Virus record (IMG/VR): IMGVR_UViG_3300024245_000001
Coordinates: 5,907 to 69,906 of that record
Origin: a virus
Lineage: Duplodnaviria > Caudoviricetes
Direction: 5' to 3' (one strand)
DNA: 64,000 nucleotides
The first letter of the stretch is position 1, and each line of letters opens with the position of its first letter. The translations under genes and the position numbers were made by a program. The notes beneath the pieces were generated by a model that saw nothing but the letters and a program-made list of their open reading frames with translations, was not told the DNA's origin and made no database searches. This document shows, one piece after another, positions 1 to 64,000 of the stretch.

Positions 1-332
1 GTGCCGGAGCCCGCCCATGACAGCGGCAACTTGCGCTGGGGATAGAGCGTTCCGACCAGAGGCTCCCCGAACATGAGCATATCGAGCACCAACTCGGGGG
101 CAAAACCCATGTCGGCGTCGATGAACAGGATATGCGAGGCATCAAGGGCATCATAGAAGATCGTCAACGCCATTGAACGCAATTCGGCGATGTCGGGGAA
201 TGACAACGTGGAAACACCGCCACCGATGCCCTTGGCCGCCAGCGCCTGCTGCAGCGCATGCGTAGTCAAAAACGTGGTCGCCGTGATGTGCTGGCCGAAA
301 GCGGGAACGAAGATGAAGATTTTGTTTGCCAT
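1..332 (-). CDS. GT-A fold glycosyltransferase, 5' part (runs off the left edge)
   Basis: Translated by hand from ATG at 332: MANKIFIFVPAFG...SHILFIDADMGF...LVGTLYPQRK. Contains a DxD (DAD) motif after a hydrophobic strand. Not in the supplied ORF track because it is truncated. Confidence 0.7.
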   Translation of the reverse strand, partial: MANKIFIFVPAFGQHITATTFLTTHALQQALAAKGIGGGVSTLSFPDIAELRSMALTIFYDALDASHILFIDADMGFAPELVLDMLMFGEPLVGTLYPQRKLPLSWAGSG

Positions 333-340
333 GAAGTCTC

Positions 341-1234
341 TCAGTTGACGGTCCAGAGGTTGTGTTCGGCGCCGCGGCGAATGGCGGCGTTGGCTTCATC
401 GGTCTTGCCGAGGAACGATTCGTGGTCGGTCATCACCAGGTTCATTTCTCGGGGGGCGCACAGAAGATTGATGCTGGGGCCGATCTCCGGCCAGATATCG
501 CGGGTTTGACCGAAGGCGTTTGCCGGATTGAAATAGTTGTGGAACGACCACCACGCGACGTAGCCGGAGGCATCGAGGAAGTCCGCCAAGGATTCCTCCC
601 GCTCGCGGCCTTCGAGATAGATCAGGGGCCGGCATCGCCGGATCGTATCCTTGGCACCGGCGAGAACGGCCTCCTCCATCCCCTCCACATCGATCTTGAT
701 GAGGTCGCAGCGGTCAAGATCAAGGGCGTCAATGGTGACGACGCGCACCGTCTTGGTCTTGTGGCTGTACTCCGTCACATGGGGCCATGTCTCGGTTCCT
801 TCCCGCACTAGCGACGCGGCCCCGCGATTGGCCACCACGCCCGCCGCCGGGAACGGCGGACAAGGCGCAAACCCCACATGGTCGCTCAACGCCGCCTGCC
901 GGCAACTGACGTTCGAACATCCATTGATGGCCACGTTTCCGGCGAGCATGTGAAACGTCTCTGGAAACGGCTCGAACGCATGGACCTCGCCATCCGTCCC
1001 GACGAACTCGGAAAACGCCACCGTATGCGTTCCGATATTGGCCCCCGCATCAATCACCACATCGCCGGGATGAATGAAGGAACGCAAAAACTCGATCTCG
1101 GTATCGCACCATTCCCCATAGAAATGCAGGGACCGGCCGATGAAAGTGTCCTCAATGTCATACATGAACACGCCGCGCTTGCAGCGTTTGATCCTCATGT
1201 GCTTGTTGACGAGGCCGAAGTTCTTTATTTCCAT
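341..1234 (-). CDS. FkbM-family SAM-dependent methyltransferase
   Basis: VIDAGANIGTH, VHAFEP and IKIDVEGME motifs are typical of FkbM. Confidence 0.9.
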   Translation of the reverse strand: MEIKNFGLVNKHMRIKRCKRGVFMYDIEDTFIGRSLHFYGEWCDTEIEFLRSFIHPGDVVIDAGANIGTHTVAFSEFVGTDGEVHAFEPFPETFHMLAGNVAINGCSNVSCRQAALSDHVGFAPCPPFPAAGVVANRGAASLVREGTETWPHVTEYSHKTKTVRVVTIDALDLDRCDLIKIDVEGMEEAVLAGAKDTIRRCRPLIYLEGREREESLADFLDASGYVAWWSFHNYFNPANAFGQTRDIWPEIGPSINLLCAPREMNLVMTDHESFLGKTDEANAAIRRGAEHNLWTVN

Positions 1235-1928
1235 CTTGCGGCGCCAGCAATTCCCGATTGGCGCCGATCGACTCGATGATGGCGCGGTTCAAAAGCGCAA
1301 AGTAGTGCGGAACTTTCGCGGTGTTGCAGAATTCAAAATCTTGCGGGCATTGGTGATGCTTGACGATGATCCGGTCTTCCCAGGGGTAATAGGTGTTCCA
1401 GAACAGCGGCCCCTTGCGCAGAAGCTTTTCGAGTCGGTCGCCGTCGTCGGTCATCTTCATCAATTCTACCAAGGGATACTTGGCGACGAAGGCGAGTTCC
1501 TTTTCCGAACGCCACACGACATAGCGGTGATGATGGAAGCCTCGATACTCCGGTCCGCCGCCATCGACCCCCTTGGTCAACTCGGCGAGAGGTGACGGCG
1601 TCTCCACATAGCCGGCCCTGGCGACGCGGGACATTTCCGCGCACAGCAGGAACGGATTGAACAGGTCTTCCAGCGTATGCCGGCACACCACAAAGTCGAA
1701 AGCCTTGTCCGCAAACGGCAAGGGCTCGTTGGCGACATCGACCTTGACGAGCTTGTCGGGATCGACGCCTTTGATATCAATCAGGTCGACATAGACATCG
1801 GCGCGCGGGAATGGGCGGATCCCGGGGCCGATTTCGAGAACCTTCCATCCCGGCTGGATGACATTGCCGAGCCATGTGCCGACCTCGGGCAACGGGCCGT
1901 AGTGGCGAACGTCGGACGCGGTGAACAC
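1158..1928 (-). CDS. Class I SAM-dependent methyltransferase
   Basis: VLEIGPG motif I and PFADKAFDFVVCRHTLED. The 3' end overlaps the FkbM start. Confidence 0.8.
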   Translation of the reverse strand: MFTASDVRHYGPLPEVGTWLGNVIQPGWKVLEIGPGIRPFPRADVYVDLIDIKGVDPDKLVKVDVANEPLPFADKAFDFVVCRHTLEDLFNPFLLCAEMSRVARAGYVETPSPLAELTKGVDGGGPEYRGFHHHRYVVWRSEKELAFVAKYPLVELMKMTDDGDRLEKLLRKGPLFWNTYYPWEDRIIVKHHQCPQDFEFCNTAKVPHYFALLNRAIIESIGANRELLAPQDGNKELRPRQQAHEDQTLQARRVHV

Positions 1929-3077
1929 TTAGAGAAATTCGAGATGTGCGGGCGCTTTTTCACTGGGGAACGACGCCTCGCCACGGCTGTACTTGTAGAG
2001 CCACGAATTGGTCTGCGTCTGAAGACAGTTCGGCCCGCAGCGCTCCTGGGGATTGAATTCGTCACTCGCGAGATATTGCACGACCTCCCAGTACCGATCC
2101 GACCGCCAGATGTCCTTGAAGCGTTCCTGCGTGATGTTTCCACAATGAAATGCCTTGTACCTTTCATTGAACAGGAATCCGCATGGAGCAATCAAACCGG
2201 AGCCGCTCATCTGCAATTGGAACGGAGGCCCCATGCACTTCTTGTAATCTCGCTTACCCTCATCGGCGAGTCGCGCCCACTTGACCACAACGCGGAAAGT
2301 CTCGTCGCTGTAGGACTCGGCTTCAAGGAATGTGTCCGTGAGCGCATCGTATTTGGAGTAGTCGACGCCGAGCCTGCCGAGGATGTCATCAGCCGTATGT
2401 TTGAAAATCAAATAATGGGGGCGCAGTTCCTTAGCTAGTTTCGCAAGCGGGATGATCTGGTCGTGAAATTCAGGCATCGTGACCATCTGTAAATTAACAC
2501 TGACCTGCAGATTATCACGACGAACGATGTCCATGGCGTCGCGAACATTCTGGACTACCTGATCATAGTCTCGACCCTTGAGACCCATGATCTCGCTGTA
2601 ACGCTTGCGCTCACCGGCCGAAAAGTTGAAGCGTAAATACGAAATGTGAGGAAGGATGCGTTCGAGCAGCGCTCGCTTCAACCGGACGCCGTTCGTTCCG
2701 ATACCGATCTTGATGCCGAGTTTGGCAGCATGCTCGATGGAATCGACGTACCACGGCACAACTGTCGACTCGCCATCGCTGATGAGACTGATGCCGCGCA
2801 CGCCGATCTCGGCAGCATCATCAAGAAAATCGAACGCGTGTTTCTTTGTGATGTGTCCACCCTCGTTTGCCTGGAGGGTCGCATAACAAAAAACGCAGCT
2901 CGCATTGCATTGCCGCGTCCAAGCGACATCCATCGTGACCGGCGCAATACGCTCACCACGAGACCACGCCTCCACTCGATCGCGCCACCACCCAATCTTG
3001 CTGCCATCAAGCACGAGATCGTGAACCGCCGACCCGGTGACGACATGATTGATGAGCTCGGGAAGGGGAGAGGTCAT
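1929..3077 (-). CDS. Radical SAM protein with SPASM/twitch-type C-terminal domain
   Basis: CxxxCxxC (CNASCVFC). C-terminal Cys pattern KKCMG...IAPCG...GNI...CGPNC. Confidence 0.9.
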   Translation of the reverse strand: MTSPLPELINHVVTGSAVHDLVLDGSKIGWWRDRVEAWSRGERIAPVTMDVAWTRQCNASCVFCYATLQANEGGHITKKHAFDFLDDAAEIGVRGISLISDGESTVVPWYVDSIEHAAKLGIKIGIGTNGVRLKRALLERILPHISYLRFNFSAGERKRYSEIMGLKGRDYDQVVQNVRDAMDIVRRDNLQVSVNLQMVTMPEFHDQIIPLAKLAKELRPHYLIFKHTADDILGRLGVDYSKYDALTDTFLEAESYSDETFRVVVKWARLADEGKRDYKKCMGPPFQLQMSGSGLIAPCGFLFNERYKAFHCGNITQERFKDIWRSDRYWEVVQYLASDEFNPQERCGPNCLQTQTNSWLYKYSRGEASFPSEKAPAHLEFL

Positions 3078-3274
3078 AGCTTCGCCCTCTGTTCCGCCGT
3101 CATCGATCGCCGCAACTTGGAATCATCGGCCATGGTTTCCTTGAACACCTCGCAGGGAGCCGCCGTGATCTCACGCAGGCTTTTCTCGAATGCCAGGAGT
3201 GCGCGGCCTTGGGCATCGGCGGGAATGCCGGAGCCGAACTTGACGAGGACGTGATAGCGGGGAAGGTCGATCAA
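3074..3274 (-). CDS. Hypothetical protein, 66 aa
   Basis: 4-bp overlaps with both neighbours in the operon. Confidence 0.6.
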   Translation of the reverse strand: MIDLPRYHVLVKFGSGIPADAQGRALLAFEKSLREITAAPCEVFKETMADDSKLRRSMTAEQRAKL

Positions 3275-3501
3275 TTTAACGGGCTCATATTTTTGAGTTT
3301 ATGGACGGCCATCGTTTTTCGAATCTGATCGCTGACAAAATCGATCATCATCTCTTGAGACGATTCGCTCTCGTAATAAGAGGCGATCATGGTGGCGAGG
3401 ACGGTCAACGCGACGCGAACGGACATATTCGGCCCAACCGTCTCATGCAGAGCGGTTGTTATGTCGTTAGACATATTTAGCACGCGCTGCGCTTCGGTCA
3501 T
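3271..3501 (-). CDS. Hypothetical protein, 76 aa
   Basis: ATGA-type overlaps on both sides. Confidence 0.5.
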   Translation of the reverse strand: MTEAQRVLNMSNDITTALHETVGPNMSVRVALTVLATMIASYYESESSQEMMIDFVSDQIRKTMAVHKLKNMSPLN

Positions 3502-4037
3502 GCGGCACGCTGATCCCCATACAGTTCCGTCCGCTCTACCAGGATGGTCGAGCAGTCATCCACCAGCGCCCGCCGATAGGCCGGCATGATCGATTCCGCC
3601 TCCGGCAACTGGATCACCTTGATGGTCCGCAGCATCTTGTGGAACGCTTTGGAGAAGTCGTCGTCGTGCTGCGGCCCTGGATAGAACGGCTTCGTTGCGG
3701 GGGTTGCCACGCGAATGATGACCTTTGGCCGATAGCCGCCCGCCGAGTACAGCGGAAGGCGATCGAGATGATTGACCAACTGATTCGCAGCACACAGCAT
3801 AAAATTCCAGCGCGGAAACACGCAGACCGGTAGCATTCCGTCAATTGCCATGCCGGTGGCGATTCCCATCTGCATGTCCTCGGCGACGGGCATTTCGAGG
3901 AGTTGGTCGCGTGGCACATCACGGAACGTCGGGCTCATGGTCGTGCCGGGATTGGCGACACCTTGACCGAGGAAGATCGCGCGGCGCTCTTTCGCCAGAG
4001 TCGCCATGGCGAAGCAAAGTTCGGAGAAGTAGTTCAT
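3498..4037 (-). CDS. ThDP-dependent enzyme, E1-beta/transketolase pyrimidine-binding domain only
   Basis: LLEMPVAEDMQMGIATGMAIDG.LPV matches the E1-beta Pyr domain. Only 179 aa. Confidence 0.85.
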   Translation of the reverse strand: MNYFSELCFAMATLAKERRAIFLGQGVANPGTTMSPTFRDVPRDQLLEMPVAEDMQMGIATGMAIDGMLPVCVFPRWNFMLCAANQLVNHLDRLPLYSAGGYRPKVIIRVATPATKPFYPGPQHDDDFSKAFHKMLRTIKVIQLPEAESIMPAYRRALVDDCSTILVERTELYGDQRAA

Positions 4038-4622
4038 TCAGAACCGCACGTACTTCCCAACGCCCACATGAGGCCGCGTCAGCCCGTAATAATACCGCGT
4101 CTCGTCAGGAACGCGCCGCGCCGTTCCCCACACTTCGTCGGTTCGCGTACAGACCGACACACCATTGTCCTCGATCACGAACGACACAGGCAGATCATGC
4201 CCGGTGCAGTATTTGACGCATTCGTGATAGATGCCCGTGGTTGCCGTCATGTCGCCGACGAAACAGTGGACTCGCTCAGGCCCGTTGCGCCGCTTGATGG
4301 ACATTCCTAAGCCGGTTGCAATCGGGCATGTTCCGCCAACGATGGCAGAGGACAAGATGCGATACCGTGGAAAGCATAGCGCAATCGAGCGCCCGTCGAG
4401 AATCGCTTGCTTGACCTCTTGGGGCAACACTCCGGCCAGCAGCGCGTGGTAATGGCTCCTCCATTGACTTAGAACCCAGTCGCCCGGGCGCACTTGTTTC
4501 CTGAAATACTCGATCAGCCACGACTCGTTCCCCCCTGCGAGATGGACCGGAGATGCGATCTTGCCGGCCGCGAACTCGGCGGCGATGTCGGCTTCGAAGG
4601 CGAGAAGATCATCGGCGGTCAC
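4038..4622 (-). CDS. ThDP-dependent enzyme, minimal E1-alpha-like subunit
   Basis: HLAGGNE, WRSHYHAL, SSAIVGG, and a ThDP-binding motif variant FVGD...FVIEDNG. Confidence 0.85.
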   Translation of the reverse strand: MTADDLLAFEADIAAEFAAGKIASPVHLAGGNESWLIEYFRKQVRPGDWVLSQWRSHYHALLAGVLPQEVKQAILDGRSIALCFPRYRILSSAIVGGTCPIATGLGMSIKRRNGPERVHCFVGDMTATTGIYHECVKYCTGHDLPVSFVIEDNGVSVCTRTDEVWGTARRVPDETRYYYGLTRPHVGVGKYVRF

Positions 4623-5144
4623 TCAATCCACCAGTCGGTCAAGGATCGCGTGCAGGATGGCGAGATGCGCGGTCTCGACCACGCCATAGCTCTGCGATGG
4701 GACATAAAAGTTGATGTCGCCCATGGAACGCAGCATGTTGTCTGGGGCAAAGCCAGTGAGGGTCACCACAGTTGCCGTGCCCTTCGCCATCAGCGCCGGC
4801 ACGATGATGCTCTGCGAGTTTCCCGAGCTGGAAATGGCAAACACCATGTCCCCATCGCGGCAATGGGCGCGCAATTGGTTGTTGAAGACGTGGTGATAGC
4901 CGTAGTCGTTTCCGAGGCAGGTTAGAGCGGCCCCATCATTGAAGGCCATGGCGGCGAATTTACCCTTATTCAGCCAATCGATCGACATGTGCGAGGCGAT
5001 GGCCGCCGAGCCGCCGTTGCCGATGAAGAACACGCGACCATTCCTGGCGCGAACAACTTTCGCGACCTCAATAGTCGGCTCAAACCCCGAAAGATCGGAG
5101 TCTAAAACGGCGCAATCGAACTCACGTAACCACGTAAACTTCAC
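4623..5144 (-). CDS. gmhA: SIS-domain sugar-phosphate isomerase (GmhA-like)
   Basis: FFIGNGGSAAIASH, AISSSGNS, YGVVETAH. Confidence 0.85.
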   Translation of the reverse strand: MKFTWLREFDCAVLDSDLSGFEPTIEVAKVVRARNGRVFFIGNGGSAAIASHMSIDWLNKGKFAAMAFNDGAALTCLGNDYGYHHVFNNQLRAHCRDGDMVFAISSSGNSQSIIVPALMAKGTATVVTLTGFAPDNMLRSMGDINFYVPSQSYGVVETAHLAILHAILDRLVD

Positions 5145-6523
5145 GCCAGCAACGCCCCGATCGTCTGTGTCAGTTCTGCCCGTTGCACATGCCGGCGGTG
5201 CCCCACGATCGACGCCTTGATGGCGCCTGCGACGTTGCCGGCGAAAGCCGCCATTTCGAGGTCAAGGCCAGCGGCAACCAAAGGAGCGGCCGTTGCAAGG
5301 AATGCGTCCCCGCACCCCATGGTGTCGACGCCATGGATCGCGAAGGCAGGAACATCGGAGAACCGCTCGGAGTCGTCCGCACAATAGGCGAGGCTGCCAT
5401 GACGGCCGTGGGTGACGACGAACCGATGCGACTTGATGCGGCAGGAGAGATGCCACACCACCGCCCTGATATCGGCATCCTGCATGCCGGCGGCGAGTCG
5501 CGCCTCCGGATCATCGACACAGACGAGATCGGCTTTCTTGTATGCCGTCACCGGATTGAACCCGCAGTTTCCGGCATTGGTCTGCGCATTGACGGCGAGG
5601 AACTTGGCAGTTTCAACGACATGGCGCTCGCGCGAGTCCATCAGCCCATGCCCGAAGTCCATCACCACGACCACGTCATTGTCACGCACCGCCTCGATCA
5701 GCTTGCATTGGAAGCGATCGCGCTCGGATGGATGCAACTCGATCTTGCGGGTGTTGTAGACCTCGAACAGTTTCTTGGTGAAGTCGCCATCGACATAGCG
5801 GGTCTTTACGACCGGGGAGTCTGCACTGACAACGGTCGTGAGAGGCCATTCGGCGTGTTGTGCCGCCGCCGCAATTCCTCCCAGGAAATCCTCTCGATGG
5901 TGCTCGACCGTGGCCAGGATGAATTCCTTGGATGGCTTTCCAAGAGCGTGGACATATCGGTATTCGTCGACGATCGTCTCTCCCACGAACGCGATACGCA
6001 ATCGATCAGCGCGCTCAAAAGCATCAACAATATGCTGATGAAAGCCGCGAGATACAGCGTCCCGAAGATAAGCAGATACGGAATCAGGAAAGCGATCTGC
6101 ATTGATCAGCCTCGACGAGGAGAACTTTTCCGAGCGCGTGATGTGGAGCCGACCGCCGTGGCGAGTTGCGGCCAAGGTCTCGCGGGCAAGCGCTTCATCA
6201 TTCGATTCGGCGTAGTCGATGCCCTTGACGTAGACCGCAGGCTTGATCCGATCGATGACATCTACCGCGTCGGCCGAGTCCGACACGAAGGCGTCATCGA
6301 CGCAATCAAGCGCCTTCAACGCTTCGATGCGATGATCTGCGGTGTGGATCGGGCGGCCCAGCCCCTTGCCCACATGAGCATCGGCCGTGACGGAGACGAC
6401 GAGCCGATCGCCTTGCGCTTTAGCCTCCTGCAGATGGCGGATGTGCCCGAGATGGAGGACATCGAAGCATCCATGGGCGAGGACGAGCTTTTCCGTGGGG
6501 ACGACGCGGAGATTACCGTGCAT
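5141..6523 (-). CDS. Bifunctional nucleotidyltransferase + PfkB-type sugar kinase (HldE/RfaE-like, NT domain first)
   Basis: N-terminal HGCFDVLHLGHIRHL and YVKGIDY. C-terminal AFVGETIVDEY and DTMGCGDAF (PfkB signature). Confidence 0.85.
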   Translation of the reverse strand: MHGNLRVVPTEKLVLAHGCFDVLHLGHIRHLQEAKAQGDRLVVSVTADAHVGKGLGRPIHTADHRIEALKALDCVDDAFVSDSADAVDVIDRIKPAVYVKGIDYAESNDEALARETLAATRHGGRLHITRSEKFSSSRLINADRFPDSVSAYLRDAVSRGFHQHIVDAFERADRLRIAFVGETIVDEYRYVHALGKPSKEFILATVEHHREDFLGGIAAAAQHAEWPLTTVVSADSPVVKTRYVDGDFTKKLFEVYNTRKIELHPSERDRFQCKLIEAVRDNDVVVVMDFGHGLMDSRERHVVETAKFLAVNAQTNAGNCGFNPVTAYKKADLVCVDDPEARLAAGMQDADIRAVVWHLSCRIKSHRFVVTHGRHGSLAYCADDSERFSDVPAFAIHGVDTMGCGDAFLATAAPLVAAGLDLEMAAFAGNVAGAIKASIVGHRRHVQRAELTQTIGALLA

Positions 6524-6714
6524 TACATGTTACCCCACAACTCAACCTTCATCCCCTTTTCTGGAAAAGGGAACACGCGGCCAATTTCATCAAACCACAT
6601 AGGAATTCCAAAGATTTTTTTCTTTCTCATAAGAGACATATCTTCAAACCGGACCATAGCAAGAGTGTACGACACACCACCCACTGTGCAGTAGGCCCTC
6701 ATTACGCCACCCAC
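6523..6714 (-). CDS. Small hypothetical protein, AT-richer than flanks
   Basis: Fills the gap between two operon genes. Confidence 0.4.
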   Translation of the reverse strand: MGGVMRAYCTVGGVSYTLAMVRFEDMSLMRKKKIFGIPMWFDEIGRVFPFPEKGMKVELWGNM

Positions 6715-7676
6715 CGCTTGATCGCCGACTCGAACTTCGCCGGATACGCAGTCGGCAACCCCTGCGCCGTGGACGGCATCAACGCCTGTCGAAACCGCGC
6801 CGCTTCCGATGGATCCATACCGTAGTCATCCAGCAAGTGCGGGATCATCGCAATGGCTTTGTCCTTGACGCGCTGATAGCGCGCATCGTCGGTCGAGAGT
6901 TTCGACCACGCCTCGAGGTTCGGCGCATTGGCTCGCACGCTGTCATTGATCCAGCGGGAGCGGTACTCGATCAGCGGGGCACACGACTTGATGCGCTCCT
7001 TGTCTTTCTTCCCCGCAAAAAATTTCAAGTCATCCATGTCTAGGATGTCAAATGCCTGCTTGCGCAGCATCAAATACGCCGCATCGAACCACGTCGCCCA
7101 CCAGCCCGGCTCCCGCAATTCCTGCGTCTTGCCGACATGGCTCTGATCCGTTCTCACATCGGCGAAGGAAATGCGATCGATCAATCGGGCGAGGTTGTCG
7201 GTCCAGTGGTCGCAGAACCAGTAGGGGAAGTATTCGGGGAAGATTTTGTTCCCCATAGCCTTGACCAGCCCAGCAGTGGGTGCAACCACTCCGGAGAAAG
7301 ATGCGTTGGCCATGTGGCCGTACACCATACCGATCCCGTCCGGGAAACGAGCTGCAGCCTCCAGAAGCCGAGTGTCGTATCCTGGGGTGATGTAGGGATC
7401 GTCATCGGCAGCCACCAAGTAGAGATCAGCGGGGATTTCCGTAGCACGGTTCCACTTAGCCGCAATGGTGTCCTCGCGCGGCCTCACAGACACAAAAACG
7501 CGATGATCGGTCTGCGATGAGTAAAAGGTGGCGGCGTCAATTGATCCTTGATCGTCGGCGTCGCACATGACCCACATTTCGGTGTCAGGATGCGTCCAAT
7601 TCGCCACTGATCTCCGAATCGTATCGAGCAACTGAGTCGGACGCCCACGGGTCGCCAACGAAATAACAAGCCTCAT
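6702..7676 (-). CDS. Putative GT2/GT-A glycosyltransferase
   Basis: N-terminal ISLATRGRP..LL..I strand, AKWN, LVAADDD acidic motif, and PEYFPYWFCDHW resembling the GT2 catalytic region. Confidence 0.6.
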   Translation of the reverse strand: MRLVISLATRGRPTQLLDTIRRSVANWTHPDTEMWVMCDADDQGSIDAATFYSSQTDHRVFVSVRPREDTIAAKWNRATEIPADLYLVAADDDPYITPGYDTRLLEAAARFPDGIGMVYGHMANASFSGVVAPTAGLVKAMGNKIFPEYFPYWFCDHWTDNLARLIDRISFADVRTDQSHVGKTQELREPGWWATWFDAAYLMLRKQAFDILDMDDLKFFAGKKDKERIKSCAPLIEYRSRWINDSVRANAPNLEAWSKLSTDDARYQRVKDKAIAMIPHLLDDYGMDPSEAARFRQALMPSTAQGLPTAYPAKFESAIKRWVA

Positions 7677-7718
7677 CTACACCGTCCTTAATGCGCGGTT
7701 TTGCCGGCCTTTGGTGGA

Positions 7719-8366
7719 TCACTCCCCAGGATTCGCCAGTTCATGCTTCGGCGCAGGGACGGCCGCCGCATTCCCCTGGTCATCGTAATAGAGCGCCCGA
7801 TCGATCTGCATGCGGATATCCCCGCCGGCTCCACGGTATTTGGACGAGGTCGAGAATCCCGGCGCGTTCTTGGTGACACCGGAGAGTTTCAGCGCTTCAT
7901 TCTGGTCGCTCAATTGCGCCTTGGCCTTGCGGATTTCCTCGACGCGAGCTTCTTGCGAGAGCGACATCGGCCGCTCCTCCAATTGGAGGCCATCAACAAT
8001 GATGGGGCCGGTCGTCCCTGGCATGGCATAGCGGCCGGGATAGCGGTCATGCGGCACCGGGCGCCAGCCATTGGCGAACATCTCCAGGGATTGCTGGGCG
8101 AGCACGTCCTTGTTGTTCAGGACGGAGATCGCATTCCATTGCAAGTCCCATCCGGGCTCGCGCATGTCGTCGGTGATGGCGAACCTGTCGCCGACGCCGG
8201 TTCGGGTGCGGGAGAGGATTTCCCCATTGCGGCCACGCACCACGGCGTCGGCTCGAGCCGGGTCACGGGCGGGCTCGCGCGTGGCATTGCGTGATCCTAG
8301 CGCACGCCCACGGGGGCGCTTCTCCATGGCGCCGGACTTGACTTCGTCGGTATGGTCGATGTTCAT
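7719..8366 (-). CDS. Conserved-type phage head-region hypothetical protein
   Basis: 215 aa, good codon usage, sits downstream of the scaffold-like gene. Confidence 0.65.
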   Translation of the reverse strand: MNIDHTDEVKSGAMEKRPRGRALGSRNATREPARDPARADAVVRGRNGEILSRTRTGVGDRFAITDDMREPGWDLQWNAISVLNNKDVLAQQSLEMFANGWRPVPHDRYPGRYAMPGTTGPIIVDGLQLEERPMSLSQEARVEEIRKAKAQLSDQNEALKLSGVTKNAPGFSTSSKYRGAGGDIRMQIDRALYYDDQGNAAAVPAPKHELANPGE

Positions 8367-8653
8367 GAGAGTTTCCTAGTGAAAAGGGCAATAAGCCACG
8401 CGATCCATCCCATCTTTGGCTTTTCTTCAATCGGAGGATTTTCTTCAATCGGAGGCTTTTCGGCAATTTTGCGGGCGACAACGGGATCGCCAATCACGGC
8501 TTGATTGACCGGACCGTTATGAGATCGTCCAGAGGGCTCAAATACTTGAGTCTGCACTCTCACATAGCCTGAGAGGCCACCGTTTCGAGCCATCCAGTCG
8601 GCGACGTTCTGATGTGCTTTATCAATGCGCTGCCGCTCCTCCTCCCGCGTCAT
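8363..8653 (-). CDS. Hypothetical protein, 96 aa
   Basis: Operonic spacing; short PPIEE duplication. Confidence 0.5.
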   Translation of the reverse strand: MTREEERQRIDKAHQNVADWMARNGGLSGYVRVQTQVFEPSGRSHNGPVNQAVIGDPVVARKIAEKPPIEENPPIEEKPKMGWIAWLIALFTRKLS

Positions 8654-8654
8654 G

Positions 8655-9647
8655 TTACGACTCCGTGTAAGACTTGTCGTAGCGGCCCTGCTTCATCATC
8701 GCGAGCTTGCGGCGGGCAAACTCCTGGGTGCCGATCGCGCGGCCGATGAGAGAGGCATCCTTGATCCTGCCGGCCGCAAGATCGTGCTTGCCCCATACGT
8801 GGGTCGCGCCGTCGTTCGCTGCGGCGACCTCGCCGGCACTCAGGCGCACCTCTTGGCCGCCGCCATTGCTTCCCACGCTTGCGCTCCCGTTGCCGCCATT
8901 GACAGGCGCCACCGGCGCCGCCGGCTTCGGTGCAGGACGCCCCGACCCGTTCGTGGCCGCGCCATTGCCGTTCGGCTTTTGCCGCAGTCCGAGATAGGTC
9001 TCGACGTGGGCGAAATATGCCGGCGTGTCGGCGACGAGCCCTTCGGCTTCCGCATCGAAATGCGCGGCCGATAGCTTCTTGCTCTTGCGCGGGTCTTCGA
9101 CCCATTCCCGATGGGCGCGCATCCAGTCCGCGGTGGGCTGGGTGAAGCGACTGACATGGTCCTCGAACACATCACCGGACCGCTGTTGTGGCTGCGGCAA
9201 TTCGGGACGCGGTGCCGCCTTCCTCGCCTCGAGATCGGCCTTGGCCTCATCGAGGCGCACGATCTTCGCTTCCGCGCTGGCGATGCGACGCTGCGCCTTG
9301 GCTGCGGCGATGAAGTCGCCCTTTTCCATACAGGAGGCATATTCGGCTTCGGCCGAAGCCGCTTCGCTCTGCGCAGCCGCGAGACCGGACGCCACCGTGT
9401 CGAGTTGGCTTTCGGCGACCTGACTGTGGGCTGCCGTCGCCTCACGACGCGCCGTATCGGCCGCTCGTGAAGCCTCATTGGCCCGCCTGCGTTCGGCGGC
9501 GAGCTCGGCGTCCTTGCGCCGCTCGGATTCCTCAAATTGAGCCTTGAGCGCGGCAACGGCATCGGCTTCCGGCTCAGTCTTCGCACCTGAAGCCGCGCCC
9601 TCGCCCTCGACAATCGTGATGATTTCGTCTTCGTCAGCCATCACCAC
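8655..9647 (-). CDS. Putative capsid scaffolding protein
   Basis: Acidic N-terminus, long Ala/Glu coiled coil, Pro-rich linker; located after portal and GroES. Confidence 0.6.
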   Translation of the reverse strand: MVMADEDEIITIVEGEGAASGAKTEPEADAVAALKAQFEESERRKDAELAAERRRANEASRAADTARREATAAHSQVAESQLDTVASGLAAAQSEAASAEAEYASCMEKGDFIAAAKAQRRIASAEAKIVRLDEAKADLEARKAAPRPELPQPQQRSGDVFEDHVSRFTQPTADWMRAHREWVEDPRKSKKLSAAHFDAEAEGLVADTPAYFAHVETYLGLRQKPNGNGAATNGSGRPAPKPAAPVAPVNGGNGSASVGSNGGGQEVRLSAGEVAAANDGATHVWGKHDLAAGRIKDASLIGRAIGTQEFARRKLAMMKQGRYDKSYTES

Positions 9648-10063
9648 ACCAGCGCGGGATCAGCCACGCGCCCCTTGATCTGCGTGTCCTCGAACAGACG
9701 GCAGGCCGTGCCGCCGTCTTTTTTGTCGACCGAAAAGAGTTCGTAGCCGTCACCGGCACGGTAGAAGACCCAATCGCCCTCCTGCACCGTCACGCCGGCA
9801 AAGGTCGCGATGTTGTCATCGACAAACGCCTTCGGACCGAGCTTGACGACGAGGCCCACCTTGCCCTGGAAACGATCTTCGGCAAGCGCATTGTCGGGAA
9901 GAAAGATGCCGCCCTTGGTCTGTTCCGGCCGGATGTAGGTCGCAACGAGGACTTGGCTGTGGAATATCTCGACCCCGGAAATATCACCAAGAGAATCGAG
10001 CAGCGCTCGCTTGGGGTCAGTCTGGGCCGCCGCGGCGACCTCGCGAAGCTTGGCACGGGCCAT
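9641..10063 (-). CDS. groES: Phage co-chaperonin GroES-like protein
   Basis: VLVATYIRPEQTKGGIFLP (mobile loop), GLVVKLGP, VQEGDWVFY. Confidence 0.8.
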   Translation of the reverse strand: MARAKLREVAAAAQTDPKRALLDSLGDISGVEIFHSQVLVATYIRPEQTKGGIFLPDNALAEDRFQGKVGLVVKLGPKAFVDDNIATFAGVTVQEGDWVFYRAGDGYELFSVDKKDGGTACRLFEDTQIKGRVADPALVW

Positions 10064-10066
10064 GGG

Positions 10067-10324
10067 TTATCGTTGATCCTTTTCGATTTCATCAAGAAAC
10101 GTCAGCGCGTCGTTCATCCCGAGAATGCGGCCAACGCGCTTTTGATAGTCCGGCCAGTCCTGCGCAAAGCCGGACGCCAGTTGAGAGCACTGATTGGCGA
10201 TCTCAGTCTTGAGGCGCGCTCGGAGAGAGCGTTGGGCCTGCGGGGATTCGACCGCGAAGAAATGGACGGGATCGCCGCCGTTCGGGATATAGGTGATACC
10301 GCCAGCCGTGCCAAGCGCCATCAC
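10067..10324 (-). CDS. Hypothetical protein, 85 aa
   Basis: Operonic; helical C-terminus. Confidence 0.6.
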   Translation of the reverse strand: MMALGTAGGITYIPNGGDPVHFFAVESPQAQRSLRARLKTEIANQCSQLASGFAQDWPDYQKRVGRILGMNDALTFLDEIEKDQR

Positions 10325-11172
10325 CGCGCCCCGTTCACTTCATGCGCGGGGGCATGATAGTTCTTCGCCGCCCGCCGTTCCTTGAACAGGCGCGCCTCGC
10401 CCCCGCCGGAACCGGACGGAAGATGCGGAGCCATCTGCGCGCCCGGTTTGCCGTTGGAGAACACCGCACCGCCGGTCTTGTAGGTGATCACCTTACCCCG
10501 GCCGATGTCCTTGCCGTCGTCCTTGCCGTCCCGGTGCTGGACCTGCGTGCCGTTGCGCAAGCCTTCCTTCCAGGTCGGTCCCGACTTGACAGCACCGCCG
10601 GAGGCGTAAGCAGCCCCTCCGCTGTGATGCGGCATCGGAGGCGGCATGCCGGGAGGACCACCGGGGGCACCGCCAGGAGGCGGCATCGGAGGAGCAAGCG
10701 CCCGGGGCGGCGGAACGGGGGGGACGGCCGCCCCGGGCATCGGGCCGAGGCCCGCATGGCCGCCTTGCGGGGCCACGATCACGTTGACGCTGGTATGGCC
10801 CTTGCCCTTGTGGACGCGCCCGCCCTTGGCGCGAAGCACGGCCTTCGATGTGCGGTGCGCAGCTGCTTCACGCGCCTCCTGCGCCGCCTGACTGTCAGAA
10901 ACCAAATCTGCAACGCCACGATTTCCGGTATCCGCCACGCCGCCAGCCTTGCGCTTTGGCCGGTCCTGGCGATGCTTGCCCTTGTGGCCATCGGCCTTGA
11001 GGGACGAGGACTTGACCATGCGTTTCACCATGGCCTTGTCTTCGGCTTCATCGCCATGAACGGCTCCGCCGGTGGCATAGCAGCGCCCGCCGGAGCCGTG
11101 GCCGCCGGTGATGTGGCCGACACGGCGTTCCTGCACCTTATGGTCACGGTGTTCGTTGTGGGGGTGACTCAT
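10321..11172 (-). CDS. Basic, low-complexity His/Gly/Pro-rich protein with five or six xxxGGxV motifs; likely virion-internal
   Basis: Start reassigned to MSHPHN (11172). Motifs YATGGAV, RKAGGVA, RAKGGRV, YASGGAV, YKTGGAV. Confidence 0.65.
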   Translation of the reverse strand: MSHPHNEHRDHKVQERRVGHITGGHGSGGRCYATGGAVHGDEAEDKAMVKRMVKSSSLKADGHKGKHRQDRPKRKAGGVADTGNRGVADLVSDSQAAQEAREAAAHRTSKAVLRAKGGRVHKGKGHTSVNVIVAPQGGHAGLGPMPGAAVPPVPPPRALAPPMPPPGGAPGGPPGMPPPMPHHSGGAAYASGGAVKSGPTWKEGLRNGTQVQHRDGKDDGKDIGRGKVITYKTGGAVFSNGKPGAQMAPHLPSGSGGGEARLFKERRAAKNYHAPAHEVNGAR

Positions 11173-11366
11173 TTTGCTTCTCCGTAAGTAGCAAACCCTT
11201 TTTGGACCGCATACCAAAGGTATGGATTGTCTCGGATCGCCTTCATTTCCCGCATCGACAACGGAATCAAGGATCCAGCGTCGTGATCGGCTTGTGCCTT
11301 TCGTAGGGCGGCATCTAAATCCGCATCGCTCCAGCCACGCCACCAATCACTCAAGCGAGACATCAC
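11169..11366 (-). CDS. Hypothetical protein, 65 aa
   Basis: ATGA overlaps with portal and with the downstream gene. Confidence 0.5.
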   Translation of the reverse strand: MMSRLSDWWRGWSDADLDAALRKAQADHDAGSLIPLSMREMKAIRDNPYLWYAVQKGFATYGEAK

Positions 11367-13615
11367 TTTTTCCCTTTCGGCTTGGTCGGCTTCGGCTCCG
11401 GCTTCGTCGCCTCGAATTGATTCAGTTCATGTTCCCGTTCGGCCATCTGCATGTCGTGCGCGGCCGTCGTTACATCCAGCGCGTGTTTCTGCTGTTCGAG
11501 ACCGTGCCGCTGTTGCTCCAATCCGTGGTCGCGCAATGCCGACTCGCGATCGGACGCGACCTGGTGCATTTCGCGCACGAGATCGCCGCGATGAATTACC
11601 TCTTCGCGTTGCAGATTGAGGCCGGCAATGCGCTCCTGCGAGGATATTTCAGCCGCTTTGAGCGTCGCGTCAGCCCCGGACGACTGCGCATCGACCGCAT
11701 TCTTCTGCGCCCCGGTCTGCGCCTTGATCATATTGGCTTGCGCAGCAAGCATCTTCGCCGGATCGGGCGGGGGTCCACCCGCCTGCGGGGGCGGGTCGAC
11801 GATCAGCCCGTTGGGATCATCGCGCAGCGCTCGGATGCACCGCGTCGCAATCTCTTTCCCCGACAGAAACTCGCCGACACCTGGCGTCTGTTTCAACTGC
11901 ACCAGCCCCCACGCCTTCATGATCCGGTGAATGTGGCTCGGCGTATTCGGATCGGCGCGCGGGATCAGCTTCTTGTCATTGAACGCCGCAGTCAGCTTGT
12001 CCGCGTCCCAGAAACCTTCCGGCGCCACGTCATTTGAGCGCCAAAAATCCTCCGGATGCCGGCGGAACAGCTTGATCAGCAGTTCCATTTCGTCCTTGAG
12101 CGCAACCACCATGTCCTTGTGCGAGGCGGACATGATCTTGGTGGCCTGCTCGATCTGGGCGAGCATGGTGCCGACCGGGACGTTCTGGAGGCCCTCCCCG
12201 ACCGGAACCTCGACGCTGCCTGACAACTCCTTGGCTTGCGCGCTGATCGCCTCGCGCATACTCATGAGGCCGGGCGTCACGTCCCGGTAGGGCATCGGCA
12301 TGACCATCTGATTGATGGCCATATTGCCGTTAGGGTCGATCGGCATGAACTCGCCAGGGCCAACCCGGAAATTCGAGGTGTTTTGCCGGCTCGCCCCCTT
12401 GAGCACGAGCCCGCCGGGGAAACTCGCAAACATCCCGGCATCGAGCCCTTCGCGGTCGACCGCGGTGAGGGCCGCCGACGAATTGCCGAGCATGTTGAGC
12501 ATGCCGGTGCCATAGAACCCAGGACCGGGCACCAGCGGGAATTTGACATACATCCGCGTGCGCTGGCACTCGGCATCGTCCTCGTCCCAATCACGACGAA
12601 GATTGAGGATTTCCCGAGAATCCTTGTCGAGGGTGACGAGATAGGGAAGCGGGATGCCCTCGTCCTTGAACTTGCCCGGCGCGTATTCCGGCAGGTCCAG
12701 CTCGCACTGGGTTTCCCATAGCGTATAGGGCTGATCCTCGGGGCGATCTGGATTGACCTTGACGCCCTGGATGCCAGCAATCTTCTGATCAACCGTGTTC
12801 GGCGTCGGGTTAGGCTGCGTCAACGTCACATCGCGGTAGGCGCCGAGCAGCATCATGCGCTTCATCACCGAGGGGCGCATGGTGATCTGGTGGGTGATCC
12901 GTCCGCAGGATCGGAAATCCTTGCTGGTATCGGATACAATCAAGTCCTTGGCGTCGACCGATTCCGACACGGGACGACGCCGCATCGGGCAGCGGTAGAC
13001 CTTCTTGAACCCGGAACCGCCGAAATAGGTGCCCCACAAGATCATGTGCGAGGTGTCGGGGTAATATTCCGGCGCTCCCGTGGTGTAGTACCAGTTCATA
13101 TCGCGCTCAAGGGCATCGGCGAGATCGTCCTCCGGGACCGTCTCGTCGCCCTCGACTTCGATCTTGACCGGACCTTCCGCCGGCAACAACTCCGCCCTTG
13201 CATTGGCCCAGCCCTTGAGGATGGCCTCCAGCAGCAACGGATTGGTGACGCTGGACATCCCCTCGCTCGAGGACGATGTATCGCCGACCGTGGCCTTGGG
13301 TTCCTCGAGCTTTAGGCCGAGCAGATCAAGCCCGCGGGCGCGGGTCGTGAGATATTGCGAGCGTGAATTGTCGTCCGCCGTGATCGCGTCGTGGAGTTCA
13401 TTGGCGATCTTGGATAGCGTATTGGGGTCGATCTTGAGCGCCAGATTGGCATAGTGGTCGGCTTCCGGAGGCTTCGGCCGATGGTCGGACAGCGACACGA
13501 TGACATCGCCGTTGGCCTCGCGCTGTTCGAGCGCGCCGGTCTCGGAATCGATATGGATGGTGTTGTTGTCGTCGTCATCCTCGATGTGGACGACGATGGG
13601 GGCGGCGTCAGCCAT
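11363..13615 (-). CDS. Portal protein
   Basis: 750 aa, just downstream of terL. G..FKKVY motif, PGPGFYG.G motif, coiled-coil C-terminal barrel as in P22-like portals. Confidence 0.85.
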   Translation of the reverse strand: MADAAPIVVHIEDDDDNNTIHIDSETGALEQREANGDVIVSLSDHRPKPPEADHYANLALKIDPNTLSKIANELHDAITADDNSRSQYLTTRARGLDLLGLKLEEPKATVGDTSSSSEGMSSVTNPLLLEAILKGWANARAELLPAEGPVKIEVEGDETVPEDDLADALERDMNWYYTTGAPEYYPDTSHMILWGTYFGGSGFKKVYRCPMRRRPVSESVDAKDLIVSDTSKDFRSCGRITHQITMRPSVMKRMMLLGAYRDVTLTQPNPTPNTVDQKIAGIQGVKVNPDRPEDQPYTLWETQCELDLPEYAPGKFKDEGIPLPYLVTLDKDSREILNLRRDWDEDDAECQRTRMYVKFPLVPGPGFYGTGMLNMLGNSSAALTAVDREGLDAGMFASFPGGLVLKGASRQNTSNFRVGPGEFMPIDPNGNMAINQMVMPMPYRDVTPGLMSMREAISAQAKELSGSVEVPVGEGLQNVPVGTMLAQIEQATKIMSASHKDMVVALKDEMELLIKLFRRHPEDFWRSNDVAPEGFWDADKLTAAFNDKKLIPRADPNTPSHIHRIMKAWGLVQLKQTPGVGEFLSGKEIATRCIRALRDDPNGLIVDPPPQAGGPPPDPAKMLAAQANMIKAQTGAQKNAVDAQSSGADATLKAAEISSQERIAGLNLQREEVIHRGDLVREMHQVASDRESALRDHGLEQQRHGLEQQKHALDVTTAAHDMQMAEREHELNQFEATKPEPKPTKPKGKK

Positions 13616-13859
13616 TTACGGGCTTCGGCTCATTGCGCGGCAGGTCTTTGGTGATCTCTCGGAACGTCTTTACCTCGACGAATCCGGAGACCGAACGCAA
13701 CAACTTGATTTCAGCGACAAGCTTGTCGATTTTCTCGCGCGCTCGCAAGAATTGACGAGCCAGCACCGAAAGATCGCCATCGGGATCGACCGCACCAAAC
13801 CGATCGGCGCGGTCAAGCACCTTGTTTGCAAGAGCGACGGCGTGCTCAGTCTCGCTCAC
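13608..13859 (-). CDS. Hypothetical protein
   Basis: GTG start overlapping the upstream TGA; start reassigned from 13931. Confidence 0.45.
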   Translation of the reverse strand: MSETEHAVALANKVLDRADRFGAVDPDGDLSVLARQFLRAREKIDKLVAEIKLLRSVSGFVEVKTFREITKDLPRNEPKPVNG

Positions 13860-14122
13860 TTCGACCTCACAATCCGCGGCTTCTTGTCCTCGAACATCGC
13901 CGCATGAATCTTCATCTTGAGATCGTCGCACCCGATGTTGAGCGCGCCGCCGTTCTTACCCGCCATCACCGTGGCAATGCCGTCATCCATGCAAACGACG
14001 ATCGCGACCGAGGAGATGCGGCCCTTGACGGCCTCCTCCAATGCGTCGGTGAGGACATCGACGCAGTTCTGCTGCATTTCATCGAGTGGCTTGGAGACGG
14101 GGAGGATGATGGAGGAGGTCAT
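13856..14122 (-). CDS. Hypothetical protein, 88 aa
   Basis: ATGA overlap with the HNH gene. Confidence 0.6.
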   Translation of the reverse strand: MTSSIILPVSKPLDEMQQNCVDVLTDALEEAVKGRISSVAIVVCMDDGIATVMAGKNGGALNIGCDDLKMKIHAAMFEDKKPRIVRSK

Positions 14123-14628
14123 GCAACCCTCGCAAAATCGCCGAATGCCTCAGTCGCGGCCCTCGCGTATGCTGCCGAGGCTTCCTCTAGCGTGCCAAAA
14201 GTTCCAATATGGCGTCCCTTCAGACGCGCCCTAAATCTTCCGATTTTCGTCCTCTCAACACCCTTGACGCCCAATGCGCTGTCAGCACGGACACGTTGAT
14301 TGGCGCGCTGAAGCGAAAACGTAGCTTCTCTCAAATTTTCTAAACGGTTGTCGTCTCGACACATATTTTTGTGGTCAATTTGACCAATAGGCCATGAACC
14401 ATGCACATAGAACCACGCAAGTCTGTGCGCGCTATAGACGTAACCATCAATGCCGATTTGGCGATGACCATGCCTATCAAGTTGGCCAGCCGCAACTCCC
14501 ACCTTTACTTTGCCACCGAATGAATTCTTTTCAATTTTCCAGGTAAACACCCCAGTGAGCGGATCATAGGAAAGACATGCCAGAAGGCGACTATGTGTCA
14601 GGCCGTTCCGCCGCTCACCAAATCTCAT
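14119..14628 (-). CDS. HNH homing endonuclease with AP2-like C-terminus
   Basis: LSYDPLTGVFTW, AHRLAWFY, IDHKN...DNRLENLR, GVKGV...FRARL...HIGTF. Confidence 0.9.
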   Translation of the reverse strand: MRFGERRNGLTHSRLLACLSYDPLTGVFTWKIEKNSFGGKVKVGVAAGQLDRHGHRQIGIDGYVYSAHRLAWFYVHGSWPIGQIDHKNMCRDDNRLENLREATFSLQRANQRVRADSALGVKGVERTKIGRFRARLKGRHIGTFGTLEEASAAYARAATEAFGDFARVA

Positions 14629-14638
14629 ATAATCTCCT

Positions 14639-16396
14639 TCAGCAAGGATAGATCGCTCGCGGTCTCGGTCGATGCGTCACGGCCTCGGTTTCTGCCGCCG
14701 CCGCCTCGTCATCGCTCTGCGCCAGGCCGATCCCCCGCAGATAATTGATCGCCTGCGTCGCAGAATCGGTCAGATCGTCATAGCGGGCCTTGGGAAAGGT
14801 TGCCATTTCATCGATCACCATGTCGGCCCATTCCCGCGCTGGAGCGTAAACCATGCCCTGCGAGAATGTCGGCTGCGCCGCAAGTGCCCGCGCCACCTTG
14901 TCGCCCTTGACCGGGCAAAGCGAGATCGCCCAACCCTCGCGGCCGTGGCGGTTCTGAAGTTCCTGCCCCGCAGAAATACCGGAGGCCTTGGCCTCGATCA
15001 GCACCGTATGAACCTGAAACCGCCGACAGGTATCGGCGATCCATTCCACCATGCCCCAGTTCGGCATGCCGCGGCGACGATAGGCTTCGGTGGTCTCATT
15101 CGGCAGCCGGTCGAGCTTCGGTGCCGAGAACTTGAGATGCTTGCGCCAAGCGTGCAGGAGAATGATCCGTCGCCGGCCATGCTCGTTGCGGAACACACCC
15201 CACACCGTAAGGCCGGTCGGGTCGTTTTCTTCCTTCTCGGTGAAGGCACCGTCGACCGACGCAACCTTGTAGTCGAGCTCGGGAAACCGTCCATCCGGAG
15301 GATCCCACAACTGCCACCAGTCGCGTTGGAAGATGCCGCCGCCGCGGGGAGCGGGGCTCTGCTGGTATTGCGAAGCCCAGGCGTAGGGGCCGACCTCGGC
15401 CTTGGTGCGGGCGAGCGCGGTCTCGGAAAACCGCTCAGGCCAAGCCAATTCCCCATCGCAGGCATCAGGACCGTCCGCATCATACCGCGGATCGGTCCAT
15501 CCGATAGCTGTGGCGATTGGCCGCCCGCGCTCGTCGGTCTGCCGACCCCAGTCGTACTCCATCGGGATCAACAGATGGACGTAATCAAGCCCAAGATCGA
15601 GGATAACCCCAGAGACATCATCCTCATGCACCCGCTGCATGATGATGATCAGCGCGCCGGTCTCAAGATCGTTGAACCGCGAACTCAGCGACTCCCGGAA
15701 CCACCGGACGGTTTCGCCGCGGACCTGTTCGGATTCGGATTCCTTGACGTTGTGGGGGTCGTCGAGGATAACGCGGTCGCCGCGCTCTCCGGTTCCCACC
15801 CCGCCCACCGAAGAGGCGAACTTCCATCCGGTTCGGCTGTTGATGACCTTGATGATGGTTTTGTTGCGAACTTCCAGCCGATCTCCGTAAAGAGACCGGA
15901 AAGCCTCGCTCGAAATGAGATCGCGGAATCGCCCATTGTCGCGTTCCGTTAGGCTCGCCGAGTAGGAAAAGGTGACATAGCGCAGATGCGGCTTATTGCA
16001 GGCGCCCCATTCCCATGCCGGCCAGAAGCAATCAACGATGATGCTCTTGGCGAAGCCGGGAGGAACATTGATCAGGAGCCGGGTGATTTCCCCGAAGGTG
16101 ACGGCTTCAAGATGCTCGCAGACCGCCCACAGCGCCCAGCCATCAACGAACTTGGTCTCCGGCTCGAGCACACGCCAGAAGTACCGCACGAAGGCGATCA
16201 ATCCGCCTTGGCGCACCCCATTCTCGTCATACCATCCCCGCCGGCCTTGGTTGCGCCGCTCCTCCCGCCGCTCTGCCTCCTGCAGGCGAGCGAGGAAATC
16301 CTCCATCTCCCGGCGCGAAACACCCTCGGCCTTCGCCCCGGTCAGCGCAATGGCACCCCCGACAGCGCCACCAAGAAATGACCTTCGATCCACCAT
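14639..16396 (-). CDS. terL: Terminase large subunit
   Basis: LLINVPPGFAKS (Walker A), VILDDPH (Walker B), LIIIMQR, YQQSP, DGAF, and a C-terminal RNase H-like FP...DDLTDS. Confidence 0.95.
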   Translation of the reverse strand: MVDRRSFLGGAVGGAIALTGAKAEGVSRREMEDFLARLQEAERREERRNQGRRGWYDENGVRQGGLIAFVRYFWRVLEPETKFVDGWALWAVCEHLEAVTFGEITRLLINVPPGFAKSIIVDCFWPAWEWGACNKPHLRYVTFSYSASLTERDNGRFRDLISSEAFRSLYGDRLEVRNKTIIKVINSRTGWKFASSVGGVGTGERGDRVILDDPHNVKESESEQVRGETVRWFRESLSSRFNDLETGALIIIMQRVHEDDVSGVILDLGLDYVHLLIPMEYDWGRQTDERGRPIATAIGWTDPRYDADGPDACDGELAWPERFSETALARTKAEVGPYAWASQYQQSPAPRGGGIFQRDWWQLWDPPDGRFPELDYKVASVDGAFTEKEENDPTGLTVWGVFRNEHGRRRIILLHAWRKHLKFSAPKLDRLPNETTEAYRRRGMPNWGMVEWIADTCRRFQVHTVLIEAKASGISAGQELQNRHGREGWAISLCPVKGDKVARALAAQPTFSQGMVYAPAREWADMVIDEMATFPKARYDDLTDSATQAINYLRGIGLAQSDDEAAAAETEAVTHRPRPRAIYPC

Positions 16397-16399
16397 CGA

Positions 16400-16633
16400 T
16401 CACTTTACTTTGGCTTCGGCCCGCCGACGGTACCACGTGCGCTCCGACATTCCCGCCGCGAGCCACGGTCTGGATGGAGCGGGCTCGCCAATCCGAGGAC
16501 GACCGCGTTTCCGCAACTGCGATGGGAGAGGGTCCGTTATCTCGACACACGGATTAGTGAGAGTGGCGACGCACCGATGAGCACGCCCGACCATGGCATA
16601 AAGAGCGCGGCAATTGGGACACCGATCGGCCAT
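16400..16633 (-). CDS. Small DNA-binding-type protein
   Basis: AT-hook-like KRGRPR and C-terminal GMSERTWYRR helix. Confidence 0.5.
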   Translation of the reverse strand: MADRCPNCRALYAMVGRAHRCVATLTNPCVEITDPLPSQLRKRGRPRIGEPAPSRPWLAAGMSERTWYRRRAEAKVK

Positions 16634-16663
16634 GGCGGGATATTGGCAGGATATTGGCAGTCG

Positions 16664-17179
16664 TCAACTCACTTCCTCAGTTGCATCGCCATCTATCGTC
16701 TTCGACCGCAAATCCTCTAGCCTGCGAACCGCGGAGCCAGCATCAAACCCGAGCTTTGCCGCCTGCTCCACCAGCTTGGCGTAGAATGTCTCGTCATCCT
16801 CGGCGCTCAATGGCGTCTTGGCTGTATCCACCATATAGCGGTCGCCGTATCTGTCCGGCGCCATCTTGGCCGCACGCCACATCCGACCGGAAATCCTTAC
16901 CTTGACGGCGTGGGCATTTTCAGCCGTACACCCCTCAATGTCCTTGGCAATCAGGTGATCTTGATAGTCGCCGCATCTCGCACGCGCACGCGCGCACTGT
17001 GTCTTGAATTCCTGACGCTCATCCTGCCAGCGATAAATTGTGGCCCGTGAGGGCATTGCGGGGTCATTGCCGATATCCACAAGGCTTTCGCCATTGCTGT
17101 GGCGCTCGCAGATTTCGTCGGCTAATTCCTGGGTGAATTGAGAGGGGCGGCCAATTTTTTTGATTTCGACTGTTGACAT
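16664..17179 (-). CDS. terS: Terminase small subunit (Sf6/P22-like)
   Basis: GRPSQFTQELADEICE..SNGESL..I...MPSRATIYRW, then R..W.AAKMAP.RYGDR. Confidence 0.85.
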   Translation of the reverse strand: MSTVEIKKIGRPSQFTQELADEICERHSNGESLVDIGNDPAMPSRATIYRWQDERQEFKTQCARARARCGDYQDHLIAKDIEGCTAENAHAVKVRISGRMWRAAKMAPDRYGDRYMVDTAKTPLSAEDDETFYAKLVEQAAKLGFDAGSAVRRLEDLRSKTIDGDATEEVS

Positions 17180-17201
17180 GTCCGCCCCATTGTCCTATAT
17201 T
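17173..17201 (+). promoter_or_regulatory. Sigma70-like promoter for the plus-strand gene pair
   Basis: TTGACA (17173-78), 17-bp spacer, TATATT (17196-201). Confidence 0.6.
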
Positions 17202-17251
17202 CGTAGGTGTCGGACGGGATTGGCCCGGACCGCAGAGAGGGGAGACCTCAG

Positions 17252-17509
17252 ATGAACAACCTTCCGAAGCTTTCCGCCCGCGCCCAAAAGGCCCTTGATA
17301 TTCTGGCCGATGGCGGCGAGTTCGTGTGCCGCTTGGAGCGCAATGGGTACACCGGACGCGAGCAGTTCGCTTACCGGCTCCTAAAGGAAGGCCGCGCCAT
17401 CCGTGGCGTCGGTCTGGCCGCCTTCTACGAGATCAAGGACAAGTTCTTGACGGTGGCGGCTGGCGGGACCTCGGTTTCCACTTACTACAAACTCCGCACC
17501 CAAGATTAA
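17252..17509 (+). CDS. Hypothetical protein (moron-like, antisense to late genes)
   Basis: GGGGAG ribosome-binding site before ATG 17252. Confidence 0.6.
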   Translation: MNNLPKLSARAQKALDILADGGEFVCRLERNGYTGREQFAYRLLKEGRAIRGVGLAAFYEIKDKFLTVAAGGTSVSTYYKLRTQD

Positions 17510-17559
17510 CCGGGGCGCTTCGGCGCCCCACCATTCACAACCGCGCACAAGGCACCGAA

Positions 17560-17925
17560 ATGACCCCCACAGGAAGATTGGAGAGGATAAAGAACCACAG
17601 GGCTGGGGAACTCTTGACCGACACCGACCTCATCACCCGCTACGGCCGCGCCCTATGGGGCGATCGCTGGCAGTCCGAAATGGCCAGAGCCCTCGGCGTC
17701 CACAAGGACACCGTACAGGACTGGAAGCAGGGCCGCATGAACCCGCGGCCCGGAGTGTGGGAAGACTTGCGCGAGATAGCTGGCAATCGACTCGTTGAGA
17801 TACTTTCCCCCCTGAAATCGGAAGAACGACTCGATGTCTTCTCCCATGTCTTTACCCAGTATTGCCGGCACTGCGGGGACGAACAGCCGAAGCATGGCAG
17901 TTGCCAATGCTGGAACGACGAATAA
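17560..17925 (+). CDS. XRE-like HTH protein with C-terminal CxxC...CxC
   Basis: WQSEMARALGVHKDTVQDWKQG helix-turn-helix; start reassigned to 17560. Confidence 0.65.
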   Translation: MTPTGRLERIKNHRAGELLTDTDLITRYGRALWGDRWQSEMARALGVHKDTVQDWKQGRMNPRPGVWEDLREIAGNRLVEILSPLKSEERLDVFSHVFTQYCRHCGDEQPKHGSCQCWNDE

Positions 17926-18092
17926 GAGTTTGCGAGATCGCCAAGGCGCGGTTCGCGGAGATCAGGGCGCTGTTGTGAATACTTCCCCCGGCCGAGGCCC
18001 ATTTTTGGCCTCAAGGCCCAAACCGTCCTAGTCATGACGGCGGCGGTGATCGCCCTTCCTGATGGCAAGGCCGCAAAACACCGCTTTTGCCC

Positions 18093-18599
18093 TTATGCCT
18101 CAAGCCGTTCGAGCTTGTCAATTGGCACCGATGTTTCAACTACCCGATTGAACAACTGTATATATAGCCGTGGGCGCTGCTTCGGGGAGGCGCAGCGTAT
18201 CTTGCCCACCAGATCGGCGAATGGGCCATCGGTGATGCGGACCTCCGTCCCTTCCGGGAGGCCGTAATCCTTGGTCTCGTCAAATAATCGCCCTCGCCAT
18301 TCTTGCCACAATCGCTTGATTGTCTCGTCCGGAATAAATACCATTTTACCATTGTTTCGGACGAAACCGGACACACCGTCGATTTCGGAAATGTCGCTCA
18401 CGCGCTCTGGCAATATCCGCGCGAACGTATAGCCGAGGAACAGCGGCTCGAATCTCATGAGCCGCTCATGCCGGAAATTGGCCCAATAGACCCGATGGGG
18501 CATGAACACGGATTCCGGCCCCAGGACATCCTGGAGACCGAGGCAGACGCGCCCCTGGGCTTGGTGCGTTGATTGGACGGCTACCCACCTCTGGCTCAT
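18093..18599 (-). CDS. NusG-family transcription antitermination factor
   Basis: NGN-like N-terminus (WVAVQS..., PLFLGYTFAR) and KOW motif GTEVRITDGPFADLVGKI. Confidence 0.8.
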   Translation of the reverse strand: MSQRWVAVQSTHQAQGRVCLGLQDVLGPESVFMPHRVYWANFRHERLMRFEPLFLGYTFARILPERVSDISEIDGVSGFVRNNGKMVFIPDETIKRLWQEWRGRLFDETKDYGLPEGTEVRITDGPFADLVGKIRCASPKQRPRLYIQLFNRVVETSVPIDKLERLEA

Positions 18600-18769
18600 T
18601 TAGGCTCCTGTGGCCATAGGGACTCCTGTACCGCAGGAGACGGACGCTCTGTTATCCACTTGGCGTCGCGGTGGCGGCGATATTGGTATGCGCCGCAGCC
18701 GCCCTCATCATACGGGCGCACGCACCAGCGTCGGTTAAGCACCTCAATCCATTCGTGCTCGCATGTCAT
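18596..18769 (-). CDS. Small hypothetical protein, 57 aa
   Basis: Translated by hand (MTCEHEWIEV...); ATGA overlaps at both ends. Confidence 0.45.
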   Translation of the reverse strand: MTCEHEWIEVLNRRWCVRPYDEGGCGAYQYRRHRDAKWITERPSPAVQESLWPQEPK

Positions 18770-18945
18770 GCCGCCCTCCGTTCCGGAACCCGGACCTCGC
18801 AGTCACACGGCCACCCCACGAGTTCGGACCACTTCCCGTGCACCGGCCCGAGCTGGGCAAGCCGCATCCAACCCAAGCGCTCGTAGTCCGGGATCAAGTG
18901 GTGCGGCACAAAGGCTAAGATCGGGCAGAGGGAACGGCAGGTCAT
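18766..18945 (-). CDS. Small hypothetical protein, 59 aa
   Basis: Translated by hand (MTCRSLCPILAFVP...); ATGA overlaps at both ends. Confidence 0.45.
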   Translation of the reverse strand: MTCRSLCPILAFVPHHLIPDYERLGWMRLAQLGPVHGKWSELVGWPCDCEVRVPERRAA

Positions 18946-19565
18946 TCGGCGGCCACATCGAACTTAGTGGACTCGATCCCCCAGCCAGTCCATCCCAGCC
19001 TGGACTCGCGCGAGAACAATTCGAGGTAAGGGCCTTCGCAATATCGCCGAACCCGATCGAACATCTCGTCCGGCTTGCGGCTATGTTCGCGGACCGGGGC
19101 AAGGATAATCTCGCGGACGTCCTTTGCAACGCGCTTTGCATTGCCGCGGCGCGCTAGCAGTACGAACTCAGCATTCTTTCGCGTGGTCAGCCCGAGGCCG
19201 ATATGCAAATCGCACTCTTCGAGCGGAAGCACCCGCAACTGCGTGCGCGAATGCGAGCGTTTGAGTTTGACCCATGTAAATGCCACCGCGGAATAGCGGA
19301 AGCCCCAGGCCTCGATCACCTCGAAAGCTTGGCGCAAGCACGGCCCCGTCGTCCAGAGAAACAGATGCGCGTCCGCATGAGCCAGTTCCCTTACGGGAAG
19401 AGCGGCAATATCGTCCGCCCCCATGACGGCGTAGTGCTTCTCGGCGTCGCGCCGGCTTGTCCAGTTGCCGACTTGCAGCGCGGTCCTGGCGCGGAAATGC
19501 CAGGGTGGATCCGCAACGATCGCGCGATAATGGCGATGCGGAAGATCGGCGAACGGATCGCTCAT
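18942..19565 (-). CDS. MT-A70 family adenine methyltransferase
   Basis: IVADPPW, HLFLWTT, WGFRY...TWVK, HSRKP, LELFSR. Confidence 0.9.
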   Translation of the reverse strand: MSDPFADLPHRHYRAIVADPPWHFRARTALQVGNWTSRRDAEKHYAVMGADDIAALPVRELAHADAHLFLWTTGPCLRQAFEVIEAWGFRYSAVAFTWVKLKRSHSRTQLRVLPLEECDLHIGLGLTTRKNAEFVLLARRGNAKRVAKDVREIILAPVREHSRKPDEMFDRVRRYCEGPYLELFSRESRLGWTGWGIESTKFDVAAE

Positions 19566-19840
19566 CCCGCGCCCCTCCGATCCAGCGCGGACCTCCCCGG
19601 CAGGGGATCGCCGAATGCAATTGCACTCAGGCTACGCGGTGCCGCAATGGCATGGTCGCGCTCGGCGATGACATCCTCCGGCGGGCGCGGAGGCCCCCTG
19701 TACGTGCCGCCCTCTCGCGCCGCGGCCATGGTTTCCCGCACCAAAGCCCGCTGGGTTCTCTCGCGCTCTCGGCGTCGGGCCTTGGCTTCAGCGCTGCGAC
19801 GGTGGCCGACGGAGATGCGCAAACCACGGGAAAATGTCAT
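19562..19840 (-). CDS. Hypothetical protein
   Basis: ATGA-coupled; ends GDPLPGRSAL. Confidence 0.55.
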   Translation of the reverse strand: MTFSRGLRISVGHRRSAEAKARRRERERTQRALVRETMAAAREGGTYRGPPRPPEDVIAERDHAIAAPRSLSAIAFGDPLPGRSALDRRGAG

Positions 19841-20001
19841 TTCCTGTCGCCGTCCCGAAGTTTTTCGAGCATCGCCTGTAGCGTTGATTCCATGCTTTCT
19901 ATCCGGGCCGCCGCCATTTCATTATCGTTGTGATATTGCGCGTCGCGCACCTCGACAAATCGACTCAACAGTTCTTCCCAAGTTTCGTGTCCCATCAGCA
20001 T
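19837..20001 (-). CDS. Small hypothetical protein
   Basis: AGGAG RBS before ATG 20001. Confidence 0.45.
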   Translation of the reverse strand: MLMGHETWEELLSRFVEVRDAQYHNDNEMAAARIESMESTLQAMLEKLRDGDRK

Positions 20002-20017
20002 TTTTCTCCTCTCCTGC

Positions 20018-20356
20018 TCATTTCCTGCTCCCAAAAATGCAACTGCGATAGACGGGGTACAAATGCGCCGCCTTAATCGGGTCGCGCGATGGCCGGTATT
20101 CTCCATTCCGCTCGATCCACCCCGCCTTTATGGCGCGCTTCCAGACGGCTCCCCATGCGTTGAAATGCGCCGGGCGCAGTGAGCAGGCCGCCATCAAATC
20201 GTCGATGTGGACGGTCGGCTGGCAGCGGGCGAGCCAATAGATTGCGGATGCGGCGCCGGCCGCAAAATCTGGCGTGGTGAGCTCCTGTGCGGCGGCGGCC
20301 CGAGCCATGCCGGTGTCGCGACGCTGGCGGGCTTGGAATAGGTCGAGCTGGGTCAT
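20018..20356 (-). CDS. Hypothetical protein, possibly winged-helix
   Basis: Begins MTQLDLF; operonic overlaps. Confidence 0.6.
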   Translation of the reverse strand: MTQLDLFQARQRRDTGMARAAAAQELTTPDFAAGAASAIYWLARCQPTVHIDDLMAACSLRPAHFNAWGAVWKRAIKAGWIERNGEYRPSRDPIKAAHLYPVYRSCIFGSRK

Positions 20357-20571
20357 GCGGCCTCCGGAGGCTCGGGCAAGCCATCCGACTCGCGGCGGCG
20401 CTGGAAATCCGCACGGGCCTTGCGCGCCAACTCGATGAGCGCATTCCGCTTCTTGCGGTGGCTGCCGGGAACGATCGGTGACGCTAGCCGCGCAGGAGCT
20501 AGGCGCTGGTCGGCCTCCATGCTGGCGATGGCTGCGTCGGTGTACAGGATTGGGGGATCACGGTCGGTCAC
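20353..20571 (-). CDS. Hypothetical protein, 72 aa
   Basis: ATGA overlaps. Confidence 0.5.
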   Translation of the reverse strand: MTDRDPPILYTDAAIASMEADQRLAPARLASPIVPGSHRKKRNALIELARKARADFQRRRESDGLPEPPEAA

Positions 20572-21200
20572 GACTGCCCCCTAATCGTTTCCGCAAGACC
20601 GGGCGATACCAGGAGATCGCCGGCATAGACGGGAGGCTTACCGAGGCGCTCATATTCGGCGAGGATCGCGGCGTTTGTTCTCGCCTGGTCGCGTTCGTCG
20701 CGTTCATGAGACCTTTCGGCGACAAGTTTCTTGAACCGATTCAGGCCGAAATTTTCCCCGTATTTCTCACGCAATTGCTCGAGCGTGGGGCGGTGCGATC
20801 GCACTGGCTCCTCGGCTCTGCGCTTCAAGGTTTCCGCAATCGCAGCCTCTACCTTGCTCGCCGAGGCGGCCCGCTGCGCCAGTTTCTCGCAAGCCTCAGA
20901 AACCTCCCGCACGGTCGGCAACCAGTCAGTTTGGCTTGCCAAACCAGTGCGGGGATCGGTGACCTCGACAACGACGGCCTCCGAATATCGCGCCAAGACG
21001 GCCGCGATCGACGTGATGAAAGTGCCGGGATCGTTGGCCTCACCCTTCCGAAATTGACCCAGCAAAAGGCGGGCTCTCGTCGTCGCAAAAGAGGTTCGTT
21101 CCGCTGAGTTCCGCGACGCGCTGGCGAGCTCTTTCGACGAGCGCGTCAGCGGCTGCAATGAGTGGGCTAACGGCTTGAGGCTGTCCATTTTTTGCTCCAT
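20568..21200 (-). CDS. Putative helicase loader / replication accessory protein
   Basis: Follows and overlaps the initiator gene as lambda P does O; contains WLPTVREVSEAC. Confidence 0.5.
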   Translation of the reverse strand: MEQKMDSLKPLAHSLQPLTRSSKELASASRNSAERTSFATTRARLLLGQFRKGEANDPGTFITSIAAVLARYSEAVVVEVTDPRTGLASQTDWLPTVREVSEACEKLAQRAASASKVEAAIAETLKRRAEEPVRSHRPTLEQLREKYGENFGLNRFKKLVAERSHERDERDQARTNAAILAEYERLGKPPVYAGDLLVSPGLAETIRGQS

Positions 21201-21867
21201 TTTGAGCCGCCGGCTGGTCAGTCCAGCGTTCCTGATTGAGCCACGTCAACGGGTTGCACCACGGGCGATCGTCAGTTTTCCTGACGTAGCCGTGCAACCC
21301 GGCCATCAATTCCTCAAACGACACGCGGCGAGTTTTCCCAATTCTTTCAAGCTTATCGAGCGCGGCCTTGCGACCGACCTTGTTTGGGAATACCCCCCAA
21401 AATTTATCGGCGAAGTCCGGAGGCCAATCGGGGCCAAGCGCGCTCGCGCGCGTTTCTTTCTTTTCTGTCTCTGACTCTGTACTCTGTATCTGGTGGCGTT
21501 TCTGAAACGTTTCATCGCCGTTACTTTGAGCGTTTCGTTTACGTTCCCTGTGCTGTTTCACGCGGTCGGTTGAAACGTCACTCTTGTATTGCCTGCCGTT
21601 CCAATTGTGTGGCTCAAAGTAACCGCCTGGAACGGGGTCGAGAAGATTGCGTCCGGCAAGGAATGCAACGGCAGCCCTCGCCTTCGCTTCGGTCATGTGG
21701 AGGGCCAGCGCGGCATCAAGGGCAGAAGGTATTTGCCCGTCGCGGACGGCGGCGAGGCAGCATAAGTTGAACCATGCCTTGAACATATCTAGCGGGAGAC
21801 CCTGGATTTTAGGGTCGTTCCTCGCCTCGGCGTATGCCCGCCACCAGCGCTCGGTCATACCCCGCAC
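21040..21867 (-). CDS. Replication initiator (lambda O / DnaA-analogue type)
   Basis: N-terminal winged-helix-type domain, STDRVKQHRER linker, C-terminal FW..FP.KVGRK.A...NPLTWLNQERW. Confidence 0.75.
   Translation of the reverse strand: MRGMTERWWRAYAEARNDPKIQGLPLDMFKAWFNLCCLAAVRDGQIPSALDAALALHMTEAKARAAVAFLAGRNLLDPVPGGYFEPHNWNGRQYKSDVSTDRVKQHRERKRNAQSNGDETFQKRHQIQSTESETEKKETRASALGPDWPPDFADKFWGVFPNKVGRKAALDKLERIGKTRRVSFEELMAGLHGYVRKTDDRPWCNPLTWLNQERWTDQPAAQNGAKNGQPQAVSPLIAAADALVERARQRVAELSGTNLFCDDESPPFAGSISEG
21460..21600. promoter_or_regulatory. Candidate replication origin (iteron-like repeats inside the initiator gene)
   Basis: Tandem TCTG/CTCTG units at about 21466-21492 and clustered TGAAAC/GTTTC words at about 21498-21580, in the linker where lambdoid origins lie. 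Confidence 0.45.
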
Positions 21868-21891
21868 ATTCCAACGATTGGTTTTGGCCCT

Positions 21892-22707
21892 TTAGACACC
21901 GCAAAGACCCTCGCATTCATTGTTGAATAGGTCGGGCTGGCCGGCTTCGGCGTCGGTGCGGAGGTCGACCTCATCGAGTGGCTTGCGGCTAGAGTGCATG
22001 TACTCGACCGTGCGCATCCCCCGCGCATTGCCGCCGAGCCTGATAGCCTTGTCGACCGCAACCGCATCGGCAAATTCATCCGGGGCGGCGTCGCGCATAC
22101 GCCGCCAATGCGCATCGGAGTGAAACGGGCAGCCAATGCAGGACGACTTCGGCGGCTCCGGATAGTCGTGCGCCTTGAGCCATGCGAGGCAATCTCGGCG
22201 CGACATGCCCTTCTCGATCAGCGGATGGCGGTTGACCATCCAGGCCTGCCGCGCCGGTCGCATACGGATCGCCTCGTCGGTGCTGATGCCGATCCAGACC
22301 TCGGCGCTTGCCTTCTTGATCCGAGCGCGACGGCTGACGCCGAGCGATGTGCGGATGTCCCGCATGATCGGGATGAGCTTGTATTCCGACGTGCATTGCC
22401 GCCGGCCGATGCCAAGTTGGCCCTTCATGTCGGTGAAGAACGGGATCGCCGCGAAGCGCCCGCCAGACGTGTTGCGCCGCGCCAGAATGTTGGTCCGGAT
22501 GTTCCCATTGCTCACGACATGGATCGGGAACGGCAGCACGTTTGACGACGCCAGCCACGCGAGATGGTCGTATACGGCCTTCGGCTCCCAGCCCGTATCG
22601 GCAAACACGGCGTGGTCCGGCATCGGCCCAATCTCGCCATGCGCCGCCATCAGCGCCATGGTGGTGCTCTGGACGCCAGCGCCGAGGGAGATGACGCGAA
22701 GCATCAT
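21892..22707 (-). CDS. PAPS-reductase-like (adenine nucleotide alpha hydrolase) protein
   Basis: ISLGAGVQST PP-loop, FADTGWE, RQCTSEYK, SSCIGCPFH; start reassigned to 22707. Confidence 0.8.
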   Translation of the reverse strand: MMLRVISLGAGVQSTTMALMAAHGEIGPMPDHAVFADTGWEPKAVYDHLAWLASSNVLPFPIHVVSNGNIRTNILARRNTSGGRFAAIPFFTDMKGQLGIGRRQCTSEYKLIPIMRDIRTSLGVSRRARIKKASAEVWIGISTDEAIRMRPARQAWMVNRHPLIEKGMSRRDCLAWLKAHDYPEPPKSSCIGCPFHSDAHWRRMRDAAPDEFADAVAVDKAIRLGGNARGMRTVEYMHSSRKPLDEVDLRTDAEAGQPDLFNNECEGLCGV

Positions 22708-23441
22708 GGTCGCCACCGTGCCGGCACATAGGCGCGAGGGGCGCAACTCCCGCAATAGGGCATCCCCGCCGCAAGGTCGGCCCCAGGAGCGCCACAGAAT
22801 AGTTGATCGCGGCCGGTGTCTGGGCCGACCGGCCATCGGCAGGTCTCGGTGGTTAGGTCATAGATCGAGCAAGCGGTGACGGGGATCGGCTCTGGCTCGC
22901 ACCGCAGCCTTGGCTGCGTGGGTTGCCCGATGCTCGCCTCCGGCGTCCACGGGGCCGGAATTCTTAAGGCGGGCTTCCGCTTGCGCTTGGCATTGGCGAT
23001 CTTGGTGAACATGCCACCGTAAGTGTTTACGCCCCGCGTGACGGGCGGGGCTGCAGCCTTGGGCTTGCGAGGGCGCGGCATATGCCCTCGGCCGGGGACG
23101 TAATAGGACTCGCCCAGGCCGATCCGGTGAGCCCGACTGATGATCGAGTTGCGGCTGCGCTTGAGTAGTGCGGCGATGTCTCGCGCCGAAGTTTTTCCCC
23201 ATTGAGCACGCAAGATGGCGTCCTCGTCAGGGTGCCAAGTGGACGCCGGCCCCCCCTTGTAGTCCGCAGATCCGCGGTCGCATTGGCAGCAATGGCAGCT
23301 CGAGACCCAGCGCTCTGCTCGGTGCCCATGAATACAGGGCTCGCCCGTGCAGTAGCGCAGGAGCCCCGCCTTGATGGCGTCGGCGCGCGATATAACAGGA
23401 AGCACATCCGGTTCGACCGGATTTGAGGTCATATCAAGCAT
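22704..23441 (-). CDS. gcrA: GcrA-like cell-cycle regulator with an extra N-terminal Cys/His module
   Basis: W...EDAILRAQW..SARDIA..L.RSRNSIISRAHRIGL plus C-terminal LT..TCRWPVG...FCG...PYC..C...AY. Confidence 0.8.
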   Translation of the reverse strand: MLDMTSNPVEPDVLPVISRADAIKAGLLRYCTGEPCIHGHRAERWVSSCHCCQCDRGSADYKGGPASTWHPDEDAILRAQWGKTSARDIAALLKRSRNSIISRAHRIGLGESYYVPGRGHMPRPRKPKAAAPPVTRGVNTYGGMFTKIANAKRKRKPALRIPAPWTPEASIGQPTQPRLRCEPEPIPVTACSIYDLTTETCRWPVGPDTGRDQLFCGAPGADLAAGMPYCGSCAPRAYVPARWRP

Positions 23442-23656
23442 CCGGCATCCCCATGCCCGGAGTGGAAACGAAACGCAGCGGTTACGTGGAACCAAGAACT
23501 CGGTGATGGTTCCTGTCTACTCTGTCACCCACAACCAGTCGGAGCCGTCCGCCCGGCTCTAGCCTACTCACGTTTCACAGGCTTGAGCCCTATCGCGGGC
23601 TTCCGGCCTCCACGCTTTCGCTCGGGATGGGCACCCAAGGATCATCGGACTTGCGG

Positions 23657-23812
23657 TCACTCATGAGCGGTGTCCTTCCAAGTAAACCAAGAGGTCGTTG
23701 CCGAGACGAGGCAAACGCCAATTGTTGGCACCGGCTCCGGTGCTCCTAACGCTATCAAGGCGAACCCGGCTAACAGGCCTGCCCCAACGCAAAAGACCGC
23801 GCGGATAATCAT
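23657..23812 (-). CDS. Small membrane protein, 51 aa
   Basis: AAGGAG RBS; two hydrophobic segments; translated by hand. Confidence 0.5.
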   Translation of the reverse strand: MIIRAVFCVGAGLLAGFALIALGAPEPVPTIGVCLVSATTSWFTWKDTAHE

Positions 23813-23842
23813 CGCGCTTCTCCTTTCAGACGACCTGTCGTC

Positions 23843-24064
23843 TCATTTTCTTGCCCCAATCATCTCGACGAGATCGGGTCGGAGGTCTCGCGGCGCGATT
23901 CCGGTCTTCTCGTATATTACCGGAAGCAAGTCTTTCCCAGGACGGCGGTTTTCGTTTTCCCAACGGGTGATGTTGGCTCGTGACGTGCCGAGAAGGTCGG
24001 CCAGCGCGGCCTTGGAAAGATTGTTGTTTTTTCGGAATTTGGTGAGCGGGTGAATGCTGGTCAT
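23843..24064 (-). CDS. cro: Cro/YdaS-like HTH repressor
   Basis: LSKAALADLLGTSRANITRWE helix-turn-helix and C-terminal LRPDL signature. Confidence 0.8.
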   Translation of the reverse strand: MTSIHPLTKFRKNNNLSKAALADLLGTSRANITRWENENRRPGKDLLPVIYEKTGIAPRDLRPDLVEMIGARK

Positions 24065-24283
24065 GACGCGAGTGTTACCGGATCAGCAACATCCCGTCAA
24101 TAGGCTTGTGTTGCCAAGGCGGCAATCCACATGCTAACGGTAGCCGGTTATGCTTACCGTTATGGTAACTCGTCTCGGCGTCTCGCGCGAGACCGTATGG
24201 CGCCGGATTGCAGGCAGAAAATAAAAATTGTTACCGGATCAGCAACATTTCGCTTGACGCCAGTGTTGCCGATACGGTAACGT
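24065..24283. promoter_or_regulatory. Immunity region: divergent promoters with five operator-like inverted repeats
   Basis: Leftward TTGACG-N17-TAACAC (24100-24072); rightward TTGACG-N18-TAACGT (24254-24283). Sites of consensus GTTRCC-N5-GGYAAC near 24074, 24110, 24153, 24230 and 24265. An exact 20-bp repeat at 24073-24092 and 24229-24248. Confidence 0.75.
24150..24224 (+). pseudogene. Vestigial cI-like HTH fragment, 24 codons
   Basis: MLTVMVTRLGVSRETVWRRIAGRK*, in the position and orientation expected for cI. Confidence 0.45.
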
Positions 24284-24309
24284 CTCTCCCATCGAAACGG
24301 AGAGACCAC

Positions 24310-24513
24310 ATGACCGACCGCATCCAGTTCGCTTCCACCGGACTAGCGCCGCCCAATAAGCGGCGCGGGTATCGACTTTCGTGCGGCTGCTGTGTCGGCC
24401 CCGAGGAAGACCGCTGCTGCTGCTGGAACCATCAGGACCGGCCGCGCGGCATCCTTCCCAAGAAATGCACCCTGCATCAGATCGAACACGCAGACTGTAA
24501 AGCCGCGGAATAG
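24310..24513 (+). CDS. Cys-rich small early protein
   Basis: GGAG RBS; CGCC...CCC...C..H; first gene after the rightward promoter. Confidence 0.55.
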   Translation: MTDRIQFASTGLAPPNKRRGYRLSCGCCVGPEEDRCCCWNHQDRPRGILPKKCTLHQIEHADCKAAE

Positions 24514-24573
24514 CGGGGCGCGCCAGCCGGGGCGCGCTCGAAGTACCGGCGCCTTTCAACAGGAGTGACCGTG

Positions 24574-24699
24574 ATGCGCATCCTTCGCGAATTCGCCTTC
24601 CACCTGCCGCACGCGCTGTTCGACCTCGCCGTGATCGGCTCGTTCCTATTCACCATGTTCGTGGTGATGGTCTTCTGGCTGGGAGTTGTCGTGCTCTGA
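24574..24699 (+). CDS. Small membrane peptide, 41 aa
   Basis: AGGAG RBS; one long hydrophobic helix; translated by hand. Confidence 0.45.
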   Translation: MRILREFAFHLPHALFDLAVIGSFLFTMFVVMVFWLGVVVL

Positions 24700-24731
24700 C
24701 AACGCTTTGATCTGCACAAGGAACTCGCACA

Positions 24732-25244
24732 ATGACCGACCTCATCACAACGCTGGAACGGATCGACGCGCGTCTGCGCGCCAAGCGCACGACAGCCTCG
24801 ACCGTTTGCCAATTCTGCGGCACCCAGCCGAATGAGAGTTCGCCGCACATCTGCCCCGACAGGGCGCAGGCTCATGTTTGCCCGTGGACTCCGGCTTCCG
24901 CCGAAAGCGCCCGCGCCAAGCGCACGATAGTCTCGTCGATCCGCACTGACTTTTGCGATCTACTCACTACTCTGACCGATAACATGCCTCCGCCCATCAT
25001 GGGCGAGATGGACGCCGACGACATCGACGAACTCGCCGAGCACATGCGGCGGGTCATGGGGGCGGTCGAGAAATACGCCGAAGCCGTCATTGCCGACGCG
25101 AAATACCGGACATCTGGATTGGATTTCGACGTGAACGTGACGGGGCGGCTATCGGACATGCAGGGCGATCTGGTGGGCGCATTCAAGAACGCCGCCGAGG
25201 CAATGCGCGAGTTCGAGCGCGAGCATGAGGCCGACGATCTATGA
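24732..25244 (+). CDS. Hypothetical protein with a repeat-flanked Cys-rich insert
   Basis: RAKRT occurs twice; 16-bp direct repeats at 24777-24792 and 24912-24927. Confidence 0.6.
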   Translation: MTDLITTLERIDARLRAKRTTASTVCQFCGTQPNESSPHICPDRAQAHVCPWTPASAESARAKRTIVSSIRTDFCDLLTTLTDNMPPPIMGEMDADDIDELAEHMRRVMGAVEKYAEAVIADAKYRTSGLDFDVNVTGRLSDMQGDLVGAFKNAAEAMREFEREHEADDL

Positions 25245-25417
25245 CCGTGCTTTTGACCTGCGGATGCTGCCTCGCCATCGGTTTCCAGGCCGGCGCTCTG
25301 ATGGTGGCGACGAGCCTGATCCTGACCGAGCGGGACACGGAGCCCGCGCGGATACGGGCACCGGAGTCGAAGATATTTCCGAGCTACCAGCGTTATTTGA
25401 TGCAGAAGGGGTGAGTA

Positions 25418-26161
25418 ATGAACACGCAAGCCATTGCCATGCGGCCCGAAGCCGAGAACACGGCGCTCGTCCACATGATCGAGCGCGTCGCGCGTGATGT
25501 CTCATTCCCGATCGACCGGCTCGAAAAGCTCATGGAGATGCACGAGCGCGTATCGGCGCGCAATGCCGAGTCGGCCTGGAATGAGGCCATGGCTGCGGCA
25601 CAGACGGAAATGCGGCCGGTCGTCAAGGATGCCGACAATCCGCAGACGCGATCAAAATATGCGAGCTATGCCGCGCTCGATCGCGCAATCCGTCCGACCT
25701 ACACGAGCCACGGCTTCGCCCTAAGTTTTAACACCGCGCCAGACGCCCCCGAAAACCACGTCCGCGTGATCTGCGACGTGATGAACAAGGGGCACTCGCG
25801 CCGATATTCCATCGATATGCCGGCCGATGGCAAGGGGGCCAAGGGCGGCGACGTGATGACGAAGACGCACGCCACTGGCGCGGCCGTCACCTATGGCATG
25901 CGCTATCTCCTGAAGATGATCTTCAATATCGCCACGGGCGAGCGGGACGACGATGGGAACGGCGCTGGAGGCGGTGGCGACACCCTGAGCGACAAGCAGA
26001 TCGAAACGATCCAGCGCCTCATTCAGGAGAGCGGATGCAACATTGACATATTTCTCAAACTCGCCAAGGCACCGAGCGTCTGCGACATCCAATCCACCAA
26101 ATTTGCCGAGGCCGTGGGTTGGCTGGAGCGCAAGAAGGCGGCGAAGCGAGGTGCGCCATGA
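25418..26161 (+). CDS. erf: ERF-family single-strand annealing protein
   Basis: V.KDADNP..RSKYASY, GAAVTYGMRY.L..IFNI..GE.DDDG. Confidence 0.85.
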   Translation: MNTQAIAMRPEAENTALVHMIERVARDVSFPIDRLEKLMEMHERVSARNAESAWNEAMAAAQTEMRPVVKDADNPQTRSKYASYAALDRAIRPTYTSHGFALSFNTAPDAPENHVRVICDVMNKGHSRRYSIDMPADGKGAKGGDVMTKTHATGAAVTYGMRYLLKMIFNIATGERDDDGNGAGGGGDTLSDKQIETIQRLIQESGCNIDIFLKLAKAPSVCDIQSTKFAEAVGWLERKKAAKRGAP

Positions 26162-26796
26162 AGATCATTGAATGCGTGCAGGGCTCACCAGAATGGCATG
26201 CCGCCCGCGTCGGCCGCGTCACTGCAAGCCGAGCCTCCGACGTTGTAGCAAGAATCAAAACTGGGTGGGGAGCCTCCCGCGCCAACTATCTCGCCGAGCT
26301 AATCGCCGAACGTCTAACCGGCGCCGCAGCCGAAGGTTACACCAACGCGGCTATGCAATGGGGCACCGATAAGGAACCGGAGGCCCGCACTGTTTACGAA
26401 TTCCTTTGCGATGAACCCGTAGTGCTGGTCGGGTTCGTCGAACATCCCACAATCGCGGCGGCCGGCTGTAGTCCTGACGGACTAGTGGGAGACGATGGCA
26501 TGCTCGAAATAAAATGCCCGAGCACATCGACGCACATCGATACGCTTTTGGGCGAGGCCGTCCCGTCGAAATACATCACGCAAATGCAGTTCCAGATGGC
26601 CTGCACCGGCCGGAAGTGGTGTGATTTCGTCTCCTATGATCCGCGCCTGCCTGAGAGCATGCGCCTGTTCGTCAAGCGCGTGCATCGCGACGATGCCGCC
26701 ATAGCCACGTTGAACGCCGAGGTGACGACGTTCCTCGCCGAGCTCGACAGCAAAATCGCAGCGCTCACCAAGATTTATCAGTGGGAGGCCGCATGA
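26158..26796 (+). CDS. YqaJ / lambda-exonuclease family protein
   Basis: QGSPEWH.AR.G.VTAS, AMQWG...E..AR, SPDGLV, LEIKCP, QMQFQM. Confidence 0.9.
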   Translation: MKIIECVQGSPEWHAARVGRVTASRASDVVARIKTGWGASRANYLAELIAERLTGAAAEGYTNAAMQWGTDKEPEARTVYEFLCDEPVVLVGFVEHPTIAAAGCSPDGLVGDDGMLEIKCPSTSTHIDTLLGEAVPSKYITQMQFQMACTGRKWCDFVSYDPRLPESMRLFVKRVHRDDAAIATLNAEVTTFLAELDSKIAALTKIYQWEAA

Positions 26797-27335
26797 AACC
26801 GATCGCCATAACCGGCCAGCTCGTCGATGTTCGCAACATAGCGGCGCATAAGTCTGCGCGGTTGCTCATTGACGTTCCCGCCGAGCAGGCAGCCAGCATC
26901 ATCGCGGCATTCGGCTGGCCGACGATGGTGAGCCCGGTTCCGGTAGCGGTGGCGAGGTTGACTAACCCCGTGATGGATCAAAGCGAACTCGCAGGGCAAA
27001 AGCAACTGGAGTCTGCTAGCCCTCCGCTTGCGTCCTGTGCGCCGAACAGCGGGTTCGATTCCCGCGACGGGGGCCAACCAGAAGCGCCGAAGGCGAGGCG
27101 GCACTGGGATGACTTATCTCCAGCACAGCAATGCGGGATCCGATGCGCCGATCCAATCTTTCGCAAGTTCCTTGAGGAAAACTATGGGCAGGAATTCAAT
27201 AACGAGGACTCTGCAGCGATGTTTATGCGGGATTACTTCCGCATAGAATCGCGAAGCGATCTGACGGCGAAGCATTGGTCCGCGTTCGATAAAACCTTCC
27301 AGGCCTGGAAGGTTGCCGACCGGGTAGGTGCATGA
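26793..27335 (+). CDS. Hypothetical recombination-module protein
   Basis: ATGA-coupled to the exonuclease gene. Confidence 0.65.
   Translation: MKPIAITGQLVDVRNIAAHKSARLLIDVPAEQAASIIAAFGWPTMVSPVPVAVARLTNPVMDQSELAGQKQLESASPPLASCAPNSGFDSRDGGQPEAPKARRHWDDLSPAQQCGIRCADPIFRKFLEENYGQEFNNEDSAAMFMRDYFRIESRSDLTAKHWSAFDKTFQAWKVADRVGA
26966..27076 (+). other. tRNA-like structure (T-arm, acceptor half, CCA) inside a CDS
   Basis: GCGGG-TTCGATT-CCCGC, then 7 nt, G, CCA at canonical spacing. CCCCGT at 26966 pairs with ACGGGG at 27067. No canonical D or anticodon arm. Confidence 0.4.
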
Positions 27336-27763
27336 TGGCCTATCGCATCGCAGCCCCCGCCCCGCCGAGCAGCCTGTTCAAATCCACGCGCCTCATCAGA
27401 GAGCGGCGCAAGGACTTGGGCCGCCACCCACGAGAGCGTGACCCCGAGCACCTTGCCGCCATCCGCCAGTGCATGTGCCTCTCCTGTGGACGGCAGCCCT
27501 GCGGAGAGGCCGCGCATGTGCGGATGTCCGAGCCGGGCAAGCCCAACGCGGGAATCGGCGCGCGGCCAGACGATAAATTTACGTTGCCGTTGTGCCACTC
27601 CTGCCACATGGAGCAGCACGCCGTTGGCGAGAGCGCATTCTGGGAACGCGAAGGCGTCGCCCCGATCTTCGCAGCGCAACAACTCTACCACTACTCGCCC
27701 AATGTACCGGCAATGAAGGCTGTATTGCGGGTGATCAGGTTTTATGCGGAGAGGAAATCGTGA
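27332..27763 (+). CDS. DUF968-like / putative HNH-type Zn nuclease
   Basis: C..CG...EAAHVR, then DD.FTLPLCH.CH.EQH. Confidence 0.7.
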   Translation: MMAYRIAAPAPPSSLFKSTRLIRERRKDLGRHPRERDPEHLAAIRQCMCLSCGRQPCGEAAHVRMSEPGKPNAGIGARPDDKFTLPLCHSCHMEQHAVGESAFWEREGVAPIFAAQQLYHYSPNVPAMKAVLRVIRFYAERKS

Positions 27764-28026
27764 GCGAGCACACATCTGGGCCATGGCGTTGGTTGCCGGG
27801 AGATCACCTTGTTGGTGATGCAGGGCGAACGACAATCATCCGTGATGGGGCCGGCGTGTACAACGCAACCGAGGGCGACAAGCTACTGATCGCCGCCGCA
27901 CCGGAGATGTTGAGCGCCCTTCGCGGTCTCATCGATATCGCCGAAGGACGAACCAGCGACGTTCCCGGCTGGAAACAGATTGATCTCGCACGCGCCGCCA
28001 TCGCCAAGGCGGAGGGCGGCACATGA
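27760..28026 (+). CDS. Small hypothetical protein
   Basis: SEHTSGPW...LIAAAPEML.AL, a common phage early-gene pattern. Confidence 0.65.
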   Translation: MSEHTSGPWRWLPGDHLVGDAGRTTIIRDGAGVYNATEGDKLLIAAAPEMLSALRGLIDIAEGRTSDVPGWKQIDLARAAIAKAEGGT

Positions 28027-28235
28027 CCTACGCCCATACTCATGATCGCGCCATCCGCACGCAAGGCCATCATGACGGCGAGCGCGGCTTGCCCTCCAGG
28101 GCGCGGCAGTATGCCGGCCTGCAGCGCGAACTCTACGAAAGAGGATATGGCAAGGGGTATGACGTGAGATACCGCGCCGATGCGGCCCGCAAGCAACATG
28201 GCAATAAACGGGATGGGGAAAGGGCCGGTCCATGA
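28023..28235 (+). CDS. Hypothetical protein
   Basis: ATGA overlaps. Confidence 0.45.
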   Translation: MTYAHTHDRAIRTQGHHDGERGLPSRARQYAGLQRELYERGYGKGYDVRYRADAARKQHGNKRDGERAGP

Positions 28236-28486
28236 CCTTCGCACTCGAAATCTACCTCGCAGTGACCTTTGGTGCCGGCGTCGGATGGCTGCTCTGCGCG
28301 ATGTTCACGACAGGCCACCGCGCCGACGATGCAGAGTACATCAGGCAGGCCGGACTCAAGCTCGACGGCAGCCGCGCGCTCAACCGCGCCCTGACCGAGG
28401 AAAACGAGCGCCTGCAGGCCGAGCTATCGGAATTGAACGCGCTTCGCCGTGATGGGCGGGCCTCGCTGAGGGGAACGCTGCAATGA
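28232..28486 (+). CDS. Membrane-anchored coiled-coil protein
   Basis: N-terminal transmembrane segment, C-terminal heptads. Confidence 0.55.
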   Translation: MTFALEIYLAVTFGAGVGWLLCAMFTTGHRADDAEYIRQAGLKLDGSRALNRALTEENERLQAELSELNALRRDGRASLRGTLQ

Positions 28487-28661
28487 CCCCGCGCCAGGTA
28501 GAGCTGCGCCGCCTCATAGAGAGGCTGAAAGTGTTGCGTTCCAACAGCCGTGTTCCGCACGCCAAGGCGACGCTGGGCGAGGCAATCGTCGTTGTTGCTG
28601 CCGCCCTGGCGCGCTGCGAGCAGGAACAGGGCGGCGACTTTCCATCGGAGGCATTCATTTA

Positions 28662-28994
28662 ATGAACATGCACAATTTCCCCCTTGGTCCCGCCAAGCCC
28701 GGCGACGGACCAACGCCTGACGGGGGCCGTTTCAGCCGGTCCCCGTCAGGGACTCCAATCGGAACTATGGCGCCGACCGCAAACGGCGTTGAAATAGTTC
28801 CGCACCAGCGCGCACCGAGTCCTCCCCGGATTGCGGTGCGCGCCCTCTCTCCCATCACCGCAGGCCCGGCCGCGCTTCGCGATGCGCTTTTTCGGTGCGC
28901 TGACGCAATGGCCGACGGCTTCGGCCGCGACCGGGAGCGAGAAGAGATCGAACGCAGAGCGCGGGCGTGGGAACAGAGGCAACGACATGGGTGA
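28662..28994 (+). CDS. Hypothetical protein
   Basis: Operonic; overlaps the DUF5131 start. Confidence 0.45.
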   Translation: MNMHNFPLGPAKPGDGPTPDGGRFSRSPSGTPIGTMAPTANGVEIVPHQRAPSPPRIAVRALSPITAGPAALRDALFRCADAMADGFGRDREREEIERRARAWEQRQRHG

Positions 28995-29745
28995 GAACAC
29001 GAAAATCGAATGGGCCTCACACACATTCAATCCGTGGCTCGGTTGCACCAAGGTCGGACCCGCCTGCGACCATTGCTACGCCGAAGACATGATGGCGAAC
29101 CGCTATCGCCGCGTGAAATGGGGTGCTGGCGAGGATCGCGTGAGGACATCGGCCGCGAATTGGCGTGAGCCGTTGCGCTGGGATCGCATCGCGCAAGAGG
29201 AAGGGTCGCGCCCGACCGTCTTTTGCCTCTCGCTCGGCGATATCTGGGACAACGAGGTTGATCCGCTGTGGCGGCGCGACCTATTCGCACTCATCGAGAA
29301 GACGCCGCACTTGACTTGGCTACTGCTGTCCAAGCGCATCGGCAACGCCATCAAGATGTGCGACCCGATGGCGGGCAATCTTCCTCTGCCAAAGAACGCC
29401 GCGCTCGGCGCGACGATGGTTACTCAACCGGAATGGGACAGGGACGCGCAGAAGCTTGAAGAAGCGCGTGATGCCCTCGGCGCGATGTTCTCGTTCGCCA
29501 GCGTCGAGCCCATGCTCGGTCCGATCGATGCGCGCCGGCATATGCCGGATTGGGTGATTGTTGGCTCGGAGAGCGGCCGAAGCGCGCGGCCCTGCGATCT
29601 TTCTTGGGTCCGCAGCCTTCGTGATCAGTGCGAAGCTGCCGAGGTTCCGTTCTTCTGGAAACAGCACATCGAGAACGGCCGCAAAATATCATCCCCCGAA
29701 ATGGATGGACGGAAATGGCTCGAATTCCCTCGAATCACCGCTTAG
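28987..29745 (+). CDS. Gp37/Gp68 (DUF5131) family protein
   Basis: TKIEW..HTFNPWLGCTKV.PACDHCYAE, SVEPMLG, WVIVG.ESG..ARP, VPFFWKQ. Confidence 0.9.
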   Translation: MGENTKIEWASHTFNPWLGCTKVGPACDHCYAEDMMANRYRRVKWGAGEDRVRTSAANWREPLRWDRIAQEEGSRPTVFCLSLGDIWDNEVDPLWRRDLFALIEKTPHLTWLLLSKRIGNAIKMCDPMAGNLPLPKNAALGATMVTQPEWDRDAQKLEEARDALGAMFSFASVEPMLGPIDARRHMPDWVIVGSESGRSARPCDLSWVRSLRDQCEAAEVPFFWKQHIENGRKISSPEMDGRKWLEFPRITA

Positions 29746-30407
29746 CCGAACGTGATCTGATTAAGCTTGTGCATGATGGCGAATGGGAAATTGATCCGGA
29801 TGGGTCGATCTGGCGCGTCTGCATACGCACCGGAGACAGCCGTGGTGGCACCCGCTTGACTCCATGCAAGCGGAGGCGCGTCGAAAAGCTGCTGCCCAGC
29901 GGTTATCTTATGGTTCGCGCAATGCGGGGTGGTCGGCGCGTCTGCGGGCTCGCTCATCGTTTGGTCTGGCAGCATTTCAAGGGCGACATTCCAGAAGGGA
30001 TGACCGTCAACCACGATAACGGAATCAGAGACGACAATCATCCGAACAACTTCGTCCTGGCCACATATTCAGACCAAGCGAAACACGCTCACGGCACCGG
30101 CCTGCTGGACCAGCATGGCCAACGGAACCCTGCCGCCAAACTCACGGATAATCAAATCGCGCAGATTCGCCTTGCTTATGCGAGCGGTCGCTACACGATG
30201 GACGTTCTGGCAAAGAGATTTGGCGTCAGCTTCCAGCACATATCGAAGTTGGTGCGCGGGCAGCGTCGGCCTAAGCAGGGCGGACCGATATCTGGGGAAG
30301 ATCAGCGTCACTCGGTCTGCGAGCGAGACCAAAAGACTGGCCGATTTGTCGGCAAGCGCTCTGGCCGCCTTCTCGACGGACGCACACATGACGGGATGCC
30401 CGCATGA
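29715..30407 (+). CDS. HNH homing endonuclease with HTH
   Basis: LAHRLVW..F.G.IP, VNHDNGIRDDN...N, NPAAKLT..QI..IR. Confidence 0.85.
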   Translation: MARIPSNHRLAERDLIKLVHDGEWEIDPDGSIWRVCIRTGDSRGGTRLTPCKRRRVEKLLPSGYLMVRAMRGGRRVCGLAHRLVWQHFKGDIPEGMTVNHDNGIRDDNHPNNFVLATYSDQAKHAHGTGLLDQHGQRNPAAKLTDNQIAQIRLAYASGRYTMDVLAKRFGVSFQHISKLVRGQRRPKQGGPISGEDQRHSVCERDQKTGRFVGKRSGRLLDGRTHDGMPA

Positions 30408-30579
30408 GCGAATGGAAACGCCTACGGGCCTTGCGCAACTATGTGCCAATCCGATTCCTCGATCGATGGGCCGGTTGCGGAGACGACCATCAGCCGAGCC
30501 GCGTCGCGATCGAATGCAATCTGTTCCACGGCCTGCCGACGAAGGCCATGCGGGCGTGGATCGAGCAGGGAGAGGCCCC

Positions 30580-31032
30580 ATGACCTCCCGCCCCGGCTGG
30601 GACAGCGAACCTCTCTGGTATGTGACAAAGGACGGCGATGTGTCCTGCCTCGAACTCTACGAGCGGCACTATTCCTGCTACCGATACCGAGACGGCCGAC
30701 GCCGCAGCCAATTCGTCGGCCCCGGAGAGCACATTGTTCTCCGAACCGGCGATGCCGACGCCATGTTCGTCTGGCGAAACTTCATCGACGACAGCGGCCA
30801 GGAAGGCATCAACTGCGCCGTCTTCCGCAACGAAGGCCCCTGGCAATCCTCAGAGCTTATCCGACAGGCTGACGCCGTTGCTGATTTCTGCTGGCCTGGT
30901 GAAAGGCATTACACATACGTCAATCCGAAAGCAGTCCGGAGCAGCAATCCGGGCTTCTGCTTTATGGCCGCTGGATGGCGGCGATGCGGAGTGACCAAGA
31001 GCGGCCTGCACATCTTGGAGCGCCTACCATGA
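30580..31032 (+). CDS. Conserved-type phage protein, possibly GNAT/Mom-like
   Basis: LYERHYS...YTYVNP...NPGFCFMAAGW; starts with the RPGWDS repeat. Confidence 0.55.
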   Translation: MTSRPGWDSEPLWYVTKDGDVSCLELYERHYSCYRYRDGRRRSQFVGPGEHIVLRTGDADAMFVWRNFIDDSGQEGINCAVFRNEGPWQSSELIRQADAVADFCWPGERHYTYVNPKAVRSSNPGFCFMAAGWRRCGVTKSGLHILERLP

Positions 31033-31057
31033 CCCGCCCCGGCTGGGACAGCGAGCC

Positions 31058-31618
31058 ATGAAGATCGATGTTATCTGCGCTCGCTGTGGCTCGCTCACCG
31101 CAAAAGAAGCGGGCTGTGTCAACCGCTCAACGCGGATCGGGGCGCCGATCTATTGCGGTCTCAAGTGCGCAGGGCTGGCCCGCCGCAAGCACAAGACGAT
31201 AGCGCAGAAGCGCGAGGAAAAGAGGATTTACGACGCAGACTACCGGGAAAAGAATCTCGCGCTCTTGAAGACGAAGAACGCGGAGAGACACAAGCGCACA
31301 TACGACCCCATCAAAGCCGCCAAAGTGCGCAAAAAGCGCATGCCCTCCCACGTCGCGTATTGCCAGCGTCCAGAGTACAAGCGTTGGAAGTCTCAATATG
31401 ACCGGAAGTACAGAGCACTAAAGTACTTTGGAGAGTTTGCCGAGGCATTTCTTGCTCTCCGAGAACTCGACCAGAACATCGCTGAAAGGATCACCGATTA
31501 TGAAACGCGCCAAGAAAACGGGACTTTTGGTAAAACACAGCAACGGCGTCGCCAGGACTACGCAGAACAAAGCCGCGAAGCAGGCCGTCGCCGTTATAAG
31601 GCCGCTGACGGCCAATAG
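31058..31618 (+). CDS. Basic Cys-containing hypothetical protein
   Basis: C..C...YCG..C N-terminus; Lys/Arg-rich. Confidence 0.6.
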   Translation: MKIDVICARCGSLTAKEAGCVNRSTRIGAPIYCGLKCAGLARRKHKTIAQKREEKRIYDADYREKNLALLKTKNAERHKRTYDPIKAAKVRKKRMPSHVAYCQRPEYKRWKSQYDRKYRALKYFGEFAEAFLALRELDQNIAERITDYETRQENGTFGKTQQRRRQDYAEQSREAGRRRYKAADGQ

Positions 31619-31805
31619 CCTGAAGGATGTCCTATGGGAAACTTTGCTCGATATAAAAACCGAGCAGATGTTGCCGAGCCGCGGCGACGCCATTGCTGGG
31701 CAGGCACGGGAAATCCTCCGCACGGTCAAGACGCAGATGCAAGTCGCCGCGCAGAGCAAGCGACCGCTCCCGATGGAAGTCGTCGAGTTTTCCGAGAAGA
31801 GATGA
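31500..31805 (+). CDS. Hypothetical protein overlapping the previous gene
   Basis: Helical LKDVLWETL...AREILRTV; ATGA overlap with the next gene. Confidence 0.55.
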   Translation: MKRAKKTGLLVKHSNGVARTTQNKAAKQAVAVIRPLTANSLKDVLWETLLDIKTEQMLPSRGDAIAGQAREILRTVKTQMQVAAQSKRPLPMEVVEFSEKR

Positions 31806-31987
31806 CCATGATCCGCCCCGGCTGGGACAGCCAATCCACCGAAACTGAATCCGAGCGCGCCGACCGCTGGCAGGCGACCAAGGCGGCACGCATTGCCAAG
31901 GGCCTCTGCCCGCTGTGTGCGAAGCCGGCGAAGGAATGCAAATGCGAGGCGCACGGCGGGGCGCTGCCGTGGGAGGCGCTGGCATGA
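31802..31987 (+). CDS. Small Cys-containing protein
   Basis: Begins MTMIRPGWDS; CPLC...C.C. Confidence 0.5.
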   Translation: MTMIRPGWDSQSTETESERADRWQATKAARIAKGLCPLCAKPAKECKCEAHGGALPWEALA

Positions 31988-32301
31988 AAAGGGAAATCAC
32001 CATCGGAGAAAAATACGGTCCGGCCATGCTGATCGAAGATCAAACCGAAGCCGATGCCTATTTCGAGCAATGCGTCGAGCATACTATGTCGTTCGGCAAC
32101 CCGCGTACCGAGGCCGAGAAGATTGAGCGCGCCAACCTCGGTTATTTCGCCGGATACCACGACAACGAGACGCGATTGCGGGTTGAACGGTTGTTCCGCT
32201 GTGAACATCCCATCTTCGGCCCGATCGCCCGCAATGGTCCGCCGACGTTCAGCGACGCATTGCGCGCCGGAATCGAGCGCGGGAGAGCACTTAAGTCATG
32301 A
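31984..32301 (+). CDS. Hypothetical protein
   Basis: ATGA overlaps; contains ANLGYFAGY. Confidence 0.6.
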   Translation: MKREITIGEKYGPAMLIEDQTEADAYFEQCVEHTMSFGNPRTEAEKIERANLGYFAGYHDNETRLRVERLFRCEHPIFGPIARNGPPTFSDALRAGIERGRALKS

Positions 32302-32318
32302 CCCTCCGCTTCCACCTT

Positions 32319-32771
32319 CCACCCGGAGGCGACGAATGAGCGATCCTCGCAAAGAAGTCTGGATCGATTACACGAACCACCGTGGCGAGCGGGCATGGCG
32401 GCACATATTGCCGCTGGGCCTAATCTCATTCGAGAACAGCCAGTGGCATCCAGAAACACAATGGGTGATGGAGGCCGTTGACTTGGACAAGAATGCCATT
32501 CGCGACTTTGCGCTCGCCTCGATCCACGAATGGCGAGGGTCGCCACCCGGAGGCGATGTGCCATGAGCGTCGAGATCAGAAAGAACGATGACGGCTCTAT
32601 AGATGAGGTCATCGCCAATGGCGCCATCCACCTCGAACAGATGGACAAAAATGCGTGGTATCTCGGAATCGATGCCAGCGATGGAAGCCACTGGCAGTTC
32701 TGGATGGGGGCCAACGGCAACTGCCGTGTCATGGTTCGCCAGACCGAGATGACGCCCGGAGGCGATGTGCC
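32319..32771 (+). repeat. Gene-end repeat CCCGGAGGCGA(TGTGCC), three copies
   Basis: 32319-32332 shares 14 bp with 32543-32556; 32546-32562 and 32755-32771 are identical over 17 bp. Each contains the GGAGG RBS of the next gene. Confidence 0.8.
32336..32566 (+). CDS. Stand-alone WYL-like domain protein, 76 aa
   Basis: IDYTNHRGE..WR.I.P......WHPE.QW.MEAVDLDK..IRDFAL..I. Confidence 0.7.
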   Translation: MSDPRKEVWIDYTNHRGERAWRHILPLGLISFENSQWHPETQWVMEAVDLDKNAIRDFALASIHEWRGSPPGGDVP

Positions 32772-32778
32772 CAGATGA
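32563..32778 (+). CDS. Hypothetical protein
   Basis: Bounded by the gene-end repeats. Confidence 0.6.
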   Translation: MSVEIRKNDDGSIDEVIANGAIHLEQMDKNAWYLGIDASDGSHWQFWMGANGNCRVMVRQTEMTPGGDVPR

Positions 32779-32972
32779 GCGGCATTCCTAAGCGGGTGAT
32801 CTTTTTGGACGTTCCCGCGGACGACATGATTCTTGCCGTTCGGGCTGCAAGATGGCTCGGCGAGCGTTTTACGAAAGACGCCATTCTTGCATACGGAGAG
32901 GATAATGGGGACAGCCTCAAGCACTTCTACGTCAGGCGCAACAAGGCCAGCATCACCGTGAGACCGTGCTGA
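32775..32972 (+). CDS. Hypothetical protein
   Basis: ATGA overlap; RBS lies within the repeat. Confidence 0.55.
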   Translation: MSGIPKRVIFLDVPADDMILAVRAARWLGERFTKDAILAYGEDNGDSLKHFYVRRNKASITVRPC

Positions 32973-33141
32973 AAGAGACATGCCGAGATGAGCTACGATC
33001 GCCCGCCCGGCTTCAATCCGTCGCGTAGACGGATTCAGGATCTACCACGGATCGGCCGATCTCAAGGACTTGCAAGAGGCAGCACGGCCCGGATCAATCC
33101 AGATTCGGCTGGATTGGCATTGCCTTGAGGAGGAGCGCGAC

Positions 33142-33414
33142 GTGAGGGCTGAAATTGAACGACTCAAATCCGAGCGCGACGCTGCCAATGCCAGGATTAT
33201 GGCCCAGGCTAACGAATGGCGTATGGCCTATAATGCCCTCGCCGCCGAGCGCGACGCGCTGCGGGAGGCGCTGGAAGGCGTCCACAAGTACGTGCTCGTC
33301 ATCGAGAGCGCCGTCCGCAATAGCGACCCGTCGCAGCATCGAGCGGTCCTAGATGTCCTCATGCCGGTTTCCGCCTATTTTGATGCGCTGCGGAGGCAGG
33401 GGAGCGGATCATGA
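33142..33414 (+). CDS. Coiled-coil hypothetical protein
   Basis: GTG start inside the 28-bp repeat. Confidence 0.6.
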   Translation: MRAEIERLKSERDAANARIMAQANEWRMAYNALAAERDALREALEGVHKYVLVIESAVRNSDPSQHRAVLDVLMPVSAYFDALRRQGSGS

Positions 33415-33596
33415 GCGATTCAGTCAGCCGCAAAATAGTTATCGGCGTCCTTTTTGACACCGTAACCATTGAAGTCATTTGCGGCGACGAATACGAGGCT
33501 CAGGTTCTCTATGATGACCTCGTAGAGCGGATGAAGTCAGGGGAAGGCATTTCACTTAGCATCAAACCCAGTGAGGCTAATTGTAAAACACTGTAA
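33411..33596 (+). CDS. Hypothetical protein
   Basis: ATGA overlap. Confidence 0.5.
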   Translation: MSDSVSRKIVIGVLFDTVTIEVICGDEYEAQVLYDDLVERMKSGEGISLSIKPSEANCKTL

Positions 33597-33722
33597 AACA
33601 AACACCGAAAACCCAAGCAATTCAAAGGCCACGCGGAAATGAGACATTTCCAAGGAAACAGGTCAACCCTTTGATGGCACAAGCAAAGCGTTTTCCAAGC
33701 AGAGGGCAAAACACCGTGAACG

Positions 33723-34079
33723 ATGCCGGAACATGCCGCCGACTTGTACAACGTTGCAGATGAAACTATCGGCCAAAAGGGGAGCGCTTTGATGGGTGGC
33801 GGCGCAGCTTTCAGTGGTGGCGGACATGTTGTCGGAGGGAGCGCCGGTCGCCTTCGGAGCATCGGGGTTGCCAATGGGTACGAGGAGGAATGGATGGCAA
33901 AGACCAAGAAGACGATCGAAGACGAGTTGCGCTTCCGCGGGATCGCACCGGAGGTCATCGCCGAGATCAGCCATAAAATTGAGGAGCCATCCTGCGCTCC
34001 CGCAATCATTATATCAGTTCTGGCGACTGCGCTGGTCCTCACGCTGATATTCGTCGGGATATGGGAAAGCACTCCCTAG
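33723..34079 (+). CDS. Protein with C-terminal transmembrane helix (true start may be downstream)
   Basis: Hydrophobic C-terminus. Confidence 0.45.
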   Translation: MPEHAADLYNVADETIGQKGSALMGGGAAFSGGGHVVGGSAGRLRSIGVANGYEEEWMAKTKKTIEDELRFRGIAPEVIAEISHKIEEPSCAPAIIISVLATALVLTLIFVGIWESTP

Positions 34080-34139
34080 GCGCGTCACCCCCACCCCAAC
34101 CAGAGGCGGAGCGATGATTGCCTTGAGGAGGAGCGCGAC

Positions 34140-34325
34140 GTGAGCGAATGCCTGTACTGCAAAGGCGAGCCGGAGCCCGGCTTCATCGAGACATTGAACA
34201 ACGGTCCGATTGTCGCGTGCCCGTTGTGCAATAAGGACTACGACACGCCGCAGAGGCGACGAGAGCGGGAATATGAGGCCGCGATGGCGCAGATGGCGCT
34301 GCGGAGGCAGGGGAGCGGAGCATGA
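34140..34325 (+). CDS. Small Zn-finger-like protein
   Basis: CLYC...CPLC; GTG start inside the 28-bp repeat. Confidence 0.55.
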   Translation: MSECLYCKGEPEPGFIETLNNGPIVACPLCNKDYDTPQRRREREYEAAMAQMALRRQGSGA

Positions 34326-34753
34326 GACTTGGCGTCGAGCTTGGATACGTCGAGACGATCGAGAAGCAGGAAGCCGAGATCGCCCGCCTCCGCGCCGAAC
34401 TCGCTGCATCTCGTAGTTCCGCGTATGGGGCTGCGGAAGAAGTCAATCGGCTTGGCAAGGAGATCAATCGCCTCCGCGCCGAACTCGCCGAGGTCAAGGC
34501 GCTTCATGATGTATCTTTGGCGGCATGTGATACGTGGCGAGATGCGGCTCGCCGCGACGCCGAGCAGATCGCGCGGCTGCGAAAGACGTTAGAGCCGTTT
34601 GCCGAGGCGGCGCGCTGGTACGACCGAGACTATTGCACGGAAGACGTGGTGCTCTGGCAGAGCCGTTATGGCATCTCAGTCAGCCTGAAGGTGGACCATC
34701 TTTGGGCGGCACGCACCGCCCTCGCTCCCCGTCCACCAGAGGAGGCCGAGTGA
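34322..34753 (+). CDS. Coiled-coil hypothetical protein
   Basis: RLRAELA twice (20-bp repeat at 34385 and 34469). Confidence 0.6.
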   Translation: MRLGVELGYVETIEKQEAEIARLRAELAASRSSAYGAAEEVNRLGKEINRLRAELAEVKALHDVSLAACDTWRDAARRDAEQIARLRKTLEPFAEAARWYDRDYCTEDVVLWQSRYGISVSLKVDHLWAARTALAPRPPEEAE

Positions 34754-34956
34754 TGGCGACCGAAGCTGAGATTGAGGCTGCTTGCAGGGCATTCCATCCC
34801 AGAGAGACGCCATCTGGCATCAAGATAATGGGCTGGGACGACTACAGCGAAGGCGTGAGACATCAATGTCGGTTCTATATGAAGCTAGCCCTTGAATCCG
34901 CCGAGGGCGCCCGCGCCGCCCTGGCTACCGCCGCGGAGCCCGCCAATTGCAAATAG
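34753..34956 (+). CDS. Hypothetical protein
   Basis: Start MATEAEIEAA overlaps the upstream stop. Confidence 0.5.
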   Translation: MATEAEIEAACRAFHPRETPSGIKIMGWDDYSEGVRHQCRFYMKLALESAEGARAALATAAEPANCK

Positions 34957-35137
34957 TTTTGAACGCAACTATTGTCCCGATCGAACTTCGTCCATTGCCA
35001 TTTCGCCGGTCCGCGTGCGCAAGCTTCTCGTCGCCCAGGCTGGCGGTCAGACCACCGACCTTGTTCCCCGTCAACTTGACAAAAGGTGATATCTACCTTC
35101 TGTTGTTATGCGCTCTGAAGCTGACTCCAAAGGAGAA

Positions 35138-35335
35138 ATGAACATGACAGAAATCAAAGAGTGGAAGATAACAGAAGAACAGAACGCCTCTCAATATGAG
35201 GATGGCTGCGGCTGCGTTTGCGGAATTGCTATGGACAAAGCGTCACTCCGCCATCGTGAACCCGGCTTCCTGAGTCTCCCTCATTGGGAGCCACTTTTGA
35301 AGCCAGTTTCCCCAGCGTCTGATATCTTTCCGTAA
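35138..35335 (+). CDS. Small hypothetical protein, last plus-strand early gene
   Basis: AAGGAG RBS; upstream TTGACA. Confidence 0.45.
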   Translation: MNMTEIKEWKITEEQNASQYEDGCGCVCGIAMDKASLRHREPGFLSLPHWEPLLKPVSPASDIFP

Positions 35336-35671
35336 AACTATATGTCTGCCTGGAGGAGCCACCGGGGCGACCCACGGCGTGTGGAACCGGTGCACTTCTC
35401 CAGGTGAACCGTTCTCGACGACGTGAGAGAGCGGGAACACCCACACATCAATTCCGTTCTCATCTACGAACCTTCTATTCAGCTCTCCATTACATTCGCG
35501 CAAGGTCTTTGCCGTCCATACCGCAAAAAACTTTTCGCCCGGCTTCACGACGTTCGGTTCCATGTGGAAATCGGAGGTCTCGACACACGGATCATTCCTA
35601 AGCATGTAACAGACGACCCCGAACACGAGCCCACCGATTAGAAATGAAATGAGAAACGGCCTCGGACGCAT
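35243..35671 (-). CDS. Membrane-anchored exported protein
   Basis: N-terminal TM (FLISFLIGGLVFGVVCYML) after the reassigned start. Confidence 0.55.
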   Translation of the reverse strand: MRPRPFLISFLIGGLVFGVVCYMLRNDPCVETSDFHMEPNVVKPGEKFFAVWTAKTLRECNGELNRRFVDENGIDVWVFPLSHVVENGSPGEVHRFHTPWVAPVAPPGRHIVLRKDIRRWGNWLQKWLPMRETQEAGFTMAE

Positions 35672-35940
35672 TACTGACCCCTTATCCATTCGATTATCTT
35701 GGAAAAACCTTGACTCACCGCTGCGACCGCCGGAGCGGCCAGAAGGAACATTCCGAGCAATTTGAGAAGCCATTTGTTTCGGCGGCGTTCCTCCAGCACT
35801 GTATTAAGCTGCTCTGCGGGGCCGTCCTTTCTGAAGAATAATCTTATTTGCGCCCGTTCGTCCGCATTGAATCTTTCGGACATTTGCTCTCGGTTGAAGT
35901 CCTCGAACAACTTTTTCAGGTCATCTTCATTTTTGGTCAC
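35671..35940 (-). CDS. Small membrane protein (holin-like)
   Basis: Coiled coil followed by one TM segment. Confidence 0.45.
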   Translation of the reverse strand: MTKNEDDLKKLFEDFNREQMSERFNADERAQIRLFFRKDGPAEQLNTVLEERRRNKWLLKLLGMFLLAAPAVAAVSQGFSKIIEWIRGQ

Positions 35941-35984
35941 TTCCCGGCTCTTGAATTGGTCGCTCTTGTTTTTCTCTCGGCGCT

Positions 35985-36500
35985 TCAGTGCCTCGTCACC
36001 AACACGTAGATAACCGTAATGATGGCCGCGATGGACGCCGCGGCGGAGAAAATCTGCATCACGTCGACGCGGCCCCTGAGCGTCTCGACGCGGTCGATGC
36101 GGCCCTTGATGTCGGAGAACTTCTCGTCATCGTTCTTTACCATGCTGGAGAGGAGGACCTGCATCTGGTCGAACAGCTTGGTGTAGGTGGTGTCCATCTT
36201 CCCGATCGTCGTGTTGATGTACTCGGTCGTGAGTTGTCCCAACTCCTTCTGCCCCTGCAGGGCGAGGGCGGTCTGCTTGTCCCGCTCGCCGAACTGTATC
36301 TGTATCCGCTCGAAGTGCCCTTGGTCCACCTGCCTGATGGAGTTGATGTGCTCGTTGATGGCCTTGAGGTCGGACTGTATCCGCATCTCGAGGTTGCGTA
36401 TCTCCCGGTCCAGCTGCGCCGTCGTCAGGAGCGTGGGGTCGGGGATGGGCACCAACCGCCCCCCCTCCATATGCCCGCGCCTGTCGTCGCCCTCAGCCAT
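35985..36500 (-). CDS. Coiled-coil protein with C-terminal TM (holin/XhlA-like topology)
   Basis: GGAG-like RBS; C-terminal hydrophobic helix. Confidence 0.5.
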   Translation of the reverse strand: MAEGDDRRGHMEGGRLVPIPDPTLLTTAQLDREIRNLEMRIQSDLKAINEHINSIRQVDQGHFERIQIQFGERDKQTALALQGQKELGQLTTEYINTTIGKMDTTYTKLFDQMQVLLSSMVKNDDEKFSDIKGRIDRVETLRGRVDVMQIFSAAASIAAIITVIYVLVTRH

Positions 36501-36678
36501 CGTTCGGGTCCGGGGCATCGTCTATTAGTGTCTGCGTCCGATGGAATGCGAGACAGGCGTTCATCGCCCCCGCCCATGCAATCGTGTATTGCAGCTTGAC
36601 ATTGGCATCCTTCCCCGCCGCCTCCTGGAAAGCGGCGAGGGCTGCCTGCCAAGCTTTGAGGTCTGGTATCTCATCCAC
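36493..36678 (-). CDS. Hypothetical protein
   Basis: Operonic overlaps. Confidence 0.45.
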   Translation of the reverse strand: MDEIPDLKAWQAALAAFQEAAGKDANVKLQYTIAWAGAMNACLAFHRTQTLIDDAPDPNDG

Positions 36679-36819
36679 CGAACACCGAGAACACCAGCCA
36701 GAAGGCGACCATGATGACGAACGTGGCCCCGAACGCGATCAGGAACCGACGCGGGGCACCACGCATATCATGCGTCCAACGGTGCCGCAGAGTCAGCAAT
36801 CTCTCATATTCGCTACGTC

Positions 36820-37041
36820 TCATCGAACGCTTCCGAACGTCGGAACGTGTATCCCGGCCATACCGAGCAGTACGGTGATGACGTAGAGCACGATCACGGC
36901 CACCAGCAAGATAATCAGCACCCGCAGAATAGTCGTGAACGGTTCCGACATCGGGATCAGCGGCAGAAGCAGATTCACACAATACCATACCACACCGAGG
37001 AATATGACTAGCAGGATGAGGCCGATGACTGCTCCGATCAT
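36820..37041 (-). CDS. Two-TM small membrane protein
   Basis: Almost entirely hydrophobic; AAGGAG RBS. Confidence 0.7.
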   Translation of the reverse strand: MIGAVIGLILLVIFLGVVWYCVNLLLPLIPMSEPFTTILRVLIILLVAVIVLYVITVLLGMAGIHVPTFGSVR

Positions 37042-37161
37042 TGTCGTTCTCCTTTTTCAAAAAGCAGCCCCGGCCGTTGAGGAAGCCGGGGCCGCTACGC
37101 CTGACGGCTGCACGGGGCACAGGAGGGTGTGGGGGTTGTGCTTCCCGTCAGGGCGTGTCCA

Positions 37162-37485
37162 TCAAGTGGGCGTAGCAACTACGGCCGCCGCAAGCTTGGC
37201 AGCTCGCGAGGCCAACTCGGTTGACACCGCATCGATACGTGCGAGCACCGTGGGATCGGTCACGCCAGCCTTCAGGTCGGCAATCATGGAGGCGAGCCGA
37301 GTGAATGCAGCCTCTGCCGCATCTTCGGAATCATCGATAGCTTTGGTGTTCTTTTCAAGAGCGTCGAGTTGGTCGGTAAGCTGAGACATGATTGTATCTT
37401 CCTCTTTTTTGACCGCTTGTAGCAGTCGATGGATAGCATCGAGTTTGGTATTCAGTGCCGTGAGATCAGCTTGCCAGACCCACAT
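37162..37485 (-). CDS. Helical hypothetical protein
   Basis: Start reassigned; an internal ATG with AGGAAG RBS is also possible. Confidence 0.5.
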   Translation of the reverse strand: MWVWQADLTALNTKLDAIHRLLQAVKKEEDTIMSQLTDQLDALEKNTKAIDDSEDAAEAAFTRLASMIADLKAGVTDPTVLARIDAVSTELASRAAKLAAAVVATPT

Positions 37486-37675
37486 AATCGGCGCCCCAAT
37501 CTCACTGCTTGCTGTTTGTAAGAAGCTTGTAGATGGCCCAAAAGAAGTAGAATGGCCGCTTCCACCAGGGCAATTTGTTTTGTTCGGCCATTCTAGCCTC
37601 CACTTGGGCTCCTGCCAGGGTCCATCGTGACCAAACCTTTTAAGCCTGGCCCAAGCCCTACGCAAGAAATTGCGA

Positions 37676-37930
37676 TCACCAGCAGACATACCTGCCTTTT
37701 CTCCACCCGCAGTTCGTAGGACCTTTCGGTGCAGGCGGCGGGGCTACCAGCACTGGCCCCGTGCAGATCAGGTTGTCACCATAGCGGTGGCAAGTCGGAG
37801 GGTCCGCCGGCTTGGACGGGATCGGGCAAGACCAAACATTGTCCTGCAACTGATTGCAGTCCGTATCGTCCTGCGCGAAGGCTGGAGCACAGAACGATAC
37901 AATCGCCACAAGGGCCAAGATCGTCTTCAT
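37676..37930 (-). CDS. Small secreted Cys/Pro-rich protein
   Basis: Signal peptide MKTILALVAIVSFCAPAFA-Q. Confidence 0.6.
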   Translation of the reverse strand: MKTILALVAIVSFCAPAFAQDDTDCNQLQDNVWSCPIPSKPADPPTCHRYGDNLICTGPVLVAPPPAPKGPTNCGWRKGRYVCW

Positions 37931-38130
37931 TGCTTGATCCTCTTTGCCACGACTTCATCGACGGCCTGCTTCATGGCAGCCTTGTGGTCGATCGGAGCAG
38001 CACCCTGCGCCGACGTTTTCTGCTGGAACAACGCTTCGATGTCCTTCAAAAGCGCCGCCATTGCAGGGTTTGTCAGGAGAGAAAAAAGTAGAGTTACCCA
38101 ATTCATGGTCGATCTCCTTGTGTTATCGCC

Positions 38131-38511
38131 TCATTGAGACGGTGGGTGGGACGTAGGCAGGCGGGCCACGACGACCGATGGTACGGTGGGGTCCATGGCG
38201 AGCTTCTGGAGTTCGGGTGCCGCGGCCGGTGTGACCTCGATCGGCTTGATCTGCGGGTTGGCTCCCGTTGCGAGTTGAGCGGCCGCGGCCAACTTTCCTG
38301 CATCAGAATGGATGAACCTATCCCGGATCACAGGAACAAGCATCATGGCGATGCCGGCATAGAATTGAATCGCCTCTGGCCCCGCAACAACGGATGCAAT
38401 ATCCGGGCTTATAGTGACACCTCTCGTTGCAAGGCCAGAGCCGATCCACTTCGAGGCAGTCCCCAGATAGCTAATCATCTGGTCCTTAGTAGGATAGAGA
38501 AAACTCAGCAT
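38131..38511 (-). CDS. Holin-like membrane protein
   Basis: Hydrophobic segments; G..L..RG, FI.S..GK. Confidence 0.45.
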   Translation of the reverse strand: MLSFLYPTKDQMISYLGTASKWIGSGLATRGVTISPDIASVVAGPEAIQFYAGIAMMLVPVIRDRFIHSDAGKLAAAAQLATGANPQIKPIEVTPAAAPELQKLAMDPTVPSVVVARLPTSHPPSQ

Positions 38512-38636
38512 TTCCGGTTTCCTTTGTTAGGAGAAAATCCACGCGATTACGCTGGCCACTACGGCCAAGGCGAAGAACGCGAACAGCCCGCCGATCGCGA
38601 GAATGGGGATTATGCCGTTCTGAGGAGCGAGGCCCA

Positions 38637-39200
38637 TCACACACCCCCGACCGGCACGAAACAGCGGATGTAGTAGCGCTGTGCCGGTTCCTCATACTGA
38701 GCGCCATAGTCGTGATACCAGACGACGGCCTCCTCATAAGGATTGCCAGCGTCGTACACCACCGCATCAGGCGAGACCTGAATCCATGGATTGTCGGGGT
38801 TATCGACGTTTAGTGGGACAAAGAAATGTCCCTCGCTGTCGACTTTGAACGCTGTCTTATGCCCATCCGCGATGTCGCAACACGGCACGCCGTTCTTGCT
38901 CTTGACCGACTTGAACCACTCCCGCGTCGTCGGGTCAATGTTATCGAATTGTCCAGCGAATTGCTCCCGCACCCACATCAGAATCGTACCGTCATCCAAC
39001 TCGACGCGGGTCTGACGGCATTCCCCGCCGACAGGACAGGATTGCCAACGCCAGATCTCCTTCTGAAGCAATTTTGTAAAGTCTTCGCCCAGTTCTTGCG
39101 CATGCGCCCGCATGCCCAGCGCCAGCAGGAACGCAGCAATCGTCACCGCGAGGATGACAAGCAGACCGGCGAATGTTACGGGATCGATTCGGTATTTCAT
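38637..39200 (-). CDS. Exported Cys-containing protein
   Basis: N-terminal signal/anchor ending AHA-Q; PCCDIADGH; terminal YIRCFVP.GG. Confidence 0.6.
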   Translation of the reverse strand: MKYRIDPVTFAGLLVILAVTIAAFLLALGMRAHAQELGEDFTKLLQKEIWRWQSCPVGGECRQTRVELDDGTILMWVREQFAGQFDNIDPTTREWFKSVKSKNGVPCCDIADGHKTAFKVDSEGHFFVPLNVDNPDNPWIQVSPDAVVYDAGNPYEEAVVWYHDYGAQYEEPAQRYYIRCFVPVGGV

Positions 39201-39222
39201 GCCATATCTCCAGCCCACTTGT

Positions 39223-39477
39223 TCATGGCTGGGTCTCCGGGTGGGCTTCGGTCTTCGGCAATTTCGCCTCAGCTTCAGCGAGGCGTTTCTTCAGATCCGC
39301 GATCTCGGCGAGGAACTGCGTCGCATAGGCCTGCGCCTGCTCGCTGTCGGAGAGGAAGCGGGATCGCTGGGCCTGGCAGACGCCGAGCTGGATGGTGGGG
39401 TCGAGGGGAGGAAGTGGTTGCTGGGCCATGGCGGAGGGAACGTTCAGAATGAAAAACAAAAGGACGAGGCGAGCCAT
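39223..39477 (-). CDS. Small secreted coiled-coil protein
   Basis: Signal peptide MARLVLLFFILNVPSAMA-Q. Confidence 0.55.
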   Translation of the reverse strand: MARLVLLFFILNVPSAMAQQPLPPLDPTIQLGVCQAQRSRFLSDSEQAQAYATQFLAEIADLKKRLAEAEAKLPKTEAHPETQP

Positions 39478-39490
39478 CGGGGGGTGTCCC

Positions 39491-41182
39491 TCACAAGCAT
39501 GTGTAGCCGTAATTGGCGCCTGCCAAAGTTCCCGTTATGACGAACTGAGCAGTGGTAACAGATGACACATACGCCCCAGTTGTGCCGATAGCAGCAGCAG
39601 CGGCATTGGTCGGCTGTAGCCAGCAATTGCGTGGAGCAACCCCCCGCGTCGCAGAAAAAACAACTGTGCACGTTGCCGTAGCCGCGCCTCCAATTGTTAT
39701 GTTCCCCGATTGATCTGTACTACCTGCCACAACAGCCCCATTGGCTGCGGCTCCGCAGGCCCCATTTGCAATGGTAGGTATGCTAGCCCCAGAAGCGATC
39801 TGGTTATACGTAAAGTTAGGAACACTAAAGTTGGTTCCTCCCCCGTTAGTGACAATATTACCAGATAAGTTCCAGCCATTAGGAGAACCAACAAAAGGAT
39901 TTGTAGCCGCAGTAGGAGTTGTTGAAAATACTACATTTCCAATTGCTACTCCAACAGACAGAGTTCCATTTTGTATTTTGAACTGCGGGGTTTTAGGAGC
40001 TGACACACCATCAATAGTGTTATTAATTAAAGTAAGAACACCAGAATTTGCATAATTTACAACTAAGTTATCAGCATTAAGACCATTCGCAGCCCAACGA
40101 CACCCCTGAATTGTTATCGGCCAAGGGCTAGAAGTAGCATTGGGTTGCTGCAAAAGTCTGTTTGAATTTTCAAAATTACAACCGATGATGACAATCGAAT
40201 CGTCAGCACTCCCAAGATCGAAGTCAGCAACCGTATTACTTCCCCCCGCGCCTCCAAACCACCTAAAACTACCAGAATTGTTAGGCCCGCTAGCCGCCTG
40301 AGTCGTACAGACGCCTCGCTGACCAGTTACGAATTGTGAATTAATAAACGTGTGCGTCTTCGATTGACCGTGTTCAATGCTGAAAGCGCAATTAACGTAG
40401 TTAATAACGCTGACTGAATCAATATAGTTAAGATCGTTATTCGCGTCTGTTCCAGACCCCCCACAATCATTGCCAGTACACCACTGCATGCCCTTTGTAA
40501 GGCCATTTCCACTGGTCCCATTCATTGAAATCTTATAAAAATTGTTGGCCGTATTACTTAAACCTGTCACAGTCTCAGAGCGGATTGCAACCGCGAGGGG
40601 AGTAGAATTGTTAGAAAAAATACCAAACCTCTCAAAGTTTGAATCTCGAACTCCACGCAGCCTCAGAAATGGGTCCGTATTATTGCCTGCCCATATAAGA
40701 GCCGTTCCCACCAGATTAGCTACCGAAGTATTACATCCGATCATGGAAAAACCAGACACTCCAGATACCGAAGTAATATCTATGGTTCCTGATACAAAAG
40801 TGATTCCGCACGGGAGCAAAAGAACCGCCCCACTTTTAGACAATGTAATAGCTGGAATAGTCCCCCTGTCTGGCACCCCCCGAGCATCACATACCCCGCC
40901 CTCTCCAGTTATAGCAGCAACACAGGCTGATATCTTATCCCCCACGGTAGCCCCAGAAAAATTCGTAGCATAAAGAACATTAGCTGCCCCGGATGCCGTA
41001 GACGCAATAATATCCAGAAGCGTTTGTCGGCTATTAAAAGGAGTAATAAGACCCGACGAATTATCAGGCCACAAAGAGTTAACCTCTGCATTCAATTGCG
41101 TAGTGGTCTTATTAGATCCGGTTTGAGCCAGAACCATATGTGGCATAAAAACTAAAAACAGCGCAACGATAAATCTAGTCAT
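39491..41182 (-). CDS. Tailspike/depolymerase-like beta-helix protein with N-terminal signal peptide; low GC
   Basis: Pectin-lyase-like N/G/S/T/I-rich repeats after GDKISACVAA..G.GGV.DARG; N-terminus MTRFIVALFLVFMPHMVLA-Q; visibly AT-rich DNA. Confidence 0.7.
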   Translation of the reverse strand: MTRFIVALFLVFMPHMVLAQTGSNKTTTQLNAEVNSLWPDNSSGLITPFNSRQTLLDIIASTASGAANVLYATNFSGATVGDKISACVAAITGEGGVCDARGVPDRGTIPAITLSKSGAVLLLPCGITFVSGTIDITSVSGVSGFSMIGCNTSVANLVGTALIWAGNNTDPFLRLRGVRDSNFERFGIFSNNSTPLAVAIRSETVTGLSNTANNFYKISMNGTSGNGLTKGMQWCTGNDCGGSGTDANNDLNYIDSVSVINYVNCAFSIEHGQSKTHTFINSQFVTGQRGVCTTQAASGPNNSGSFRWFGGAGGSNTVADFDLGSADDSIVIIGCNFENSNRLLQQPNATSSPWPITIQGCRWAANGLNADNLVVNYANSGVLTLINNTIDGVSAPKTPQFKIQNGTLSVGVAIGNVVFSTTPTAATNPFVGSPNGWNLSGNIVTNGGGTNFSVPNFTYNQIASGASIPTIANGACGAAANGAVVAGSTDQSGNITIGGAATATCTVVFSATRGVAPRNCWLQPTNAAAAAIGTTGAYVSSVTTAQFVITGTLAGANYGYTCL

Positions 41183-41191
41183 CGGACAGCC

Positions 41192-42265
41192 TCATTTTTT
41201 TTTCAAGAACTTAATTTCTTTTTTCAGGGCGTCATTGTCAAATTTAAGCTGCTGGATTGCAGCCACTAGTAAAGGAACCATTTCATTATACTTCACGGCA
41301 CGAGGAGTAACACCATCATTCTCGTAAGTAATCCATTGACGATCAACAGAACCAATTTGCTCGGCAGTAAATCCGACGTGGAGCATTCCGTCATCCATAT
41401 TAGAATCTGAACGATACCGATATGACACAGCGTCAAACGCCAACACGTCGGCCAAAGCTCTTTCACGAGAAATCGATGCAATACCTTCCTTGAACCGCGC
41501 AGAAGACGCTGCGCACCCTGTAGCCCACACTTGAACAGTCAAAGCGGTAGACGTGCCGGGAGTATTGCACACCGCATTAGTTCCCGTAGCCGAGGCTAAA
41601 GTGGCGCTGATGCTCCCCGCGAAGGTCGCCAGTTTCGTACTATCGATCGTCAAGGCCGTCACAAAGGCGTTCTTTGCCGTGCCAGATCCACCTGCCGGAC
41701 TGACCTGGAAGATGAAACTACCGCCTGCACCGCTTCCTGTACTTTGCGATGCCTGGTGTATCCAGTTAGCACCAGCGGTGTCCATAGTTCCAGCAACGAC
41801 ACCTTGAACGCCAAATGTCTGTGCAACAGGCGCGGCTGCGTCGATGGCGCCCATATGGATTGTGGCTGCTGCGGTATTGCTCAGGATCGCCGCATTAGGC
41901 GCCATCCTGAATTCATTGACACCTACGGCAGTATTGACAATCGAAAGAGCGTTCGCGGCATTCGTCACAAAATTGAGTGTGCCATTGCCTGATGCCGACA
42001 TTCCGGCGTTACTCGTTCCCGCCGTTCCCATGTAGTACCCTTGGCCCAAGGGAACATCTATCAATCCAGACGCGCTTCGTGTAACAGAGGAATCGCATCC
42101 GACATTTCCACTTGATTGATATAGGAGGCACCCGGCTGTCCCGCCCGTGATCAGCGTGGTGCCGATAACGAGGGAGGAGCCGACCGTGTTGGTTCCGGTC
42201 GGCTGCGCCGCCGCTCCCACACAGAACCCAGCCAACAATCCAAACGCCGCAATCAGCCTTCGCAT
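41192..42265 (-). CDS. Tail-fibre-type protein with C-terminal S74 intramolecular chaperone and N-terminal signal peptide
   Basis: SSARFKEGI...Y.Y...HVGFTAEQ...VKYNEMVPLLVAAIQQL; AGGAG RBS before MRRLIAAFGLLAGFCVGAAA-Q. Confidence 0.8.
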   Translation of the reverse strand: MRRLIAAFGLLAGFCVGAAAQPTGTNTVGSSLVIGTTLITGGTAGCLLYQSSGNVGCDSSVTRSASGLIDVPLGQGYYMGTAGTSNAGMSASGNGTLNFVTNAANALSIVNTAVGVNEFRMAPNAAILSNTAAATIHMGAIDAAAPVAQTFGVQGVVAGTMDTAGANWIHQASQSTGSGAGGSFIFQVSPAGGSGTAKNAFVTALTIDSTKLATFAGSISATLASATGTNAVCNTPGTSTALTVQVWATGCAASSARFKEGIASISRERALADVLAFDAVSYRYRSDSNMDDGMLHVGFTAEQIGSVDRQWITYENDGVTPRAVKYNEMVPLLVAAIQQLKFDNDALKKEIKFLKKK

Positions 42266-42299
42266 GGCGAATCTCTCCTGTCGTTTCATCTGAATTGAA

Positions 42300-42533
42300 C
42301 TATTTCGGCCCCTGCCGTCGCAGCCGCTCCACCATCCCGAGCAACGCCGCTCCCGAGAGCGGAGCCCCGTAAGTTCCCCGCCCGAAGAACTCATCGGCCG
42401 GTATCTCGATCGAGCGCCGCCTTCCCCGTCTCCCCTCGCCCCAATAGGCCACCACCTCGATCATGGTGGGCCAGCCCTCGGAAGGCTCATGGGTGCGGGT
42501 GCGGGCGAGTTCTCCATAGCGTTCGGTCGGCAT
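42300..42533 (-). CDS. Hypothetical protein
   Basis: Plausible composition and position. Confidence 0.5.
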   Translation of the reverse strand: MPTERYGELARTRTHEPSEGWPTMIEVVAYWGEGRRGRRRSIEIPADEFFGRGTYGAPLSGAALLGMVERLRRQGPK

Positions 42534-42589
42534 AGTTTTGCCATCATTGGTTGCGCAGGCTGCGCCCCTGATTAAGAAGGGGGCAACTC

Positions 42590-42910
42590 ATGCGCGGGAT
42601 CGTTTTGATTGCAGCGATCAGCCTCGGCGGCTGCGCCGGCTCTCTTGTCGGGGATGCCATGCTCGGCCCCGAGGGGCTTGCGAGGCAGGATGACGCCTAT
42701 TGCCGTAAACTGGGGGCGCTTCCGGGATCACCTGAATATGTCCAATGCCGGCAGATCGAGACGGTGCGGCGCGACAATCGCCACGCCAGAGCAGCCGACA
42801 CCATGGCCGCCGGACTCGCCATTGCGACAACACGGCCTCCCGCCCCGCAACCGGCACCACAGCCATTGGATTGCACGCGGACGGGAAGGGATACGATGAG
42901 ATGCCAATAG
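42590..42910 (+). CDS. Lipoprotein, antisense moron
   Basis: Lipobox LGG-C at residues 12-15; AAGGGGG RBS. Confidence 0.7.
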   Translation: MRGIVLIAAISLGGCAGSLVGDAMLGPEGLARQDDAYCRKLGALPGSPEYVQCRQIETVRRDNRHARAADTMAAGLAIATTRPPAPQPAPQPLDCTRTGRDTMRCQ

Positions 42911-42911
42911 C

Positions 42912-43100
42912 TCAGGCGAAGGCCACACGTCTGGCCTTGGCCTTGATCCACCAGTCGGGCTTGGGCTTGATGGAGCCGCCGCGGGCGCGCTTGGGGATGT
43001 CCTTGTCCTGGAAGTGATAGGCACCGGCTGCGGGGAGAGCAGCGAGGCCAGCGAGGCCATACTTCTTCAGGATGTCGATCAGCTTGTCGTCGAAGCGTGG
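42912..43100 (-). pseudogene. Detached C-terminus of the large ejection protein
   Basis: PRFDDKLIDILKKYG...RARGGSI, in a frame with no convincing start, cut off by the HNH gene. Confidence 0.55.
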
Positions 43101-43112
43101 GCATGTTACTTT
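43084..43112 (+). promoter_or_regulatory. Promoter for a leaderless HNH transcript
   Basis: TTGTCG-N17-TACTTT-N7-ATG(43120). Confidence 0.5.
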
Positions 43113-43119
43113 GCCGAGC

Positions 43120-43617
43120 ATGAAAATCACCCTCACTTGTGCCTCATGCGGCAAGCCATTCACCAAGCAGCGCAGCGCCATTCGGCCAAACCAGCGAACG
43201 TTTTGCAGCCGCTCCTGCCATGTTCGCGGCCAATATATTGATGGCCTGAATGCCGCCGGATACCGGATGATCCGAGTTGATGGCCGTCAAATTTACGAAC
43301 ACCGTTGGCTTATGGAAAAAAAGCTAGGCCGGAAACTCCGCTCTACTGAGCATGTCCATCACAAGAACGGCGACAAGAGCGACAACCGATTGAGAAATCT
43401 TGAGGTGCTGACAGGACACGCGCACCAAAGGCATCACCACGCCCCGACATTCGATATTGAGCGCGCGAAGGCGCTGTATGATCAAGGCGTCGGTTATCGG
43501 AAGCTTTCAGAGATGTTCGGCGTCGCAAGGCAGAATATCCGCGGATGCTTCATGCGGCGCGGATGGCATGTCAGCGGTCGGGCGAAGGCTTCCTGCGGGA
43601 GCCGTGATAGGCGGTGA
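43120..43617 (+). CDS. HNH homing endonuclease (antisense)
   Basis: C..C...FCSRSC, IYEHRWLME..LGR.L...EHVHHKNGDKSDNR..NL. Confidence 0.9.
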   Translation: MKITLTCASCGKPFTKQRSAIRPNQRTFCSRSCHVRGQYIDGLNAAGYRMIRVDGRQIYEHRWLMEKKLGRKLRSTEHVHHKNGDKSDNRLRNLEVLTGHAHQRHHHAPTFDIERAKALYDQGVGYRKLSEMFGVARQNIRGCFMRRGWHVSGRAKASCGSRDRR

Positions 43618-46600
43618 TGCCGGGAGGTTCTGGCGGTGCCACCCGAAACACCGGCGATCCATCCGGCGTCTCAAACCGGCCCAACTGCGGGGCCTCCGGC
43701 GGCCCCGACCGGAACACCTTGTCCGGCGCCATCTGGACGTTGTAGCCAGCCCGATTGAGTGCCATCCATCGGTTGGCGGCGTCTTGCGTGACCGTGCCGT
43801 CACTCAGCAGCGGCTTGCCTTCCTTGGCGGCGAGTTCGGCGGCATGTTCGTACATTGCGGTGCCATGGCCCTGGCCCCGCATTTCTGGGGGCAGCCGCGC
43901 ATCCCGGACATGAATGGCGTCTTCGCCATTGACCTTGCTGCGGTAGGCGGTGAGGCCCCAGGACAAGCCCTTGCCCCATTCGGGAACATGCATGTCGTGA
44001 GGGGCGATGTTGATGCGGATGCCGTCGTCCGCGACTTTGAGGGCGGACGGCTGCGCAAGCCTGCCTCCCGCCATCCCCGCCGCTCCTCTCTGCGCAAACG
44101 GCACCGCCCCGGTCATTGCCATATTGGCGACTGACTGCCCCCGCTCCATGGCCTCCCTGGTGGGCATTCCCGTCTCGGGGTCGTTGACCTGCATGGTGCC
44201 ATAGAGCGCATCCCTTGGCGCTGTGACGGCGGATGCGAGCTTGTTGCCGAAGTAGTTCACAACATCGGGAAGGCCACTCGCGCGGGCATTGGCCTTGGCA
44301 TAGGGAGCGCGGACGCGGGCTGCGGCGGCTTCGGCGGCATCTTGGGCGGCGATGTCGTCATCTGACAGCGCCCCGCCATCTGCCCTATGGGGAACACCCT
44401 TCTCCCACCAATCGCATGCGCCCTTGGCGGCTATGAATCCCACGACCGCCGTGCATTTGTTATGCTCTCGGTACATGGAACATGAGCCATTGGGCCAAGC
44501 CTTGCAGGGGCCGCAGTGACGGGCCTTGGTTCCGGCGGTCGGGGAATAGTTGGATTGCTTGCGGGTGGAGAGGGGTGGGCGGACGGCGCCGCCGGAGGCG
44601 AACGGAGGAGGCTTTACGGCCTTTGCGCCCGTTCCTGCAGCCGGTGCTCGATTGCGTTCGCCAGCGTGTCGTGATGCTGCGCCAGCAGCTTCGCCTTTGG
44701 GTCGACGTGCCGGCGAAGCACCATGGCCGCCCGGCGATGCTGGGCCGGGCTCATCAGGAAGGTCCCATCCCGGGATGCCTTTCGGGATTCCGGGGAGCGT
44801 GGTTGCTTCGTTGCGTCCGGCATAGTGTTCTTCCATCACCGCGCGTTCGTAGGCTTCGAGCGGGTCCTCGACGCCTTCGCGGAATACCAATTCTGCCACA
44901 CGATCGCGCAATGCACCAGTGGGAGGAGGGATACCATCATCGTGAAATGCGGCGTCGATATGTTCGTCGGCGAGACGCTTGTTTTCAAGTGGGTCAATCT
45001 TTTCCTCACGGCCGAGAGAGCCAAGCCGGTAGCGACGCTTGCCATGAGCCTCGTCGCGGATTGCCTCATGTAAATCCGAGATGAAACTTGTACGAACGCC
45101 CTCCCCCATATTTTCCGGTAGAAAGCCCTCCTGCACCGCAAGTTCCCTCGCCGCGTCCTCCGTCATGCCCGTCTTGCGCAGTAATCGGCCAAAGCCTGGC
45201 ACGAACGGATTTCCGTCGAGAATGGCGCGAAGGTCCGGCGTCTCGCGGAGGCCGCCGGCATGGGCGAGAAACTGGAACAGCGACACCTTGTTCGGATCGA
45301 ACTTGCGCGGTGCGCGTGGTTTCATCAGCGTCGGCGCGGGCGCCGGCGCCGCATCGGCAGGACGAATCGGCGCGGCAGCAGGCGCGGATGGCGGCTGTGG
45401 CGAAGGCCCCTGCGCCATCCTCCGCAATTCCTCGTTGCTGTATGGCTGCCACTGGTCCATTTCCAGGCTCGCTGGCGCTGTTCGACGCGCGGCAGGCGTA
45501 GCCCGGGCGGCGGCTTGGCGCGGCGGTGCCGCGGCGGCTGCAAATCGAGCGGGAGGTGACCAGGGTTGCGGGGTTGGCCCGCGCGCCGCGGTTGCCGCGC
45601 CGATCGGCCCTTCCTCACTCCCCAGCAGCGCCCGCGCCACCGCGTCACGTTCCGCACCCTGCAAGGTATAGATGCGCGCCGCCTCCTCACGGAGTTTTGC
45701 GAACTCTGCCTCTTTCCTGGCCGCAAACTTATTCAGCCCGACCTTGGCCGCCATTTTGCCGGCCGTCTTGCCGGGATGCACGACGGCCCCAGCGACATCG
45801 CCGAGCGACACACCGCCGAGCCTATCGAGCGGCCCCGGTCCCGGCACCCATTCCTTGCGCGCTTCGCTTCGCGCCATCGTCTGCGAATTGCCATGAATCC
45901 GGCTTGGCGCGTCAAGCATGGATTGCTCATGCTCGATCGCCGCAACGATGCGGTCCGCCGCCTCATCTCCGATCGCCCATGCGATCTTTTTCTGATTGGA
46001 CGGTGCAAGGATCGTGTTGATGGTGCCGCGCTCGACCTTGCCGGGCTTGCCGAAACGGTCCTCCAGGTAATTCCGCATGCCTATTTTCATGGCTGCGGTC
46101 TCATTGGGGCCAAACGAGGCCGTCAGGAACGGCATCTCATCCTCATGGATGTGGCCGGTCAGCACGCGCTCGCCGAGGCGCATCGCCTTCTCGATCTGAG
46201 AAGCCGGGGCGTAAGCTTCGCGCGCCGCCTTCCAAACCCCCGCCGTGTTTGGATCAGGATGACGATCGATGGCGTTGACGAGGTCGGTCTTGAGCTGGGC
46301 AAGACGCCGCGTCTCATTGGCCCCACCAGGGGCGGCCATGGCCCTTTCGATCAGATCGTCCAGATGCTCCTTGGCATACTGGAACGCCGTCGCAGTGGGA
46401 ACGCGCACCTCGGTCCCCAACTCTCTGCCTTCAAACCAGTGCGTTTCCGGGAGCCCTTCGATCCGGAGCGCCTTGTTGGCCGCCTGGAGCGCGCCCGCCG
46501 CCTTGAGGCGCGGCATCAACGCCTCCAATTCGGGAGTCGGCGTGATCACCGTGCGCTTGAACGCATCCCAGAACGGCTTGGATTCCTCCGCTTGCTGCGT

Positions 46601-47680
46601 CTTGAGACGCTTTGCCAGCTCGAAGCGGTTCTGCGCCGGCCCAAAGCCGCGATCGAGCACCGCGCGCATGCGGTCCTTGCCCTCGCGAGCTCGCTGGGCG
46701 AGCGCCGATACGATTTCCGCGCGTTCCGGTCCCGAGCTGGCGGCAAGGCCGCCCATCTTGGCCTCGAGGTCCGGACTCAACTCCCCAAGCGTATGGTGCG
46801 CCGACCGCTCCTCGATCGCCTGTTCCAGCAGATGTGGCGTCGGGAAAGCTTGCTGGAGGTCGCCCCGAAGCTTCGCGATCGTCTGCGGCGAGTAGTCCGC
46901 CAATGGATTTTCATTGCCGGCAGCACCGACGCTGGCGCGGCCGGAATAGGACTCATGGGGAGCTTCGGGAGGAAGCAACCGAGTACCGGAAGCCTCAGAC
47001 GGGACTGCGGAGGCCGTTGGCTCCCTTTCCGCAGCAGGCCCCGCCAAGGACGCCTCAAGTGCGTCCATGTCAACCACGGGCGGGCGCTGAAGGGTGCCGG
47101 GCAGCGCCAGCGCCGAACCACGGGGCGGGATCGCCGGATTGATCTCAGGCACGGGCGCCCGAGGCCGCAAGTTGAGGGCTCCGGCACCCCGCACCGGAGT
47201 TCCAGCACCGAGCGCATTGATCGCCTTCTCGCCGGGGATGCCGGTCGCATATTCCCAAGCCGGATTCGTCACCGCCGTCACAGGCGACGCAAGGGCAGAC
47301 ACGGCACCGGAAGCCGCCTCGCCGAGGCCGCCGACCGTCCCGAACGGCCCCATATGGGGCTTGAGCGGATCGGTTGCCTCCATCACGCGGCCGAGACCTT
47401 CCTTGGCCTTGCGGACGCCCTCATCCCAATACGCCTTGACCTGTTGCCCGTAGGTGTCCTGGCGCTGAGTGACGGGAGTGCCGAACATGCTGGCAGACTG
47501 ATCGGGACGAACAGTCGAGATGTCCTTGGCCCATTGCTGGGCAGAGGACGCCATGGTGGGAGCGGCAGAAGGAGACCCAGGAGTCGCGCCCATGAACTCG
47601 GCATCGGACATGCCGCCGCCGGGCGGGGGCGCGCCGCTGCCGAGAAATTCCGCGTCTGTCATGCCGGGCATCAGTGCCAC
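43571..47680 (-). CDS. Large internal virion/ejection protein, polyvalent type, with late GNAT-like domain; truncated at AYHGS
   Basis: 1369 aa downstream of a DNA-transfer-type gene; RGQGHG.AMY acetyl-CoA motif; stop falls inside the HNH gene. Confidence 0.7.
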   Translation of the reverse strand: MALMPGMTDAEFLGSGAPPPGGGMSDAEFMGATPGSPSAAPTMASSAQQWAKDISTVRPDQSASMFGTPVTQRQDTYGQQVKAYWDEGVRKAKEGLGRVMEATDPLKPHMGPFGTVGGLGEAASGAVSALASPVTAVTNPAWEYATGIPGEKAINALGAGTPVRGAGALNLRPRAPVPEINPAIPPRGSALALPGTLQRPPVVDMDALEASLAGPAAEREPTASAVPSEASGTRLLPPEAPHESYSGRASVGAAGNENPLADYSPQTIAKLRGDLQQAFPTPHLLEQAIEERSAHHTLGELSPDLEAKMGGLAASSGPERAEIVSALAQRAREGKDRMRAVLDRGFGPAQNRFELAKRLKTQQAEESKPFWDAFKRTVITPTPELEALMPRLKAAGALQAANKALRIEGLPETHWFEGRELGTEVRVPTATAFQYAKEHLDDLIERAMAAPGGANETRRLAQLKTDLVNAIDRHPDPNTAGVWKAAREAYAPASQIEKAMRLGERVLTGHIHEDEMPFLTASFGPNETAAMKIGMRNYLEDRFGKPGKVERGTINTILAPSNQKKIAWAIGDEAADRIVAAIEHEQSMLDAPSRIHGNSQTMARSEARKEWVPGPGPLDRLGGVSLGDVAGAVVHPGKTAGKMAAKVGLNKFAARKEAEFAKLREEAARIYTLQGAERDAVARALLGSEEGPIGAATAARGPTPQPWSPPARFAAAAAPPRQAAARATPAARRTAPASLEMDQWQPYSNEELRRMAQGPSPQPPSAPAAAPIRPADAAPAPAPTLMKPRAPRKFDPNKVSLFQFLAHAGGLRETPDLRAILDGNPFVPGFGRLLRKTGMTEDAARELAVQEGFLPENMGEGVRTSFISDLHEAIRDEAHGKRRYRLGSLGREEKIDPLENKRLADEHIDAAFHDDGIPPPTGALRDRVAELVFREGVEDPLEAYERAVMEEHYAGRNEATTLPGIPKGIPGWDLPDEPGPASPGGHGASPARRPKGEAAGAASRHAGERNRAPAAGTGAKAVKPPPFASGGAVRPPLSTRKQSNYSPTAGTKARHCGPCKAWPNGSCSMYREHNKCTAVVGFIAAKGACDWWEKGVPHRADGGALSDDDIAAQDAAEAAAARVRAPYAKANARASGLPDVVNYFGNKLASAVTAPRDALYGTMQVNDPETGMPTREAMERGQSVANMAMTGAVPFAQRGAAGMAGGRLAQPSALKVADDGIRINIAPHDMHVPEWGKGLSWGLTAYRSKVNGEDAIHVRDARLPPEMRGQGHGTAMYEHAAELAAKEGKPLLSDGTVTQDAANRWMALNRAGYNVQMAPDKVFRSGPPEAPQLGRFETPDGSPVFRVAPPEPPGITAYHGSRRKPSPDR

Positions 47681-50600
47681 ATCCCGTCAGCGCCCCAGGT
47701 CTTGGAAAGGCCTTGAGGATTCGTATAGGTCTGCCCCACGATCCGCTGTGCGGGCGGGGGAATGGACACCGGCGCGGCCGAAGACGCCGGCATTCCGCCA
47801 GCCCCGCCCATTTCGCGGATGCGACCAAGGATTTTCTGCCGCACGGATTCTGGCGCCTGTTCGGCCGCAGCCATTTCCTGTTCGAGTTGGTGGATCGTGG
47901 CAGCGTAGCTCTCCGGCCCCTGGACGCGGGACAGGATATGTTCTGCCGCCTGCTGGGCGTGAACCGTGTTGACCCCGGTGCGGCTCATGGCTTGGCTGTA
48001 GGCCGTGATCGCCGCTTGCGTGGCGGCGGCAAAACGCGCCTGTTCGGGGCTGCTGGTTCCCGCGCGCCACATTTCCATGAGCTTGTTGATCGGAACCCAA
48101 TCGGTGCGCGGCAACTCCGAAGAACGCTGGAGCGCGAGCGGGAACGTGCGTTGCGCTTCCTCGACCGCAGAACTGACGTTGCCCTGGCGCACGGCAAGCG
48201 ACCGAGCGGCAGCGGTTTGCGCAAGGTAATCCGCCCGCGCTGCCGCGATTTCGGCGCCGCTCTTGCCCTGGTCCTTCAGAATCTTGGCGTACTTGTTCCA
48301 GACGTTGGCGACGTTCTCTGCCTTGGTGGCACCGGCGCCCATGTTCATGAACACCGACCGATCGCCCCGCGACATCGCTTCGGCCATCAAGTCGGTCGTC
48401 TCATCATCAAGGAGCCCTGATGTATTGCGCTTGGCGTCTTGGCTGCGTTTGATAACTGCAGGGTCTTGCGGGCCACCGGGGATGAATTCGAGGTTGCCAT
48501 TGACCATCCGGAACCCGGGCGGCGTCTTGCCTTGCGCCAATTGCTCCCGCTGCAGGCCGAGATGGTCCTGCCGATACTGTTCCGCCGCCGCCTCTTTCTT
48601 CGTCTCCAACGCCAGCTTCTTACTCACCTCATCGGCATGCTGTTCCAGCCGCTTCCGCGCCTCCTCGATCGAGGCTTCCTTGTTCTTTTGCCCCGAGTAG
48701 GCAGAGATTCCCTGTAAGCCGCCTTCCCCGATCGCATTCCATAGATTGGGGGACCGAGAGGCCATCATGCCGAGGCCCGCTGTGATCAATCCGGTGCGGG
48801 CGGCATCGGAGAGGCCCCAGCCGCCGAACAAGCCGGATTGCTTTTCCTCCTCTGGAGGACCGACACGGGCGGCCCCAACGATCGGGGTCGGTTCAGGTTC
48901 CCGCGGAACCGGCATGTAGATGCCATTGTCAGACGGTGCCGTGACATCGCCCAATGTCGGGCGCGAACGCGGCATCGGCACTTGACTCGGCTCATGGGCG
49001 AGCCCCGCCATCGCCAGCGGCTCCGCGGCGGCTGCAAGTTCCGGATTGTCGAAGTCCGTGGTGCGAAACCTGTCGGCGAAGCTGTCGCCATCATCGACAT
49101 CGCCGCCCGGGGCGAACCCCGCGCGCTTGCCATTGATGCGACCACCGCGTTTCGCCAACAAGAGCAGAGGCAAAAGGTCAGCCGCCGCCTCGCCCCCACC
49201 GAATGCGCCAGCCATCGCGCCGCCGAGGTCACCCAGGCCCCCCATCAAAGCGCCGCCAACATCTGACAGACCCTCCCCAATCAAAGACGGATTTTCAAGA
49301 TACGCGCCCGCCTCGGGAAACATCTCACCGAAGCCGGAATAGAGCGAACTTCCAATATCACCAAGCCCCTTCCCAGCAGCACCGAGCGCGTTGGCATTCA
49401 AGCCAGGGATTCCGCCAGCCCCAGACGATCCGCCACTTGACGGCACCCCCGGCGGCTTCGGCATGGTGTTGCCATGCTGGCCCTGAAACGCGCCGGGGAT
49501 GTACCCGCCCGCCCCACCATAAGGCACGCCACCGAATCCCGAGACCTCGCCACCATCATCAAAGCCGGGACGCCCCATCATCGGGCCGAATCCTGCCTGC
49601 GGTCCCGATTGCCCGCCCCAACCGCCCCATTGCGGCATGTATTTCTGGAACTCAGACATCAGCCCCGCAAGGCGCGGATTGGAGTCGACCCGCTGCATCA
49701 TGTTGCCGAAGCCGGATTGCAGGGCATCCCCGACCCGCTGGAGAGTCGGATTGCCGGCAAAGCCCGCCATCGGGTTGGCCTGCGGCGCCCTGCCCATCGC
49801 AGGCGCCATCGTCGGAGACACCATGCCGCCCGGCGCAAAGCCGCGGATGCGGCCCCCGCTTGCGCTTTTCGATGGCGCCATCGCCCCGAGTGCCGCAATC
49901 CCCAACCCCGCAGCCGTGTTCCACGGATTCGGCGGCGGCCCCGTCGTGGCCGAGGTGCCCCCCATCTGTGACCCAACGCCGGTATCGATTCCCGCCAGCC
50001 ATTGCGCTTGCTGATAAGGGAATGCCTGGCCCTGCATGAACTGGCCGTAGAGATACTGGTCTAAGGCATTCTGCGTTTGTTGCTCGAGCGAGCCGGCGCC
50101 GACTTGCGCATTGGCGCCCGTGAGAGCCGCATTCTGCCCTGCAACGCCGAGGTTGCCGAGAGAGTACGCGCCTTGCGCCATCGCCTGCTGTTGAGCCAGC
50201 GCCATCTGCTGGGCGTTCTGGTAGCCCTGATTGTAGAGCCCGGCGATGACCGGCGCTTCGGCCATCTGCTGCTGCCCGGCAAGATTGGCCTGGGCGACCG
50301 CAGTCCGATCGCCGCCGAGCGCGCCTTGAGCAATCGCGTTGCCCAGCACTTGCTGCTGCTGCTGCGCGTTCTGATTATTGAACTGCGCCTCGGTGGCGTT
50401 GACGACTTGCTGCGTGTACGGGCTTTGAAAGCCAGCGATCTGCGCCCCGGTGATCGGCTGCGCCGCCTGATTGGCATATTGTGTCGCCTGCTGGATATAG
50501 GGCAGCGCAAACCCGGCATTCTGATTGATGTTGCCGATGCCCGCATACTGCTGGGCATTGATCGGGGCGACGCCTTCCCCGCCATAGGCTTGATAGGGCA

Positions 50601-50715
50601 TATTTGCGACGCCAGCGGCACGATTGAGCAGGCCACGATAGGCGGCCATCGCCGCCGGATCGGGCGTCTGCGTCGTGGTGGTTTGGTTTTGGTTGCTTCC
50701 CTTGCCAAAACTCAT
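47671..50715 (-). CDS. Internal virion / DNA ejection (pilot) protein
   Basis: MSFGKG...TTTQ start, Gln/Ala/Gly-rich N-terminal domain, hydrophobic Gly-rich segments. Confidence 0.7.
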   Translation of the reverse strand: MSFGKGSNQNQTTTTQTPDPAAMAAYRGLLNRAAGVANMPYQAYGGEGVAPINAQQYAGIGNINQNAGFALPYIQQATQYANQAAQPITGAQIAGFQSPYTQQVVNATEAQFNNQNAQQQQQVLGNAIAQGALGGDRTAVAQANLAGQQQMAEAPVIAGLYNQGYQNAQQMALAQQQAMAQGAYSLGNLGVAGQNAALTGANAQVGAGSLEQQTQNALDQYLYGQFMQGQAFPYQQAQWLAGIDTGVGSQMGGTSATTGPPPNPWNTAAGLGIAALGAMAPSKSASGGRIRGFAPGGMVSPTMAPAMGRAPQANPMAGFAGNPTLQRVGDALQSGFGNMMQRVDSNPRLAGLMSEFQKYMPQWGGWGGQSGPQAGFGPMMGRPGFDDGGEVSGFGGVPYGGAGGYIPGAFQGQHGNTMPKPPGVPSSGGSSGAGGIPGLNANALGAAGKGLGDIGSSLYSGFGEMFPEAGAYLENPSLIGEGLSDVGGALMGGLGDLGGAMAGAFGGGEAAADLLPLLLLAKRGGRINGKRAGFAPGGDVDDGDSFADRFRTTDFDNPELAAAAEPLAMAGLAHEPSQVPMPRSRPTLGDVTAPSDNGIYMPVPREPEPTPIVGAARVGPPEEEKQSGLFGGWGLSDAARTGLITAGLGMMASRSPNLWNAIGEGGLQGISAYSGQKNKEASIEEARKRLEQHADEVSKKLALETKKEAAAEQYRQDHLGLQREQLAQGKTPPGFRMVNGNLEFIPGGPQDPAVIKRSQDAKRNTSGLLDDETTDLMAEAMSRGDRSVFMNMGAGATKAENVANVWNKYAKILKDQGKSGAEIAAARADYLAQTAAARSLAVRQGNVSSAVEEAQRTFPLALQRSSELPRTDWVPINKLMEMWRAGTSSPEQARFAAATQAAITAYSQAMSRTGVNTVHAQQAAEHILSRVQGPESYAATIHQLEQEMAAAEQAPESVRQKILGRIREMGGAGGMPASSAAPVSIPPPAQRIVGQTYTNPQGLSKTWGADGMWH

Positions 50716-51494
50716 AATAGCTGGCCTTGTGATTGAGCAAATTCAGTGGGATGCTTAGCTCCCTTACGGGAATTGTCGGATTGCCACAGAGGTTGAAGAT
50801 TTTTGTAGTTTACCGCTACCTTGACCTGCTCTAGGTCGGAGAGATCAAATGATGAAAGCGGGATGACGTGATCTATGTTCCACATCCTCGCCCCTTTGCC
50901 AAAATTCTCCCACGACATCCCGACTTTGAACTGTCGCTCCAAATGTTTCCTTAGATATTCCACAGAGCATCCAAGATCGCGAATAGCAGAGCCCGTCTTG
51001 GTGCCACGCTTAAGCGCCATAGCCAGTCGATTCCGCAAGATGTACTTGAGCCTAAAATTGTGGTCTTGTTTTCGTTTCTGAAAATTATCGCGTAGCCATT
51101 CTCTGCGCTTCTCAGAAGACCTAAAACGCTTCTGCTTCTCCCGTTGCTTCGGCGTCTTGGCAAACTCAGAGCGCCATCGCTTGCGTTTCTCAGAAGCGCT
51201 ACGCCTCTTATCAGAGGATCGGTTTTTCTCCTTCACTCCAGGGATCGAGTGATATCTATTGAGGCTGTAACTCCTTTTTCGCGCTTTAACGTCTTCTCTT
51301 GCATAATATGCGGCACTCGCCGCCTTCACCAATTCCTTCGTTTTTGGTTGAGCGTTTCTGAGCGCCACGCAACCAAGGCACTGTCCGGTGGCCACCGACC
51401 TATTACTTAGGTGGCCTCGTTTGCACGGGACTCCCGTATTGTACCAACGAACGCCATCCGACTTTGCTTCGCGTTTCGTTTTCGGTGCGTCCAT
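50712..51494 (-). CDS. HNH endonuclease
   Basis: LGCS...L..HLE.QF..GMSWEN...WNIDHVIPL...NY.NLQPLW..DN..KG. Confidence 0.85.
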   Translation of the reverse strand: MDAPKTKREAKSDGVRWYNTGVPCKRGHLSNRSVATGQCLGCVALRNAQPKTKELVKAASAAYYAREDVKARKRSYSLNRYHSIPGVKEKNRSSDKRRSASEKRKRWRSEFAKTPKQREKQKRFRSSEKRREWLRDNFQKRKQDHNFRLKYILRNRLAMALKRGTKTGSAIRDLGCSVEYLRKHLERQFKVGMSWENFGKGARMWNIDHVIPLSSFDLSDLEQVKVAVNYKNLQPLWQSDNSRKGAKHPTEFAQSQGQLL

Positions 51495-51525
51495 AATGCG
51501 ATATACCATATACATAACGAAATGT

Positions 51526-52050
51526 CTAAGCCGCCCCTTTGCGCTTCTCGCTATGAGCCGGGAATGGCGTGCGCCAGAATTCCGGATTCTCGGTCATGTC
51601 GCTCACCCACTTGCCGCCGTAGACGAAATAGGCCCCAGCCGGGAACCCGAGCGCACGCCGATAGAGCCGCACCTTCTCCACCACACGCCTGTTGGTCATT
51701 ACACCGATCACCAGGGGAATCCCGATTTCATCGGCGCACGACTTGGCAAAATCGATCAGCGTGCGCGCGTGATTGGACTTGCGATGGTCGGGATCGATGA
51801 AGTTAAAGATCTCTTCGAGGTGACTCGATCGCGTGTACCAGAACGACGTGATCAGCAAACCAATAAACCCAGCGAGCTTTCCCGGCTCACCAAGCACTCC
51901 GATGATCCCGCCCTTGCGGTCAAAGGTCAGTTCGAACATCGCCTTGGCGCGGCCCTCATCCAAGGGAAACAACCCGCCCTCGGCGTGCATGAGCCGCAGC
52001 AGACGCATCAACTCGGGAAGATCGGCAGGCGTCGCGATGCGGACGGTCAT
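51526..52050 (-). CDS. GNAT-family acetyltransferase in the virion module
   Basis: VRIATPADL, FIDPDHRKS.HARTLIDFAK. Confidence 0.75.
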   Translation of the reverse strand: MTVRIATPADLPELMRLLRLMHAEGGLFPLDEGRAKAMFELTFDRKGGIIGVLGEPGKLAGFIGLLITSFWYTRSSHLEEIFNFIDPDHRKSNHARTLIDFAKSCADEIGIPLVIGVMTNRRVVEKVRLYRRALGFPAGAYFVYGGKWVSDMTENPEFWRTPFPAHSEKRKGAA

Positions 52051-52424
52051 CCACGCCACGGCCAGACATTGGGGCCGACGCGCTCCTTGGGAGTCAGCGT
52101 CGGCTTCTCAGCTCGCTCTTTGATGCACCACACTTTTGTTTTGTCGTCAGGGCAGCACCAGAATTGCCCCTCAGTGCTGAGATTGAAGCCGCAGTATTTG
52201 CACAGCCATCGCCGATTTGGCGCCTTCCGCGCCCCGAATTCCCGGACGACGCGCTCCACCAAGGCGCGATCGGCCGGGCTTCCATCAAACCACCCACCAT
52301 GGGGCTTCCATGTGCCGACCGCCTTGCACTCAGGGCACCGAAGCCGATCCCGTAGCCCGATAAGTTGGAGGCAATCGAAAAACTGATGCTTGATTGTCTG
52401 CCAGAGCGACCACTTGAACATCAA
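52047..52424 (-). CDS. Zn-ribbon-type hypothetical protein
   Basis: CPEC and CKYC. Confidence 0.55.
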   Translation of the reverse strand: MMFKWSLWQTIKHQFFDCLQLIGLRDRLRCPECKAVGTWKPHGGWFDGSPADRALVERVVREFGARKAPNRRWLCKYCGFNLSTEGQFWCCPDDKTKVWCIKERAEKPTLTPKERVGPNVWPWRG

Positions 52425-52628
52425 TGCGCCGGCCCTTTCGGTTTGCGGACGGTCACGACAACGCTTCGCTCACAATTTCTCCCGCGAACACTTTGGCTGC
52501 CAACCACCTGCCGTCCGGCAATTCCGCCACCAGAGTATTGGCTTGGAGCGGGTCATCGGTATCGTCACCGTCGACATCGAACATATTGCTGATCGGAAGC
52601 CGCCCAAATTCCGAAACGAAGACGCGCC

Positions 52629-52892
52629 TCAATGCGCCGGCCCTTCCGGCTTGGCATTCTGCGCCAGGATTCCATCGAGCGCGTCACGAAGCTGCTGGGC
52701 GCACACCAAATCCATCCGCAGCCGTGACGAGATGACGAGATCGGGATCGACCTTGCCGTCCGCGGCGGGGGTGAATCGCGCTGTGGCGAAGGTGAGGTTC
52801 ACGACGCCATAGAGGTGGCCGCTGCCGACAACTTGATTGACGAAGGTGATGGGGATGGAATCGGGATCGGTGAGGGACGGAGTATCAGCCAT
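52629..52892 (-). CDS. Hypothetical protein
   Basis: AAGGA RBS before MADTPSL. Confidence 0.55.
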   Translation of the reverse strand: MADTPSLTDPDSIPITFVNQVVGSGHLYGVVNLTFATARFTPAADGKVDPDLVISSRLRMDLVCAQQLRDALDGILAQNAKPEGPAH

Positions 52893-52894
52893 GA

Positions 52895-53668
52895 TTATCC
52901 TTTCGCCGGAGGCGGCAAGCCTTTGAGGGTCTTTATGTGCTTCTTGCGCTGACTCATCACCCAGGCATCGAGGGCTTGATGGCCAAACTTGAGATCGCGC
53001 GGAAAACCATTGCGTTCCAGCCAATCCAAAATCTGGTCTGGCTCGGCGACGAACTCACCACCGGCCGCCGCGATCGGCACCGGATGCCCGTGGCCCCGCG
53101 CGCCGCCATGGTCGCTTGCGCCCCCCGTTGCGATATGCCGCAGATGCGGAGGTTTCGGCGGCCCCATCCCGTGCTTGGTCCCCATCGGCTTTGTTCCGTA
53201 GGGGCCGGAGTTGAACATCGCGCCGAGCTGCTTCATGCCGGCGAGAGTATTGCCCTGACCAATCGATGCAACGTGCTCACTCGGGAAGACGTAGCTGCCC
53301 GCCTTCACGTTCATCGGGTGATGGTCGGTTCGTCCCGCCACCGCACTGAGGATGGGGCCGCTGTGCGTGCCGAGCCCTCGCGCTTCATTGCGAACGAACC
53401 AGGGTGCAGGCGGCCCACCAAAGGCAAAGGCCGGCCGATGCGTTACAGCGCGCCGTGTGCGATCGGCCGCCGCCTGGCGGGCGAAATCCGCCGTGATGGA
53501 GTCCTCGGTCACCTCTCCGCCATCGGCGTGGCCGCGGCGTTTGATGGCATAGGCAATGGCGAGTCCTTGTTCGCGCGATTTCACATGCGGAGATTTCCCG
53601 ATTTCTCCCATGAGAGTTTTGACATTCGCTTTGAAGGCCGGCGCGCTTGACGAATGGATCAGGGGCAT
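52895..53668 (-). CDS. Basic virion-associated protein with xxxGG motifs
   Basis: QGLAIAYAIKRR followed by HADGGEV; also FAFGG and IATGG. Confidence 0.65.
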   Translation of the reverse strand: MPLIHSSSAPAFKANVKTLMGEIGKSPHVKSREQGLAIAYAIKRRGHADGGEVTEDSITADFARQAAADRTRRAVTHRPAFAFGGPPAPWFVRNEARGLGTHSGPILSAVAGRTDHHPMNVKAGSYVFPSEHVASIGQGNTLAGMKQLGAMFNSGPYGTKPMGTKHGMGPPKPPHLRHIATGGASDHGGARGHGHPVPIAAAGGEFVAEPDQILDWLERNGFPRDLKFGHQALDAWVMSQRKKHIKTLKGLPPPAKG

Positions 53669-53675
53669 GACGGCC

Positions 53676-53891
53676 TCATGGATTGTAATACGCGACCAAA
53701 ACTGTCGTGCCCGACTGCAAGGTCACTTGCATAAATCCCACCGGATTCGCCGGCAGCGTCGCCGCCCCGCCCGTTGCCGTCGTCGCGGTTCCCGTCTGTT
53801 GGGGAAAGATCGACGGCAGCGTCACCGCAATCCGGCTGACGTTTTGAACGAGACCTTTGAGAGTGGATACGGCGTCGTCAAGAGCGGCCAT
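53676..53891 (-). CDS. Small structural-type protein
   Basis: Operonic; TLPANPVGF. Confidence 0.55.
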   Translation of the reverse strand: MAALDDAVSTLKGLVQNVSRIAVTLPSIFPQQTGTATTATGGAATLPANPVGFMQVTLQSGTTVLVAYYNP

Positions 53892-53945
53892 TTTTCCAGA
53901 CTTCCTAGTTGCTTTCTTTTCAAGAAAGTGTATTATATTCCAGTC

Positions 53946-54542
53946 ATGAAGCCAAGGTCAGAGAAAAACGAATTAATCGTCCGCCTCAAGACGATTTGGA
54001 ACTACAGCCCAGATAATGGGTCATTCACATGGAAGATCGACGCATCAAGAAAGTTCAAAAAAGGGTCCAACGCCGGGCATAAAGACAAACGCGGGTACGT
54101 ATCTCTTTCTTACAAATACACGCGATATCAAGCTCATAGGGCGGCATGGGCGTTTTACTATGGGGAGTGGCCATTAACAGACGTTGACCATATCAACGCG
54201 GATAAATCAGACAACAGGATACAGAATTTGCGCCTTGCAAGCCGAAGCCAGAATCTAGCATTTAAGCCAGTGCGGCCAGACAGTGCAAGCGGCCGTAAAG
54301 GGGTGTACTTCGACAAACGAGACGGTCGGTTCTACCCCTACATCGACGTAAATGGAAAACGCAAATCGTTAGGCGGTTTTGCCAGCCTAAATGATGCGTC
54401 ACAAGCAAGGCAAGTAGCCCAAGATGCCCACTGGAAAGAATTTTCATGGTCGCAATCACCTGCGGCCATCCGGAGTGTACCTAAAACGGATTTTCCCGAG
54501 ACGCCAGAAACTCCCAACGTCGCTGGACGACACGGTAAATGA
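53946..54542 (+). CDS. HNH-AP2 homing endonuclease (antisense)
   Basis: YSPDNGSFTW, AHRAAWAFYYG, VDHINADKSDNRIQNLR, GVYFDKR. Confidence 0.9.
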   Translation: MKPRSEKNELIVRLKTIWNYSPDNGSFTWKIDASRKFKKGSNAGHKDKRGYVSLSYKYTRYQAHRAAWAFYYGEWPLTDVDHINADKSDNRIQNLRLASRSQNLAFKPVRPDSASGRKGVYFDKRDGRFYPYIDVNGKRKSLGGFASLNDASQARQVAQDAHWKEFSWSQSPAAIRSVPKTDFPETPETPNVAGRHGK

Positions 54543-56501
54543 CATTCTTGTGGCCCGTATCCTGGTGTTAAAAAATGTGGTGTTCTGATCCATCGTGTAT
54601 GGACCATAGGTGACTGGCGTCTCAGACTCATAATCATTGATAGCATTTACGCTAATTTGTATCTGTGCCGTCTGCTGCCCGGAATACGCGCCATATCGAA
54701 AGTCCGGTCGAATCTCGTCTACAAACGAGACTTCTTGGCCTTCCGAGATGTAGTAATATCCAGTGACAAACGACGAGACGAGCGGGCTTCCGTCCGCATC
54801 CGGGGATGTTTCGTGCTGGTAGACAACCCCCGTAGGAGTAGCTCCAAGCGGAGGACCGAGAATAGTCTGGTCGGTCCAAGCAGATCGTGCGTATGATCCG
54901 TAATCCCAGGGTCCATTGGGCTCCGTCAGGTTGAACTTGACATAGGAATCATTCTCACCGTTTACGCTCGCCAGCGAGGGGAAAGCCCAACCGGCCTCGT
55001 CGAAAGGAGTGTTCGGCAGCGCCCGCACATTGGCGGCATAGGCGGTATTGAGGTTCTGAAACACGAAGTCCCAGACCGGGCATTGCATCACGGAAACGCC
55101 ATTCGTGTTGTACTGGTAGAAGTTGGTCGGCCCCATCCAGTAGACATTCCCGCGCAAAGCCTGCGCGGCGTGGCTCGAAATCGCCCCAGCACCGACTCCG
55201 ATTCGGTTGAATCCAAATACAAATGGAGGCCCCTGGTAGTTCATGGCCCACAAATCGAGGTCGGTCCACAACAGGTTTTGGTTCCCCACAGCCGCACCAG
55301 CCATCAACTTGGACCCATTCGGGATGCGATATGATCCGGCTTGGTTGGTGACGAGCGGCGTGAACACGGTGAAGTCGCCGACCGTCGACCACTTGACCAA
55401 GAGCGGGTCTTGCTCGATCCCCAGCCCTTCCGCCGCGGTCGAGCCCCAGCAGACCAAAATCTGCTCCGCCATCGAAACGAAGATGCCGCCGTTGAAGGGA
55501 GGCGCCGTCGATATCAGCCCCGCATTGGTGAATCCACCCGTGGGATCGTATAGATAGACGCCCCCTCCCATCGGGCAGGCGAGATAGAGTTGGCCCCAAT
55601 TGTCCGAGGTCCAATCGGTTGCCGTGATTTCCGTTCCGGTCTGGTCCGAACTCGAGCCGGAGCCGGTGCCGTAACCTCCCGATCCGTAGCCTCCCGTGCC
55701 GTATCCAGATCCCGCAGCCGGCGGCCCGATCTGAATGTAATAGACCAGTTGCACATTGCCGGAGTTCATCGAGAACGAGCCGGAAGCGCTCGCCTGATTA
55801 GGCAACGTAATCTTGAAATTGTTGGCGTCGACGACGGTCGAGACCGTGTACCCGCCCTGAATGGTTACTCCGTTGCCTGTAGTGGAAGCCGGGAACACGG
55901 CGGTATTGCCGACCGCGAGGCCGTGCGAATTGAGCAGCACCGAGACCAGCGCCGAGCCAGACGTGGTGGTGAACACCGGCACCGCGCCGCCATTGGTGAC
56001 TCCGGCCGCACCATTGGTCGCAGCCGTGATCGTGTACGAGGTCGCCGAGATGATGGAAACGATCGGATATAGCCCGGAGAGGATGATCCCATCGACCGAT
56101 ACCGGAGTATTGAACACCACCGAGTCATAGGTGGTGACGTTGAAGATGCCCGTGTCCGTCACCGTGACCGTGGGGGAGCCCATCGTTGTCGTGAAATTCG
56201 GCGCGGGATTAGTCGTCAACGTCTGCGGGGTGATATCATTGAACGAGCCCGAAGTGATGATGCCCAACTGCGTCGTGGTGCCGACGCCGAGATGATTGGT
56301 GCCGTTCAAGTCCTCCCAGGCATGGAGATCGCGCGGCACTCCCGCGACAGCAAAGGGGTAGTATTTCTGCCAGCCGCCGAGCTTTTGCGCGAGACCAGCC
56401 TTGAACCTGATAAATTGGCTCTGATTGTATCCTGCGCCCTGTACGGTGGGCGTCCGTTCGACATCAACGCCGGGAACGAGGGTAAGCTCTCCGTAGGCCA
56501 T
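54456..56501 (-). CDS. Tail/head stabilisation protein (P22 gp10 / tubular protein B-like)
   Basis: Beta-rich 680 aa; terminal GSFWRLGKIRF...PDGRR; position in the head-tail module. Confidence 0.75.
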   Translation of the reverse strand: MAYGELTLVPGVDVERTPTVQGAGYNQSQFIRFKAGLAQKLGGWQKYYPFAVAGVPRDLHAWEDLNGTNHLGVGTTTQLGIITSGSFNDITPQTLTTNPAPNFTTTMGSPTVTVTDTGIFNVTTYDSVVFNTPVSVDGIILSGLYPIVSIISATSYTITAATNGAAGVTNGGAVPVFTTTSGSALVSVLLNSHGLAVGNTAVFPASTTGNGVTIQGGYTVSTVVDANNFKITLPNQASASGSFSMNSGNVQLVYYIQIGPPAAGSGYGTGGYGSGGYGTGSGSSSDQTGTEITATDWTSDNWGQLYLACPMGGGVYLYDPTGGFTNAGLISTAPPFNGGIFVSMAEQILVCWGSTAAEGLGIEQDPLLVKWSTVGDFTVFTPLVTNQAGSYRIPNGSKLMAGAAVGNQNLLWTDLDLWAMNYQGPPFVFGFNRIGVGAGAISSHAAQALRGNVYWMGPTNFYQYNTNGVSVMQCPVWDFVFQNLNTAYAANVRALPNTPFDEAGWAFPSLASVNGENDSYVKFNLTEPNGPWDYGSYARSAWTDQTILGPPLGATPTGVVYQHETSPDADGSPLVSSFVTGYYYISEGQEVSFVDEIRPDFRYGAYSGQQTAQIQISVNAINDYESETPVTYGPYTMDQNTTFFNTRIRATRMSFTVSSSDVGSFWRLGKIRFRYTPDGRR

Positions 56502-56565
56502 TAAAATCGCGCTTACTGACCTGGGTAAGTATTGAATGCGGAAAAAACCGCACCATATACCAACC

Positions 56566-57102
56566 ATGGAAACGATTTGGCGTCAGGTGTCATATAAAGG
56601 CACCACCCTTCCCTACGAAGTCAGCAACTTTGGAGAAGTCCGGAGCCTCGCTCGCGAGGACTGCGGCGGGCGCATGAGATATGCGCAAACCATCACACCG
56701 CATTTAACCGGGCAATACTTGCAAGTCATCTTACAGAACGAAAGAAAGCGATACTCCCCACTTGTTCACACATTGGTTGCATTCGCTTTCTTAGAGCCTC
56801 CCCCATCAGAATATGGGCGTGGTAAGATTTCCGTGAATCACAAGAACTGCATAAAGACAGACAACCGACCAGAAAACCTTGAATGGGTTACATGTCAGGA
56901 AAACAGCGATCACGCCATTAAGAACAAACGCATGAAGCGTGGAGAGGACAATCCGGCGGCCAAACTTACGGAGCAACAAGTGTTGAGTATCCGGCGCGAT
57001 AGACAATCTGGTGCCACATATCCAAGCCTCGTCAAGAAATACAATTCCAGCCTCTATATCGTTTGGGCAATCTGCCACAGAAAAATATGGAAACACGTCT
57101 AA
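56566..57102 (+). CDS. NUMOD4-HNH homing endonuclease (antisense)
   Basis: YEVSNFGEVRS, VHTLVAFAFL, VNHKNCIKTDNRPENLEWVT. Confidence 0.9.
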   Translation: METIWRQVSYKGTTLPYEVSNFGEVRSLAREDCGGRMRYAQTITPHLTGQYLQVILQNERKRYSPLVHTLVAFAFLEPPPSEYGRGKISVNHKNCIKTDNRPENLEWVTCQENSDHAIKNKRMKRGEDNPAAKLTEQQVLSIRRDRQSGATYPSLVKKYNSSLYIVWAICHRKIWKHV

Positions 57103-57114
57103 GTAATTGATATT

Positions 57115-58095
57115 TCACGTCTTTATTAACGGTAAGAAGCTGACAATAGTCGGCTGCATGTTCGCACCGACACCAGTTCCGCCGGTAGCGATGGTCACGG
57201 AAATGCCAGTCGTTGCGGTGCCGGTCCTGGTGGTGATCGCGTTCGTGTTGTTGGAGCTGGTCACGCCGCCGCTCGATCCGGCAATCTGGCTAAAAGAGAT
57301 CGTGTGGCCATGACCGGGATCGGAGACGTTCGCAACGTGAATATGCGCCCCCACGTTCTGGTCGCCCCCGCCAGCGCCCATCGCTTGTCCATTGATGCCG
57401 CTGACTGCCGAAGTGACCCGCAGCGAATAGGTGCCGGGGCCATTGGTATCCAATGCAATGCGGGCGCGGTTGCGCTCGTCTGGCACGCCGAAGGTGGTGA
57501 TGCCGTTGCCGCCGAAGGACGAACCGAGCACAGCCGCAAGCGCCGGGTAAGTTGCGGCGGAATAGATGGTGCCGTCCTTGATGAGATAGGGCTGCACCGT
57601 GCAGGCCGTCATCCATGCTGGCAGCGACGTAACACCATGAAGGTCGTAGGCAGTCCCCGGATCAGGAGCGTTGACGAAGTCCATCGACGTTCCGTCGAAG
57701 AAAATCTGCGACTTCTTGCCGGGCGGGATACCGATGACGTTTCCGCCACCGGAGGATGCCGCAGCGGATACATAGAACGACCCAACCGTGCATTGGTTAT
57801 CGACGATCCAGAACCCCGGCATGGTGAACTGAAGGACATTGTTTCCGGTCAATGTGCCGGTGAGCTTGATGCAGGCATTCTGCTGCTGAAAGGGGCCGGG
57901 ACTCGGGGTGACAGAACCGGAAGGGGCGGTGAGTGTGATCGTGCTCGCCGCGGCAAGACTCAAGGTGACCATGCCGCCGAGGATGCCATCGATGGCGACG
58001 AAGTTCGGATTGAGCGCAGCGGTTCCCCACGCGGCGACGAGATCACCTGTGTTTGCTACAGTGAAATTTCGGTTCACTGTCAATGGTTCTACCAC
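57115..58095 (-). CDS. Tail fibre with phage tail-collar domain
   Basis: YLIKDG..YS...YPAL.AVLG..FGGNG.TTFGVPD.R, and NMQPT. Confidence 0.8.
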   Translation of the reverse strand: MVEPLTVNRNFTVANTGDLVAAWGTAALNPNFVAIDGILGGMVTLSLAAASTITLTAPSGSVTPSPGPFQQQNACIKLTGTLTGNNVLQFTMPGFWIVDNQCTVGSFYVSAAASSGGGNVIGIPPGKKSQIFFDGTSMDFVNAPDPGTAYDLHGVTSLPAWMTACTVQPYLIKDGTIYSAATYPALAAVLGSSFGGNGITTFGVPDERNRARIALDTNGPGTYSLRVTSAVSGINGQAMGAGGGDQNVGAHIHVANVSDPGHGHTISFSQIAGSSGGVTSSNNTNAITTRTGTATTGISVTIATGGTGVGANMQPTIVSFLPLIKT

Positions 58096-58155
58096 AGTTT
58101 GACTCCCAGTCTGTTCTGAGCTACTGGTTTGTAGGTATCTCAGGAGGTATCATCT

Positions 58156-58812
58156 ATGGGAAAAATTCGTGATCTGCAGGGAAAACGCTTTGGACGACTT
58201 GCCGTTGTAACAAGGGCGCCAAACAAGCCAGGTTGCGTGAACGCGATTTGGGTTTGCCAATGCGATTGCGGCACGATCAAAAACATTCGCGCCGATGTAC
58301 TTATCCGGGAAGATTCAACTAGCTGCGGATGCTATCAGCGCGAGATATCATCTAAACGATTGACGACTCACGGGATGTCGCTAACGCCAGAGTTTTCCAT
58401 ATGGGGGACGATGATCAGAAGGTGCCATAATCAAGATCATCCTAGTTACAAACACCACGGCGCGAGAGGTATAATCGTATGCGAGCGCTGGCGCTATAGC
58501 TTCGAGAACTTCTACGACGACATGGGGCAAAGACCATCAAAAAAACACTCTATCGACAGGATAGATAACAACGGCCCATACTCCCCAGAAAATTGTCGAT
58601 GGGCCACATCTCGCACTCAATCCAGAAACACCAGTTACAATCGCATGGTGGAAATGGATGGAGTTTCATTTTGCGTCGCTGACTGGTGCGACATGATGGG
58701 CGTTAGTCGTCATAGGCCTTATGATATGAAGTACTGGAACAAGAGAAGCGGCATCAAGACGATAGAAGAGGCGCTCCGGGTCCTGTATGACGAATGGAAA
58801 GCGGAATCCTAA
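58156..58812 (+). CDS. HNH-type endonuclease (antisense)
   Basis: GKRFGRL, W.CQCDCG, IW..M..RC, SIDRIDNNG.YSPENCRWAT; GGAGG RBS. Confidence 0.85.
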   Translation: MGKIRDLQGKRFGRLAVVTRAPNKPGCVNAIWVCQCDCGTIKNIRADVLIREDSTSCGCYQREISSKRLTTHGMSLTPEFSIWGTMIRRCHNQDHPSYKHHGARGIIVCERWRYSFENFYDDMGQRPSKKHSIDRIDNNGPYSPENCRWATSRTQSRNTSYNRMVEMDGVSFCVADWCDMMGVSRHRPYDMKYWNKRSGIKTIEEALRVLYDEWKAES

Positions 58813-58820
58813 GTCCTTTC

Positions 58821-59531
58821 CTAAGTCCTCTCCGGCGTTGCCTGCGGCGCCGGCTGCTTGCTCGACCATCCCGCCATGTTGAATCTCTTGCGCTGTTCCT
58901 CGGTCTGGGCCGACTGCATCAAGCTTTGGTAATGCCCCTCCCAACTCACTGCCATTTTAGGATCGTCCATCTGCGCCCCGAAATTCTTCATATAGCCGGA
59001 GGCGAACACCATCGACGCGGCGATGAACAGATCGGGGAAATAGACAGACAGCAGCGTCGTCGCATTGGTGGTCGAGATCGCCGCCGGCCGCACCGTGCCG
59101 GTCACCTCGACCGTATAAGCCTGATCAGGCCATGGCCCGACCAAGATGGTCGTCTGCGTCACCATCCCGAAATACTGCGGCACGCTGGATCCGGTCGCGC
59201 TGGGCCAGAGCGCATCGAGGGCATCATTGCCGATCGGCAGCAGTGGATTGCGGGTTGCGTTTGCCGATGACGACGCGAGCGGTGTCCACACATTGATGCG
59301 GTTGACGACGACAACGGTTCCATTCGCCGAAGGAAGATCGAACGTCCGTTGCCCCGTGGTGAATGTCCCGGTCTGCGTCGTATTGGTGTTGAGCAAGTCG
59401 AGTTCGCGATAAAGCCTCTGCTCGGCGTCATCGATGATATTGGGCAACACCGTCACGAAGTTCGGGTCGCTCGCGGAATCGACCGGCATGAGATTGACCA
59501 GCGAGGCGACATAGGTCGTGTAGTTCAGCAT
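58821..59531 (-). CDS. Head-tail adaptor / tubular protein A-like
   Basis: AEQRLYREL, P.PDQAYTVE, YFPDLFIAASM. Confidence 0.7.
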   Translation of the reverse strand: MLNYTTYVASLVNLMPVDSASDPNFVTVLPNIIDDAEQRLYRELDLLNTNTTQTGTFTTGQRTFDLPSANGTVVVVNRINVWTPLASSSANATRNPLLPIGNDALDALWPSATGSSVPQYFGMVTQTTILVGPWPDQAYTVEVTGTVRPAAISTTNATTLLSVYFPDLFIAASMVFASGYMKNFGAQMDDPKMAVSWEGHYQSLMQSAQTEEQRKRFNMAGWSSKQPAPQATPERT

Positions 59532-59533
59532 TG

Positions 59534-61807
59534 TTAGCCCTGCAGCTCCACCGCCTCGATCATCGCGCCGCTGGCGTTGTCAAACGTCGTCGGGAAATAA
59601 GCCGTCCCCGAAGCGACCGCAATTTGCGCGATATAAGATGTGGCCGCCGCCGATCCGGGCGCGTCCGTCCAAGTCAGGCTCACCGGCAGCGGATGGTTGG
59701 CGAGAATCCCCTGGATGGACTTGACCCCACCGACCGCGGTGGCGCCTCGAACAATGCGCAAGGCGCTATTCGCTATGGTGCCGTTGCTCTGGGCAATGTT
59801 TCCGTCGACCGTCACGCGGACCAGATTAGGCGCCGAGGTCGGAGTGATGCTCACCTGTACGATGGTCGACGTGAAGTTCGTGGTGCTCAAGGCCGTGAAT
59901 TGCGTGGTGGTGAAGAACGTCTGCGCCTGCACCACATCGCCGGGCTTCTTGTTTCCAGGTCCGAACACTTGCAGCGTGGTCGGGGTCGAGGCATAGGTTC
60001 CAGCAGTCGCCAATCCGGCCCCATAATCGAGCACACCGACGATGCGGAAAGGCTTCGACGACGCCGTCGTCCCAGGATTGGTGTAAAAGGTTCCCAAGCT
60101 CGTCGCCGAACCGCTGATCGCACTCGACGAGCCGAAGATCGCTTCATTGAGCGGATAGATGCTCGATCCGCCGGCCGTTCCAGAACTGCAATTGATAATG
60201 GCCGGCAACGGCACGCCGCCGCCATCGAACAGCACGAGATAGAGCCGGAAGGGTGCCGAATTGGCAGAACCGAACGTCGCCCCGCTGGTGGGCGTCGTGT
60301 AGGTCAGGGTGCCGGTGATCTGCCGCCAAGCGATGTCTCCCGTCGCCAGGGTCGAATCCCGGAACGGGATCAGTATCGGATTGGCGGCGGTCGCCGTTGC
60401 CAAGCTGTTCTGGACGAGACTGATCGTCAGCGCGCCACCAGCAACCGAGCAGGTAATCCCGAGATTGATCGGCATTTCCAAACCGGCGGGCGGCGCCGAG
60501 GTCGAAATTGCCACCAGCCCCGTGGTCGCGATCGTGGCTCCGGCGAGGCCAAATCCGGTCGTGAAGCTCGATACCGCCGTTGTGAATGTGGGAGTACCGC
60601 CATTGCCGGCGAGGAAAGTCCCGGCCGCGCCCTGCGCCGTAATCCCGACCGTGTTGGTGCCGTTGCCGAAGACGATCCCGTTCTGAGTCAGGATGGTCGT
60701 GTTGGTGCCGCCGCCCGAGACCGAGAGAACCGCATAGGCCGGCGCCGCTGTGGGGCCTCCTGACACCAAGGGCAGCGCCGTGGCACCCGTTGCCGAGATG
60801 CCGACCGTCGAGGTGCCGTTGCCGTAGAGCACCCCGAACGCGGTCAGGATGGTGGTGCCGGTGCCCCCGCCGGGGACCGTAAGTACCGCGAAGGCCGGCG
60901 CGATCGCGGTCCCGTTGCCGACCAGCGGCCAAGCCGTGGTGCCGGCCGCGGTGATACCGATGGTCGAGGTGCCTTGGCCGTAAGGGATACCGAACGCGGT
61001 CAGCGTCGTGGTATTGGTCCCGCCGCCGGGAACCGTGAGCACGGCAAAGCCGGGAGGCGAGGTCGTGCCGTTGCCGACCAAAGGCAGCGCCGCCGTCGCG
61101 ACACCAGACACCTGGATCGCGGATGTCCCGTTCCCGATCAGGACGCGGTTGGTGGTGAACGACGAGGCCTGGAATGGACCTGGCAGAAGGGTGCTGGACA
61201 GCGCGCCGAAAACGAGCCCGGTGCCCCCGCCATTGACCTGAAGAACCTGGTTTGCCCCAGAGGCGACGATATCAGACACATCCGCGATGGCCGATCCGGT
61301 GACGCCAATGACAGACAGGGCCGCGCCTTGGCGGATAGCCGCATTCTGGACGGCATGGCCACCCATTTGGGTTGAGCCGATGCCGCCGGTCGCAACCCCG
61401 ACCGCCACCGTCGTCGATCCGGTGAGGAAGATACTGGTGCCAGCCGACACAAACGACGTGATGTCGAACCAATTGTCATCGAAATTGGTTCCGGAATTCT
61501 TGGCAAGGATTTGCCCGGTCGCGCCGCCGGGAGGGATATTGCCGGTCGGAATCGAAAGCGCGCCGATCGAGCAAGAGAATGGCAGTCCCGTGGACTTGTC
61601 CATGAAGGCGATCAGGTCGTCCGTCGTCGGATTCTGATTGCCGAGCGCACCCGCGATCTTCGGAAGATCGGTCAGGAATATCCTGCCGGATGTAGCAGAT
61701 GTCGCCGTGACAGAACTGGCGATCTCCAACGCCTCGCCCCCGGTAAACGGGAGCGCATCTGGCTGATATGGCGGCAGCGCCGGGATTGTGCCGGGAGTGG
61801 CGACCAT
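59534..61807 (-). CDS. Long Thr/Gly/Ala-rich tail fibre with 52-aa internal repeats
   Basis: 757 aa; repeats such as PLVGNGT..AP.FAVLTVPGGGT.TT.LTAFG. Confidence 0.75.
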   Translation of the reverse strand: MVATPGTIPALPPYQPDALPFTGGEALEIASSVTATSATSGRIFLTDLPKIAGALGNQNPTTDDLIAFMDKSTGLPFSCSIGALSIPTGNIPPGGATGQILAKNSGTNFDDNWFDITSFVSAGTSIFLTGSTTVAVGVATGGIGSTQMGGHAVQNAAIRQGAALSVIGVTGSAIADVSDIVASGANQVLQVNGGGTGLVFGALSSTLLPGPFQASSFTTNRVLIGNGTSAIQVSGVATAALPLVGNGTTSPPGFAVLTVPGGGTNTTTLTAFGIPYGQGTSTIGITAAGTTAWPLVGNGTAIAPAFAVLTVPGGGTGTTILTAFGVLYGNGTSTVGISATGATALPLVSGGPTAAPAYAVLSVSGGGTNTTILTQNGIVFGNGTNTVGITAQGAAGTFLAGNGGTPTFTTAVSSFTTGFGLAGATIATTGLVAISTSAPPAGLEMPINLGITCSVAGGALTISLVQNSLATATAANPILIPFRDSTLATGDIAWRQITGTLTYTTPTSGATFGSANSAPFRLYLVLFDGGGVPLPAIINCSSGTAGGSSIYPLNEAIFGSSSAISGSATSLGTFYTNPGTTASSKPFRIVGVLDYGAGLATAGTYASTPTTLQVFGPGNKKPGDVVQAQTFFTTTQFTALSTTNFTSTIVQVSITPTSAPNLVRVTVDGNIAQSNGTIANSALRIVRGATAVGGVKSIQGILANHPLPVSLTWTDAPGSAAATSYIAQIAVASGTAYFPTTFDNASGAMIEAVELQG
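60600..61145 (-). repeat. About 3.5 degenerate tandem units of 156 bp in the tail fibre
   Basis: GGGT-coding anchors at about 60709, 60865 and 61021, spaced 156 bp apart. Confidence 0.8.
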
Positions 61808-61814
61808 TTAATGC

Positions 61815-62249
61815 TCACCCGAATCCGCTGGAGAATCCAGACGAAAACGCCCTCGGCGTCGCCGGAGGAGAAGTCGTTCCAGTCGCCGTGTCCTGAAGAT
61901 TGGATTCAAGCCGCGAGGTCCCATCCAACTGAAGCCGGATCGTTCCGTCCTGCTGGTAGCGGTATTGATGTTCATCGATGTAATAGGCTTCCGGCCGCGC
62001 ATTGACGATGCCCACGGGATCGGGAGGCAGGAAGATGCTGCCGAGTTGACGCTGGGGTTGGTCGAGGCAATAATCACAGACTATCGCCCTCGTATTAGCT
62101 AGCCGAACGCCCCTCCACTCGAACTGCCAGTTGAGCTTGCGCAAATTCCAAACGAACCCGCAACGAGTACAAGTTGCCCAGACAGAAGGGGCGCTTGAGT
62201 CTGTCTCTGCGTATCGTGGGTGAGGCCTCATAGCGGGTTCGGACACCAC
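61815..62249 (-). CDS. Conserved-type virion-module protein with CxxC pairs
   Basis: CTRCG...QFEWRG...VCDYCLD.PQ.QL. Confidence 0.65.
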   Translation of the reverse strand: MVSEPAMRPHPRYAETDSSAPSVWATCTRCGFVWNLRKLNWQFEWRGVRLANTRAIVCDYCLDQPQRQLGSIFLPPDPVGIVNARPEAYYIDEHQYRYQQDGTIRLQLDGTSRLESNLQDTATGTTSPPATPRAFSSGFSSGFG

Positions 62250-63076
62250 TCATCTAGAAAGCAGAATTCCATTCCAGACATCGTCCCCCTTTGACCGCCC
62301 TGCATACAACTGCGCTTGATTGTATTCTTCGAGATACCAGTCGCTTCCACAGCTTCGATATTCGTCTGAAACACGCGCAACGTATTTAAGCAAATGATCG
62401 GCCTGTTTTCTGATGTGCCCCGCCGAGCTAACTTAACCGCCGCCGCCTCTTCAGGGCCGCCGCAAGCGTCACCGATATATCGAAACACCCGACCCATGGC
62501 AGTCGCACGCTTCTTATTGCACACCTCGGAAATCATTGCGCTTCCAGCCCCATAAGTTCTTGCCGCCGCGCTGGCGCTTGGAAATATCATTCCATCGTCC
62601 AAACAAATCACTTCCTTGCTGGATGCCTTTGGGCCGTCGGCAGCGTAAACCGCCCATTTGGATCGGTTCTTAATGCCGTGGTCACGCAACTTCTGCTTCG
62701 TCGCCTCGGAATGTGACTGACCTAAACGATAGGTATTGCCCTTGTGCAACAAGCGCAGGAGATCTTTCTGCGCCTCACTGATCACAGGCCGGGAGTAGCC
62801 CTCACCGCCAACTGTGGAATTGTATTCTGGAGATGTCTCTAGAATCAGACGACGTTCCGTTTCTAGGGCCTCGGAACGAGAGGAAAACGACTCTATCTCA
62901 GAGAACGAAAAGCTCGCATTACCGTGCTTGCGGATAGCCGCGTAAAACGCACCCTTTGTCCGGGCCCTGTGGGCATCGTAAAAGTGCTCCCAAATACGAC
63001 GGGCCAGGAGCCTTCCGGTAACACCAATATATCGGTGCCCGTTAATAACGTTTGTGGCCATGTACACGATAAACAT
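62228..63076 (-). CDS. GIY-YIG homing endonuclease with NUMOD-type repeats
   Basis: IVYMATN.ING.RYIGVT, R...H, E......PEYN, then repeated ICL..G..F.S motifs. Confidence 0.9.
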   Translation of the reverse strand: MFIVYMATNVINGHRYIGVTGRLLARRIWEHFYDAHRARTKGAFYAAIRKHGNASFSFSEIESFSSRSEALETERRLILETSPEYNSTVGGEGYSRPVISEAQKDLLRLLHKGNTYRLGQSHSEATKQKLRDHGIKNRSKWAVYAADGPKASSKEVICLDDGMIFPSASAAARTYGAGSAMISEVCNKKRATAMGRVFRYIGDACGGPEEAAAVKLARRGTSENRPIICLNTLRVFQTNIEAVEATGISKNTIKRSCMQGGQRGTMSGMEFCFLDEWCPNPL

Positions 63077-63114
63077 ACCTTCACTGTACCACCGTTTTGT
63101 GGAAAACGGAGTCC

Positions 63115-63828
63115 CTATCTCCGATAGTACGAATTGAGCGACGGCGAGAACGTCACCGGCACATTTTCGACATCCTGAGTCCCGGCATAGCCCCACGCCT
63201 CGTCATAGTCGGCCTTGCGCTGCGCCTCTAGCGTCGGCGCATAGACCCGCGCCAGACGCCTCGCCAATCCAGCCACCAGAACGCCGAGCCACCGATAAGG
63301 CAGGTTCGGCGTTTCCCCCGAGGTCAAATTCGCGTCCTGCAACTGCACGCAGGAATAGAAATTGAGCGTGTACGGGCCGCCATTGTCAGGCACCGGCCAC
63401 AGCGTCACGGTCGGAGAAATCAGCCGATCGAACCAGTACGAGGTCGGTCTGCCCTGCGTCTGCTTGTTTCCGAGCGAGGCATATTCGGTTCGGCTCATCG
63501 GCGTGATGTAGGTGTCGGTCTGATTCGAAGTACCATTGTTCAAACTGACATAGGCGTCTAGGATCATCACCGTCTGGGGCGTGACGCTGTAGGTTGCCGT
63601 GCCCTGTGTCAGTGTGATCGATGTTCCGTCTGTGGAGCTTGGCGAAACAACAGACCACAGGTTCACCTGTCTGTTGGAGAGCTCGACAAAGAGGTCGTTC
63701 AACTCCCGGCGCGCGGTGAGCATGTGCTCCTGACGCAGCGCGGGCGCACGAATCTGAATGCGCTCATAGGCGGCCAGGACCGCCTCGCCATTCGACAACG
63801 AGTAGGAGAACGTCCCGCTGGATGTCAC
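63115..63828 (-). CDS. Head-tail connector / tail tubular-type protein
   Basis: NRQVNLW, MSRTEYASLGNK...GRPTSYWFDR, LWPVPD. Confidence 0.7.
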   Translation of the reverse strand: MTSSGTFSYSLSNGEAVLAAYERIQIRAPALRQEHMLTARRELNDLFVELSNRQVNLWSVVSPSSTDGTSITLTQGTATYSVTPQTVMILDAYVSLNNGTSNQTDTYITPMSRTEYASLGNKQTQGRPTSYWFDRLISPTVTLWPVPDNGGPYTLNFYSCVQLQDANLTSGETPNLPYRWLGVLVAGLARRLARVYAPTLEAQRKADYDEAWGYAGTQDVENVPVTFSPSLNSYYRR

Positions 63829-63837
63829 GGAAGCCCC

Positions 63838-64000
63838 TTACGGAGAGCCGATCCCGGCTTGAATCACGGTGCCGCGGATTGCGCCGGTCCCGGACGTAAC
63901 CGTGAACCGCACCGCCGTCACGGGATCATTGATCGGTCCATCCAAAGACACCGTCGTCCCGTTAAGGGTCGGATGAATGAACGGCTGCGGATAGGATTGG
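63838..64000 (-). CDS. 3' end of a virion structural-type protein (runs off the right edge)
   Basis: Translated by hand: ...DPVTAVRFTVTSGTGAIRGTVIQAGIGSP*. Confidence 0.5.
   Translation of the reverse strand, partial: QSYPQPFIHPTLNGTTVSLDGPINDPVTAVRFTVTSGTGAIRGTVIQAGIGSP

Follow-up and report, generated by a model that had tools for sequence, protein, structure and literature searches.

At one end of the analysed window, a 64,000-nucleotide stretch of an uncultured phage genome whose record is complete (69,906 bp, with a 127-bp terminal repeat), lies a run of sugar and glycosyltransfer genes embedded in the head operon (positions 1-7676). All of these genes run in one direction, on the minus strand, in the order GT2 glycosyltransferase, HldE-like enzyme, GmhA-like isomerase, ThDP alpha/beta pair, a 66-aa protein (s66), radical SAM/SPASM enzyme, two methyltransferases and a second, GT-A glycosyltransferase (Table 1). 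They are tightly coupled, their junctions being 4-nt overlaps or direct abutments, and no promoter-like or terminator-like sites above shuffle expectation occur in the run. An earlier note had described a ten-gene cassette here; the run is real, and the gene identities are upheld. The ten are nine enzyme genes plus the conserved small s66; s63, in the gap between the GT2 and HldE-like genes, is probably no real gene, with no family match and no tblastn match in any of 63 related loci. A further small ORF, s76, overlaps both neighbours by 4 nt, has no family match, and is present only in three relatives, where it is near-identical (97-99% identity).

Upstream of the cassette lie genes for TerL (phrog_38, E 4e-91), portal, GroES and the scaffold-like p330. 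The portal and GroES assignments of the earlier note are confirmed by profile matches; HMM searches of p330 gave no match, so its scaffold label derives only from composition (an N-terminal half rich in Ala/Glu/Arg) and from its position after GroES, which is kept in all relatives. The conserved p215, which has no family match in profile searches, bounds the insertion site on its upstream side. Downstream, the second glycosyltransferase gene runs on 534 bases past the window start and is directly followed by the genes for a cement/decoration-like protein, p195, and then the major capsid protein (MCP; Mu gpT-like, phrog_371, E 1.2e-7), the latter 1.3 kb past the window start.

Table 1. Genes and open reading frames of the cassette and its upstream neighbours (window positions)
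Feature	Position	Strand	Evidence or remark
Second glycosyltransferase (288 aa)	3..332	-	N-terminal 110 aa in window; remainder at genome 5372-5908; L001:5372-6238:-
FkbM-family methyltransferase	341..1234	-	Variable accessory gene; TIGR01444 E 2.7e-30, over cut-off
Class I SAM methyltransferase, Methyltransf_11	1158..1928	-	Pfam E 2.5e-6, 28.5 bits, over cut-off
Radical SAM enzyme with SPASM/twitch-type C-terminal domain (382 aa)	1929..3077	-	Pfam Radical_SAM E 1.8e-14; SPASM E 5.3e-7
s66, conserved small partner (66 aa)	3074..3274	-	Immediately upstream of radical SAM gene
s76, small ORF	3271..3501	-	4-nt overlaps at both ends
Mini ThDP Pyr-domain subunit, E1-beta-like (179 aa)	3498..4037	-	Pfam Transket_pyr E 9.3e-7; C-terminal domain absent
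Mini ThDP PP-domain subunit, E1-alpha-like (194 aa)	4038..4622	-	Pfam E1_dh E 2.6e-10; TIGR03182 E 1.7e-19
GmhA-like sedoheptulose-7-phosphate isomerase, SIS domain	4623..5144	-	NCBIfam phosphoheptose isomerase E 7.8e-25
HldE-like bifunctional enzyme, swapped domain order	5141..6523	-	Nucleotidyltransferase N-terminal, PfkB sugar kinase C-terminal
s63, 63-codon ORF	6523..6714	-	Doubtful gene
First glycosyltransferase, GT2, soluble (324 aa)	6702..7676	-	Pfam Glycos_transf_2 26.7 bits vs cut-off 23.3
p215, conserved head-module protein	7719..8366	-	Upstream edge of insertion site
p330, scaffold-like (330 aa)	8655..9647	-	Label from composition and position
GroES-like co-chaperonin, phage	9641..10063	-	Pfam Cpn10 E 1.1e-7; phrog_3188 E 1.1e-9
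Portal protein	11363..13615	-	phrog_1216 E 1e-13; tblastn to annotated portal/head-to-tail connecting proteins, best 40.6% identity

Sugar-nucleotide and ThDP enzymes

The HldE-like enzyme matches Pfam CTP_transf_like over residues 16-140 (E 1.9e-17) and PfkB over residues 328-438 (E 4.6e-11), with an HxGH-type motif (LHLGH) and a GCGD kinase motif readable in the sequence, as are GNGGS and SSSGNS in the GmhA-like isomerase. Its best NCBIfam matches, rfaE domain II (E 9.5e-30) and domain I (E 6e-17), fall under the equivalog cut-offs, as do the phosphoheptose isomerase and gmhA (E 3.6e-22) matches of the isomerase, and for this reason the substrates of the cassette enzymes are uncertain. The combination of SIS isomerase, PfkB kinase and cytidylyltransferase-fold nucleotidyltransferase, matching rfaE I/II, resembles the LPS heptose pathway as summarized in PMC11461863. 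The cassette differs from that pathway in its inverted HldE-like domain order, in scoring far under the equivalog cut-offs, in having no HldD epimerase, and in its coupling to radical SAM, ThDP and methyltransferase tailoring enzymes that are absent there. No GmhB/HAD phosphatase was found in the genome, a feature shared with the viral heptose enzyme sets reported without a phosphatase (PMC11461863). The GmhA-like gene is itself absent from some relatives (L038, L041).

Matches of the ThDP alpha subunit stop after the first ~180 of 315 positions of the profile, and its GD...N ThDP/Mg motif is readable; since nearly all of the best 120 of its 2,717 database homologues are 190-200 aa long, the short form is a family trait. 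The beta subunit matches NCBIfam PDH E1-beta (E 1.8e-11) at profile positions 51-180 of 327 and retains the conserved Glu of the PVAE motif. Relatives without this mini-E1 pair carry, immediately after the radical SAM gene, a 573-580-aa TPP_enzyme_N/M/C protein that matches the YerE-like JanthE (8RPH; PMC12188165) at E 2e-118 and acetolactate synthase at E 3e-74, and in L041 a split transketolase-like pair takes this place. Three ThDP enzyme types thus interchange at the locus, and because relatives swap one for another, ThDP two-carbon transfer is the conserved step. AviB1/B2-type pairs and YerE install the same C-4 acetyl branch (PMC4753412), so that the substitution of a YerE-like enzyme for the pair mirrors two known solutions to one reaction (PMC4753412; PMC12188165) and strengthens the analogy that the earlier note had drawn with these enzymes; AviB1/AviB2 and Pau11/Pau12 are likewise E1 alpha/beta-like ThDP pairs within sugar clusters, and YerE is a single ThDP flavoprotein. 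In contrast to the AviB1/B2 and YerE systems, the cassette subunits are reduced to bare PP and Pyr domains, an NDP-hexose 4,6-dehydratase that could supply a keto substrate is missing, and the backbone would be heptose-type rather than a 6-deoxyhexose. Given the transketolase-like variant, chain extension instead of branching is possible.

Radical SAM enzyme, methyltransferases and glycosyltransferases

The SPASM match of the radical SAM enzyme (30.3 bits) is over the cut-off, and 21 homologues all retain C57, C61 and C64, together with C281, C299, C347 and C351. The enzyme has more than 6,000 homologues in more than 120 clusters at ≥65% identity and reaches no NCBIfam equivalog; its similarity to solved enzymes is weak (SkfB, E 3e-7, limited to the core radical SAM fold; BtrN twitch region, E 0.06). 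Radical SAM enzymes of the twitch/SPASM kind that act on sugars include the dehydrogenase BtrN, the dehydratase AprD4, DesII and HygY. The cassette enzyme shares with them a CX3CX2C core, a C-terminal domain with four invariant Cys and a place in a sugar pathway that needs a carbonyl, the faint twitch-region match being to BtrN; however, it has no significant sequence similarity to any of the four, and its obligatory 66-aa partner has no counterpart there. The gene for that partner, s66, precedes the radical SAM gene in 53 of 63 loci, in most of them directly, unrelated phage lineages included. The protein ends in a conserved region with the motif DDSKLR...T..QRAKL; it lacks conserved Cys, had no match in family searches, and looks like a small folded domain.

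The GT2 enzyme has no hydrophobic segment, is found in 22 relatives at 38-63% identity, and in L041 is fused to the second glycosyltransferase. The Methyltransf_11 gene occurs in 27 relatives, with a related domain fused to an Anp1-like glycosyltransferase domain in L058; the FkbM gene occurs only in the nearest relatives and L071. In the second glycosyltransferase the DxD (FIDADM) and SEDLSF motifs are invariant in 22 homologues, and the AF2 model (pLDDT 79.5) has a GT-A fold, with STIV A197 (E 1.2e-8), LH3/ColGalT1, Mnn9 and PBCV-1 A64R as top fold matches; viral sequences make up 84-100% of its nearest atlas clusters. Membrane segments are absent from all cassette proteins, which, like the viral and protein-modifying GT-A enzymes among these fold matches, points toward a protein target.

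The cassette in relatives, other phages and bacteria

Among 68 related uncultured phage loci covering the junction (the tblastn gene survey covered 63 related loci), the full cassette is present at the same site in 17, the last glycosyltransferase only in 2, and neither in 49. In the 49 cassette-less relatives p215 lies directly 5' of p195; in the 17 it lies 5' of the cassette, which thus sits between p215 and p195/capsid, bearing out the placement between scaffold and capsid that the earlier note had proposed. The reduced variants L070 and L071 have kept a glycosyltransferase and lost the sugar genes. Median identities of the cassette enzymes among relatives (51-62%) are comparable to that of the portal (57%), and stop codons inside matches are rare (6 among several hundred, in GT2, HldE and MT11); no cassette gene is pseudogenised in relatives.

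L077, a close relative with a 91% identical MCP, lacks the cassette, which is thus dispensable for head assembly. MCP conservation is very high, equally so in the cassette-less clade; a search for a cassette-specific acceptor motif gave none, the N-G-S loop of p195 also occurring in cassette-less relatives, and no Ser/Thr-rich C-terminal extension was seen on the capsid protein. The cassette-less relative, the MCP conservation and the failed motif search point against a virion acceptor.

In other phage lineages the same core lies in the head module, beside TerL, a T7-type or SU10-type portal, or a head-closure protein, and this placement recurs in at least three lineages. There the core adjoins TPR+GT41 OGT-like enzymes (E 4e-43), neighbours that point toward a protein target, and a 1,457-aa uncharged Thr/Val-rich protein; the present genome lacks both a GT41 and any homologue of the Thr/Val-rich protein, which points against a virion acceptor. 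The core (HldE-like, ThDP pair, s66, radical SAM at 51-55% identity) is found in bacterial chromosomes too, where the neighbouring 18-20 kb contain no phage head genes; one copy is on a 1.16-Mb contig, and on a MAG contig the core is paired with SDR 4,6-dehydratase/epimerase genes typical of surface-polysaccharide loci. Therefore the sugar is not phage-specific. The overall interpretation of the earlier note is supported in part, its gene identities, position, intactness and YerE/AviB analogy being retained. The bacterial copies, together with the weak radical SAM similarity and the matches under equivalog cut-offs, likewise weigh against reading the locus as a virion glycosylation cassette.

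Destination of the sugar

From the gene families, the most likely product of the cassette is an unusual seven-carbon sugar, methylated and carbon-extended, which would be attached to a target produced late in infection. The GmhA-like isomerase and the domain-swapped HldE-like kinase/nucleotidyltransferase would convert sedoheptulose-7-phosphate into a nucleotide-activated heptose, the host supplying the phosphatase step that the cassette lacks; the radical SAM/twitch enzyme and s66 would make a carbonyl on the sugar, as a BtrN-type dehydrogenase or AprD4-type dehydratase; the mini ThDP enzyme would put a pyruvate-derived two-carbon unit on that carbonyl, giving a branch or a chain extension; and one or two of the SAM methyltransferases would methylate the product. 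Two soluble GT-A glycosyltransferases would then pass the sugar to a cytoplasmic acceptor. The likeliest candidate is one of the virion proteins undergoing assembly in the same period (cement-like p195, the MCP, the Thr-rich p425 or a tail fibre). The insertion between p215 and p195 plus the capsid gene makes the phage's own head the probable acceptor, a candidate suggested by context, and gene order suggests late expression. On this context we read the locus, with moderate confidence, as a glycosylation cassette that is inserted at a fixed point in the head operon, is expressed late and transfers its sugar to a virion protein.

Virus-encoded soluble GT-A enzymes beside capsid genes are a feature shared with virion glycosylation in mycobacteriophages, where phage glycosyltransferases adjoin capsid genes (cited in PMC11256854 and PMC12363180), and with capsid glycosylation in the chlorovirus PBCV-1 (A64R); A64R and STIV A197 are also among the fold matches of the second glycosyltransferase. 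Unlike those systems, the present phage also encodes a whole sugar-nucleotide pathway with tailoring enzymes, for what would be a glycosylated virion.

The bacterial copies of the core, away from phage head genes, and its pairing with SDR 4,6-dehydratase/epimerase genes would also suit transfer of the modified heptose to a host envelope glycan (LPS core/O-antigen, capsule, S-layer or flagellin glycan) late in infection, where the surface change would block superinfection or stop loss of progeny on debris, and heptoses are classic LPS components. We consider this unlikely: the cassette proteins have no membrane segment, there is no flippase, polymerase or lipid-carrier transferase, and neither an integrase nor an expression context of lysogeny type was seen next to the cassette; moreover, the head-operon position recurs across lineages, the nearest clusters of the second glycosyltransferase are mostly or wholly viral, and the partner enzyme elsewhere is a GT41/TPR protein glycosyltransferase. 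Scarcely probable is a radical SAM/SPASM peptide maturase with s66 as its RiPP-like substrate and the sugar genes decorating the peptide. SPASM enzymes often act on peptides, the closest match among solved enzymes is SkfB, a peptide maturase, and s66 keeps its place upstream of the radical SAM gene; however, s66 has neither conserved Cys nor a Gly/Ser-rich core, the SkfB match covers only the core fold, and the radical SAM gene always lies among sugar-nucleotide and ThDP genes, in bacteria too.

Phage DNA hypermodification clusters (5hmC/5hoC glycosylation, arabinosylation), which evade restriction, share the logic of isomerase, kinase, nucleotidyltransferase and glycosyltransferase genes, can install heptose among their appendages, and are found near structural genes (bioRxiv 10.1101/2023.12.21.572611; PMC13326640). 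That the cassette glycosyltransferases modify DNA bases is nevertheless very unlikely: the complete genome has no thymidylate-synthase-family hydroxymethylase/hydroxylase and no C5 DNA methylase, which agrees with the earlier note's preference for virion over DNA decoration, and the cassette lies in the head operon, far from replication genes. Both its glycosyltransferases are GT-A, whereas heptose- and Kdo-installing DNA glycosyltransferases are described as GT-B, T4 beta-GT-like (bioRxiv 10.1101/2023.12.21.572611). A Tet_JBP search of the complete genome gave no match, with an uninformative control. Slightly less improbable is that the pathway ends in a nucleotide sugar that stays free or is joined to a small molecule, serving for instance host takeover, anti-defence or signalling, with no macromolecular glycan, given that viral NDP-heptose enzymes are on record without known use (PMC11461863) and that radical SAM, ThDP and methyltransferase chemistry resembles natural-product sugar tailoring (PMC4753412). 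Against it, at least two glycosyltransferases accompany the core in the head-operon clade, GT41, GT2 and GT4-like glycosyltransferases lie beside it in many loci of other lineages, and the retention of a glycosyltransferase by L070 and L071 after loss of the sugar genes points to transfer as the selected function.

Position of the cassette in the late operon

The source record is a complete 69,906-bp IMG/VR phage genome (CheckV completeness 100%) bounded by an exact terminal repeat; the genes of the cassette and of the late operon before it are all encoded on the minus strand. Since the minus-strand ORF p202, open at genome position 1, continues across the repeat junction, the late operon wraps the ends of the record. 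The earlier note had placed the sugar genes between scaffold and capsid, and the adjoining stretch of the same genome (L001, 5.9 kb beyond the window start) bears this out: the second glycosyltransferase (GT) is followed by p195 and then by the major capsid protein (MCP). p195 is probably a cement protein, judging from its structure model (pLDDT 70.8), and an atlas lead agrees.

Cassette genes meet mostly in 4-nt overlaps or direct abutments, and none of the cassette proteins has a membrane-type hydrophobic segment. Internal promoters, terminators and riboswitches were rejected as features of the cassette; promoter-like and terminator-like sites occur at the counts expected from shuffled sequence, and Rfam gives no match in genome positions 1-8000, which contain the lower part of the cassette. 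The small ORF s63 was likewise dismissed as a gene, having no homologue anywhere. The structural operon is dotted with four or more genes of homing-endonuclease type (HNH, HNH+EndoVII, GIY-YIG-like and EndoVII), one of them immediately after the capsid gene, and in the relatives L006, L012 and L048 HNH genes are inserted at differing points within the cassette. Elsewhere in the window, one protein matches phage phosphoadenosine-phosphosulfate-reductase-like proteins.

Positions of the late-operon genes, the cassette and other features discussed
Feature	Position	Strand	Details
Large terminase (TerL)	window 14639-16396	-	phrog_38, E 4e-91; first in late-operon transcription order
HNH endonuclease	late operon, between TerL and portal	-	
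Portal	window 11363-13615	-	phrog_1216, E 1e-13
p341, p85	late operon, between portal and GroES	-	
GroES	window 9641-10063	-	Cpn10, E 1e-7
p330	after GroES	-	Ala/Glu/Arg-rich; "scaffold" label from composition and position only
p96, p215	late operon, between p330 and cassette	-	
GT2 glycosyltransferase	window 6702-7676	-	
Nucleotidyltransferase-PfkB kinase fusion (HldE-like)	window 5141-6523	-	best matches to both HldE (rfaE) domains, inverted order
GmhA-like SIS isomerase	window 4623-5144	-	
E1-alpha-like PP-domain subunit	window 4038-4622	-	194 aa
E1-beta-like Pyr-domain subunit	window 3498-4037	-	179 aa
Small ORFs s76 and s66	between ThDP beta and radical SAM genes	-	
Radical SAM/SPASM enzyme	window 1929-3077	-	
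Methyltransf_11 enzyme	window 1158-1928	-	
FkbM methyltransferase	window 341-1234	-	
Second GT	starts at window 332, continues past window start	-	288 aa
p195	L001, after second GT		195 aa
MCP	L001:3649-4563		304 aa; Mu gpT-like; PF10124 E 3.5e-5; phrog_371 E 1.2e-7
HNH/EndoVII homing endonuclease, then p425	after MCP		p425 Thr-rich, 425 aa
Homing-endonuclease-type genes	window 14119-14628, 50712-51515, 62228-63196; L001:2458-3603		
Terminal repeat	window 63874-64000 and genome 1-127		exact, 127 bp
Phosphoadenosine-phosphosulfate-reductase-like protein	window 21892-22836	-	314 aa; phrog_424, E 6e-48
Thr-rich repeat protein	window 59534-61807	-	757 aa
Tail-fibre/tail-spike proteins	window 41192-42394 and 54456-56567	-	Peptidase_S74 chaperone domain E 5.5e-8; endosialidase beta-barrel-like domain E 3.4e-5
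GT2 fused to second GT-A enzyme	L041:5353-7002		550 aa
Anp1-like GT domain fused to class I methyltransferase	L058:4946-6577		544 aa
Thr/Val-rich protein	L061:4887-9257		
Bacterial chromosomal core locus L150	G274:C1:1143000-1160953		
Bacterial chromosomal core locus L151	G132:C56:33000-52999		

Distribution among phages and bacteria

The phage has no close cultured relative, since its best portal match, from the uncultured "Manatee Spring" phage, is only 40.6% identical; near-identical DNA is absent from the cultured-phage collection. The Manatee Spring phage has GroES, p330-like and p215-like proteins, small ORFs, a p195-like protein and an MCP, and the cassette is absent. Profile searches gathered 62 IMG/VR loci with the radical SAM enzyme and 80 with the capsid protein, and the synteny survey proposed in the earlier note was run on the 68 loci that span the junction between the head-module genes p215 and p195. 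The full cassette lies at this junction, ahead of the cement-like protein and MCP, in 17 of the 68 (median gap 8.7 kb); two keep the second GT alone, one of them with an FkbM methyltransferase, and the remaining 49 have nothing between the two genes (median gap ~266 bp). Every phage with the full cassette falls in a clade whose MCPs are at least 87% identical to that of the phage studied here, and one clade member (L077) has no cassette. Pervasive pseudogenisation, named in the earlier note as counting against its proposal, is not seen; the cassette genes of relatives are intact at median identities of 51-62%, compared with 57% for the portal and 41% for the scaffold-like protein.

The core of the cassette (HldE-GmhA-ThDP-s66-radical SAM) is found again in two or more further phage lineages. 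Uncultured phage contigs with this core number in the hundreds, and it is present in bacterial genomes as well. At several loci of the other lineages it lies a few kb from TerL, a T7-type portal (phrog_332), an SU10-type portal (PF23899) or the head closure protein Hc3, and at several a TPR+GT41 OGT-like protein glycosyltransferase (E 4e-43) is encoded beside it. Database homologues of the radical SAM enzyme number more than 6,000; over 120 clusters are at ≥65% identity, many on contigs of 60-73 kb and others on contigs of up to 124 kb. As to the bacterial copies, 301 genomes were sampled from the class to which a MAG hit belongs, and 5 of them have a radical SAM homologue of 51-55% identity. 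The two chromosomal loci with enough flank (L150 and L151) were searched by tblastn and encode HldE-like and ThDP alpha/beta proteins and a radical SAM protein of 53-55% identity, with s66 in one of them; queries from our phage found no phage head genes within 18-20 kb of either core. One of the two lies close to the end of a 1.16-Mb contig from a small genome, in a region of 26% GC. The cassette is real, intact, conserved and mobile. We found no description in the literature of a phage-encoded pathway combining heptose, radical SAM and ThDP enzymes, or of the cassette itself.

Predicted chemistry of the sugar pathway

By kind, the cassette belongs with phage glycosylation systems, with NDP-heptose pathways and with ThDP sugar tailoring. 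The chemistry of its tailoring steps is uncharacterised. The best family matches of the isomerase are phosphoheptose isomerase/gmhA (E 7.8e-25; 87.8 bits against an equivalog cut-off of 276 bits), and it carries the GNGGS and SxSGNS motifs. In known HldE the kinase is N-terminal and the adenylyltransferase C-terminal, whereas the phage enzyme has the inverse order (CTP_transf_like at 16-140, PfkB at 328-438), which is retained in relatives and in the MAG contig L010. Unlike the ADP-heptose pathway (GmhA/HldE/GmhB/HldD), the complete phage genome encodes no GmhB HAD phosphatase (TIGR00213 and PF13242, controls positive), in agreement with viral NDP-heptose enzyme sets already reported to lack the phosphatase (PMC11461863). 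No Epimerase/SDR family, and hence no HldD epimerase, is found among the cassette proteins.

The small ThDP pair matches E1_dh (E 2.6e-10) and Transket_pyr (E 9.3e-7) and has the ThDP GD...N and catalytic-Glu PVAE motifs; it thereby resembles AviB1/AviB2-type pairs, which consist of two E1_dh/Transket_pyr subunits with ThDP-binding and Glu motifs. Full-length E1 subunits are ~320 aa each and the beta subunit carries Transketolase_C, whereas the phage subunits are much shorter and match the profiles over the first ~180 positions only. AviB-type pairs, moreover, use an NDP-4-keto sugar made by a 4,6-dehydratase of the same cluster, whereas the phage cassette has neither a dehydratase nor an SDR. 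By sequence, the alpha subunit reaches no better than E ~5e-4 in the PDB, to BCKDH E1-alpha. Addition of a C-4 acetyl branch from pyruvate to a keto sugar has two known solutions, E1-like AviB1/AviB2 pairs and the single enzyme YerE (PMC4753412), and this alternation is reproduced within the phage clade: relatives without the small pair (L013-15, L026-27, L030 and L038-39) have in its place a TPP_enzyme_N/M/C protein of 573-580 aa, directly 3' of the radical SAM gene. Such a YerE-like single polypeptide is absent from the window's own phage. The representative of these enzymes in L053 matches JanthE (8RPH) at E 2e-118, compared with E 3e-74 for the best acetolactate synthase; JanthE is a YerE-like aldehyde-ketone carboligase (PMC12188165). 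Longer ThDP forms occur at other loci: the E1-alpha-like protein of L058 has 304 aa, and the E1-beta-like protein of L010 has 378 aa and includes Transketolase_C. In L041 the corresponding position is occupied by a split pair of transketolase-like type. Among relatives the type of enzyme is exchanged and the ThDP step stays constant; given the transketolase-like variant, chain extension is possible as well as branching.

No SDR dehydratase or oxidoreductase is encoded in the cassette, so the carbonyl needed by the ThDP carboligase must have another source. The radical SAM enzyme exceeds the cut-offs for Radical_SAM (54.7 bits) and SPASM (30.3 bits), and its invariant cysteines form the CX3CX2C motif (C57/C61/C64) and a set in the C-terminal auxiliary-cluster domain (C281/C299/C347/C351), as in the SPASM/twitch family with its CX3CX2C motif and Cys-bearing C-terminal domain. 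Sequence matches in the PDB are weak and confined to the core, and there is a faint match to the twitch region of BtrN (E 0.06). The four invariant C-terminal cysteines and the BtrN match make it the obvious candidate for the carbonyl source, and we infer that it would supply this group. Its gene is preceded in 53 of 63 loci, mostly directly and also in unrelated phages, by that of the 66-aa protein s66, in which a DDSKLR...T..QRAKL motif is conserved at the C-terminus and no Cys is.

The second GT has no Pfam match and no sequence-level match in the PDB; its DxD motif (D72-x-D74) is invariant. A confident AF2 model (pLDDT 79.5) gives 161 PDB matches at E ≤0.001, with GT-A enzymes dominant among the matches listed; the best are the viral GT STIV A197 (E 1.2e-8) and two enzymes that modify collagen, LH3 and ColGalT1, followed by Mnn9 and PBCV-1 A64R. 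The predicted fold is GT-A. In relatives, fusions of GT2 to the second GT and of a GT to a methyltransferase tie the transferases and methylation to one product. Whatever its target, the module of radical SAM enzyme, s66 and ThDP enzyme offers tractable biochemistry with no characterised precedent on heptoses; the same is true of the exchange between small-pair, YerE-like and transketolase-like forms, and of the two-subunit ThDP enzyme itself, which is near a minimal catalytic unit.

Virion, host surface or DNA as the sugar acceptor

The evidence on the acceptor is contextual: the sugar may well be attached to a virion protein, with p195, the capsid protein, p425 or a fibre as putative acceptors. 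The insertion site is fixed and adjoins the cement-like and capsid genes, every enzyme of the cassette is soluble, and the reduced variants retain a GT beside p195 after loss of the sugar genes. Also in favour is the recurrence of the core near head-module genes in other lineages, where several loci add the TPR+GT41 enzyme and a Thr/Val-rich protein is encoded too. The arrangement resembles virion glycosylation of the mycobacteriophage type, in which GT genes adjoin capsid or tail genes, as the second GT precedes p195 and MCP here and in 17 relatives; glycosylation of mycobacteriophage virions by phage GTs is known and is mentioned in PMC11256854 and PMC12363180. Against a virion acceptor stand the close relative L077, which does without the cassette, the lack of a GT41 and of the Thr/Val-rich protein in this phage's genome, and the negative results described below for p195 and the MCP. 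The core is also carried by bacterial chromosomes (as at L150 and L151), which keeps alive the alternative that the sugar is destined for a host surface glycan. Transfer to phage DNA has become less probable: known DNA glycosylation systems have a base-hydroxylating or hydroxymethylating enzyme (thymidylate-synthase-like, or a C5 methyltransferase with TET), whereas the complete phage genome has neither PF00303 (thymidylate-synthase family) nor PF00145 (C5 methylase), with positive controls for both. A search for PF12851 (Tet_JBP) was negative with an uninformative control, and each GT is of the GT-A type.

Virion glycosylation is, to our knowledge, established in only a few phages, which borrow host sugar nucleotides; in contrast, this phage holds a set for biosynthesis, tailoring and transfer within its head operon. 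If the virion is the acceptor, the cassette would be a widespread and self-sufficient means for phages to alter their surface, with possible consequences for stability, adsorption, recognition by immune systems or predators, and adherence to mucus or polysaccharide. In a fuller scenario, which we put forward tentatively and consider rather unlikely as a whole, a large uncultured phage clade and at least two other lineages would coat their heads or fibres with an undescribed sugar of the nine-carbon class; in a novel enzymatic scheme, the radical SAM enzyme and its 66-aa partner would oxidise or dehydrate an NDP-heptose, the minimal two-domain ThDP enzyme would add C2, and the product would copy a host surface glycan, leaving the virion camouflaged or sticky like the host envelope.

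Two candidate signs of glycosylation in the head proteins were discarded. An N-G-S loop in p195 is not a sequon tied to the cassette, as cassette-less relatives have NGT, NGG or NGS at the same site, and no cassette-specific acceptor motif was found in p195. MCP conservation (87-93%) is no sign of constraint by a glycan, since the cassette-less clade shows the same (median 89% for MCP against 62% for the portal) and overall MCP conservation is equal with and without the cassette.

In other lineages a repetitive Thr/Val-rich protein of 1,000-1,457 aa (~20% Thr, 18% Val, 12% Ser, 0.8% charged) adjoins the GT41/TPR enzyme or the sugar core (L061, also L019, L042, L046, L047, L049, L053 and L063; homologues in L024, L029, L054, L057 and L069), and in some head-operon relatives it lies downstream of MCP, p425 and p202; our phage genome has no homologue of this protein or of GT41 at E ≤1. 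The window itself encodes a protein with 15% Thr and only 5% charged residues, whose tandem repeats of ~50 aa abound in NGT, NTT and GGGT motifs and which has no Pfam or PHROG match; it probably forms a tail fibre and could serve as a glycan acceptor. The Peptidase_S74 and endosialidase-like domains of the tail-fibre/tail-spike proteins suggest an adsorption apparatus that binds or degrades polysaccharide. Across the 80 related capsid loci (L067-L144), MCPs are ~90% identical within each of two clades and ~60% between them, and in these phages the portal, GroES, scaffold-like and cement-like proteins share only 43-62% identity; compared with its neighbours, the capsid gene is under much stronger constraint or has been exchanged more recently.
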